Shown here: one piece after another, positions 1 through 64,000 of the stretch | Numbering within the stretch: position 1 is the stretch's first letter | Layout: the number at the start of each line of letters is the position of its first letter | Assembly (NCBI GenBank): GCA_038087875.1 | Contig: CM075996.1 | Span: 2,668,001-2,732,000 of the forward strand | Reading direction: 5' to 3' | Source: Malacoraja senta | Taxonomy: Eukaryota | DNA: 64,000 nucleotides | The notes under the pieces: generated by a model | Seen by the model: the letters and a program-made list of their open reading frames with translations, nothing else | Told to the model about the DNA's origin: nothing | Database searches by the model: none | Made by a program: the position numbers and the translations under genes

Positions 1-246
1 CCCAGGAGAGTGGTGAGTCTGTGGAATTCTCTGCCTCAGAGGGCGGTGGAGGCAGGTTCTCTGGATACTTTCTAGCGAGAGCTAGATAGGGCTCTTAAAG
101 ATAGCGGAGTCAGGGGATATGGGGAGAAGGCAGGAACGGGGTACTGATTGGGGATGATCAGCCATGATCACATTGAATGGCGGTGCTGGCTCGAAGGGGC
201 CGAATGGCCTACTCCTGCACCTATTGTCTATTGTCTATTGTCTATG
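1..246 (+). mobile_element. CR1-type LINE 3' end with (ctattgt)n tail; representative of about 15 short copies (e.g. 8432-8760 -, 17046-17340 +, 31038-31329 -, 32523-32930 +, 34258-34748 -, 41374-41885 -, 43832-44240 -, 53122-53533 -)
   Basis: Shared 3' UTR gatcagccatgatcacattgaatggcggtgctggctcgaagggccgaatggcctactcctgcacc plus tandem tail. Confidence 0.88.
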
Positions 247-767
247 ACAGTCGCCGGCAGTCACCTCAAAAAATCGCCAAGTGGGACAGGCCCTTTATTC
301 TAATTGGCACAAAAACTGCCCCTCCAATCCAATTCTAATCTTGCCCAGATTGAGACAATTCTACGGAAAGGCACTAGTTTCCAATGTGACGTGTTCCTAG
401 CGTGGATGGGACATGTTGGTCGGTGTGGGCAGGTTGGGCCGAGGGGCCTGTTTCCACGCAGTAGACTGAAGAAGGTCGCCCATCCCTTCTCTCCAGAGAT
501 GCTGCCCGTCCCGCTGAGTTAATCCAGCATTTTGTGCCTATCCTTGGCGACCTCACAAGGGGAGACCGAAACTGGCCACTGCTAAACACTGACACCTGCT
601 GGTCCACACTGGAACTGGAGAAAGAAGATGCATTTCAGAGAGTCCTGGCATAATTCAGCGGGTAAACAGGCCCTTCGGCCCATTGCGTCCATACTGACCA
701 TCAGGCCCCACTTATACTGACCCCATTTCATCCTCCCCATATTCCCATCTACTCTGCCCAATTCTAC

Positions 768-3183
768 CACTGTATCCCAGTGTTATACACACAGACCCGT
801 CCCCACCCCTACTGTACCCCAGTGTTATATACAGACCCACCCCCACCCCTACTGTACCCCAGTGTTATATACACAGACCCATCCCCACCCCTACTGTACC
901 CCAGTGTTATATACAGACCCACCCCCACCCTACTGTACCCCAGTGTTATATACAGACCCACCCCCACCCCTACTGTACCCCAGTGTTATATACACAGACC
1001 CATCCCCACCCCTACTGTACCCCAGTGTTATATACAGACCCACCCCCACCCCTACTGTACCCCAGTGTTATATACACAGACCCATCCCCACCCCTACTGT
1101 ACCCCAGTGTTATACACAGACCCACCCCTACTGTACCCCAGTGTTATATACAGACCCACCCCCACCCCTACTGTACCCCAGTGTTATACACACAGACCCG
1201 TCCCCACCCCTACTGTACCCCAGTGTTATATACACAGACCCATCCCCACCCCTACTGTACCCCAGTGTTATACACAGACCCACCCCTACTGTACCCCAGT
1301 GTTATACACAGACCCACCCCTACTGTACCCCAGTGTTATACACACAGACCCGTCCCCACCACTACTGTACCCCAGTGTTATATACACAGACCCATCCCCA
1401 CCCCTACTGTACCCCAGTGTTATACACAGACCCACCCCTACTGTACCCCAGTGTTACACACAGACCCACCCCTACTGTACCCCAGTGTTATACACACAGA
1501 CCCGTCCCCACCCCTACTGTACCCCAGTGTTATATACACAGACCCATCCCCACCCCTACTGTACCCCAGTGTTATACACAGACCCACCCCTACTGTACCC
1601 CAGTGTTATACACAGACCCACCCCTACTGTACCCCAGTGTTATACACACAGACCCGTCCCCACCCCTACTGTACCCCAGTGTTATACACAGACCCACCCC
1701 TACTGTACCCCAGTGTTATACACACAGACCCGTCCCCACCCTACTGTACCCCAGTGTTATACACACAGACCCACCCCCACCCCTACTGTACCCCAGTGTT
1801 ATACACAGACCCACCCCTACTGTACCCCAGTGTTATACACACAGACCCACCCCTACTGTACCCCAGTGTTATACACACAGACCCATCCCCACCCCTACTG
1901 TACCCCAGTGTTATACACACAGACCCACCCCTACTGTACCCCAGTGTTATACACACAGACCCACCCCTACTGTACCCCAGTGTTATACACACAGACCCAC
2001 CCCCTACTGTACCCCAGTGTTATACACACAGACCCACCCCTACTGTACCCCAGTGTTATACACACAGACCCACCCCTACTGTACCCCAGTGTTATACACA
2101 CAGACCCGTCCCCACCCCTACTGTACCCCAGTGTTATACACACAGACCCGTCCCCACCCCTACTGTACCCCAGTGTTATACACACAGACCCGTCCCCACC
2201 CCTACTGTACCCCAGTGTTATACACACAGACCCGTCCCCACCCCTACTGTACCCCAGTGTTACACACACAGACCCGTCCCCACCCCTACTGTACCCCAGT
2301 GTTACACACACAGACCCACCCCTACTGTACCCCAGTGTTACACACACAGACCCATCCCCACCCCTACTGTACCCCAGTGTTATACACACAGACCCACCCC
2401 TACTGTACCCCAGTGTTATACACACAGACCCACCCCTACTGTACCCCAGTGTTATACACACAGACCCACCCCTACTGTACCCCAGTGTTATACATACAGA
2501 CCCGTCCCCACCCCTACTGTACCCCAGTGTTATATACACAGACCCATCCCCACCCCTACTGTACCCCAGTGTTATACACACAGACCCGTCCCCACCCCTA
2601 CTGTACCCCAGTGTTATACACACAGACCCATCCCCACCCCTACTGTACCCCAGTGTTATATACACAGACCCATCCCCACCCTACTGTACCCCAGTGTTAT
2701 ACACACAGACCCATCCCCACCCCTACTGTACCCCAGTGTTATATACACAGACCCATCCCCACCCCTACTGTACCCCAGTGTTATACACACAGACCCGTCC
2801 CCACCCCTACTGTACCCCAGTGTTATACACACAGACCCGTCCCCACCCCTACTGTACCCCAGTGTTATACACAGACCCGTCCCCACCCCTACTGTACCCC
2901 AGTGTTATACACAGACCCGTCCCCACCCCTACTGTACCCCAGTGTTATATACACAGACCCATCCCCACCCCTACTGTACCCCAGTGTTATACACACAGAC
3001 CCGTCCCCACCCCTACTGTACCCCAGTGTTATACACAGACCCGTCCCCACCCCTACTGTACCCCAGTGTTATACACAGACCCGTCCCCACCCCTACTGTA
3101 CCCCAGTGTTATATACACAGACCCATCCCCTCCCCTACTGTACCCCAGTGTTATATACACAGACCTGTCCCCACTGGTACTGT
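768..3183. repeat. Minisatellite, 34-42 bp unit (ctactgtaccccagtgttatacac(ac)agaccc(gtcccc)accc)
   Basis: Roughly 60 tandem copies with interspersed 34/36/40/42 bp variants. Confidence 0.97.
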
Positions 3184-4847
3184 AAAATACCCGGATGCTC
3201 CGGTTTCCTCCCACATCCCAAGGACGTGCGTGTTTGTGGGCTAATCTGGATGTGGATGTAGGATGCTGAACGTCTCTAGTTAGTCTCGGCACAGGAACTT
3301 GTACAATTTTATACTGAACAATTTTTTTTTTACTGCCAATTAATCAAACCTACAAACCCGCACGTCTTTGGAGTGTGGGAGGAAACCGAAGATCTCGGAG
3401 AAAACCCACGGGGAGAACGTGCAAACTCCGCACGGACAGCACCCGTGGTCGTGATCGAACCCGGGTCTCCGGCGCCGTGAGGCAGCAACTCTACCGCTGC
3501 CCCACCGTGACCGCCCGATCGAACCTGTGTTAATTGCCCCTAGTGTGTAGGGAGGGAGTGGATGAGAACGAAGGGGCGATGGATGGTCAGCGTGGACTCG
3601 TTGGGCCGAAGGGCCTGTTTCCCTGCTGTATCTCTAAACTAACTCGACATGTATGTGCAGAGAACGAAGGGAGATGAATTAGGTGCAGGGGGGGAGAGAT
3701 CAGTTTAGTTTGGCATCATGCTGGGGCGCAGACATTGTGGGGTTGGAGTTGCAGTTCCTATTTCTATGTTCTTAAATGTGCTCGAGATCCGTACAGTATT
3801 TTAAAACTTTATTTTACTGCTGAACCGCGTATTAAACATTACAAAAAAATATGGATATAATGAAAGATGAGGAATATAAGCTGGCCACCGCGTTACAGAA
3901 AATGACATGTCCCACCAATCTAGTAACGTCATCAACTTTTATACGTAGAAATAACAGCAAGAGAGTGTTTTAACTCTAATTTTAATTCAAAGGGAACATA
4001 GAAACATAGAAACATAGAAACATAGAAAATAGGTGCAGGAGTAGGCCATTCGGCCCTTCGAGCCTGCACCGCCATTCAATGTGATCATGGCTGATCATCC
4101 AACTCAGTGTCCCGTACCTGCCTTCTCTCCATACCCCCTGATCCCTTTAGCCACAAGGGCCACATCTAACTCCCTCTTAAATATAGCCAATGAACTGGCC
4201 TCTCTCCCTCTCTACTGTGTACTGAAGGCGAGTTATGGTGACTGCAGTCTGAACTAGTCAGCTGGCATGAAACAGCTGGATAGCGACAAAACGTAGAGTC
4301 TTTAGACTTTAGAGATACAGAGCGGAAACAGGCCCTTCGGCCCACCGAGTCCGTGCCGACCAGCGATCCCCCGCACACTAGCACTTTCCTACACACTATT
4401 CTAATTTTTACCGAAACCAATTAACCTACAAACCCCGCACGTCTTTGGAGTGTGGGAGGAAACCGGAGCACCCGGAGAAAACCCACGCGGGTCACGGGGA
4501 GAACGTGCAAACTCCGTAAAGACAGCACCCGTGGTCAGGATCGAACCCGGGTCTCTGGCGCCGTGAGGTAGTAACTCTGCCGTGCCGCCCCTGCAGCACT
4601 GAAACAGGCCCTTCTACCCCACTCGATGGACTGAACGGCCTGTTTCCGCACTGCTGGTTGAGTTGGAAGGCTGTTGTCCACGAACCAATCGGTTGGAACG
4701 ACCAACTTTCTCTTTTACACCTTTACTTGGGGTTATTTTTGTTTTCAAATTCAAAATGTTTTTAATCAAAGCTTTCTTTTTATTTGTAATCAAATCAAAC
4801 CTCAGATGCTGAAAGGTGGAAGCACTCAGCTTGTGGACAGGGACGGA

Positions 4848-5468
<621 letters not shown>

Positions 5469-5754
5469 ATGTGATGAGAAAAAAAGGAGAACGTGTTCTT
5501 AAATCCCTGAATCACCGTTTACGAACGTTTCCCCCCACTCTCCTCCTTTATTCCCGGTGGATAAACCGGCCCTCTGGTCATACAATTTACATTGGAGCCG
5601 GCTGCTCACAAAGTCTTCCAATGTTACCAATCGTTAGTCAGCTTGAAAATGGAAAAGGCATCAAATGTGGGAAGGTGTTCGGGGTAACCGAGTCACTTCC
5701 CGTACAAAGTTAATCATAAACTTTTAAAATCGGAAGATATCCTGATTGTATCAC

Positions 5755-7437
5755 TCTGACCGATGACAGCTCTGGACATTCTGAGTTTCTGACCAATGGG
5801 TTGTCCAGATATTCTGACCAATGGGTTGTCCTGGATATTCTGACCAATGGGTTGTCCTGGATATTCTGACCAATGGGTTGCACTGGACATTCTGACCAAT
5901 GGGTTGCTCTGGACATTCTGACCAATGGGTTGCTCTGGACATTCTGACCAATGGGTTGCAACTGGACATTCTGACCGATGGGTTGCTCTGGACATTCTGA
6001 CCAATGGGTTGCTCTGGACATTCTGACCAATGGGTTGCTCTGACATTCTGACCATGGGTTGTCCAGATATTCTGACCAATGGGTTGCTCTGGACATTCTG
6101 ACCAATGGGTTGTCCAGATATTCTGACCAATGGGTTGTCTGGATATTCTGACCAATGGGTTGCACTGGACATTCTGACCAATGGGTTGCACTGGACATTC
6201 TGACCAATGGGTTGCTCTCACCGATGTAGATCAGCTGACATCTAGAGCAGCGGATGCAATAGATGAGGTTGGAGGAGATGCAGGTGAACCTCTGTCGCAC
6301 CTGGAACGACTGCTTAGGTCCTTGAATGGAGTCGAGGGGGGAGGTGAAGGGATAAGTGTTGCATCTCTTGCGGTTGCAAGGGAAAGTACCCGGGGAGGGG
6401 GTGGTACGGGAGGGAAGGGAAGAATTGACAAGGGAGTTACGGAGGGAGCGGTCTTTGCGGAAGGCAGACATGGGGGGAGATGGGAAGATGTGGCGAGTGG
6501 TGGGGTCACGTTGGAGGTGGCGAAACTGACGGAGGATCACTTGTTGTATGTGACGGCTGGTGGGGAAAGGTGAGGACTAGGGGGACTCTGCCTTTGTTGT
6601 GAGTGGGGGGATGGGGAGAGAGAGCAGTGTTGCGGGGTATGGCAGAGACCCTGGTGCGAGCCTCATCTATGGTGGAGGTGGGGAACCCCCGTTCCCTGAA
6701 GAATGAGGACATTTCGGATGCCCTGGTGTGGAACGCCTCATCCTGGGAGCAGATGCCGGCGTAGACGGAGGAATTGGGAGTGGGGGATGGAGTCCTTACA
6801 GGAAGCAGGGTGGGAAGAAGTGTAGTCCAGATAGCCATGGGAGTCGGTAGGTTTGTAGTGGATGTCGGTAAGAAGTCTATCACCTGCGATGGATGGGTTG
6901 TCCAGATATTCTGACCAATGGGTTGCTCTGGACATTCTGACCAATGGGTTGCCCAAACATTCTGACCAATGGGTTGCTCTGGACAGTCTGACCAATGGGT
7001 TGCTCTGGACATTCTGACCAATGGGTTGCCCTGGACATTCTGACCAATGGGTTGCTCTGGACATTCTGACCAATGGGTTGCCCAAACATTCTGACCAATG
7101 GGTTGCTCTGGACATTCTGACCAATGGGTTGCCCTGGACATTCTGACCAATGGGTTGCTCTGGACATTCTGACCAATGGGTTGCTCTGGACATTCTGACC
7201 AATGGGTTGCCCTGGACATTCTGACCAATGGGTTGCTCTGGACATTCTGACCAATGGGTTGCTCTGGACATTCTGACCAATGGGTTGCTCTGGACATTCT
7301 GACCAATGGGTTGCCCAAACATTCTGACCAATGGGTTGCTCTGGACATTCTGACCAATGGGTTGCCCTGGACATTCTGACCAATGGGTTGCCCTGGACAT
7401 TCTGACCAATGGGTTGCCCTGGACATTCTGACCAATG
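5755..7437. repeat. 26-bp minisatellite (ggacattctgaccaatgggttgctct)n in two blocks (about 5755-6216 and 6893-7437)
   Basis: Tandem units directly visible; array split by a Penelope-like fragment. Confidence 0.95.
6217..6892 (-). mobile_element. Penelope-like retroelement internal fragment (RT C-terminal region to start of GIY-YIG endonuclease)
   Basis: Minus-strand translations TDIHYKPTDSHGYLDYTSSHP..SIPHSQFLRLRR and CNRKRCNT..FTCISSNLIYCIRCSRCQLIYIGE (GIY-YIG-type motif); frameshifted. Confidence 0.85.
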
Positions 7438-8211
7438 GCAGCTTGGGCATTCTCAAGATACTTGACCAGAGGGTGGACATGTGATGAGAACTCTCTCCTT
7501 TAATAGAACAAGTTGTGACCTGATCTGCTTGTTCGCTAAGGCAGGAGAAAGAGTAGGAAGGAACTTCAGATGTTGGTTTAAGTTTCTTCCCAGCTGTTAT
7601 CAGGCAACTGAACCATCCTACCACAACCAGAGAGCAGTGTTGAACTTCTATCTACCTCATTGGTGACCCTCGGACTATCCTTGATCGGACTTTGCTGGCT
7701 TTACCTCGCACTAAACGTTATTCCCTTATCATGTATCTGTACACTGTGGAGGGCTCGATTGTAATCATGTATTGTCTTTCCCCTGACTGGATAGCACGCA
7801 ACAAAAGCTTTTCACTGTACCTCGGTACACTTGACAATAAACTAAACTGAACTGAACTGAAACCGAAGATAGACACAAAAAGTTGGAATAAAGGAATAGT
7901 TGATTTCGGTCGAGACCCTTCGTCAGACAAATAGAAGGGTCTCGACCCGAAACGTCAACCATTCCTTCTCTCCAGAGATGCCGCCTGTCCTGCTGAGTTA
8001 CTCCGGCAATTTGTGTCTATATTTAGACTCGAAAAAGAAATTGGATAAATATAGGGCATGTGAATGGGACGAATCAGATAGCTCCTTCACCAAGGTGAGC
8101 AGACGCGTGCTCTTTCCCAGAGGAGTTCCACGTGAGATGTTGATGGCCATTCGGTCTTGATCCATTCCATTTTCTTTACCAGGGCCCGCCAGTAATGTCC
8201 TGAGAATCTTG

Positions 8212-8339
8212 CTACAGAATGAAGCAGCGACTCCGGCCTTTCTTAGCTGGTTGCTGGATCACAGCTCGGATTGCAGCGTCGAAGATGTCCTTCAGCCCGA
8301 TGTCTTTACGAGCAGAACTTTCAACGTATTTAAAAGCGC
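8212..8339 (-). CDS. Divergent Rac-like GTPase coding exon 6 with CAAX
   Basis: Acceptor ttgttttttgtaccactgcag; encodes AFKYVESSARKDIGLKDIFDAAIRAVIQQPAKKGRSRCFIL*; 128 nt. Exon total 576 nt = 191 aa + stop, with no frameshift or premature stop. Confidence 0.92.
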
Positions 8340-9271
8340 CTGCAGTGGTACAAAAAACAAGGAGCCTGGAGGTATGAGTATTGGAGAGGAAGGAACTGCA
8401 GATGCTGGTTTACACAATATGACGAGCGTTAGACAATAGACAACAGACAATAGGTGCAGGAGTAGGTGATTCGGCCCTTCGAGCCAGCACCGCCATTCAA
8501 TGTGATCATGGCTGATCATCCCCAATCAGTACCCCGTTCCTGCCTTCTCCCCATATCCCCTGACTCCGCTATCTTTAAGAGCCCTATCTAGCTCTCCCTT
8601 GAAAGCATCCAGAGAACCTGCCTCCACCGCCCTCTGAGGCAGAGAATTCCACAGACGCACAACTCTCTGTGTGAAAAAGTGTTTCCTCGTCTCCGTTCTA
8701 AATGGCCGACCCTTTATTCTTAAACTGTGTGTGTGTGGCCCCTGGTTCTGGACTCCCCAACGTTTGTCGGCGCCCTGTACATCGCTGGAGTTTAGAAGAA
8801 TGAGGGGGGGGGGACCTCATTGAAACTTACCAAATAGTGAAAGGCTTGGGTAGAGCGGATGTGGAGAGGATGTTTCCACTAGTGGGAGAGTCTAGGACTA
8901 GAGGTTACCGCCTCAGAATGAAAGGACGTTCCTTTAGGAAAGAGACGAGGAGGAATTTCTTTACTCAGAGGGTGGTGAATCTGTGGAGGTGAGAAGGCTG
9001 TGGAGGCCAAGTCAATGGATACTTTTATGGCAGAGATAGATAGATTCTTGATTAGTATGGGTGGCAGGGGAGAAGGCAGGAGAATGGGGTTAGGAGGGAG
9101 AGTTAGATTAGCCATGATTGAATGATGGAGTAGGTTTGATGGGCCGAATGGCCTAATTCTGCTCCTATCACTTATGACATGACTTATAACTCAGCGAGAC
9201 AGGCAGCATGTATGGTTATTCACTTGCACCTCCTCCCACCTCATCTACCGTATATCCGCTGTTCCGGGCGT

Positions 9272-9812
9272 GGACTCCAAATCTGAGGAAGGACATTATA
9301 GCCATAGAGGGAGTGCAGAGAAGGTTCACCAGACTGATTCCTGGGATGTCAGGACTTTCATATGAAGAAAGACTGGATAGACTTGGCTTATACTCGCTAG
9401 AATTTAGAAGATTGAGGGGGGATCTTATAGAAACGTACAAAATTCTTATGGGGTTGGACAGGCTAGATGCAGGAAGATTGTTCCCGATGTTGGGGAAGTC
9501 CAGGACAAGGGGTCACAGCTTAAGGATAAGGGGGAAATCCTTTAAGACCGAGATGAGGAAAAACTTTTTCACACAGAGAGTGGTGAATCTCTGGAACTCT
9601 GTGCCACAGAGGGTAGTTGAGGCCAGTTCATTGGCTATATTTAAGAGGGAGTTAGATGTGGCCCTTGTGGCTAAATGGATCAGGGGGTATGGAGAGAAGG
9701 CAGGTACGGGATACTGAGTTGGATGATCAGCCATGATCATATTGAATGGCGGTGCAGGCTCGAAGGGCCGAATGGCCTACTCTTGCACCTATTTTCTATG
9801 TATCTATGTATG
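9272..9812 (+). mobile_element. CR1-type LINE 3' fragment
   Basis: RT C-terminus EGVQRRFTRLIPGMSGLSYEERLDRLGLYSLEFRRLRGDLIETYKI..FFTQRVVNLWNS; (tatctatg)n tail. Confidence 0.92.
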
Positions 9813-10290
9813 TACAAGCACAGGCTCGGCGATCGTTTCGCTGAACACCTCCGCTCAGTCCGCCTAAACCCACCTGATCTCCCGGTCGCTCAACACTTTA
9901 ACTCCCCCTCCCATTCCCCACACTGGCCTTTCTGTCCTGGGCCTCCTCCACTGTCAGAGTGAGGCCCAGCAGCAAATTGGGAGGAACATGTTTCGCTTGG
10001 GCGGCTTACACCCCAGCGGTGCGGACATTGACTTGTGTAGGAAAGAACTGCAGATGCTGGTCTAAATCGAAGGTAGACACAAAATGCTGGAGTAACTCAG
10101 TGGGACAGGCAGCATCTCTGGAGATATTGACTTTTCTAACTTCAAGTGACCCTTGCTTTTCCCCCTCTCTCTCCATCCCTCCCCCTTCCTCATTCTCCCA
10201 CCAGTCTGACTGCCTCCTGAGTGAATTTTATCTCTATATTCTTCACTGTCACCCTCCCCGAGCTAACAACGATATATTCTATGTTTTGCT
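9813..10290 (+). mobile_element. Penelope-like element 3' fragment (GIY-YIG C-terminus), degenerate
   Basis: KHRLGDRFAEHLRSVRLNPPDLPVAQHFNSPSHS; upstream part at about 9215-9265 is separated by a CR1 insertion. Confidence 0.7.
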
Positions 10291-10699
10291 TGATGGTGTG
10301 TCTGAACCTGTACTGAAGGAGAATTGTGTTTACTGCAGTTTGAACAAGTCGGCTGGCATGAAACAGCTGGATAGCCACAAAACAGTCTTTGGACTTTAGA
10401 GATACAGCTCGGAAACAGGCCCTTCGTCCCACTAAACCCACGCCATCCCCATATCCTAATTTTTACCGAAGCCAATTAACCTACAAAACCCGCACGTCTC
10501 TTTGGAGCGTGGGAGGAAACCGGAGCACCCGGAGGAAACCCACCCGGGTCACGGGGAGAAGGTACAAAACTCCGTAGGGACAGCACCCGTGGTCGGGATC
10601 GAACCCGGGTCTCCGGTGTGTAGGATAGTGGTGGCGTACGGGTGATTGTTGGGTCGGCGTGGGCTCGGTGGGCTGGAGGAGGAAGCCCACCCAACGTAC

Positions 10700-10859
10700 C
10701 GATCTCCTTGGCTTTCTGCTCGCCCTCCTTGCAGCTGACGGGAGCCAAGTCGTTCTCCTTCAGCTTCTCAATGGTGTCCTTGTTGTCCCTCAGGTCCTTC
10801 TTGGTGCCCACCAGGATGATGGGACAGTTGGGGCAGTGATGCTTCACCTCGGAGGACCA
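10700..10859 (-). CDS. Divergent Rac-like GTPase coding exon 5
   Basis: Acceptor ttctccccgccacag; encodes [53 protein letters not shown](G); 160 nt; donor GTACGT. Confidence 0.93.
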
Positions 10860-11344
10860 CTGTGGCGGGGAGAAGTTCACAGGTTCACAGGAGCACAAAT
10901 AGGCCACTTGACCCATCCAATCTACCCCGCCATTCAATCATGGCTGATCTATCTCTCCCTCCCTCCCTCCCTCCCTCCCTCCCTCCCTCCCTCCCAACCC
11001 CGTTGTCATATGTTCGTGAATTCATAACATTTTCTGGCCATTTCATAATGAAACAAGAACATGTTCTTCAGATTCCAGAAGGAACCTGTCTCCTCCAGAT
11101 TCAGGGCATAGTTTCATCTCAGCTGTTATCGGTAGCGATGTTACAAAACCTACCTTCAGCGGCGCTGCGGTTCTGCCACTGGCCGCGTGCGCGACTTTGG
11201 CGCCATTGAGGGGGGGGGGATTAAAATGCCGTTTTCTCCTGCCCGTCGGAGTCGAACTTTCTCCGGCTGTTCAGCTGCTGCAGAAAAATCGCTCCGACTT
11301 CCGTTCTCGGAAGTTTAAAAAACCCAAAAACTATCATATGTGGC

Positions 11345-11697
11345 AACATAATTGTAGAAACTAATTGTTTCAGGACTGGGTGGGGGATGGTCAAGATTAT
11401 AAATAGTGATCTCCTTATTTCTTTTTATTTGTATTTTTATTCTCTTTTTCCTACTCTCTTTTCTTCAACTTTCTTCTTTCACTCTCTTTTTTTTCTTTTT
11501 CACACACTATATATCTCACTTTTTTCTATTCTTTATTATCTCATTTCTTTTTCTTATTTTTCTTTATTATAATTTTAAAAAAAGAAGATGTACATAAAAT
11601 GTATTATGCAAATATATATTAGGCGCTTGGGTGCCATATGACTGTACTCACTTCTAATAAAATAAAATATTTTTAAAAAAAAATAATAATAAAAAAT
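11345..11697 (+). mobile_element. L1-like 3' UTR/poly(A) fragment nested in an unclassified AT-rich repeat (about 11005-12441)
   Basis: Same architecture as 19180-19570 (G-rich patch, pyrimidine tract, acttctaataaa, A tail). Confidence 0.5.
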
Positions 11698-13097
11698 CAC
11701 GGGACAATTTAATCCCTGGAGTAAAATAAAAATCTACTTCTAACACCGTCAACGCCGATGACGGGACGGATCTCACGTATGGGACAAAAACATAATGTAA
11801 GTCGTTTATTTTACATATAAACTTGCTTCTTAGGATGACTTTAATCCAAATTTCATTGGCGAAAATGTGGTTTTGACCCCATACGAACCGGCAGTGTTTT
11901 TCCTGCCGATATGGGGTTCAAATTCACTGCAACCGCAACGTTCCAATCGATCGCGTTCCACAAAAAACCCACTCGCAAGATGATTAAAATGCCCATTAAT
12001 TTACGGGAATTAAACATTAAATTCCTTCCATTTGGCCTATAAATTCATGACAATGAGATTTAAAAATCATGTTATATTGTGAATTCTTGTGTGAATGTTA
12101 TTTGGACACTTAGGCTTTTTAAAAATGTTAACCTTTTCTTAAGAAATGGATAGATGTTTAGATCTAGTAATTGAATTTTGTAATTAGCTACAATTAGGTT
12201 AACTAATTATATGCTTTAATTTCAGGTCATCCAAGTAAGATTGTCTCATATTTGTTTCAGAATGCTTCAATCTATAATAATTGAAAATTTCATTCAGTTC
12301 TCTTAATTTTTAAGAAAGTTATGGGCTTTTGACTGTCCTCGATCACAGCTTTTGTGTTAAGTCAATGGAAAAGCAATAGGGAACAAGATGCTAATTTCAG
12401 AGTATGAAAATGGCCGTAACTTTTTTAATACTGAAGATATGAGGCAGAGAATTCCACAGACTCACAACTCTCTGTGTGAAAAAGTTTTTCCTCATCTCCG
12501 TTCTAAATGGCTTACCACTTATTCTTAAACTGTGGACCCTGTTTCTGGACTCCCCCAACATCGGGAACATGTCGAGACCCTTCTTCAGACTGAGAGTCAG
12601 GGGAAAGGGAAATGAAAGATATAGATGGTGAGGGCGGTTCTGAACTACTATCTATCTCATTTTAGCCCCTTAGACTATTTTTGATCAGACCTCACTGGAC
12701 TTTATCTTGCACTAAACATTATTCCCTTCATCATGTATCTGTACACTGTGGACGGCTCGATTGTAATCATGTATTGTCTTTCCGCTGACTGGTTAGCACG
12801 CAACAAAAGCTTTTCACTGTACCTCGGTACACGTGACAGTAAACTCAACTAAACTGAACCAGACTAAACTAAATGAAACTTTGGGTTGTGGGAGGAAACC
12901 GAGAGCCCCCGGAGGAAACCCACGCAGGTCACGGGAAGAACGTACAAACTCCGCACAGACAGCGTCCGTAGCCAGGATCGAACCCGGGGTCTCCGGTGCG
13001 GTGAGGCAGCAACTCTACCGCTGCGCCACCATGCCGCCCTGACATGTATATTCATAACTCGTGCTTCATTGGTAGGTAAAGTGTGAATTAATTAGAT

Positions 13098-13286
13098 CAG
13101 TGGTTCCCAACCTTTTATAGTTCATGGCCCCCTTGGGCTCTTTTATTTTTCTGTGCCCCCCCCCCCCTGACATTATTAGCGGAAAAAAAGTGGGCCCCCT
13201 TCATTGAACCTGTGGCCCCCTAAATCCCCAAATTTTTCTGTGGCCCCCCTGAAATTAACCATATGGCCCCAGGTTGGGAATCGCTG
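13098..13286. mobile_element. hAT (Charlie-like) MITE
   Basis: TIRs cagtggttcccaacc / ggttgggaatcgctg; 8-bp flanks aattagat / aattagaa (7/8 match). Confidence 0.8.
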
Positions 13287-13775
13287 AATTAGAACACTCA
13301 TTTACATAGATTTGTGTTCAGTTAATCCATTAAAATGTCCTCAACTTTGAATATGTTGCCTGAAAAAAATGTTGATATATATGCGGTGATATATGTTTGT
13401 ATTTGGCCCGGTGGAGCAGCGGTAGAGTTGCTGCCTCACAGCGCCAGAGACCCGGGTTCGATCCCGACTACGGGTGCTGTCTGTACGGAGTTTGTACGTT
13501 CTCCCCGTGACCTGCGTGGGTTTTCTCCGGGTGCCCCGGTTTCCTCCCACACTCCAAAGACGTACAGGTTTGTAGGTTAATTGGCTTCGGTACAAATGTA
13601 AAAATTGTCCCCCGTGTGTGCGGGATAGCGTTAGTGTGCGTGGGGATCGCTGGTCATCGGTGGGCTGAGGGGTTTAGACTAAACTAGATGTGCGTACTGA
13701 TAGCTTCAAGAAGAGCAGGGGGATGTATCTGATCAATCAAACATCTGAGCAAATTGGTGGGATCTCGGCTCTTAC

Positions 13776-13838
13776 CTTCAGCTGGACATTCATGAATGAG
13801 ACAGGGTTGACCAGGGAGAAACAGATGACAAATACATC
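13776..13838 (-). CDS. Divergent Rac-like GTPase coding exon 4
   Basis: Acceptor ccttttcctcttttccag; encodes DVFVICFSLVNPVSFMNVQLK; 63 nt; donor GTAAGA. Not visible in the supplied ORF track. Confidence 0.92.
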
Positions 13839-14371
13839 CTGGAAAAGAGGAAAAGGCAATGAAGACTCCAGTCATCCAGTGAGGAACCCAGAGTGAGACA
13901 GCACGGAAACAGGCCCTTCGGCCCAACTTGCCCACACCTGCCAACAATGTCCCAGCTACACTAGTCCCACCTGCCCGCGCTTGGTCCATATCCCTCCAAA
14001 CCTGTCCTATCCGTGTACCTGTCCAAATGTCTTTCAAACATTGCGATAGTCCCTGCCTCATCTACCTCCTCTGGCAGCTTGTTCCATACACCCACCACAG
14101 TCAGACAGGTACATGGATAGGACAGGTTTGGAAGGATATGGACCAAGGTGGGACTGGTGTAGATGGGACATGTTGGCCGGTGTGGGCAAGTTGGGCTGAA
14201 GGGCCTGTTTCTTTGCTGTATCACTCTATGACTGTATGAGGGGGGGGAGAAGGAGGGGGGGGAGGTGGGCGAGGGGGGAAAGGGGGGCGAGGGGGGCGAG
14301 GGGGGGAGAAGGAGGGGGGAGGGTTGTCGTGTGGGAGAATGGGGAGGAGATGGCTGTGCGGACATTCTTAC

Positions 14372-14489
14372 AGTCTGGGGGTAAGAGAGTGGCCGCAGCC
14401 GGTCGTAGTCCTCCTGTCCCGCCGTGTCCCACAGCCCGAGAGTGACCACCACATCATCGACCGTCACCGTGGTAGAGTAGTTGTCAAAG
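14372..14489 (-). CDS. Divergent Rac-like GTPase coding exon 3
   Basis: Acceptor ttctatccgcag; encodes [39 protein letters not shown]; 118 nt; donor GTAAGA. Confidence 0.93.
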
Positions 14490-14516
14490 CTGCGGATAGA
14501 ATGCAACGATCAGTCT

Positions 14517-14664
14517 CGCATGCGGTGAAACGTCACGCAACCGTCACACGCCAGTCCCGCATGCGGTGAAACGTCACGCAACCGTCACACGCCAGTCCCG
14601 CACGCGGTGAAACGTCACGCAACCGTCACACGCCAGTCCCGCACGCGGTGAAACGTCACGCAAC
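14517..14664. repeat. 41-bp tandem repeat, about 3.6 copies
   Basis: cgca(t/c)gcggtgaaacgtcacgcaaccgtcacacgccagtcc repeated. Confidence 0.9.
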
Positions 14665-16785
14665 TCTCAAACCGACACGAAGTGCTGGAGTAACTCAGCC
14701 GGTCAGAAAAGTGCAGGAAGGACCAGCGGACGCTGGTTTAATCCGAAGATAGACACAGGCAGCATCTCTAGAGAGAAGGAACGGGTGACGTTTCGGGTCG
14801 AGACCCTTCTTCAGTCTGATTTTGTGCCTGTCTTCGATTTAAACCAGCATCTGCAGTTCCTTCCTGCACGTGATTAGTGACACCCCTACTGTTGGACTTG
14901 ACTCTTAAACCCCTGAGGGAAAATTATTTCCAAAGATCCTTACTTGCAGGTGAATTGAGCCAGCGTTCAGAGTGGCTCTTTCCGCGCCGACCAGCGATCC
15001 CCGCACTCTAACGCTATCCTACACACACTAGGGACTATTTAAAAATTATACCAAGCCAATTAACCTACAAACCTGTACGTCTTTGGAGTGTGGGAGGAAA
15101 CCGGAGATCCCAGAGAAAACCCACGCAGGTCACGGGGAGAACGTGCAAACTCCGTACAGACAGCGCCCGTAGTCGGGATCAAACCCGGGTCTCCGGCGCT
15201 GTGAGGCAGCAACTCTGCCGCTGAGATGGGCCGAATAAATTTGACTATTTCTTGTCTCTCGCTCCCCACACTGTCTCTGTTAGTGACCGCATGCAAATCT
15301 CTCCCGCCACGCCCTGGTTTGTTCCACCACTTCCTGCCTCAAGTTCCCATGGCAACGACCAGGGGGGGGCGGAAATCCCCGGGGGGTACAGGGGGGACCC
15401 GTTTCCCCCCCCGCCACCTCCTGCATTGAGAGGTGGGGGACGATCCCCCCCCATTTTTTGTAATACGGACTTTATCTGCCTCTTTACATAGAAACATAGA
15501 AAATAGGTGCAGGAGGAGGCCATTCGGCCCTTCGAGCCAGCACCGCCATTCATTGTGATCATGGCTGATCATCCCCAATCAATAACCCGTGCCTGCCTTC
15601 TCCCCATATCCCTTGACTCCACTAGCCCCTAGAGCTCTATCTAACTCTCTCTTAAATCCATCCAGTGATTTGGCCTCCACTGCCCTCTGTGGCAGGGAAT
15701 TCCACAAATTCACAACTCTCTGGGTGAAAACGTTTTTTCTCACCTCAGTCTTAAATGACCTCCCCTTTATTCTAAGACTGTGGCCCCTGGTTCTGGACTC
15801 TTTCTAAAGGATGAATCGGCCCGTTCGCGGGGCCTTTCATCGCCCGGCGCGGCTTAAAATCAAACTGCTGCATCGAGGCGATCGAGGCTCCCGATGTTGA
15901 AGCCCCCGCCGGCCGATGAAAGACCCCGTGTACGGGCCGATTCAAGCCCCACGATTATGGGGCTGCCGAAGCTGCTGTTGCTGTTGCCCACGGCCGAAGC
16001 CTCGCGTGCGTGTGTGTGTGTGTGTCCCCTGCATGTTTTAATAATAATAATAATAATCATTTTATTTACTGGCGCCTTTCTAAAACCCAAGGACACCTTA
16101 CAATGCATAGAATCACAACAAAACAAAAAAAACACATAATCGGAATAAATTAAATTAAAAAAAAAAAAAAAAAAAAATTTAAATAATAATAATAATAAAT
16201 AAAAAATAAAAAATAAAAAAATTCCGTGCCTGGCGAGGTCAGAACTAAATTAAACTAAATTAAGTTGAATGATGAGTCGGCCCGGGTGCTGGACTGCACA
16301 CAAAGCCCAGCCGGCAGGCCAGCTGAGGAGTTTTGGCTCCCGTCCAACTCATGAACCGATGATCGGCCCATGAGAAGGAGGGGTGGTGGTGGTGGTGGTG
16401 GTGGTGTCGGCGGCAAGCGAAGGTCCGAAGGTCGGACAGCTGGGCCGGGCTGCCGACCGACCGACCGACGGGGCCACGGGCGAGGCGTTGCTGCTGCTGC
16501 TGCTGCTGCACTCCACGGGCTGCACTACGTCGGGACGGGTGAGGCGGGGGCCGGACACGACAGTCCCCTCGACCCGAGTAGTAGCGGTCAAATACGGGAC
16601 AAGGGCGGTCCCGTACGGGACAAACCAATTTAGCCCAATATACGGGATGTCCCGGCTAATACGGGACAGTTGGCGACCCAAATCCAGGATCAGCTTCCTC
16701 CCCACTGTTATCAGACAGGGCGGCAGAATGAAACATAACCGATACAAATCGCCGGCAAGGAGCTGACGGAGAAGTATATACTCAC

Positions 16786-16857
16786 ACGGTGGGAATGTAC
16801 TCCTCTGGGAAGGTGTGGGTGGTGTAGGTGATAAGGACAGAGGTCTTCCCAACGGCC
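16786..16857 (-). CDS. Divergent Rac-like GTPase coding exon 2
   Basis: Acceptor tctttctctcctcctgtag; encodes AVGKTSVLITYTTHTFPEEYIPT(V); 72 nt; donor GTGAGT. Confidence 0.93.
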
Positions 16858-17537
16858 CTACAGGAGGAGAGAAAGACGGAGGTGTCAACAGCGGAGCCGG
16901 CCCCACGGTGTTGTTTCCGCACTATTATTGGTTGTCCCGGAGACAGACACAAAATGCTGGAGTAACTCAGCGGGACGGGCAGCATCGGTGGGGAGAAGGG
17001 ACGGGCGACGTTTCGGGTCTTGACCCCGACGACCTTGACCTGACCAAGAATAAGGGGTAAACCGTTTAGAACGGAGACGAGCAAACACTTTTTCTCACGG
17101 AGAGTGGTGAGTCTGTGGAATTCTCTGCCTCAGAGGGCGGTGGAGGCGGATTCTCTGGATACTTTCAAGAGAGAGCTAGATAGGGCTCTTAAAAATAGCG
17201 GAGTCAGGGGATATGGGGAGAAGACAGGAACGGGGTACTGATTGTGGATGATCAGCCATAATCACAGTGAATGGCGGTGCTGGCTCGAAGGGCCGAATGG
17301 CCTACTCCTGCACCTATTGTCTATTGTCTATTGTCTATTGAGTTACTCCAGCATTTTGTGTCTATCTTCAGTTTAAACCAGCATCTGCAGTTCCTTCCTG
17401 CACTTTAATGTCTGTGTGTGTGTTTCATACATGTGTTTGCATGTATGTGTGTATGTATGTATGTATATGTATGTAGACACAAAATGCTGGAGTAACTCAG
17501 CGGGTGAGGCAGCATCTCTGGAGGGAAGGAATGGGTG

Positions 17538-17793
17538 ACGTTTGTATGTTTGTATGTATGCATGTTTGTATGTTTGTATGTATGCATGTTTGTATGTTTG
17601 CATGTATGCATGTTTGTATGTTTGTATGTATGCATGTTTGTATGTTTGTATGTATGCATGTTTGTATGTTTGTATGTATACATGTTTGTATGTTTGTAAG
17701 TTTGCATGTTTGTATGTTTGTATGTATGCATGTTTGTATGTTTGTATGTATGCATGTTTGTATGTTTGTATGTATGCATGTTTGTATGTTTGC
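17538..17793. repeat. 24-bp simple repeat (tgtttgtatgtttgtatgtatgca)n
   Basis: About 10 tandem copies. Confidence 0.92.
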
Positions 17794-18818
17794 AGACACA
17801 AAATGTTGGAGTAACTCAGCGGGACAGGCAGTAATGACATTTAACTTTCTAAATGTAACCACCAAAAAGCTTAATAGCCTAAAACATGGTTATCTGATCA
17901 ACGGGCGTTGGAGGCTCAGTTAGTTCCCCAAATAGAAGGCTTGGGCAAAGAGCAAAATAGCTTTCGCACCGTATCTTGCAAAGCAGCTTGGGTGGGATAT
18001 CAAACAGGTCCTTCGGCCCATCGCCCAGGGGGAAGGATACAGGTGGAAGGGAATGGGGGGAGGGGGGGATTAGGGAATGTGGACCCATTTCACCCTTTCT
18101 CCTTCCCCCCCTGTCCTCTCCCACCTATATTCCTCCGAAGATAGGCACAAAAAGCTGGTGTAACTCAGCGGGACAGGCAGCATCTCTGGAGAGAAGGAAT
18201 GGGTGACGTTTCAGGTCGAGACCGTTCTTCAGACATATATATATATATATACATACATATGTACGCATATATATATGTATATGCATATATGCATATGTGA
18301 TTGTGCATAGTATGTGTGTGTATGTATATTTATATATACGTGTGTGTATATATTTACATGTCTATATTTACATGTGTGTGTGTGCGTGTGTGTGTATTAA
18401 TGAATTTAACTAAACTGAACTAAATAAACAGAGTGCTGAATAGATTGTTATAGCGACAGAAAAGTGCAGATGATTAAAAAACGTACAAAAGCTGAAACTG
18501 GGAGATCAGGATTACACCCTTGGTGAGGACTGTTCTCGGTGCTGGCTCGAAGGGCCGAATGGCCTACTCCTGCACCTATTGTCCAATAGACTTGAGACGT
18601 TAGACTTTAGAGACACAGGCCCTTCAGCCCGTCGAGTCCGTGCCGACCAGCGATCCCCGTACACTAGCTCTATCCTACACACGCTGGGGACAATTTACAA
18701 CCTTTTACCGAAGCGAATCGACTTACAAACCTGCAGGTCTTTGGAGTGTGGGGGGGGTGGGGGGGGGGGGAAACCGGAGCACCCGGAGAAAACCCACGCG
18801 GGTCAACAGCAGTAACCT

Positions 18819-19569
18819 ACTATAGCGCACTCATTTGTTTTCTGTACAAAAATTCAAAAATTTTGGAATGAAATTTTCGAAATCTTTACAAACTTATTTA
18901 AAATAAGACTGATACCCAAAGCAGAATGGATTATCTTCGGAACAACGGAAGATGGTCCAGAACTAAATGTGTTTCAAAAGAAACTAATAGACTATGGGTT
19001 AATAACTGGAAAAAAGCTAATCCTAAAATTGTGGAAGAAGGCTCCAATACCAACTATAAACATGTGGATTTCAAATATGTTCGAAACATTACACCTTGAA
19101 GAGGTAAGACTCCTCCTGGCAGGTAAACCAGATCACTTCCACCTGACGTGGTCGGCATTTATAGAATTATTACAAATATAGGGTGCAAAGGTACCTTAAA
19201 AAAACTGAGGTCAGGTAAGGGGGGATGCTAGTTGAAGAGTTGGTATGTCCCATTTACGTAATGCTCATAAAAATATTTGATTTTCTCTTTCTCCTCTTTC
19301 TCTTTCTCTTTCTTTTCTAGGGTCTATTTCTTAACTCTTTTTCTTTTGTTTTTAATTTTGCTCTTATAGAGTCTTCGTCCTTTTTTGTTGCCACACTTTC
19401 TACACTCTCACTTTTTCCTTCACTTTCTTCTTTCTTTCAATCTTTTCCTTTTCTAGTGTAAAAAATAAATGGAGTACATTAATTGTAAGAAGACATAAGT
19501 GACGAGTACTAATGTATGTGGTTGTAATGTAATGTACTTCTAATAAATAAAAATTAAATTAAAAAAAAA
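18819..19569 (+). mobile_element. 5'-truncated L1-type LINE with poly(A) tail and TSD
   Basis: Open frame 18819-19181 (TIAHSFVFCTKIQKFW..GKKLILKLWKK..W..W, like an L1 ORF2 C-terminus), pyrimidine-rich 3' UTR, AATAAA plus A tail, 11-bp duplication agcagtaacct at 18808-18818 and 19570-19580. Confidence 0.85.
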
Positions 19570-19679
19570 AGCAGTAACCTCAGGAGAGGAAGGAAGGGGG
19601 AGTGGGAATAGCATTGGGAAGATGGAATACCAGGGATAGTCCTTGCACCGCGGGTAGAAGCATCGGAGTCGGCACTCAC

Positions 19680-19714
19680 CCATCACCCACCACCACACAC
19701 TTGATACTTTTCAT
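19680..19714 (-). CDS. Divergent Rac-like GTPase coding exon 1
   Basis: Minus strand ATG AAA AGT ATC AAG TGT GTG GTG GTG GGT GAT GG = MKSIKCVVVGD(G), 35 nt, donor GTGAGT. An in-frame ATG 6 nt upstream (19720, ggggATGg context) could add MV. Confidence 0.9.
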
Positions 19715-19935
19715 CACCATCCCCGCGCCGCGCGCTTGCGGTTCCCCCCTCTGTCAGACGTCGGTCTAAGTCGCGTTCCCCCTCTCTCCTCACTCGCTCC
19801 CCTCGACTCCGAACCCCGGCTCGACTCTGCTCCACCCGCGAGCTTGGAGATTCCCTGGATATCGGTCTCCACCTCCCCGATCCGTTCTCAGCGGAAGGAA
19901 TACTGATTCGCTCGACCAACGTCCCCAACGGCCAC
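19715..19935 (-). promoter_or_regulatory. CpG-rich 5' UTR/promoter of the divergent Rac-like gene
   Basis: GC/CpG-rich non-repetitive sequence immediately upstream of exon 1; ETS-like CAGGAAGT nearby at about 20012. Confidence 0.45.
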
Positions 19936-21601
19936 GTAGGAAAATCAGATTACAGCTGATTTAACTACCAAATAATGGCTTTCAACATTAATGTGGGCTG
20001 TTTGGATGCACCAGGAAGTAGATGAGCCGGAGAGACTTTCAGCACAGAAAGAGGCCCTTCAGCCCATCAGGTTCGTGCTGACCATCAGGTCCCCTTCTAT
20101 ACTATCCCCTTTTAACCACCTGCTAGAAAGGGGAGAGGGGCAAGGTTTAAGGGGGAAAGGTTTTACCCAGTGGGTGCCAAGTGCCGGGGGTAGAGTTGCT
20201 GCCTCACAGCGCCACAGACCCGGGTTCGATCCTGACTGCGGGTGCTGTCTGTACGGAGTTTGCACGTTCTCCCGAGTGGGTTTTCTCTGGGTGCTCTGGT
20301 TTCCCCCCACACTACAAAGGCGGATAGGTTTGCATTCGTTTCGGGAGGGTTAGAATATACCAGCAGAGCTGTAATGCTGAGGCTTTGTAGGCCCTAGTGA
20401 GGCAACACTACAAAGGAATATTGTGAGCAGATTTGGTCCCCAGGAAGGATGTGTTTGCTGGCTCTGGAGAGGGTTTAAGAGGAGGTTTACCAGAATGATC
20501 CCAGGAATGAGTGGGTTAACCTATGACGAGCGTTTGACGGCACTGGGCCTGTACTCGCTGGAGTTTAGAAGGATGAGGGGGCACCTCATTGAAACTTACC
20601 GAACAGGGAGAATGAGACTAAGGATTTGAAGATAATGATAGTAGCAGGAGAAACAGAATTAAGGCAATTATATGAGGAGGGAATAACTACAGGAGGGAAG
20701 GGAGCCAACACCTAAGTTAATTGGTAAACATTAAAGTTTAGAAAGAAAGGAGAGAGAGGATGTGGAGAGGATGTTTCCACTAGTGGGAGAGTCTAGGACC
20801 AGAGGTCACAGCCTCAGAATTAAAGGACGTATTTTTAGAAAGGAGATGAGGAGGAATTTCTTGAGCCAGAGGATGGAATTCATTGCCACAGAGGGCTGTG
20901 GAGGCCAAGTCAGTGGGTATTTTTAAAGCGGAGATTGACAGATTCTTGATTAGTACGGGTGTCGGGGGTTACGGGGAGAAGGCAGGAGAATGGGGTTGAG
21001 AGGGAGAGATAGATCAGCCATGATTGAATGGCGGAGTAGACTTGATGGGCCGAATGGCCTAATTCCGCTCGTAAAAACAATGAACATGAACTATTCACTG
21101 TGAGGGGAACGGAGGCAGCTTTTTATTTAAATGTTGCTGTCACACACAAACTAATTCTGCTCCAATGATTGATGAATGATTGAACATTGATCGTTTTTTT
21201 GCAGTTTTGCTGGCCTGAGATTTGAGAGTTGGCTGGGATTTGAACACTTGGTCTTTAGATCGAGGCAAGTGCGATCTTTATTGTACCAGGCGTGAAAGTT
21301 TGACAACATTCAAAGTTGTTCTGTGACTTTCTTTTCGAGTTTATTCAAATAGGCATTCTGGCCACTTTCCTGATTTGGTAGTTAAATCAGCTGTGAACTA
21401 ATTTCCCTACATCCAGGGCGGTCACAGTGACGCAGCGTTAGAGTCGCTGCCTTACAGCACCAGAGACATGGGTTCGATTCCGACCGCCGGCGCTGTCTGC
21501 ATGGAGTTTGCACGTTCTCCCCGTGACCCGCGTGGGTGTCGTGTTTGATCATTCACCGGATTCAGACAATGGAGTTTGATTCATTCAATAATTTATTACA
21601 C

Positions 21602-22391
21602 CACACACTTGTGTCTCCCCTTACACACTTGTGTCTCCCCTTACACACTCACGTCTCCCCTTACACACTCACATCTCCCCTTACACACTCACGTCTCCCC
21701 TTACACACTCACGTCTCCCCTTACACACTCACGTCTCCCCTTACACACTCACGCCTCCCCTTACACCCTCTCGTCTCCCCTTACACACTCACGTCTCCCC
21801 TTACACACTCGCATCTCCCCCTTATACACTCGCGTCTCCCCTTACACACTCACGTCTCCCCTTACACACTCACGTCGTCCCTTACACACCCACATCTCCC
21901 CTTACACACTCACGTCTCCCCTTACACACTCACGTCTCCCCTTACACACTCGCATCTCCCCTTGCACACTTGTGTCTCCCCTTACACACTCACGTCTCCC
22001 CTTACACACTCGTGTCTCCCCTTACACACTCGTGTCTCCCCTTACACACTCACGTCTCCCCATACACACTCATGTCACCCCTTACACACCCGTATCTCCC
22101 CGTACACACTCGCGCCTCCCCTTACACACTCGCATCTCCCCTTACACACTCGCGTCTCCCCTTACACACATTCATGTCACCCTTACACATTCGCATCTCC
22201 CCTTGCACACTTGTGTCTCCCCTTACACACTCGTGTCTCCCCTTACACAATCGTGTCTCCCTTACACATTCGCATCTCCCCTTGCACACTTGTGTCTCCC
22301 CTTACACACTTGTGTCTCCCCTTACACACTTGTGTCTCCCCTTACACACTCGTGCCTCCCCTTACACACTCGCGTCTCCTCTTACACACTC
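21602..22391. repeat. 20-bp minisatellite (ttacacactcacgtctcccc)n
   Basis: About 39 tandem copies between the two Rac first exons. Confidence 0.96.
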
Positions 22392-25277
22392 CGGCTCAGA
22401 GAATGGGCAGGCTTGGACTGAGAGTTGCAAGGCAGACAGATCCTCCCTCAGTCTTCACCTGAGCTGGTCTGTAGTGAAGGAGGTGATTTAATTTGTCTGT
22501 CTCCCCTCTCCCAGTCCACGCCTCCTCAATCTCACAGCGCCCAAGCTCATTATTTGTGTTGATAGCTTAGTGTAGTTTAGTTTAGTTTACAGAAGCCAAT
22601 TAGCCTACAAACCTGCACGTCTTTGGAGTGCGGGAGGAAACCGGAGCACCCGGAGAAAACCCACGCGGGTCACGGGGAGAACGTGCAAACTCCGTGCAGA
22701 CAGCGCCCGCGGTCGGGATCGAACCCGTGTCTCCGGCGCCGTGAGGCAGCAACTCTACCGCTGCGTCACCTTTAATCTGTCCATCTCGCCCACCCCCAGG
22801 GACTCTGCCAACCTTGCCCGCCCCAGGGGGGGGCTCTGCCCTCTCTTACTAGCCCTTACCCCCCCCCCCCGGGTTGGCATGTCTACCCCAAAGCCCGCCA
22901 TCTGTCTCCCCCCCCAAAAAAAACAAGGAGAAGTGGGCTGCGGCGCCCTCTAGGGGGAAACAAACGACAGGCAGTGACTGAAGTCGCTCCAAAAACACAT
23001 TGATTGTGTTGGAAGGAACTGCAGGCGCTGGTTTACACCGAAGATAGACACAATGTGCTGGAGTAACTCAGCGGGACAGGCAGCGTCTCTGGAGAGAAGG
23101 AACGGGTGACGTTTCGGGTCGAGACCCTCCTTCAGACTGAGAGCCAGGGGAGGGGGGGACACTAGAGATATGGAAGGGCGAGGTGTGAACAGGACATAGA
23201 GCTGGAGAGCAGGTGGGAATCAGAGAGTGGGGGGGCGGCGAGATCGGCTCGAGACCCTTCCCGAAACGTCGCCCAGAGATGCTGCCTGTCCCGCTGAGTT
23301 ACTCCAGCTTTTTGTGTGTGTCTCCGCTTCCTTCCCGCACACAAAGGGTCAGGACCCCTCCCTCAGATTGCAAAGTTGTGCACAAGATCCTGGAGAACGC
23401 GAGGATACAAAGTTTAACCTCAACTGGGGGCGGCACGGTGACGCAGCGGTAGAGTTTCTGCCTCACGGCGCCGGAGACACGGGTTCGATCCTGACTGCGG
23501 GTGCTGTCTGTACGGAGTTTGTCCGCTCTCCCCGTGGGTTTTCTCCGGGATCTTCGGTTTCCTCCCACACCCCAAAGACGTGCGGGTTTGTAGGTTAATT
23601 GTCTTGGTATAAATGTAAAAATTGTCCCTAGTGTGTGTAGGATAGTGTTAGCGTGCGGGGATCGCTGGTCGGCACGGACCCGATGGGCCGAAGGGCCTGT
23701 TTCCGCGCTGTATCAGTAAACTAAACTAAACTCCATCCCCTTTGATGTCTCATTTTCACACCTTACACTTCCTTATCTCTGTGTCTCCCTCTCCCCTGAC
23801 TCTCAGACTGAAGAACCGTCTCGACCCAAAACGTCACCCATTCCTTCTCTCCAGAGATGCTGCCTGTCCCGCTGAGTTACTCCAGCGTTTTGCGTCTGTC
23901 TTCGATGTAAACCAGCGTCTGCAGTTCCTTCCTGCACATAATGTGACTCCTCACCTTGTCTACGATGCATAATGAGGTTCTATAACGAGTGCCTGATGAG
24001 TCAACCCTAGCAGGGTGTGAATTACTATTGTCTGTCACGCACACAGTATGAGCAGAAGCTTATCCAGAGGTTACAACATGAATCATGCTAGATTTCCGCT
24101 CTATCTAAACCACTTGCTGATATAATCATTCCTCAGAAATTAATTCACTTGCTAATACATGTGTAGGATGGAACTGCAGATGCTGGTTTACACCGAGGAT
24201 AGATACAAAATGCTGGAGTAACTCAGCGGGACAGGCAGCATCTCTGGAGAGAAGGGATGGGTGACGTTTTGTGTCGAGACCCTTCTTCAGACTGAGAGTC
24301 AGGTGAGAGGGAGACATAGAGATAAGGAAGGGTAAGGTGTGAAAACAAGACATCAAAAGAGATGGAGTTTAGTTTAGTTTGCTGATACAGCACAGAAACA
24401 GGCCCTTCGGCCCATCGAGCCCGCGCCGACCAGCGGGTCAGGGGGCATAAGTTCATAGGTTCTAGGAGCATGATTAGGCTATTCACCACATCGAGTCTAC
24501 TCCGCCATTCAATCACGGCCGATCTATCTCTCCCTCTCAACCCCATTCTCCTGCCTTCTCCCCATAACCCCTGACACCCGCACTAATCAAGAATCTGTCT
24601 ATCACTGCCTTAAAAATATCCATTGACTCAGCCTCCACAGCCTTCTGTGACCATGGTCTTGCATGGAGAAACAAGGAACTGTAGATGCTGGTTTACAAAA
24701 AAAGATACGGGGTGCTGGAGTAACTCAGCGGGTCAGGCAGCATCTCTGGAGAACATGGAGAGGTGGCGTTTTGGGTCAAGATTCCTTCTTCAGTGTCCTT
24801 ATCTCCAGAGATGCTGCCTGACCCGCTGAGTTACTCCAACACTCTGTGAAACGTCACCTATCCATGTTCTCCACAGATGCTGCCTGACCCGCTGAGTTAC
24901 TCCAACACTCCGTGTCTTCTGTAGTTAAACCGTTTTTAGTAGTTACTGGATCAAGTGCCTGACCCATTGGGTCTGCTCCCCCAACGCACCCTTTCCCGAC
25001 CCATAGCCCCCACGGGAGTCGTGGTCCTCATAGAGGATGAAATCTTCAGTGAAGCTGCTCACTGCTAGCCGAGCCATCGTGACGTCATCGGTTGAAGCTG
25101 GTCGTTTTAAATTCAATGTCTTTTGACTTCTAATCAGTAATGAGTCGAGAATAAGTCGAGGAATAAAGCATAAAATGTTCAGTGAAGATGGTCTCTGCCT
25201 CGAGGGGAAAAATGTCAATCAGAATATGTAAAAATGTAATCGTTACTGCTTAGTGTTTTAGCGAAGATGTACAGACA

Positions 25278-25897
25278 ACCACATATACACTCACATATAC
25301 ATATATACACACACACACACACATACACATATACACATATACACACACATATACACACACACATACATACACACATGTACACACACATATACACATACAC
25401 ATACACATATACACACATATACACACACATATACACACACATATACACACACACATATACACATATACACACACATATACACACACACATACACACACAT
25501 ATACACACACACATATACACACACATATACACATATACACACACATATACACACATATACACACACATATACACACACATATACACATATACACACACAT
25601 ATACACACATATACACACACATATACACACACATATACACATATACACACACATATACACACACACATACACACACATATACACACTCACATAAACACAC
25701 ACATACACGCACACATATACACTCACACATATACACACACATATGCACACACATATGCACACACATATACACACACATATACACACACACATACACACAC
25801 ACATACACACACATATACACACACATATACACACGCATATACACACACATATACACTCACATATACACACACATATATAAACAAACATATACACACG
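25278..25897. repeat. (CA/TA)-type compound microsatellite
   Basis: catatacacaca-type units over about 620 bp. Confidence 0.96.
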
Positions 25898-27421
25898 TAC
25901 AAGATCAGACTTTTAATAAGTGTATGATGATATGATAGCATGTAAACAGGCCCTTTGGCCCACCAAGTCCGCGCCGACCAGAGATCACTACCACTATCCT
26001 AGACACACTAGTGGCAATTTAGAATTTTACCAAACCAATTCACGTCTTTGGAGTGTGGGTGGAATCCGGAAAACGCAGGTTATGGGGAGAACGTACAAAC
26101 TCCGTACAGACAGCACCCGTGGTCAGGGTCGAACCCGGGCCTCTGGCGCTGTGAGGCAGCAACAGGCAGCTGTGCCACCGTGCCGGCCTTTCATATTAGT
26201 GCTTTTTCTTAAAGGTGCTATAGAAATGAACATCCTGTTGTTGTGGGTAGACAAAAAATGCTGGAGAAACTCATCCATGGGATGCTGCGTCACCCGTTGA
26301 GTTTCTCCAGCATTTTTGTCTACCTTCGAATTTTTCCAGCATCTGCAGTTCCTTCACAAAACACCTTGTTGTTGCTGTGTGTGGGAAGGAACTGCGGACG
26401 CTGCTTTAGACCGAAGACAGACACAAAAAGCCAGAGCAACTCAGGCAGGCAGCATCTCTGGAGAGAAGGAATGGGTGACGTTTCGGGCCGAGGCCCTTGT
26501 TCAGACTGAGCCTGCTGTTGTTCAGACTCTTCGAATGCCCATTCGCCACTTCCTGCAGAGGTTTTGCGGCCTTTCAGACTAGTTTGGGAGGAAAAACACT
26601 CCTCATCTCAGCCCCGACCAACTCAAATTTGGAACATGTATACGAGGTGGTAGTTTAGAAGGTTCGGCTGGTGAGGGTCAGTGTAGGATTGAGTTCTGTA
26701 CATTGATCCACCAGTTGCATTGAATCCATTGCATTTCCTGCGCGTTTGGTTGCGGTAATGCAAAAACAAACCTCCTGACACCAACGTTTCCCCAGCGCTG
26801 TACATTTCCTGTGGTTGACACTAAGAAGAACTTAGATGCGGCCCAGAAAAAAAAAGACGTCTAGAGCAGTTCTTGTGCAGGAAGGAACTGCAGGTGCCGG
26901 TTTAAACCGGGGGATAGACTCAAAATGCCGGAGTAACTCAGCGGGACGGGCAGCATCTCCGGAGAGGAGGAATGGGCGACGTTTCGGGTCGGGATCCATC
27001 TTCAGACTGAGAGTCAGGGGAGATGGGAGGCACGGAGTTAAGGAAGGGCAAGGTGTGAAAACGGCAGATCAAAGCAGGCGAAGTTCCAGGAATCTGTAGC
27101 AGGGTTGATTGTTGGCTGAGGGGAAGGTGACAAGGGGGCTAGCAAACAGTAACATTCATCAGCAGGACAGTGAAACTGGTCGTAGGGGGCCATGGTGGGG
27201 GGGGAGGGACGGAGAGAGAGGGGAAGCAGAGGGTCCTGGAAGTTAGAGCATATTTCATACCGCCAGGTAGGCTGGCTCGAAGGGCCGAATGGCCATACTC
27301 CTGCACCTATTGTCTATCGTCTATCATAGTGGAGGTTTAGTTTTCAAGAGAGAGTTGGATTTAGCTCTTAGGGATAACGGAATCAAGGGATGTGGGGAAA
27401 AAGCAGGAACGGGGTACTGAT

Positions 27422-27766
27422 TGTAACCCGGCCGACTTGGGGTTTACTGAACATCCCGCGGTCCAGGCATAAGCTCAGGGGCGACCGCGCCTTTGCGGTT
27501 GCAGCTCCTAGACTGTGGAACAGCATCCCCCTTCCCATCAGAACTGCCCCCTCCATCGACTCTTTTAAGTCGAGACTTAAAACCCATCTCTACTCCCAAG
27601 CCTTTCTTGACGTCCTCTGAATGAGGGCTGTATGTATGTAGTGTGTTTGTATTTAATCTATGAACCACTGTTGTATAACGTTAGTATCTCCACCAATGTA
27701 ATACACTTTGGTCAACGAGAGTTGTTTTTTATATGTGCTGTAGAAATAAAAGTGACTTGACTTGAT
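27422..27766 (+). mobile_element. L2-type LINE 3' fragment (second copy about 41887-42125 -)
   Basis: IPRSRHKLRGDRAFAVAAPRLWNSIPLPIRTAPSIDSFKSRLKTHLYSQAF, then AATAAA and a (ttgac)n tail. Confidence 0.85.
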
Positions 27767-28204
27767 TTGATTGTGGATGAACAGCCATGATCATATCGAA
27801 TGGCGGTGTTGGCTCGAAGGGCCGAATGCTTATTTTTCTGGATCTGGATCTGGATGTAATACGCTGAAAAGCTCTAGGTAGATCACCACTCAGCACTATG
27901 ATGGGGGTGGACGTCCTAGTCTAGATGGAGATGCTTTTTAGGAGATGCATCTTTGTATGTGTTGCTGTTTTTGGAGATCTCTGATGCTGGCTGGTAGGGT
28001 ATTCCGATCCCTTGCTGGCTTGAAGAAAAAAACGAGTGAGAAAGTGCCGGTGCAGAATGAAATAATTTCCAGGCTGGTCGCTTCTGGTTGACATGCCTAC
28101 GGGCGCTTGGGTTAACTCGACGTGGGCCTCCATCTTTAAATCAATAGTGGTATTCTTGATCTAGTGGAATGTGGATGAACTTGCGATGAGTAGTAGGTGG
28201 ATCA

Positions 28205-28775
28205 AGATTCAAGAGTCAAGTGAGTTTATTGTCATGTGTCCCTGATAGGACAATGAAATTCTTGCTTTGCTTCAGCACAACAGAACATAGTAGGCATTGA
28301 CTACAAAACAGATCAGTGTGTCCATATACCATTATATAAATATATACACACATGAATAAATAAACTGATACAGTGCAAATAACAGATAATGGGCTATTAA
28401 TGTGCAGAGTTTTGTCCGAGCCAAGTTTAATAGCCTGATGGCTGTGGGGAAGTAGCTATTCCTGAACCTGGTCGTTGCAGTCTTCAGGCTCCTGTACCTT
28501 CTACCTGAAGGTAGCGGGGAGATGAGTGTGTGGCCAGGATGGTGTGGGTCCTTGATGATGCTGCCAGCCTTTTTGAGGCAGCGACTGCGGTAGATCCCCT
28601 CGATGGAAGGGAGGTCAGAGCCGATGATGGACTGGGCAGTGTTTACTGCTTTTTGCAGTCTTTTCCCGCTCCTGGGCGCTCAAGTTGCCGAACCAAGCCA
28701 CGATGCAACCGGTCAGCATGCACGACTCTACTGCGCACCTGTAGAAGTTCGAGAGAGTCCTCCTCGACATACCGA
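28205..28775 (-). mobile_element. Rex1/Babar-type LINE 3' fragment, second subfamily
   Basis: Minus strand encodes RSRCLKKAGSIIKDPHHPGHTLISPLPSGRRYRSLKTATTRFRNSYFPTAIRLLN. Confidence 0.75.
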
Positions 28776-29159
28776 CTCTCCGTCGGTGGTGTCGGATGAA
28801 GTTTAAGGTCCTTTATCGTGCTGGAGAGAGTGAGCTCTGCCACTATGTTTCTACGGTGCAGCAATAAGCAAGTCAGTAAGTAAGTTTATTGGCCAAGTAT
28901 TCACATACAAGGAATTTGCCTTGGTGCTCCGCCCACAAGTAACAACATGGCATACAGTGACAGATACGAATGACTCAGAAAACACTAAACATTAATAATA
29001 ATAAAACATTAATGATAAATCACCATCGATCAAGAATGTGAACCAGCAAAATACCAGATCAAAGGGAGGCTACAGATTTTTGGCTGTGGAGTAGAGCAAC
29101 TACTCGTGGATAAAAACTGTGTTTAATGGTCCACCCATTGAAATAAACAGTCCAATTGT

Positions 29160-29476
29160 TGATGAGTGGGCGGGAGGAAGGGCTAGGAGACAGGCAAGCA
29201 TGCTGGTCGTGATTGACTCCAGTTTGAACCAACCTGGTTGGAGATGTGTAGCCAAGAGGCCAATGCTGGTGGAGGCAAACTATCAAAGTTAGTTGGCCTG
29301 CAGCGCTGTTTGGGTGGTACCGGCTGAGAGCAACTTGCTTGGGATCTGTCTAATTTGCAGTCTCTCTCCCTCTCTACTCCTCTCATCCCCTTCCCGAGCT
29401 TTTAATTTTTTTTTTCTCTCCCCCCCCTCTTCGACTGAGACAGCCACCCGCAGACTTTGAAACCTCATCTGAAGAA
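29160..29476 (+). promoter_or_regulatory. Putative proximal promoter/5' UTR of the RAC2-like gene
   Basis: Non-repetitive stretch upstream of the ATG with GGGCGG directly followed by GAGGAAG (Sp- and ETS/PU.1-like motifs, about 29168-29180). Motif match only. Confidence 0.35.
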
Positions 29477-29511
29477 ATGCAGGCAATTAAATGTGTGGTG
29501 GTGGGGGATGG
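29477..29511 (+). CDS. RAC2: Rac GTPase (RAC2-like) coding exon 1
   Basis: ATG CAG GCA ATT AAA TGT GTG GTG GTG GGG GAT GG = MQAIKCVVVGD(G), 35 nt, followed by donor GTAAGT; canonical vertebrate Rac exon 1 size. Confidence 0.9.
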
Positions 29512-32500
29512 GTAAGTTGACTTCAAAATTTCTTTAAAAGTTTGTTTTAAAAAAAAGTTGGTAAAAAGTTTTCTCCCCCCCCCCCCCCTCCCCTGTGTTC
29601 TTGTTACTTAATCTTGAGGGGCAGTGGAAATTGGGGTGTCAATTCTTCTGACAAAAGAGATTTAAATTTGTATTTGTTTTGTCATGTTATATGTGTTGGA
29701 AGATGATCTTAAGAAAAATAATATCATCCTCTTCTGTTTCCCCTTTTCTCAGCAATTTCTGCTTGCGGTTACTCGATGACATTTACCCTCTCTTGTTACA
29801 AAAAAGAAAAATTCCCACTGTGTTTTTTAATGGGCTGGAAACAATTTCAAATTCTTTGTGTCTGAGTCCCCCCCTCTCTCTCTCCCTCTCCCTCTCTCTC
29901 TGTGTCTCTTTTTCCACATCTGTCTCTCTGGAGCGTATGTATTCATGCTCCTCATCTGTTTTTAATGACCGGATTAGACAGCGGATTAAAATACCCTGGC
30001 ACCGTTTGTCAGTTTAGAAATACTTGAGCAATTTTTTTTTCCCTTCTCTTTGGTGTTACAATAACGAAACTACAAGTGCGATTCGAAACGAGGTCACAGC
30101 CTCAGAATTAAAGGACGTTCTTTTAGGAAGGAGATGAGGAGGAATTTCTTTAGCCAGAGGGCGGTGAATCTGTGGAATTCTTTGCCACAGAAGGCTGTGG
30201 AGGCCAAGTCGGTGGATATTTTTAAGGCTGAGATAGATAGATTCTTGATTAGTATGGGTGTCAGGGGTTATGGGGAGAAGGGGGTTAGGAGAGAGAGAGA
30301 GATAGATCGGCCATCATTGAATGGCGGAGTAGACTTCATGGGCCGAATGGCCTAATTCTGCTCCTATCATCTTATAATTGCCTTATGCAGGTAATGCTTC
30401 TTACAGAGAGTGTTGGAGTGTTGGACTATCGGCTTCTGACAGAGAATGATATAAGGATCTAATACTACTGAAGGTAGACACAAAATGCTGGAGTAACTCA
30501 GCGGGATAGGCGGCATCTCTTGGGGGAGAAGGAATGGGTGACGTTTCGGGACGAGACCCGACCCGAAACGTCACCCGTTCCTTCTCTCCAGGGATGCTGC
30601 CCGTCCCACTGAGTTACTCCAGCATTTTGTGTGTCTATCTCCGGTTTGAACCGGCATTGGCAGTTCCTTCTTGCGTGTTTCGTCTGAAACTTCTGACGTA
30701 CTTGAGAATTGCAACACCCACCGACCCACACTCTTGGCTTCCAGAAAGTGAACTATCTTTTTCTGACATCCAACAAGTTTGGTTTTAAAAGCATGTGGTC
30801 GCAATATTTAAAAATCGCCTTCCCGTTTAGATTCTATGGACCTCGAGAAGGAGCGGGCGGGATCTGGTGGACATTTTAAAGAACCTATAACCTATAGACT
30901 ATAGGCGGATGTTAGGGTGAAAAGATTTTTGCACTTGACCAGAAGGAGTTGATTTGGATGGGTGTAAAAACCGAAAATCAATTTCTTCTTCACCTCCCCA
31001 CCCCCTCCTTCCTCATTTCCTGCCCCTTCGCCCAAGTCAATAGACAATAGACAATAGGTGCAGGAGTAGGCCATTTGGCCCTTCGAGCCCAGCACCACCA
31101 TTCAATGTGATCATGGCTGATCATCCCCAATCAGTACCCCGTTCCTCCCTTCTCCCCATATCCCCTGACTCCGCTATTTTTAAGAGCCCTATCTAGCTCT
31201 CTCTTGAAAGCATCCAGAGAACCTGCCTCCACCGCCCTCTGAGGCAGAGAATTCCACAGACTCACCACCCTCTGTGAGAAAAAGTGTTTCCTCGTCTCCG
31301 TTCTAAATGGCTTACTCCTTATTCTTAAAGTCCTCCCCCTCTCCCTCAAGTTCCTGTATCTCGCCCCCCCCCCCCATTCTGAGTGGTGTCCTTGAGTAGT
31401 ATTTAATTTCCTCTTATCCCCCAAGGATTCAGTTTAGTTTATTGTCACGTGTACCGAGGTACAGTGAAAAGCTTTTGTGCGTGCTAACCAGTCAGCGGGA
31501 AGACAATACATGATTACAATCGAGCCATTTACAGTGTACAGATACATGATAAGGAAATAATGTTTAGTGCAAGGTAAAGCAAGTAAAGTCTGATCAAGGA
31601 TAGCCCGAAGGTCACCAATGAGGTAGATAGTAGTTCAGGACTGCTCTCTGGTTGTGGTGGGATGGTTCAGTTGCCTGATAACAGCTGGGAAGGAACTGTC
31701 CCTGAATCTGCAGGTGTGTGTTAGTTTTCAAAACTTCTGTACCTCTTGCCCGATAGGAGAGGGGAGAAGAGGGAGTGGCCGGGGTGCGACTGGTCCTTGA
31801 TTATGCTGCTGGCCTTGCCGAGGCAGCGTGAGGTGTAGATGGAGTCAGTGGAAGGGAGGTTGGTTTGTGTGTGATGGTCTGGGCTGCGTCCACAATTCGC
31901 TGCGATTTCTTGCCCTCCCTTCCCCTTCCTTTATCTTCCCCTTCCCCCCATTCCCTCCCCCACAACCCCCCCCTCAAGTTCCTTACCACCCCCTCCCCAT
32001 TCTCAGTGCTGTCCCTGCGTAATATTTAATTTCCTCCCTCCCACCAACCCCCCTCCATCAAAATCCATTTCTCTCCTTGCACTTTATGGGGCCTTGGTGT
32101 GCGTAACTTTGCCCCTCTGATGTAACTTGCCCTGTCCCCCAAGGCTGTGGATGGGGAAAGATGTGGGCAAATGGGGCTAGAATGGATGGGGCATCTCAGT
32201 CTAGATGCGTTGGGCCGAATGGCCTGTTTCCATGCTCCATGACTCTGCGACTGTTCGAATCCTGAAGTGGTGAAATGCAAAATTATTATTATTTTTTTCT
32301 TTAATGTTTAATAGGTCTGTGTTAGCTGAACTAGGATGGTTTGTAACAAGATGGGACTTCTCCCCATCTGAGCTACTCCTCCCTGTGGACAGTGTATTGA
32401 GCAATGTTTAGGAATTGGATAGGGTGTTGGGTGATACGTGACCAACCATGAAGTTGTACAGCATGGAAACAGGCCCTTCGGCCCACCTTGTCCATTCTGG

Positions 32501-33181
32501 GCTAGCCCCATTTGGCCCATTGGACGAGAGGGGATCTTATTGAAACATGTGAGATTGTTAAGGGTTTGGTCACGCTAGAGGCAGGAAACATGTTCCCGAT
32601 GTTGGGGGAGTCCAGAACCAGGGGCCACACAATTTAAGAATAAGGAGTAAGCCATTTAGTATGGAGACGAGGAAACACTTTTTCTCACAGAGAGTTGTGA
32701 GTCTGTGGAATTCTCTGCGTCAGTGGAGGCCGGTTCTCTGGATACTTTCAAGAGAGAGCTAGATAGAGCTCTTAAAGATAGCGGAGTCAAGGGATATGGG
32801 GAGAAGGCAGGAACGGGGTACTGATTGGGGATGATCAGCCATGATCACATTGAATGGCGGTGCTGGCTCGAAGGGCCGAATGGCCTACTCCTGCACCTAT
32901 TGTCTATTGTGTATTGTGTATTGTGTATTGACTCTAAACCTTTCCCGTCCCTATTTCTGTCCAGATGTCTTTTACAAGTCATAACACCACCTTCAAAACG
33001 CTGAAGAAGGGTCCCACCCTGAAACAGCACCTATCCATGTTCTCCAAAGATGCCGCCTGGCCCGCTGAGTTACTCCAGCACACTGTGACTTTTTTTCTTT
33101 TTTTGCAAACCAGCATCTGCAGTTCCTGGTTCCCTCCAGAAGAAACTTGTTGTCAAGAGTGAGAGAGGGTGGAGGGGCAGT

Positions 33182-33716
33182 AGATACATAGATACATAGA
33201 AAATAGGTGCAGGAGTAGGCCATTCGGCCCTTCGAGCCTGCACCGCCATTCAATATGATCATGGCTGATCATCCAACTCAGTATCCCGTACCTGCCTTTC
33301 TCCATACCCCCTGATCCCTTTAGCCACAAGGGCCACATCTAACTCCCTCTTAAATATAGCCAATGAACTGGCCTCAACTACCCTCTGTGGCCGAGAGTTC
33401 CAGAGATTCACCACTCTCTGTGTGAAAAAGTTTTTCCTCATCTCGGTCTTAAAGGATTTCCCCCTTATCCTTAAGCTGTGACCCCTTGTCCCTGGACTTC
33501 CCCAACATCGGGAACAATCTTCCTGCATCTAGCCTGTCCAACCCCTTAAGAATTTTGTACGTTTCTATAAGATCCCCCCTCAATCTCCTAAATTCTAGCG
33601 AGTACAAGCCAAGTCTATCCAGTCTTTCTTCATATGAAAGTCCTGACATCCCAGGAATCAGTCTGGTGAACCTTCTCTGCACTCCCTCTATGGCTATAAT
33701 GTCCTTCCTCAGATTT
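33182..33716 (-). mobile_element. CR1-type LINE 3' fragment (same subfamily as 9272-9812)
   Basis: Near-identical reverse-complement copy with the same tail. Confidence 0.9.
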
Positions 33717-36700
33717 GCACTCCCTCTATGGCTATAATGTCCTTCCTAGACAAACTAGGAGCGCTGAGGATTCTGTGTGGTCATTCTGTGATCCTGGATG
33801 GGGTCACAGAATGACTACACATCTTTTCTGGAAGACAGACACATAAATGCTGTAGTAAAGGGCGTGTTCTTCAGTTCTTCAAAACTCCAAGTTCAGTCTG
33901 GTGGTGGAAGCAGACACAATAGTGGGATTTAAGAGGCGTTTGGATAGGCACACGGAGAGGCAGGGAACGGGAGGCATCTGGATCACATGCAGGCAGAGGA
34001 GAACAATTCATCTTGGCGTCATGTTCAGCACAGGCAATGTGGGCCGAAGGGCCTGTTTCTGTGCTGTACTGTTCTATGTGTAGGAAGGAACTGCAGATGC
34101 CTGGTTTACAACGAAGACAGACACAAAATGCTGGAGTAACTCAGCGGGGACGGCCAGGCAGCATCTCCGGAGAGAAGGAACGGGTGACGTTTGGGGTCGA
34201 GACCCTTCTTCAGACTGAGAGTCAGGGGAGAGGGAGACACAGAGATAGAGATGGTGATAATAGACAATAGACAATAGACAATAGACAATAGGTGCAGGAG
34301 TAGGCCCTTTGACCCTTCGAGCCAGCACCGCCATTCAATGTGATCATGGCTGTTCATCCCAATCAGTACCCCGTTCCTGCCTTCTCCCCATATCCCCTGA
34401 CTCCGCTATTTTTAAGAGCCCTATCCAGCTCTCTCTTGAAAGCATCCAGAGAACCTGCCTCCACCGCCCTCTGAGGCAGAGAATTCCACAGACTCACCAC
34501 TCTCTGTGAGAAAAAGTGTTTCCTCGTCTCCGTTCTAAATGGCTTACTCCGTATTCTTAAACCGTGTGTGGCCCCTGGTTCTGGACTCCCCCAACATCGG
34601 GAACATGTTTCCTGCCTCTAGCGTGTCCAAGCCCTTAACAATCTTTATATGTTTCAATGAGATTCCCTCTCATCCTTCTAAACTCCAGAGTGTACAAGGC
34701 CCAGCGTCTCCATTCTCTCAGCGTATGACAGTCCCGCCATCCCGGGAGTTTTACACTGTGGAGTGGTAGAACAAATGAATGAAAGATATCCAGAAAAGAA
34801 AAGATGATAAAGGAAACAGGCCCATTGTTAGCCGAGAACGAGTTACAGACCCGAAACGTCACCCGTTCCTTCTCTCCGGAGGTGCCTCCTGTCCCGCTGA
34901 ATTACTCCAGCACTTTGCCTCTATCTTGGGTGTAAACCAGCATCTGCAGTTCCTTCCTACGCATATGATCTCTGAAGAAGGGCGTGTTCTGATCTGAACG
35001 CAGTCGAAGGCAGGAAGTAGAAAATATTCAGCCTCATCCCCCCAATGATTAGATTTCCTTTGACACAATATTTCGCTTACAACCCGAATATTGACTTGTC
35101 TAACTTCAAGTAACTCTTGTCTCTCTCTCCATCCCCTCCCCCACCCGACTAGTTTCACCATCCTCCTGATTCATTTTACTGTGTCAACTTCCCCTCTGCC
35201 CACAATGAGCCATTCTACATTGCCTTGTACATCGTCTGCTTTGATCTGTCCTTTTCACACCTTGCCCCTCCATATCTCCAGTTTTCCCTTTCCCCTGACT
35301 CTCAGTCTGAAGATGGGTCTCGACCCGAAACGTCTCTCCAGAAATGCTGCCCGTCCCGCGCTGAGTTACTCCTGCATTTTGGTGTAAACCAGCATCTGCA
35401 GTTCCTTCCTACACAGGCTCGTTGAATTGGGGTGAGATGGTTGTAGCGTTGAGGGCGTGAGCTCCATCAGCCTCTAAACCCCAGTAGATAAGCAGACAGC
35501 TTGCCAGGAAGCTCACACTTCCGCCGAGACTAGGTACTGAGCTGCTTGCTGCCCCATGCATGCACACTTCTGCTTAATCCCTGCAGAAAACAAGCACTCG
35601 TTGCCTTTTCAGTTTTAAAAAAAAAAAAGCACCTTTCATCAACCCGAGAATGTCCCAAAGTACTTTTTTTTCCCATTTCAGTTCAGTTCAGTTTAGTTCA
35701 GAGATTCAGCGCAGAAACAGTCCCTTCTGCCCACCGAGTCCGCGCCGACCAGCGATCCCACACCGTCCCACACACACTGGGGACAATTTACAATTTTATA
35801 CCGAAGCCAATTTACCCACAAACCTGCACGTCTTTGCAGTGTGGGCGGAAACCGGGGCACCCGGAGAAAACCCACGCGGGTCACATGGAGAAGGTACAAA
35901 CTCCGTACAGACAGTACCAGTGGTCAGGATGGAACCCGGGTCTCTGGCGCTGTGAGGCAGCAACTCTACCCGCTGCGCCACCGTGACGCCCGATAATTCT
36001 CGGTGGTCCCCTTTGTGTTCACCATCGGGACCCAGTATTGTCCCTCTGTTGTCTTTTATCCTGTTGTGTAATGATAAACAGTACAGAAGCTCCAGCCTAG
36101 ATACCAACTTGAACAGACATCCCCATTTCCCTCATTTCACAACATATCTTTCGTTATATAAAATGCCCCAGCTTGTATAACAAACCACTGTGGTTTATAT
36201 GTATTGCCAATAAGCCGTTTGGCACAACTTGTCAGTTCCACACATGACCTGTCTATCGTTCAGTTTAATTTATTGTCACGTGTAACGAGGTACAGTGAAA
36301 AGCTTTTTTGTCGCGTGCTAACCAGTCAGCGGAAAGACAATGCAGGTTTAAGAAAGAACTGCAGATGCTGGAAAAATCGAAGGTAGACAAAAATGCTGGA
36401 GGAACTCAGCGGGCGAGGCAGCATCTATGGAGCGAAGGAAATAGGCGACGTTTTGGGGTCGAGACCCTTCTTCAGACTTAGAGTCACGGGGAAAGTGGAA
36501 CGTGAGATATAGACGGGACTTAAGAGGAATGAATGGAGGATACGCAGAAAGCAATGATGGTCAAGGAAATGTGTAGCACGCATTGGAACGGTGGCGCAGC
36601 GGTGAAGTCGCTGCCTCACGGCGCCAGAGACCCGGGTTCGATCCTGACTACGGGTGCTGTCTGTACGGAGTTTGTACCTTCTCCCACGTGGTTTTCTCCG

Positions 36701-37400
36701 AGATCTTCGGTTTCTTCCCACACTCCAAAGGCATGCAGGTTTGTAAGTTAATTGGCTTGGTATAGGTGTAAATTGTCCCAATAGTGTGTGTAGGATAGTG
36801 TTAGTGTGCGGGATCCGCTGGTCGGCACGGACTCGGTGGGCCGAAGGGCCTGTTTCCGTGCTGTATCTCTAAACTAAACTAATTGGCCATTGTCGGCCGT
36901 GGGATAGGGGATAACGAGTATACAGACAGAGGAACTCAACAGGACAACAGTAAAACTGGTATAGAAGTTGGGATGTATAAAATCATGAGAGGAATAGATC
37001 GGGTAGACTCACACAGTCTCTTGCCCAGGAGTAGGGGAATCGAGGACCAGAGGACACGGGTTTAAGGTGAAGGGGGAAAAGATTTAATCGGAATCTGAGG
37101 GGTAACATTTTCACACAGAGGGTGGTGGGTGTATGGAACGAGCTGCCAGAGGAGGTAGTTGAGGCAGGGACTATCCCAACGTTTAAGAAACAGTTAGTCA
37201 GGTACATGGATAGGATACGTTTGAAGTGATATGGACCAAACGCCGGCTGGTGGGACTGGTGTAGCTGGGACACGTTGGCCGGTGTGGGCAAGTTGGGCTG
37301 AAGGGCCTGTTTCCACGCTGTGGCTTAATTCCTTGTGTAGACAAAAATGCTGGAGAAACTCAGCGGGCGAGGCAGCATCTATGCAGCGAAGGAAATAGGT

Positions 37401-37428
37401 GACGTTTCGGGTCGAGACCCTTCATCAG
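37401..37428 (-). ncRNA. Minimal hammerhead-ribozyme-like motif in Penelope terminal repeat (representative of many copies)
   Basis: Minus strand reads CUGAUGA-A-GGG UCUCGA CCC-GAAAC GUC: both conserved hammerhead core boxes, a stem II and a palindromic ACGU minimal stem III. Stem I is weak. Confidence 0.5.
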
Positions 37429-40400
37429 TCTGAAGAAGGGTCTCGACCTGAAACGTCACCTATTCCTTCGCTCCATGGATGCTGCCTCACCCGCTGAGTT
37501 TCTCCGGCATTTTTGTCTACCTTCGATTTTTCCAGCATCTGCAGTTCCTTCTTAAAGATAAATAGTTCCTTGTGCATGTGCCTTTATTAACCTCGTGCTT
37601 ATCAAAGTCTCAGACGTGTCGAAGTGTTTCACTTCAACAATGTCCTCCAGACACTTGAGACAGTCATCTAATGAAGTGGCCTAGATAGTGAGCGGAAGAA
37701 GATTTGTTGGTCCGTGACAACAAACTTCAAATGGTGTATTCTGCAGAGAATCCCTTCAGGAATCCTTAACTGTAACCCCACCCCAGCACCTAAATAAGAC
37801 AAACAAGCTTGTTAAATCTTGCACGCAGATTCTGCTGCCTCTGGCCTGAAACACACGAGCTGATCAATGATTTATCCTTCCAAGAATTCTTATTGCACGT
37901 TTGGAGGCCCTTCAGCACATCAGGTCCATACTAGCTCTGTCTGTCTGATTCTGTGTGAAAGGAAAAAGATAGACGCAAGATGCTGGAGTAACTCAGCGGG
38001 ACGGGCAGCATCTCTGGAGAGAAGGAGTGGGTGACGTTTCGGGTCGAGACCCTTCTTCAGTCTTGACCCGAATAAGTCTTGAGGAAGGGTCTCGACCCGG
38101 AACGGCACCCATCCCTTCTCTCCAGAGATGCTGCCTGTCCCGCTGAGTTACTCCAGCTTTTTGTGTCTAACTCAGCAGTGTTTCCTGTTCAACATGTGTT
38201 GCTGTAAAGAGAAGTTCCCTAAACTTTTCCAACAAGTTTTAGGACTGAAGTCAGCTTACCCTGTGCGTTACAAACGCCCCGCCCACGTTTGAGTGGCCCT
38301 TTGCATACCAATTCTATTAGAAAATCTGACTTTTTTTCCCCTCGTGAACATACTGTAATGTTTAATTTTGTATTAAACTCTCTGTTTCGTTTGGCCAAAG
38401 GTAATGAACAGGATTTGTTTGGAATTATTTGCAGTCAGTTCATCCCTGGCAACTGTGGTACTATAAATCCCTGCTAAGGTCATCAGTGATAGGGGCAGAT
38501 TTAGGCCATTCGGCCCATCAAGTCTACTCCGCCATTCAATCATGGCTGGCCTATCTCACCCTCCTAACCCCATTCTCCTGCCTTCTCCCCATAACCCCCC
38601 GACACCCGCACTAACCTTCGTCTCCACACACTTGGGACCACAGTGTCACTGGGTTGGCAGATTTTCTAGATTATTTTGTAACATGAAGATTACATTTTAT
38701 ATCAATATCATTTAAGGGCATTAAAACCTCAACTGCCTGAAGCTGCTGCCTCACAGCGCCAGAGACCAAAGTTCAATTTAGACCTTGGGTGCTGTCTGCA
38801 CGGAGTTTGCAGGTTCTCCCCGGAGCTGTGTGGGTTTCCTCCAGGTGCTCCGGTTTCCTCCCACATCATAAAGACTTGCATTTGTGGGCCTCTGAAAATG
38901 TCGGGAGGCGCAGCGGTAGAGTTGCTGCCTCGCAGCGTCAGGGACCCGGGTTCGATCCTGACTACGGGTGCTGTCTGTACGGAGTTTGTACGTTCTCTTG
39001 GGGTTTTCCCCGAGATCTTCATTTTTCTCCCACACTCCAAAGACGTGCTGGTTTGTTGGTTAATTGGCTTGGTATAAATGTAGATTGTCCCTAGTGTGTG
39101 TAGGATAGTGTTAGTGTGCGGGGATCGCTGGCTGGCGCGGACCCTGTAAGCTAAAGGTGTAGTCCCAATCTTCCAACCTACCTCATTCCAGACCTTGCAC
39201 TTTTCCTCAGTAACTAAAGCTATAAAGCCGTAAAAAACGATCTTCTGCCCCCTGGTATTTTTCTCTGCGCTTTGCCTGTTGCTTGATCATACTTGTGTGT
39301 GTATGATTCGACTTGACTTACAGCGCATACAGTTTTTCACAGTATGTTTGGGACTCGTGACAATAATAAATGCACACAGAATAAATCCTCATGCCTTTTC
39401 CTCGACCTCTACCTGAAGGATGTGTGGGCGCAGCGGTAGAGTTGCTGCCTCACAGCGCCGGTTCGATCCTGACTCCCGGTGCTGTCTGTGTGGAGTTTGT
39501 ACGTTCTCCCCATGACCCAGGTGGGTTTTCTCCGGGTGCTCCGGTTTCCCCCCACACCCCAAAGACGTGCGGGTTTGTGGGTTAATTGTCTTCGGTGAAA
39601 ATTGTACATTGTCCCCAGTGTGTGTGTAGGATGGTGTTAGTGTGCGGGGATCGCTGGTCGGCACGGACTCGGTGGGGCCGAAGGGCCTGTTTCCTGTGCT
39701 GTATCTCTAAACTAAACTAATTGCCGCTGCTTCGAGGCAGTTCCAGAGGTTGTTTGAGCGTTCGTTCCAACCACACCTTATCTCCAACAGGAAGAAACTC
39801 GCTGTAAAACCACCCTGTTGCAACTTTTAAACTGACTGCTCTTCCGGCCAAAGGGGGGAAAGAGAGGGAAAAAACTGCCACTGCCATATCGAGGTTTAGT
39901 TTAGTTTAGACATACAGCGCGGAAACAGGCCCTTGGGCCCAACGAGTCCGCGCCGACCCGCAGTCCCCGCTCACTAACACTATCCTACACACACTCGGGA
40001 CACTCGGCACGGTGGCGCAGCGGTAGAGTTGCTGCCTTACAGCAAATGCAGCGCCGGAGACCCGGGTTCGATCCCGACCACGGGTGCTGCCTGTACGGAG
40101 TTTGTCCGCTCTCCCCGTGACCTGCGTGGGTTTTCTCCGGGATCTTCGGTTTCCTCCCACACTCCAAAGACGTGCAAGTATGTAGGTTAATTGGCTTGGT
40201 AAATGTAAAATTGTCCCTGGTGGGTATAGGATAGTGTTCAGTGTAAACTAAAAAAAAAGTTACAATTTTACCAAGCCATCTCTTTGATGCTTTCAAGAGA
40301 GAGCTAGATAGGGCTCTTAAAAATAGCGGAGTCAGGGGATATGGGGAGAAGGCAGGAACGGGGTACTGATTGGGGATGATCAGCCATGATCACATTGAAT

Positions 40401-42673
40401 GGCGGTGCTGGCTCGAAGGGCCGAATGGCCTACTCCTGCACCTATTGTCTATTGTCTATTGTCTATAAACCCGCATGCCTTTGGAGTGTGGGAGGAAACC
40501 GGAGAACCCGGAGAAAATCCACGCAGGTCACGGGGAGCACGTGCAGACAGCGTCCATTTTGTCGATCCCACCCAGAATTCTACGGCACAATAAAGACCGT
40601 CTTACATTCTTCTGAACTCCATCGAGCCTTGAGTCAAACATTCCCTCCATAAGACAACTTCAATCCAGACAACATCTGGCCCATCTGGCAATCTTCTCAA
40701 CTCCAACGGACGCAGGGACAATCAATAAAGGACGCACAGCGCTGGAGTAACCCAGCGGGTCAGGCAGCATCTGTGGAGAACATGGATAGGTGACGTTTCA
40801 CAGAGTGCTGGAGTAACTCAGCGGGTCAGGCAGCATCTGTGGAGAACACGGATAGAATGAATGAATTAATTAATACTTTATTGTCACATGTGACAAGCCA
40901 CAGTGAGATTTTTAGTTTAGTTTAGTTTAAAGATACAGCACGGAAACAGGCCCTTCGGCCCACCGGGTCTGCACCGACCAGCGATCCCCGCACACTAACA
41001 CTATCCGACACCCACCAGGGACAATTTTTACATTTACACCAAGCCTATTAAGGTACAAATCTGTACGTCTTTGGAGCGTTGGAGGAAACCGAAGATCTCG
41101 GAGAAAAAACCCCACACATGTCACGGGGAGAAGGTACAGACTCCGTACATACAGCGCCCGTGGTCGGGATCGAACCCGGGTCTCCGGCGCTGCATTCACC
41201 GTAAGGCAGCAACTCTAGCGCTGCGCCACCGTAGATTCTTTAAGGTATGCGAAGGTTTGCCACCTAAAGGGCGCCGACTAAGTCACGAGGTATTTCATGT
41301 TGTCCCCAATGTTCCCCCTTTGTTCTCGCCGGCCCGTCCGACCGCCGGCATCCTCGCGGTTGGGGCGGTGTTTCAATAGACAATAGGTGCAGGAGTAGGC
41401 CATTCGGCCCTTCGAGCCAGCACCGCCATTCAATGTGATCATGGCTGATCATCCCCAATCAGTACCCCCCGTTCCTGCCTTCTCCCCATATCCCCTGACT
41501 CCGCTATCTTTAAGAGCCCTATCTAGCTCTCTCTTGAAAGCATCCAGAGAACCTGCCTCCACCGCCCTCTGAGGCAGAGAATTCCACAGACTCACCACAC
41601 TCTGTGAGAAAAAGTGTTTCCTCATCTCCGTTCTAAATGGCTTACCCCTTATTCTTAAACTGTGTGTGTGGCCCCTGGTTCTGGACTCCCCCCAACATCG
41701 GGAACATGTTTCCTGCCTCTAGGGTGTCTAAACCCTTAATAATCTTATACGTTTCAATAAGATTCCCTCTCATCCTTCTAAATTCCAGAGTGTACAAGCC
41801 CAGCCGCTCCATTCTCTCAGCATATCTGAGAGTCCCGCCATCCCGGGAATTAACCTGGTGAACCTACGCTGCACTCCCTCAATAGTCCAGTCAAGTCAAG
41901 TCACATTTATTTATATAGCACATTTAAAAAACGACTCTCGTTGGCCAAAGTGCTTTACATTTGTTATAAGAATAGCACAAACAAAACAAACTACATACAT
42001 GTATACATGTAGCCCTCACTCAGAGGACGTCAGGAAAGGCTTTGGAGTATAGATAAGTCTTTAGTCTTGACTTAAAAGAGTCGATGGAGGGGGCAGTTCT
42101 GATGGGAAAGGGGATGCTGTTCCACTGAGCAAGAATGTCCTTCCTCAAATTTGGAGACCAAAACTAGAGGAGACCAAAACTGCACCAAAACGTTCAGATC
42201 AGGACCCTTCTCCAGCTCGATTGTAAATGGAAGAAAGCTTGGGGAGAGGAGAGGCAGGACAAAGCGTTGGCAGGTGATAGGTGGACACAGGCGAGGGGTG
42301 TTTTTGATGGCCAGAAGGTTGGAACAAAGGTCAGAGATAAGAGCAGAAGGCACGAGACAGGCCAACCACGAGACAACCTCATCCCAAAGAACATATGAGT
42401 TGAACCTTCCCTGCGGGCGGCTAACGAGAAACAATGAATATTTCATAATCTGTACTAAAGAAGAAGGTAAAATTAGAATGGGGGTTGTGCTTTGCTTAAA
42501 GAGAGGGAAGTATTTTAAACGGTGTCTATAGAAATGTTTCTTAAAAGCGAACCAGTTTTTTTTTAAATTCCTTTTTTTGGCAATGGCATTAAAGGACGTG
42601 GGGGGGTGGGGTGGAAAATGTTGTGTTCTTTATCATAACAATGGGAGAGACATGTTGAAGAATCGGTGTTGGT

Positions 42674-42990
42674 GGGCGGCACGGTGGCGCAGCGGTAGAG
42701 TTGCTGCCTCACAGCGCCAGAGACCCGGGTTCCATCCTGACTACGGGTGCTGTCTGTACGGAGTTTGCACGTTCTCCCCGTGACCTGCGTGGGTTTTCTC
42801 CGGGTGCTCCGGTTTCCTCCCACACTCCAAAGACGTGCAGGTTTGTCAGTTAAATGGCTTGGTGTAAATGTAAAATTGTCCCTAACGTGTGTAGGAGAGT
42901 GTTAGCGTGCGGGGATCGCTGGTCGGCACGGACTCGGTGGGGCCGAAGGGCCTGTTTCCGAGTTGTATCTCTACACTAAACTAAACTAAA
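42674..42990 (+). mobile_element. tRNA-derived SINE (HE1/V-SINE-like), representative full-length copy of roughly 30 in the window
   Basis: A box ggtggcgcagcggtag, B-box region ggttc(g/c)atcc, conserved core gggttttctccgggtgctccggtttcctcccacactccaaagac, CR1-like tail gggccgaagggcctgtttcc and (taaac)n. Other copies include 4295-4590 -, 13409-13685 +, 23428-23732 +, 35685-35987 -, 36586-36882 +, 49161-49464 +, 49531-49829 -, 59104-59407 +. Confidence 0.9.
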
Positions 42991-44598
42991 TGGCCTGAGT
43001 TTTAATATTCCAAGTTAGCTTTGTTAAATGTGAAAAATTCCTTTGCATCATCGAGGTAAACTTCCCCTTTTTGCTTCCTCATCTCTCTCCAAGCAGATCC
43101 TGGACCCTGTTCTGTTGTGTCATTGTCATTTTGCAATTAGTTTCTGCCAATTAAATGTAGGCCGGCACGGTGGCGCAGCGGGTAGAGTTGCTGCCTCACA
43201 GCGCCGGAGACCCGGGTTCGATCCCGACCACGGGTGCTGTCTGTACGGAGTTTGCACGTTCTCCCCGTGACCTGCGTCGGTTTTCTCCGGGTGCTCCGGT
43301 TTCCTCCCACTCTCCAAAGACGTGCGGGTTTGTAGGTTAATTGGCTTCGGTAAGATTGTATACTTTCCAAGTGATTGGAGAAAAATTAGGCCATTCGGCC
43401 CATCAGGTCTACTCCACCATTCAATCATGGCTGATCTATCTCTCCCTCCTAACCCCTGACGCCCGTACTAATCAAGAATCTATCTATCAGAAGTCTGAAG
43501 AAGGGTCTCGACCTGAAACGTCACCCATTCCTTCTCTCCAGAGATGCTGCATGACCAGCTGAGTTACTCCAGCATTTTGTGTCTATCTTCGGTTTAAACC
43601 CACATCTGCAGTTCCTTCCTACATAACAATCTGTCTATCTCTCTCTTAAAAATATCCATCGACTTGGCCTCCGCAGTGGTTAGGAATACCACAGATTCAC
43701 CACCCTCCGCCTAAAGAAATTCCTCGTCATCTCCTTCCCAAAAGAAAATCATTTTATTCCAAGGCTGTTCCCTCTGGTCCTAGACTCTCCCACTAGTGGA
43801 AAAATCCTCTCCACATCCACTCTATCCAGGCAATAGACAATAGACAATAGGTGCAGGAGTAGGCCCTTCGGCCCTTCGAGCCAGCACCGCCATTCAATGT
43901 GATCATGGCTGATCATCCCCAATCAGTACCCCGTTCCTGCCTTCTCCCCATATCCCCTGACTCCGCTATTTTTAAGAGCCCTATCTAGCTCTCTCTTGAA
44001 AGCATCCAGAGAATCTGCCTCCACCGCCCTCTGAGGCAGAGAATTCCACCGACTCACCACTCTCTGTGAGAAAAAGTGTTTCCTCGTCTCCGTTCTAAAT
44101 GGCTTACCCCTTATTCTTAAACTGTGTGGCCCCTGGTTCTGGACTCCCCCAACATCGGGAACATGTTTCCTGCCTCTAGCATGTCCAAGTCCTTGACAAT
44201 CTTATATGAGATCACCTCTCATCCTTCTAAACTCCAGTGTCCATCCTTCTAAACTCCAGGCATTTCACTATTCGGTAAGTTTCAATGAGGCCCCCCCCCC
44301 CCCCCTCCCCTATCTAAACTCCCTCTAAACCACAAATTGTCCCGAGTGTGTGTAGGATAGTGTTAGTGCACGGGGTGATCGCTTGTTGGCGCGGACACAG
44401 TGGGCCGAAGGGGTTGTTTCCACGCTTTACCTAAACTAAACTAAACTAAACTAAGTGGCGGCAATGATTCATCTTAAAGGACGAGAGAAAATGGTTCAGT
44501 TTACATCTGGGGTGAACCGTCCAATGATGAAAGGGTTGTTTTGGTCAGAGATGTTGTGCCAACAACCACCTGTAGTTACATAGCACCTGTAGTGAACC

Positions 44599-45192
44599 TA
44601 GAGTCGCCAACTTCCTCACTCCCAAATACGGGACAAAAGGTCAAAACACGGGACAAATTCCCGACGGCAATTCGTTGACCGACCCGGCCGTGGCTGGGTG
44701 AATGATGAGTAGGCCCGGGTGCTGGACTGCACACAAAGCCCAGCCAGCGGGGACCAGCTGAGGAGTTTTGGCCCGGGGGCCGCTCGACGTCACGCGCAAA
44801 GTCCAGCGCCCCGTCCAACTCATGAACCGATGATCGGCCATGAGGAGGGGTGGTGGTATCGGCGGTTAGCGATGGTCCGAAGGTCGGACAGCTGGCCGGG
44901 CCGGGGTGGTGTGGGTCTCACCACCGTCGGTCGGTCGGTGGGTGCCGACCGACCGACCGACGGGGCCACGGGCGAGGCGCTGCTGCCGCTGCTGCTGCTG
45001 CTGCTGCACTCCACGGGCTGCACTACGTCGGGACGGGTGAGGCGGGGGCCGGACGCGGCGCTCCGACCCGACAGTCCCCTCGACCCGAGTAGTAGCGGTC
45101 AAATACGGGACAAGGGCGGTCCCGTACGGGACAAACCAATTTAGCCCAATATACGGGATGTCCCGGCTAATACGGGACAGTTGGCGACCCTA
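44599..45192. mobile_element. GC-rich non-autonomous DNA transposon (hAT Blackjack-like termini); further copies 16262-16679 (truncated) and 51982-52832 (interrupted)
   Basis: TIRs tagagtcgccaac / gttggcgacccta, subterminal (ta)cgggac repeats, flanks tagtgaacc / ttgtgaacc. Confidence 0.75.
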
Positions 45193-46032
45193 TTGTGAAC
45201 CAGTAGAGTGGCACTTGGTCAAAGAACTGCGTTTGAGAGAGGGAGGGGAGAGACTGGAGACTGCAGCCTTATTGATGCAGTTAGTTGGTTGAAGTCACAA
45301 AATGCCACATGGGTATAATTGGAAAGGTGTCTATGTGTATTAGATAAGGATGGTATTCTTGTGGTGTACATTTCAGGAAATCCCAAAGCGCTTTGCAACT
45401 ACTTAAGGTACTTAAATAATTCATCTTGTAATATATGGGGAATATGGCAGCCAATTTAAGCCCTGCAAAGTCCCACCCGCTGAGTTTCTCCAGCATTTTT
45501 TGTCTACCTTCGATTTTTCCAGCATCCGCAGTTCTTTCTTAAACATTCCACTCTGGAGAGAAGGAATGGGTGACGTTTCGGGTCGAGACCCTTCTTCAGG
45601 CTCGACCCGAAACGTCTCTCCAGAAATGCTGCCTGTCCCGCTGAGTTGCTCCAACATTTTGTGTCTGTCACCATTGACATGTTGTCTTGGGACATTCCAT
45701 GGTATTTCACACCCAATTGATACTTCTCCAATTTTGCTACTGTTTTAGGAAGTCTGTACACGGCCAATCTGTACACGGCCGACTACGTTCAATAGCGTTG
45801 TGATGACAATGTCGTTGTCGACTGAGCAATTATCTGTTTCCCAGAACACCAAGGATCTGTGGCCTAATTTCCTCAAATTCCAATGGGTTCTTCTTGTGTC
45901 CATGCTTGGCGGTCTAATGCCTCGCCAAGAAGATGTCACCCGGTCGACACCCGCCCTCCTCGCATGAGGCGTGAGGCTGAGGCGTGAGGCAGAGCTGCGG
46001 TTAAAATGAGTTATGGGTCTGGTTCGATCGGG

Positions 46033-46315
46033 CAAAATGGCTGCCGGCGTGGTCTAAAATGGCTGCTGGCGTGGTCTAAAATGGCTGCTGGCGTGGTCTA
46101 AAATGGCTGCCGGTGTGGTCTAAAATGGCTGCTTGCGGGGTCAAGATGGCTGACGGCGAGGGCAAAATGGCTGCTTGCGGGGTCAAGATGGCTGACGGCG
46201 AGGGCAAAATGGCCACCGGTGTGGTTAAGATGGCTGCCAGCATGGTCTAAAATGGTTACTGGCGAGGGCAAAGTGGCCACCGGTGTGGTCAAGATGGCTG
46301 ACGGCGTGATCAAAA
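46033..46315. repeat. 21-22 bp tandem repeat (aaaatggctgccggcgtggtct)n, 13 copies
   Basis: Units directly visible; ends about 55 bp before the exon 2 acceptor. Confidence 0.92.
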
Positions 46316-46333
46316 CACAGCCACTGTTTGTAA

Positions 46334-46444
<111 letters not shown>

Positions 46445-46984
46445 TAAGTACCTGGGTGTGCGCGCGTAACACGGTAGTCCCAGAAAGAACCGCTAACGCT
46501 GCATCCACGGGCGCACAGGAGACGTCCACTGGGCCCACGCATTCCACCCTCGTTTTCCTGCTCCTCTCAGCACCAACTAGTGGCTGCCTTTGTCGAATTT
46601 CCCTTCTCCACTGGGGCTTCATGAAGGGGTGTAGAGATGTGTGTGTGTGGGGGGGGGGTTGTTGTTTCCTTCTTCCGGTTCGATCCCGACTACGGGTGCT
46701 GTCTGTACGGAGTTTATATGTTCTCCCCGTGACCTGCGTGGGTTTTCTCTGAGATCTTCGGTTCCCCCCCTCCCCCCCACACTCCAAAGACGTGCTGGTT
46801 TGTAGGTTAATTGGCTTGGTATAATTGTAAAATTGTCCCTCGTGGGTGCGGGATAGCGTTAACGTGCGGGGATCGCTGGTCGGCGCGGACTCTGTGGGCC
46901 TGTTTCCGCTCTGTATCTCTGAATTAAGACTAAACTAAACTAAACACAGATCAACAAACACATCTCAATCCCACCCCATGGTAG

Positions 46985-47236
<252 letters not shown>

Positions 47237-49018
47237 TGACTCTGTTGCCTCCGATCTCCTTTCATCACTTACTCCACCGATCTGCCAATCCATCGCCTTC
47301 ACCTGTACCCTCTTGCCCTTCTTTCACCTAGTCCCACCTCGTTTCCAGCGCGGAAACAGGCCCTTCGGCCCTCTGAGTCCATGGTGACCCTCAATCACCC
47401 ATTCACGCTAGTCTAGTGCAGTTTAGTTTTGAGATATAGCACGGTAACAGCCCTTCAGCCCACCGAGTCCGTGCCGACCAGCGATCCCCGCACATTAACA
47501 CCGTCCTACATACACTCGGGCCAGTTTACAATTACACCAAGCCAATTTACCCGTCTTTGGGAGTGTGGGAAGAAACCAAAGATCTCGGAGAAAAAACCCA
47601 CGCAGGTCACGGGGAGAGCGTACAAACTCCGTACAGACAGCACCCGTAGTCAGGATCGAACCTGCCCATTCTTCAGACTGAATAATTCAGACTGAGTCTG
47701 AAGAAGGGTCTCGACCCGAAACGTCGCCCATTCCTTCTCTCCAGAGACGCTGCCCGTCGCGCTGAGTTACTCCAGCTTTTTGTGTGTGTCTTTGGTACAG
47801 TGAAACCCTTTGCCTTGCCTACCGTACACAAGGTATGCAAAGAGTCGCTACCTATAGGGCGCCGAAAAGGTTACAGAGGATATTCAATGCAGTGCCCAAA
47901 GGTCCCTCTTCATTCCTTCTGTGGGCCCCCCCCCACCCCCCCCACCTCTCTCCAGTCCGGGCCTGTCTTTGTTCTCTCGGCGGTCTCACCCACGAGAAGA
48001 CACTGCCCAAAATCCGTAAAGTTCTTGCCATTCACTGAGTCCACGTTTGTAGGTTGGGTCCTGCACTGCCTTGAAGCACCAGTGACACAGAAACATAGAA
48101 AATAGGTGCAGGAGTAGGCCATTCGGCCCTTCGAGCCACGTTTCTTTACGTGGAGCTTGAAAAAAGCCCCGTAAAAAAATAGGTGCCTCCCAGTTTATTG
48201 TCACATGTATCAAGGTACAGTGAGAAGCTTTTGTTGCGTGCTAGCCAGTCAGCGGAAAGACAATACGTGATTACAATCGAGCCGTCCACAGTGTACAGAT
48301 ACATGATAAGGGAATAACGTTTAACATAGAAAATAGGTGCAGGAGTAGGCCATTCGGCCCTTCGAGCCGGCACCGCCATTCAATATGATCATGGCTGACC
48401 ATCCTGAATCAGTTCCCCCGTTCCTGCTTTCTCCCCATATCCCTTGATTCCGTTAGCCCTAAGAGCTAAATCTAACTCTCTCTTCAATACATCCAGTGGA
48501 TTGGCCTCCACTGCCTTCTGTGGCAGAGAATTCCACACATTCACAACCCTCTGGGTGGAAAAAGTTTTTCCTCGTCTCAGTCCTAAATGGCCGACCCCTT
48601 ATTCTTAAACTGTGTGACCCCCTGGTTCTGGACTCCCCCAACATCGGGAACATTTTTTCCTGCATCTAGCCTGTACAATCCCTTAAGAATTTTGTTTAAG
48701 AAGGAACTGCAGATGCTGGAAAATCGAAGGGAGACAAAAATGCTGGAGAAACTCAGCGGGTGCAGCAGCATCTATGGAGCGAAGGAAATTGGCAACGTTT
48801 CGGGTCGAAACGTTGCCTATCTCCTTCGCTCCATAGATGCTGCTGCACCCGCTGAGTTTCTCCAGCATTTTTGTGTACCCTTAAGAATTGTATTTGTTTC
48901 CATAAGATCCCCTCTCATTCTTCTAAATCCCTGTGAACATAAGCCCAGTCGATCCATTCTTTCATCGTATGTCGGTCCCGCCATCCCGGGAATTAACCTG
49001 GTTTTCCTCTCTTTCTAG

Positions 49019-49159
<141 letters not shown>

Positions 49160-49876
49160 TAGGGCGGCACGGTGGCGCAGCGGTAGAGTTGCTGCCTCAC
49201 AGCGCCGGAGACCCGGGTTCCATCCCGACTACGGGTGCCGTCCGTACGGAGTTTGTACCTTCTCCCCGTGACCTGCGCGGGTTTTCTCCGAGATCTTCGG
49301 TTTCCTCCCACACTCCAAAGACGTGCAGGTTTGTAGGTTCATTGGCTTTTCATGAAGGTAAAAATGTCCTTCATGTGTGTAGGATAGTGTTGGTGTGTGG
49401 TCAGCACAGACTAGGTGGGCCGAAGGGCCTGTTTCCGCGCTGTATCTGTAAATCTAAAAATCTAAAAAAATCTTTTAAAAACATACGCAACTGCGCAGTG
49501 AAATTCTTCTGGCATGTTTCGTTTTTGTTTAATTTAAAGATACAGCGGGGAAACAGGCCCTTCGGCCCACCTAGTCTGTGCCGACCAGCGATCCCCGCAC
49601 ACTAACGCTATCCTACACACACTAGGGACAATTTACAATTTTTACTGAAACCAATCAACCTGCAAACCTGCACGTGTTTGGAGTGTGGGAGGAAACCGGA
49701 GCACCCGGAGAAAACCCACGCAGGTCACGGGGAGAAGGTACAAACTCCGCACAGACAGCACCCGTAGTTGGGATTGAACCCGTAGTCTCTGGCGCTGTGA
49801 GGCAGCAACTCTACCGCTGCGCCACCGTGCATTCAACACCCAAGTGTTGAACGTAACGCTGCCTTGGACAAGGCAT

Positions 49877-50422
49877 AGGGTGGGGTGTGTGTACCAGGGC
49901 TGGGGGGTGTGTACCTGAGGTGGGGGTTTTGTACTAGGGGTGGGTGTGGGCACCAGGGGTGGGGACTGGGGGGGGGGGTGGTTGGGTACCACAGGTGGGG
50001 GCAGTGAGGGGGGTGGTTGGGTACCACAGGTGGGGGCAGTGAGGGGGGGGTTGGGTACCACAGGTGGGGGCAGTGAGGGGGGGGGGGGTGGTTGGGTACC
50101 ACAGGTGGGGGCAGTGAGGGGGGGGGTGGTTGGGTACCACAGGTGGGGGCAGTGAGGGGGGAGTTGGGTACCACAGGTGGGGGCAGTGAGGGGGGGGTTG
50201 GGTACCAGAGGTGGGGGTTTGTACTAGGGGTGGGTGAGGGCACCAGGGGTGGGGACTGGGGGGGTTTGGGTACCAGGGATGGGGGTTTGTACTCGGGGTG
50301 GTTGTGGGCATCAGGGGTGGGGGCGGTGGGGAGGTGATGACGGGGGGGTTGGGTACCAGGGGAGTGCGAAGGGGTGGGCAGGGGGGGTTGGGTGCCAGTG
50401 GAGCGGGGGGTGGGCAGGGGGG
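49877..50422. repeat. G-rich minisatellite (gggtaccacaggtgggggcagtgagggggggggtt-like)
   Basis: Repeated G4-G11 runs on the + strand, ending about 40 bp before the exon 5 acceptor. Confidence 0.9.
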
Positions 50423-50436
50423 CACAGGTTAGCTGA

Positions 50437-51488
<1,052 letters not shown>

Positions 51489-52624
51489 GATGTTTTACAG
51501 ATTTTTATAAGCTGTCCCACACTTTTTCAGAGTTCCATCTTTAAAAAAAAAAATTGATTCATTGCAATCTGCAAGACTTTCTTATTAAGTTCATAAGCGA
51601 TTGGAGCAGAATTAGGCCATTCGGCCCATCAAGTCTACTCCGCCATTCAATCGCGGCTGGTCTATCTCTCCCTCCTAACCCCAATCTCCTGCCTTCTCCC
51701 CCGACACCCGTACTAATCAAGAATCTATCTATCTCTGCCTTGAAAATATCACTGACTTGGCCTCCACCGCCTTCTGCGGCAAAGAATTCCACAGATTCAC
51801 CGCCCTCTGAGTAGTTAGATATTGGTGACTGATGTTGCCGACTCGGTTGGCAATGCCGGCTCCTGGTGTTGCCGCCGTCTGGGCTGGGCTCTGCTGGTGC
51901 AGCCTTCCACCGATGCGAAGGTGTCCCTCGGATATCAGGGCCTTCTGAACGGCCCTTCCGTGATCTAGGGTCCAGTCCAATTAGGGTCGTCAACCTTCTC
52001 ACTCCCCAAATAAGGGGCACAAGGTCAAAATAAGGGACAAACCTGTTGTGTCAGGTCTAGGGTACACAAAAATGCTGGAGAAACTCAGCGGGTGCAGCAG
52101 CATCTATGGAGCGAAGGAAATAGGCAACGTTTCGGGCCGAAACCCTTCTTCAGATGTAGGATCTGTCTGTAAGCGTGCCCTCTGGAGATTACAGAGTACA
52201 GATGCTCCTTGACCCACGATGCGTTGACTTACGAGATCTCGACTTTACGATGGTACACATTCAGTAGAAACCGTACTTCGAGTTTTGAATTTCGATCTTT
52301 TCGACGAACCAGGAAAGTGACAGGACGTCAACCACGTCACCAAGTCCGGGGGGCAATTCGTCGACCGACTCGGCCGTGGCTGGGTGAATGATGAGTTGTC
52401 CCCTGGTGCTGGACTTTCGAACCCGGGCCAAAGCCCAGCCGGCTGGCCCGCCGGCTGGGCTTTGTGTACTGCTGCCGGCGCCCCCGTCCGACTCATGAAC
52501 CGATGATCGGCCCATGAGAAGGAGGGGTGGTGGTGGTGGTGGTGGTGTCGGCGGCAAGCGAAGGTCTGAAGGTCGGACAGCTGGGCCGGGCTGCCGACCG
52601 ACCGACGGGGCCACGGGCGAGGCG

Positions 52625-52655
<31 letters not shown>

Positions 52656-54284
52656 ACTCCACGGGCTGCACTACGTCGGGACTCCGACCCGACAGTCCCC
52701 TCCGACCCGACAGTCCCCTCGACCCGACTAGTAGCGGTCAAATACGGGACAAGGGCGAACCCCGTACGGGACAAACTAATTTAGCCCGATATACGGCATG
52801 TCCCGGCTAATACGGGACAGTTGGCGATCCTACATCCAATTCACCCCATGCGCCAAGGTGCTGTCCAGTTCACTCCATTAGCTCGGAGTGCACGGTGGCA
52901 CAGCGGTAGAGATACTGCCTCAAAGTGCCAGAGGCCCGAGTTCAATCCCAACTACGGGTGCTGTCTGCATGGAGTCTTGTTTTATAAACACAGCACAAAA
53001 ACGGGCTCCTCGGCCAACCAAGTCCACGCCAGCCATCGATCACCCATTCACACTCGTTCTACTTTCTCCTACACTCCCTGCACAGAGGCCCAGTTAATCT
53101 ACAAACCCGCACGTCTTTGGACAATGGACAATAGACAATAGGTGCAGGAGTAGGCCATTCGGCCCTTCGAACCAGCACCGCCATTCACTGTGATCATGGC
53201 TGATCATCCCCAATCAGTACCCCGTTCCTGCCTTCTCCCCATATCCCCTGACTCCGCTATCTTTAAGAGCTCTATCTAGCTCTCTCTTGAAAGTATCCAG
53301 AGAATTGGCCTTCACTGCCTTCTGAGGCAGAGAATTCCACAGATTCACAACTCTCTGGGTGAAAACGTTTTTCCTCGTCTCCGTTCCAAATGGCCAACCC
53401 CTTATTCTTAAACTGTGTGGCCCCTGGTTCTGGACTCCCCCAACATCGGGAACATGTTTCCTGCCTCTAGCGTGTCCAAGCCCTTAATAATCTTATATGT
53501 TTCAATACGATCCCCTCCCATCCTTCTAAATTCCTGTGGGAACTTTTGGTCACCAACATCAGAATCAGAATCAGATTTTATTCGCCAAGTATGTTTTGCA
53601 ACACACGAGGAATTTCATTTGCCAGGTCAGTCATACAATTAAAAGCAACAGATCACTCAAAAACAAGTTTTAACGTGAACATCCACCACAGTGACTCCTC
53701 CACATTCCTCACTGTGATGGAAGGCAAAAAAAAGTTCAAGGCCTTCCTTTTGTTCTTCCTCGGTCAGGGGCCTCGAGCCCTTCGTTGACGGGACGATCTT
53801 GATTCCCGTAGCCGGTGGTGTTCGGGCCCTCCGTGTCGAGGCGTTCAGCTCCTGCGTCGGGGGGGTTGTCAGCTCCCCCGCTCCGTGCGATCGAACCTCG
53901 CCTCGGGGCGGGTCGAACCTTCCGCGGCGTTGGAGCCCCCCGACTCGGCCTCTCCCGATACTGCGAGCCCTTGATGGTAAGTCCGCGGGTCGCGGTGGGA
54001 GCGATCCCAGGCAAGGGAGACGCTCCGATGTTAAGTCCGCGCCCCGCGGTGGGGCTCACGACAGTCCGAGGAGGCGGCTCCCAGCTCCAGCGATGGTAGG
54101 CCGCAGAGCGCCCGGAGAATGCGATCCGAAAATCAATCACATCTCCGGGAAGGTAAGAGCTTGAAAAAAAAGCCGATCCCCTCCCCCCTCCCCCCACATA
54201 AAACAAACCAAAGTGCATTAAAACAAACTGGGGCACTGTGGAGGCAGCTGCTGATTTATCTTTCTCCTCTCTCGTTCGGGAAAG

Positions 54285-54415
54285 GCTCCATGAGATACCT
54301 GGAGTGCTCGGCCCTGACCCAGCGGGGACTGAAGACCGTGTTCGACGAAGCTATACGCGCCGTGCTCTGCCCAGCTCCCGAGGAGAGGTCCAAGAAGAGC
54401 TGCCTCTTACTCTGA
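54285..54415 (+). CDS. RAC2: RAC2-like coding exon 6 (G5, hypervariable tail, CAAX)
   Basis: Pyrimidine tract then gggaaag acceptor; encodes [42 protein letters not shown]; 131 nt. Exon total 35+72+118+63+160+131=579 nt = 192 aa + stop. The weakly basic tail favours RAC2; orthology needs a tree or synteny. Confidence 0.93.

Positions 54416-64000: not shown

Follow-up and report, generated by a model that had tools for sequence, protein, structure and literature searches.

What kind of gene is the diverged Rac sequence that lies beside a canonical Rac in the skate Malacoraja senta, and which Rac functions could it retain? The window analysed is a stretch of 64,000 nucleotides of contig CM075996.1 (GCA_038087875.1, positions 2,668,001 to 2,732,000). 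The diverged copy, here called the paralog, has six minus-strand exons of 35, 72, 118, 63, 160 and 128 nt. All five introns are GT-AG, and the 576-nt coding sequence is open and yields 191 amino acids, as in the original prediction (Table 1). A recount agrees with its 125 identities to the plus-strand Rac over the first 177 residues, and a global alignment gives 128 identities. The G1–G5 motifs and the Rho insert region align to the neighbour without gaps, and the C-terminus reads KKGRSR-CFIL, with four K/R among the last 14 residues. The alternative MVMKS start from the upstream ATG is that of the Amblyraja and Leucoraja models; the Amblyraja orthologue matches PF00071 (E 2.4e-50). The neighbour's exons (35, 72, 118, 63, 160 and 131 nt) have boundaries and phases identical to those of the paralog. 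The two ATGs are about 9.8 kb apart, and the genes are a divergent pair, not a tight bidirectional-promoter pair. Four database inserts of a Rac1b-like cassette have no match in intron 3 of either gene.

Table 1. Coordinates of the paralog and of the neighbouring Rac gene in the window.
Feature	Position	Strand	Remarks
Candidate polyadenylation hexamer ATTAAA	7499-7504	-	708 nt beyond paralog stop
Paralog exon 6 (128 nt)	8212-8339	-	G5 ESSARK (C157S, L160R); C178 lost
Paralog exon 6, C-terminus		-	Basic tail, CAAX box CFIL, stop
Paralog exon 5 (160 nt)	10700-10859	-	G4 motif TKKD and Rho insert region
Paralog exon 4 (63 nt)	13776-13838	-	L79V, E91M
Paralog exon 3 (118 nt)	14372-14489	-	beta2-beta3 hairpin; W56 and switch II unchanged
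Paralog exon 2 (72 nt)	16786-16857	-	P-loop end and switch I start; C18S, S22T, N26H, A27T, G30E
Paralog coding exon 1 (35 nt)	19680-19714	-	ATG at 19714
In-frame ATG two codons upstream of paralog start	19718-19720	-	Yields MVMKS start
Neighbouring canonical Rac (192 aa)	29477-54415	+	Probably RAC2
Neighbour exons	29477-29511, 46372-46443, 47056-47173, 49019-49081, 50461-50620, 54285-54415	+	

The paralog evolves under purifying selection and is not decaying, as had been proposed. Between paralog and neighbour, dN is 0.21 and dS 1.35 (NG86), a dN/dS of about 0.15. In a neutral-decay simulation limited to substitutions, none of 20000 runs at each of d = 0.3, 0.5 and 0.67 preserved the start, the frame and the ten splice dinucleotides; the frame and splice sites of the paralog are intact. 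The claim that exon 5 is spared the synonymous divergence of the rest also holds: among codons for the same residue, 31 of 34 are identical there, against 34 of 85 in the other five exons. Exon 5 was also examined for gene conversion, which is not established: the paralog shares 25 of 34 such codons with RAC1 as well (Fisher p 0.11). The neighbour and RAC1 have 34 of 47 exon 5 codons identical. Of the seven exon 5 sites that unite paralog and neighbour, six are G/C versus A/T, so GC bias could account for the likeness.

Orthologues are present in 21 named species (seven batoids, 13 sharks and the chimaera), in records that bear only the automatic names 'RAC1' or 'RAC1-like'. The RefSeq records include XP_032869226.1, XP_055519340.1, XP_067875686.1 and XP_007910146.1. 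The Malacoraja protein is 98.3% identical to the Amblyraja model and 98.9% to the Leucoraja model, and shark copies are 86–95% identical to Heterodontus. Five trees were built: a quick tree of 53 rows, then trees of 25–31 of those rows, with CDC42 in none; the bat RAC1 row is trimmed to residues 61 onward in the first three and replaced in the last two. The paralogs form one clade in all five, with the chimaera branching first, followed by sharks and batoids. Support is 99–100 throughout (SH-aLRT 100 in the 53-row tree; 99/100, 100/99, 100/100 and 100/100 in the others). The clade groups with no named subfamily in these trees and is Rac-type, not RhoG-type. A distinct fourth Rac clade is supported, much as predicted; its scope is wider than the window alone could show and takes in chimaera, sharks and rays. 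Because the gene is common to chimaera and sharks, it is at least as old as their split, about 400 million years ago. The orthologue search returned no member from bony vertebrates. The motif [FY][IV]ESSA occurs in 29 of the 439 proteins collected, every one a chondrichthyan record. A literature search found no description of the paralog as a separate clade, and the whale shark genome paper does not mention Rac in its main text.

At 19 positions, the 20 paralog rows share no residue with the 19 canonical vertebrate Rac rows. Over 177 positions, 112 are invariant among the paralogs and 157 across the RAC1/2/3 rows. Six sites are invariant in both sets but differ between them (S22T, G30E, M45T, L79V, R102K and C157S). 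Position 27 is D in 12 paralogs, T in four, E in three and L in one; position 178 is F in 13, Q in four and L in three. Neither A27 nor G30 occurs in any of the 20 paralog rows, and all 18 canonical and all 8 invertebrate rows compared carry both (in this comparison the bat RAC1 row covers residues 61 onward only, and the frog row is omitted). C157 and C178 are missing from all 20 paralog rows, and C18 from the three skate rows, which have C18S. The beta2-beta3 hairpin in exon 3 is altered at 42, 43, 45, 48–50 and 52, and L117K and L160R lie near the base pocket of the Malacoraja copy. This copy matches the canonical rows fully at 28–29, 31–41 and 53–78; R66K is found in 9 of 12 shark rows of one alignment. 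G12, K16/T17, F28, P29, Y32, T35, D57–Q61, K116/D118 and S158/A159 are unchanged in it, as are all of the atypical-Rho sites G12, A59, Q61, F28 and P29. With amphioxus as outgroup, the paralog stem is accelerated (42 changes against 4 in the neighbour, p 2e-8), and the shark and chimaera copies give 28:6 and 29:6 against the neighbour. About 40% of what separates the Malacoraja copy from canonical Rac changed later, on the branches leading to rays and skates.

On balance, these sequence features favour an intact Rac GTPase of chimaera, sharks and rays, likely a duplicate of its neighbour, that is predicted to be a normal membrane-anchored switch no longer activating NOX2. The duplication would probably have been local. 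With the nucleotide-site residues conserved, it would bind and hydrolyse GTP. With W56 and switch II kept, it should respond to GEFs and GAPs, and a CAAX box ending in L predicts geranylgeranylation. The intact switch I core (31–41) makes continued engagement of CRIB-type effectors such as PAK likely. A bulky or charged residue 27 together with Glu 30 would block binding of p67phox, and probably of CYRI/WAVE. Without C157 and C178 (and, in skates, C18), neither redox activation nor palmitoylation would be expected. The predicted outcome is a Rac output uncoupled from the respiratory burst. Tentatively, the reading may extend to an unrecognised fourth vertebrate Rac subfamily, in all cartilaginous fishes and absent from or lost in bony vertebrates. 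Such a Rac would be blind to NOX2, redox-inert and non-palmitoylated, would have a cellular job of its own and would split cytoskeletal from burst output. The fixed residues suggest neofunctionalisation.

Published mutants bear on these sites. The A27K and G30S mutants of human Rac fail to bind the phox complex of NOX2 even after preactivation, and the C18S and C157S mutants are redox-inert (PMC8353492). A27 and G30 determine the selectivity of CYRI-B for Rac over Cdc42 (PMC7955166). C178 is the palmitoylation site of Rac, and C178S reduces GTP loading (PMC4326178, PMC12581661); in mouse heart, C178S leaves raft partition and the proximity proteome little changed (PMC12581661). The mutants are A27K and G30S and the paralog has other residues at these sites; the inertness of C157S comes from one paper. 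The changes highlighted here were chosen post hoc out of the 19 positions. This genome's RhoJ/Q-like gene has E30 too, as does a RhoB-like gene, and RhoG is likewise without G30 and C178. Drift to generic Rho states is therefore possible instead of selection for uncoupling.

It is doubtful, though worth weighing first among the alternatives, that the paralog is a partly redundant Rac duplicate, restricted in tissue and held by constraint that is relaxed but real, with the core kept, unneeded surfaces drifting and no new job. The rate is still climbing in batoids and skates (Pristis 13:1 and the Malacoraja copy 28:2 against Heptranchias, with chimaera as outgroup), which fits a redundant duplicate. 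So do the variability among orthologues of the altered sites 27, 49, 50, 139–145 and 160 and the independent fast-evolving Rac duplicates of poeciliid and catfish lineages. Redundancy is harder to reconcile with six sites that are fixed for a new residue in all 20 paralogs, the chimaera and skate copies included, or with the similarity to Heterodontus that the shark copies still retain.

An origin before the split of cartilaginous and bony fishes, with loss in bony vertebrates, is unlikely; in its strongest form, the paralog would be the intron-bearing sister or parent of intronless RHOG. No tree places the paralog clade firmly, the AU test does not reject its grouping with RhoG (p 0.37), and no residue specific to RAC1, RAC2 or RAC3 links the paralog to any single one, all of which would suit an older gene. 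However, the paralog is 61.6% identical to this genome's RhoG, against 70.6% for the neighbour. At the 19 diagnostic sites, each RhoG row shows the paralog state only one to three times, and the RhoG rows both retain A27 and C157. When the long RhoB outgroup is left out, the paralog falls with the vertebrate Racs, apart from RhoG and the invertebrate Racs (51/40, 58/93 and 74/92).

Some results count against duplication from the neighbour, the reading favoured here. The paralog is roughly equidistant from all canonical Racs (70.6–71.2%). Sisterhood of paralog and neighbour is recovered in none of the five free trees. Its AU p varies with the taxa used: 0.046 for one set, 0.093 when a misleading poeciliid row is included, and 0.30 when both that row and the RhoB outgroup are left out. 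Of the proposed local inverted duplication of RAC2, the age of the gene stands, but descent from RAC2 is neither shown nor rejected by the trees. The paralog is seen next to a canonical Rac in the Malacoraja senta genome only.

The neighbour is probably RAC2, by synteny. The flanks of the locus encode ankyrin plus patatin, GAT, galectin, SH3, Ostalpha and kinase domains (Pfam), which we take to be PLA2G6, GGA1, LGALS, BAIAP2L2, TMEM184B and CSNK1E of the human RAC2 block. On that reading, the locus lies in a 22q13-type block. CYTH4, expected beside the locus, was not found there, and searches for Sec7, a CYTH exon and Fringe (CYTH4, MFNG) returned nothing on the contig. Paralogs expected elsewhere are also missing, so this absence says little. 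Over 177 positions, the neighbour is 96.6%, 96.0% and 94.9% identical to the RAC1, RAC2 and RAC3 rows. Its only RAC2 marks are S107 and a weakly basic tail; S48, L145 and D150 are absent. It joins bony-vertebrate RAC2 in no free tree, though AU tests do not reject that grouping (p 0.22 and 0.33). The neighbour pairs instead with a Poecilia RAC1-like protein (support 86; 88/88; 95/89; 94/89), and a separate 'RAC4' lineage was considered on this account. M152, which the two share, is found in just 2 of the 11 single-domain poeciliid proteins listed, so the pairing is treated as likely convergence and the lineage was rejected. A HMMER scan with the neighbour's last exon gave no closer orthologue among the 150 of 913 matches listed.

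A dominant-negative or decoy Rac, whose intact switch II and W56 would let it bind GEFs and GDI and damp the neighbour instead of signalling itself, is improbable. The retention of regulator-facing residues, with cysteines and several effector-side residues lost, would suit such a decoy, and the reduced GTP loading of Rac1 without C178 points the same way. Classic dominant negatives are mutated at T17 or D118. In the paralog, both residues and switch I 31–41 are intact. A pseudogene or assembly artefact is barely credible: the assembly is incomplete, with RAC3 not found in it, but the open frame, intact splice sites, low dN/dS, 98–99% identity to two annotated skate genes and orthologues in 21 species all speak against it.

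Few signalling proteins are as conserved as the vertebrate Racs. A class-wide paralog altered at residues that have been mutated to sever NOX2 and redox control is a natural experiment on Rac surfaces and the outputs they serve. The annotation is also corrected: the chimaera record is plainly named 'RAC1', and comparative or immune studies of sharks could take it for the true orthologue.

Like RAC1, RAC2 and RAC3, the paralog has six coding exons with the same boundaries and phases, G1–G4, switch I 31–41, W56, switch II, an insert region, a basic tail and a CAAX box. Its best PDB matches are Rac1 (291 bits), Rac2 (280), Rac3 (280), RhoG (253) and Cdc42 (249). Unlike them, it is about 71% identical to canonical Rac (75–79% in shark and chimaera copies) against 95–97% for the neighbour, and A27, G30, M45, K49, P50, C157, T161, C178 and P179 are replaced in all orthologues. 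RHOG is similarly Rac-related, at about 70% from canonical Rac, and is without G30, P50 and C178; the paralog, in contrast, has five introns, and this genome's RhoG is a separate intronless 191-aa frame on contig C7. The gene that we presume to be RHOJ/RHOQ (TCL/TC10), which was left out of the trees, resembles the paralog in having FPEEY at 28–32. Its exons break near 41–43, 60, 117 and 149, whereas those of Rac break at 12, 36, 75, 96 and 150. The poeciliid and pangasiid RAC1-like duplicates are also fast-evolving extra Rac copies, but they never join the paralog clade, and the poeciliid row retains A27, G30 and C157.

A six-frame motif scan of the window finds two sets of Rac exons that point away from each other. 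Exon mapping confirms the original prediction of an intact, minus-strand paralog, in which six exons are joined across GT-AG introns into a 576-nt coding sequence for 191 aa with zero internal stops. The protein is identical to that of the neighbouring canonical Rac at 125/177 positions (dN 0.21, dS 1.35 by NG86; the ML dS estimate is saturated). Neutral decay is disfavoured, since no simulated gene stayed intact (0/20000 at each of three distances), and the paralog is almost certainly a real, functional gene. The window is ~62% repetitive with many LINE reverse-transcriptase fragments, and tandem arrays lie around and between both Rac genes.

Coordinates of the Rac genes, tandem arrays and unmatched flank frames (L-numbers are pieces cut from the same genome)
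Feature	Position	Strand	Remark
Paralog exon 1	19680-19714	minus	exon mapping
Paralog exon 2	16786-16857	minus	exon mapping
Paralog exon 3	14372-14489	minus	exon mapping
Paralog exon 4	13776-13838	minus	exon mapping
Paralog exon 5	10700-10859	minus	exon mapping
Paralog exon 6	8212-8339	minus	exon mapping
Neighbour Rac, 192 aa	29477-54415	plus	exon mapping; exon boundaries as in paralog
Neighbour exon 5	50461-50620	plus	
Third Rac gene, exon 5	L021:5210-5368		
Tandem array	6000-7438		period 26 bp
Tandem array	17540-17792		period 24 bp
Tandem array	21603-22391		period 20 bp
Tandem array	25280-25896		period 12/2 bp
Flank frame	L012:5442-5603	minus	no Pfam match
Flank frame	L045:5246-7831	minus	no Pfam match
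Flank frame	L053-L057	plus	no Pfam match

A search with exon 5 recovers RefSeq models from Amblyraja (94% across the exon), Pristis, two Mobula species, Rhinoraja, and Hemitrygon; a Leucoraja orthologue was added through its protein cluster. With the two nearest skate models, the paralog protein shares 98.3% and 98.9% identity, which makes a skate the most likely source of the window. The Pristis protein retrieves 13 further species, all sharks, which we take to fall in six orders. A profile built on 18 orthologues was used to score 8000 candidates, and the best 120 were listed. Among these, Callorhinchus XP_007910146.1 scores 382 bits and ordinary single-domain Racs 356 or less. The only listed bony-fish proteins above 356 bits are two models with internal segment repeats (P0044 and P0037), and no orthologue from bony vertebrates was found among the 120.

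Several orthologue records bear X1–X3 isoform names, and X-numbered models usually rest on RNA-seq. The Pristis X1 model (P0003) contains a 19-residue insert after T75 that matches the Rac1b exon in place and length; no counterpart was found in intron 3 of this window. The Mobula hypostoma X2 model (P0004) is without exon 4 and the Stegostoma X2 model is equal in length (171 aa), so that exon-4 skipping is possibly recurrent.

In five trees, the window gene and its orthologues form one clade with 99-100 support, with the chimaera branching first. This is a distinct, chondrichthyan-wide Rac clade. It groups with none of RAC1, RAC2, RAC3, or RhoG, which bears out the claim of a fourth Rac type. 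Removing the RhoB outgroup places the clade on the side of the vertebrate Racs; support is weak to moderate (51/40, 58/93, 74/92). Its stem is long, with renewed acceleration in batoids and skates (Tajima counts 42:4, 28:2, 13:1, 17:2).

At 19 positions, the 20 paralog rows have no residue in common with the 19 canonical vertebrate rows. Changes concentrate at 22-30, 42-52, 133-145, 155-163, and 177-179. No species retains A27, G30, C157, or C178, and three skate rows also lack C18; M45T is fixed, and N26H and N52T occur in 4/20 rows. A regulated GTPase cycle would be expected, as this copy retains unaltered the residues for catalysis and nucleotide binding along with F28, P29, switch I (31-41), W56, and switch II. 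According to PMC8353492, Rac A27K and G30S fail to bind the NOX2 phox complex, and C18S and C157S are redox-inert. PMC7955166 describes a clash of Cdc42 residues 27 and 30 with CYRI-B, a point its authors extend to WAVE, and PMC8625570 places IQGAP1 hotspots on Rac at 25/26, 45/52, and 74. C178 is palmitoylated, electrophile adducts form on C157 and C178, and C178S reduces GTP loading while hardly altering localisation (PMC4326178 and PMC12581661). The simplest interpretation is a Rac that would still cycle and bind CRIB effectors, and would neither assemble NOX2 nor respond to NOX2 superoxide. Uncoupling from NOX2 is moderately likely, as judged from human Rac substitutions other than those in the paralog. 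Relaxed drift is a serious rival explanation of the changed residues because other Rho subfamilies show these states too.

The further claim, an old local duplication of RAC2, stands in part. The parent cannot be named from protein data: AU tests give p 0.046 (31 rows) and 0.30 (25 rows) for grouping with the neighbour, 0.093 with the neighbour plus a poeciliid row, and 0.37 with RhoG. The probably RAC2-type flanks favour it. Top-scoring unmasked frames across these flanks (360 kb) include ankyrin and patatin, GAT, galectin, SH3, Ostalpha, and kinase domains. Family matches were obtained for 15/29 frames in one set, one of them a weak, probably chance, match within the window, and for 1/7 flank frames in another. 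We take the flank frames to be PLA2G6, GGA1, LGALS1/2, BAIAP2L2, TMEM184B, and CSNK1E, which neighbour RAC2 on human 22q13. The three flank frames without a Pfam match resemble a CYP3/thromboxane-synthase-type P450, DLGAP5, and PPP6R2.

Identity of the neighbour to the RAC1, RAC2, and RAC3 rows is 96.6%, 96.0%, and 94.9%, respectively. It carries RAC2-like marks (S107; just 3 basic residues among the last 14), is without RAC2 residues S48, L145, and D150, and AU tests do not reject a grouping with RAC2 (p 0.22, 0.33). It is probably RAC2. Its T146, M152, and R153 are absent from the other canonical vertebrate rows examined; its tail is acidic and its last acceptor purine-rich and weak-looking.

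The assembly looks incomplete, and a separate RAC2 beside CYTH4 may exist. The genome search finds a RAC1-like gene adjoining a Sec7 gene (contig C5), an intronless RhoG (C7), a single CYTH-type exon match, and a single clear multi-exon Fringe locus. RAC3, present in a ray and sharks, has no match in this search. GC-rich small-chromosome genes seem under-represented in the assembly or in the search's first pass. Two intronless RhoB-like genes (L027 and L028, contig C1100) lie in tandem on the same strand, ~30 kb apart. The paralog likely arose by local duplication of the neighbouring RAC2-type gene.

Silent sites of exon 5 are unusually conserved across all three Rac genes. Among codons for the same residue, 72-91% are identical in this exon vs ~40% in the others, and the paralog and neighbour share a 31-nt exact match. 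GC bias, a splicing or RNA element, or gene conversion could account for this.

RefSeq already lists the orthologue models with automatically assigned names. The open full-text literature yielded no account of the clade, which is therefore probably new to print. The paralog adds a solid and testable member to a very conserved family, but is still a gene duplicate inside a known system. It is like RAC1, RAC2, and RAC3 in exon structure and core sequence, which makes it a Rac, but their A27/G30 and cysteine marks are missing from it.

Follow-up and report, generated by a model that had tools for sequence, protein, structure and literature searches.

The 64-kb window, the whole stretch of Malacoraja senta DNA analyzed here, contains two Rac-family genes that stand head-to-head. 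Gene A, a canonical Rac of 192 residues, lies on the plus strand (29477..54415) and has six coding exons at 29477-29511, 46372-46443, 47056-47173, 49019-49081, 50461-50620, and 54285-54415. Gene B is a complete Rac-family gene on the minus strand that encodes 191 residues in an intact open reading frame with GT-AG introns. The two start codons flank a divergent intergenic region (19715..29476; 9,763 bases from ATG to ATG). The coding-exon phases of gene B are the same as those of gene A, and its first five exon lengths match as well, the last exon having 128 nt versus 131 nt. To the right of the window, cytochrome P450-like exons were recognized by eye and had no match in Pfam or the PDB.

Coding exon 1 of gene B (19680..19714, 35 nt, minus strand as are all that follow) was located from the sequence. 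An alternative in-frame ATG is found at 19720, two codons 5' of this exon, and the database models of two skates start at the upstream ATG (P0001 and P0142, the latter with 193 residues). In Rac numbering, exon 2 (16786..16857, 72 nt) encodes the end of the P-loop, helix alpha1, and the start of switch I, and carries the substitutions C18S, S22T, N26H, A27T, and G30E. In exon 3 (14372..14489, 118 nt) the beta2-beta3 stretch is changed (A42T, N43T, M45T, G48D, K49V, P50V, N52T) and switch II is unchanged. Exon 4 (13776..13838, 63 nt) carries L79V, S86N, A88V, E91M, R94Q, and A95L, the last three belonging with Y98S and P99S to helix alpha3. Exon 5 (10700..10859, 160 nt) keeps the G4 motif and has substitutions in the insert helix and in residues 137-146; L117K is a further change. 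Exon 6 (8212..8339, 128 nt) carries C157S, L160R, T161K, Q162D, and R163I, has lost C178, and ends in a stop codon after a basic tail and the CaaX box CFIL. The G1-G4 motifs and switch II are intact, W56 is kept, and an insert helix is present.

The original prediction had fallen on real exons, 2 to 5 of gene B, and left exons 1 and 6 outside, thus covering four of six; C18S, L117K, and the alpha3 substitutions were absent from its list. The minus-strand sequence agrees with its account of residues unchanged relative to gene A (G12, F28, Y32, T35, W56, A59, Q61, and all of 53-78) and of those changed (S22T, N26H, A27T, G30E, residues 42-52 exactly as it gave them, K132N, and K133D). The block 137-146 is mostly changed as claimed, except that G142 is kept and that at 146 gene A itself departs from Rac1.

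On its sequence, gene B is a Rac-subfamily member among the Rho GTPases. Its orthologs are matched by PF00071, and 128 of 192 residues are identical between gene B and gene A, with a crude dN/dS of about 0.15 at a dS of 1.35, which is near saturation. A pseudogene or an assembly artifact was rejected, because the frame is intact, the splice sites are canonical, and orthologs exist. The contigs of one public run, possibly the assembly's own source, contain no alternative letters across exons 2 and 5. Gene B is present as a single copy in the assembly.

Gene A is probably Rac2, judged by synteny and by a tree grouping with Rac2 at weak support. It is 93-96% identical to canonical Racs, and a search with its last exon retrieved one chondrichthyan ortholog only, from the electric ray. 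Rac1 of M. senta is located on C5, with a lipase-class-3 gene next to it and a Sec7 gene nearby, and RhoG on C7. A Fringe search showed no copy on C20, nor did the Sec7 search, each result being a lower bound. One shark species has a gene B ortholog plus separate Rac1-type and Rac3-type proteins (P0130, P0147, P0042). Because the shark has these proteins separately and the skate has Rac1 and gene A besides, gene B is an extra gene, and its reading as a misplaced Rac1, Rac3, or RhoG was rejected as far as testable.

Orthologs of gene B were found in 21 other species (seven batoids, 13 sharks, and one chimaera), giving a comparison set of 22 sequences with that of M. senta; outside the cartilaginous fishes there was none among the matches listed. 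They form a single, separate, and long-branched clade (support 100/96), in which the chimaera takes the outermost position and the skates nest within the batoids. The tree cannot place this clade, as AU p values are 0.49-0.67 for its grouping with Rac1, Rac2, or Rac3. Chimaeras and sharks split about 400 million years ago, and gene B is an ancient Rac variant that was apparently undescribed before; databases already predict it, labeled only 'Rac1-like'. Over residues 13-177 its orthologs share 70-79% identity with canonical Racs, and they vary among themselves at 63 of 165 sites. M. senta gene B differs from four non-rajid-like batoid orthologs at 28-33 of 165 residues, whereas gene A shows 0/165 differences from an electric ray, the species pairs of the two comparisons not being the same. 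Eleven shark proteins from 10 species fall into one 90% cluster. The tail holds three to five basic residues and ends in Cys-x-x-Leu in 21 of 22 orthologs and in Cys-x-x-Met in the chimaera.

S22T, G30E, M45T, and C157S are present in all 22 orthologs, and T22, E30, T45, V79, and S157 are each one single new state throughout. A27, G30, and C178 are retained in none, and L160 is replaced in all but the chimaera. Four states occur at position 27 (T/D/E/L) and six at position 160, and the residues at 27 and 30 are acidic in most species. Among 139 canonical Rac proteins, S22, G30, C157, L160, and T161 are invariant and A27 is found in 138; all six are replaced in 21-22 of the 22 gene B orthologs. 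Residues 22, 27, 30, 157, and 160 are also practically invariant in the sampled animal, fungal, and protist Racs. The 22 sequences uniformly retain K16, T17, F28, Y32, 35-41, W56, D57, A59, Q61, Y64, T115, K116, D118, and A159, whereas Y98 and R66 are variable.

The face of Rac that binds p67phox comprises S22, T25, N26, F28, G30, E31, A159, L160, and Q162, according to PMC8387964, which cites Lapouge 2000. Gene A retains the entire face. All 22 gene B orthologs retain T25, F28, E31, and A159, and 18 of them retain N26 and Q162. Against a background of 127 positions that are at least 90% conserved in the 139 canonical proteins and include buried residues, M. senta gene B changes 6/10 face residues versus 22/117 others (Fisher p = 0.008), the clade as a whole 4/10 versus 9/117 (p = 0.010), and the clade with the paper's nine-residue list alone 3/9 versus 10/118 (p = 0.049), all three tests being post hoc. 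Four of nine skate-only sites lie in the 10-residue face, which suggests that the alpha1/switch-I/beta6-alpha5 patch was remodeled a second time in skates.

Rac A27K and G30S fail to bind the NOX2 complex, even after preactivation (PMC8353492). A27 and G30 are not oxidase-specific: they also select CYRI/WAVE partners and determine CYRI-B selectivity (PMC7955166). The literature mutants are A27K and G30S; gene B orthologs carry T/D/E/L27 and E30 instead. The predicted uncoupling from the oxidase gains from the additional changes at L160, Q162, C157, and C18, the last as C18S in three skates. It gains also from the presence of S22T, G30E, C157S, and the loss of A27 in 22/22, which argues against purely neutral variation, the outcome that the prediction had set against itself. 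Rac C18S and C157S are redox-inert according to one paper (PMC8353492), and PMC12581661 gives C178 as the Rac palmitoylation site. Other elements lose their weight: K132N occurs in M. senta alone (1/22) and K132E merely slows NOX2 activation, about 1.5-fold (PMC8353492), N26H is confined to four skate sequences of the 22, and M45T barely affects binding of PAK, ACK, and WASP in Cdc42 (PMC8412110). The literature searched gave no confirmation that N26H and M45T are classic Rac1 mutants of the oxidase-dead kind. A structure prediction for the Amblyraja ortholog (19 sequences) reached a mean pLDDT of 68.8 with residues 16-41 below 50, and so is uninformative for the changed surface. Judged from the residues replaced, oxidase uncoupling of the gene B product is likely.

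We propose that gene B is an intact chondrichthyan Rac GTPase that is predicted to cycle but not to dock p67phox, and would thus provide Rac signaling without superoxide, a reading that we hold to be evenly poised. It would have arisen, likely by local duplication beside Rac2, at or before the chimaera-elasmobranch split. The protein would be geranylgeranylated and cycle normally between GDP and GTP on membranes, with neither p67phox binding nor feed-forward to superoxide. CYRI binding would probably be weaker, and WAVE activation is uncertain. According to PMC9481577, the WAVE A-site is positively charged, contacts G30 by its backbone only, and has T24, E31, I33, F37, D38, N39, and S41 as main contacts. 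Because the latter are kept in gene B, a loss of actin output does not follow. Output may run through partners that recognize residues 32-41 and switch II; the likeliest candidates are PAK-type CRIB kinases. Position 27 is presumably a DOCK determinant, and since position 30 of Cdc42 contacts DOCK9, continued binding of GEFs by gene B is uncertain. The freed patch may then have been remodeled again in skates.

The faster evolution of gene B than of gene A, seen in different species pairs, and the many variable sites would also be expected of a subfunctionalized duplicate under relaxed constraint, confined to a narrow oxidase-free tissue, where unused surfaces drift and no new signaling role is acquired. 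The four states at 27 and six at 160 are as compatible with relaxed constraint as with a new partner. The single new states at 22, 30, 45, 79, and 157 and the close clustering of the shark proteins speak against drift, and we consider this explanation unlikely. The clustering of changes on one face would equally suit a matched new partner, so that gene B might still activate an oxidase by way of a chondrichthyan paralog of p67phox or NOXA1 that co-evolved with it, with the four invariant face residues in its favor. No such paralog was found by searches that also missed p67phox itself: the PB1 search gave two matches, both Par6-like by eye, and neither it nor the ARPC5-flank route or the EST1 search found skate p67phox. 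As gene A keeps the whole face, the main p67phox should stay canonical, and a co-evolved partner appears very improbable.

Just as doubtful is a built-in dampener that is co-expressed with gene A and soaks up GEFs, GAPs, or RhoGDI via switch II with little output. The head-to-head layout, the identity of residues 53-78, and the retained W56 agree with it, but 9.8 kb separate the start codons, a dominant-negative signature such as T17N is absent, and the variable Y98 and R66 are near RhoGDI (PMC8622166). The original prediction had also raised a pathogen decoy, here considered as a protein that lures bacterial Rho-modifying enzymes away or a back-up Rac poorly recognized by them. Gene B retains the residues that such enzymes target (Y32, T35, and Q61), one surface patch was altered twice, and residues 22-27 presumably influence toxin recognition. 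However, Y32, T35, and Q61 are required by any working Rho-family switch and give a decoy no specific support. At the protein level the key changes are fixed rather than diversifying, though the patch went through a second burst of change in skates, and gene B is single-copy with no guard domain or partner seen. An effector decoy, as defined in PMC11781737, is modified by a pathogen effector and leads to guard activation without an anti-pathogen function of its own; the same paper has Rac2 activation by toxins sensed through PAK in mammals, and gene B adjoins the probable Rac2. A pathogen role seems scarcely probable. The most far-reaching reading, improbable as a whole, combines several of these elements: gene B would be the fourth Rac of jawed vertebrates, which bony vertebrates lost and cartilaginous fishes kept, and it would divide Rac signaling into two branches. 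Its surface patch, made up of 22-30 and 157-163, would have been rewired toward a new partner and once more in skates, driven by pathogens, yielding a redox-proof, oxidase-blind protein that acts next to the phagocyte Rac2 in sensing or evading bacterial enzymes directed at Rho proteins.

Rac1-3 rank with the most highly conserved proteins of vertebrates, and gene B departs from them at practically invariant residues. If Rac signaling without superoxide is the right reading, gene B, with several separation-of-function changes combined since chimaeras and sharks diverged, would be a natural tool for telling superoxide from PAK and actin outputs, and the history of Rho genes in vertebrates would gain one member. 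Gene B shares with Rac1, Rac2, and Rac3 the six-exon coding structure, the G1-G4 motifs, switch II, W56, the insert helix, and the basic tail with CaaX box, and Rac1 is its best solved-structure match (E 2e-87; RhoG 3e-74, Cdc42 3e-73), but it replaces A27, G30, S22, M45, C157, L160, T161, and C178. RhoG is likewise a divergent Rac-subfamily member, and in the skate's own RhoG, too, G30 is missing and position 45 is T. In contrast to the six-exon gene B, however, it consists of a single 192-residue open frame, lies on another contig, and branches separately in the tree, and RhoG keeps A27, C157, and L160. The functional analogy to Cdc42 lies in the departure from Rac at positions 27 and 30, which keep Cdc42 from binding CYRI-B (PMC7955166); the Cdc42-like Rac mutants that fail in NOX2 binding (PMC8353492) are changed at the same positions. 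Unlike Cdc42, gene B retains S41 and W56 as in Rac, and in most species has acidic residues rather than K/S at 27/30. The positions of the laboratory Rac mutants A27K, G30S, C18S, C157S, and C178S are all changed naturally in gene B, identically so for C157S and, in three skates, C18S; gene B differs from these mutants in combining all the changes in one natural protein, with other residues at 27 and 30.

A six-frame motif scan of the window revealed two divergently pointing Rac genes: gene A (29477-54415, + strand), a canonical Rac of 192 aa, and gene B (19714-8212, - strand) of 191 aa. Both consist of six coding exons, with exons 1-5 of 35, 72, 118, 63, and 160 nt in each, GT-AG introns, and reading frames without stops; the proteins differ in 64 of 192 columns. 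Every gene B substitution named in the original prediction is present, and residues 53-78 (Rac numbering) are, as claimed, the same as in gene A. The interval assigned to gene B covered exons 2-5 and missed the others, including the last exon, which carries C157S, L160R, T161K, Q162D, and R163I, lacks one residue at C178, and encodes a basic tail with CFIL at its end. Also overlooked was C18S. Exons 2 and 5 of gene B are matched letter for letter in contigs of one public run, possibly the source of the assembly itself. In gene A the acceptor of the last exon (54273-54284) is purine-rich instead of pyrimidine-rich, and the exon still matches the electric-ray protein. Positions 10753-10783 (B) and 50537-50567 (A) share 31 identical bases over codons 122-132 of the two old paralogs, and residue 124 of gene B is D in skates, as in gene A, and E in most orthologs; this is possibly a short gene-conversion tract (marginal permutation p ~0.05). 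Downstream of gene B, two long tandem arrays were seen by eye at ~760-3180 and 5800-7450, with repeat units of some 30-35 and 25 bases, the second broken by a retroelement-like piece.

The flanks (100 kb on each side) contain exons matching PLA2G6 and GGA1 (a better match than GGA3), together with a galectin, a TMEM184-family gene, and a BAIAP2-family SH3 domain; these are the neighbours of RAC2 on human 22q13. Gene A has S107 and A135 in common with Rac2 and groups with it in trees at weak support (86/81 in one, 77 in another). Contig C5 carries a distinct Rac1-type gene, next to a lipase-class-3 gene and not far from a Sec7 gene. Gene A is thus probably Rac2; its electric-ray ortholog is labelled "Rac1-like" by NCBI. 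Rac3 was not found in this assembly, and of Rac1 just the two final exons were (G000:C5:61580001-61660000, L051-L058), so that assembly or search is incomplete; the missing Rac1 exons and Rac3 are probably assembly gaps. Gene B was found in one copy. The galectin gene (L027-L028, in the 0-20 kb to the left of the window) is tail-to-tail with gene B, and putative cytochrome P450-like exons were seen by eye right of gene A (L038). Two single-frame RhoA/RhoB-like genes ~30 kb apart on the unplaced contig C1100 (L012:1195-1713 and L013:1195-1713) each have an unusual switch I region, different in the two, and are perhaps another lineage-specific Rho duplicate.

Searches with gene B exon 5, an ortholog profile, and cluster look-ups retrieved orthologs from 7 further batoids, 13 sharks, and the chimaera Callorhinchus; their database labels go no further than "Rac1-like" or "Rac1". 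With 8 isoform or partial duplicates left out, 22 sequences including gene B were retained. The 17 of these placed in a tree form a single clade (100/96), in which the chimaera branches first and the skates fall within the batoids; the nearest orthologs, from two rajid skates, differ from gene B at 2 and 3 of 165 residues. In a scan of 182 proteins, all with at least two of five diagnostic residues were chondrichthyan, and none of 112 further proteins had two of four, suggesting absence from bony vertebrates among the best 120 of 6047 matches. For the electric ray Narcine, an ortholog of gene A (P0185) and none of gene B was among the ortholog matches listed, reflecting loss or missed annotation. 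Gene B is predicted in databases and unnamed as a class; full-text searches on chondrichthyan Rac/Rho evolution and ortholog accessions gave no description of it among the matches listed, and subscription Rho-evolution papers or supplements could mention it.

The unconstrained tree places the clade outside Rac1/Rac2/Rac3 on a long branch, and AU tests do not reject its joining Rac1 (p 0.49), Rac2 (0.52), or Rac3 (0.67). From its position and exon structure, a local duplication in inverted orientation next to Rac2 is the favoured origin. N107 is kept in 20 of 22 clade sequences and is S in gene A and most Rac2 sampled, a one-site hint that gene B may predate crown jawed vertebrates.

All 22 clade members retain the nucleotide-binding and switch residues and share T22, E30, T45, V79, and S157. 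None retains A27 (T in 4, E in 4, D in 13, L in 1) or C178; L160 is substituted in 21, as is T161. Among 139 canonical Racs (of 153 proteins, filtered on coverage and on an identity to gene A of no less than 78%, which favours conservation), S22, G30, C157, L160, and T161 never vary and A27 occurs in 138. N26H and N52T are confined to four skates and C18S to three; this genome alone has K132N. Eleven of 13 sharks carry R66K in switch II. Position 66 is close to RhoGDI, as are D65 and Y98 (PMC8622166). Gene B differs from four non-rajid-like batoid orthologs at 28-33 of 165 residues and gene A from its electric-ray ortholog at none; judged from these protein alignments, with different species pairs, gene B evolves much faster. 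For the A-B pair a crude Nei-Gojobori estimate gives a ratio of 0.15, at a dS close to saturation.

The p67phox face comprises S22, T25, N26, F28, G30, E31, A159, L160, and Q162 (PMC8387964, citing the 1E96 structure), to which A27 was added from PMC8353492. Of 127 positions conserved in canonical Racs, gene B departs from the canonical residue at 6 of the 10 in the face versus 22 of the 117 elsewhere (p=0.008); for clade-wide replacements the counts are 4/10 versus 9/117 (p=0.010), or 3/9 versus 10/118 without A27 (p=0.049). Four of the nine sites at which all four skates are unlike all other orthologs fall in the face (26, 27, 160, and 162; p=0.0008). These tests were chosen post hoc, with non-independent sites and a background including buried residues. 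From the clade-wide and skate-only changes, the patch was altered in the chondrichthyan stem and then again in skates.

The likeliest reading, at about even odds, is that gene B encodes a functional Rac switch, prenylated, that would no longer dock p67phox and lacks the redox-activation and palmitoylation cysteines; it would signal through partners of residues 32-41 and switch II, such as PAK. Gene structure and conservation are direct observations here, and each binding step is an inference. In PMC8353492, A27K and G30S Rac fail to bind the NOX2 complex even after preactivation, and C18S and C157S are redox-inert with minimal superoxide; C178 is the palmitoylation site (PMC12581661). Against uncoupling, A27K and G30S differ from the natural residues of gene B, four face residues are fully kept in the clade, L160 is retained in the chimaera, and skate p67phox was not found in this assembly. 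The original prediction also named, as needing verification, charge change at K132 as impairing cell-free oxidase activation; K132E is only ~1.5-fold slower with equal final activity (PMC8353492). N26H and M45T as Rac1 oxidase mutants were not confirmed in literature searches. In Cdc42, M45T alters the binding of PAK, ACK, or WASP only slightly, and residue 30 is a DOCK9 contact (PMC8412110). Selectivity for CYRI-B also depends on A27 and G30, with hydrogen bonds from N26, S41, and N52 (PMC7955166). The positively charged WAVE A-site touches G30 through its backbone and relies on T24, E31, I33, F37, D38, N39, S41, and N52 (PMC9481577); of the contacts in that list gene B keeps all except N52, changed in skates.

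A subfunctionalised duplicate under relaxed constraint is an unlikely reading. Improbable to a greater degree is a pathogen decoy (as defined in PMC11781737) or evasion, for which repeated change of one patch is the sole hint of conflict. Retention of Y32, T35, and Q61, which had been offered in its favour, adds nothing since any working switch needs them. We give similarly little credence to action with a co-evolved oxidase partner, and hold a sink for GEFs or GDI to be just as doubtful. Structure and sequence alike mark gene B as a Rac, but it differs from the canonical oxidase-activating Racs in having neither A27 nor G30.
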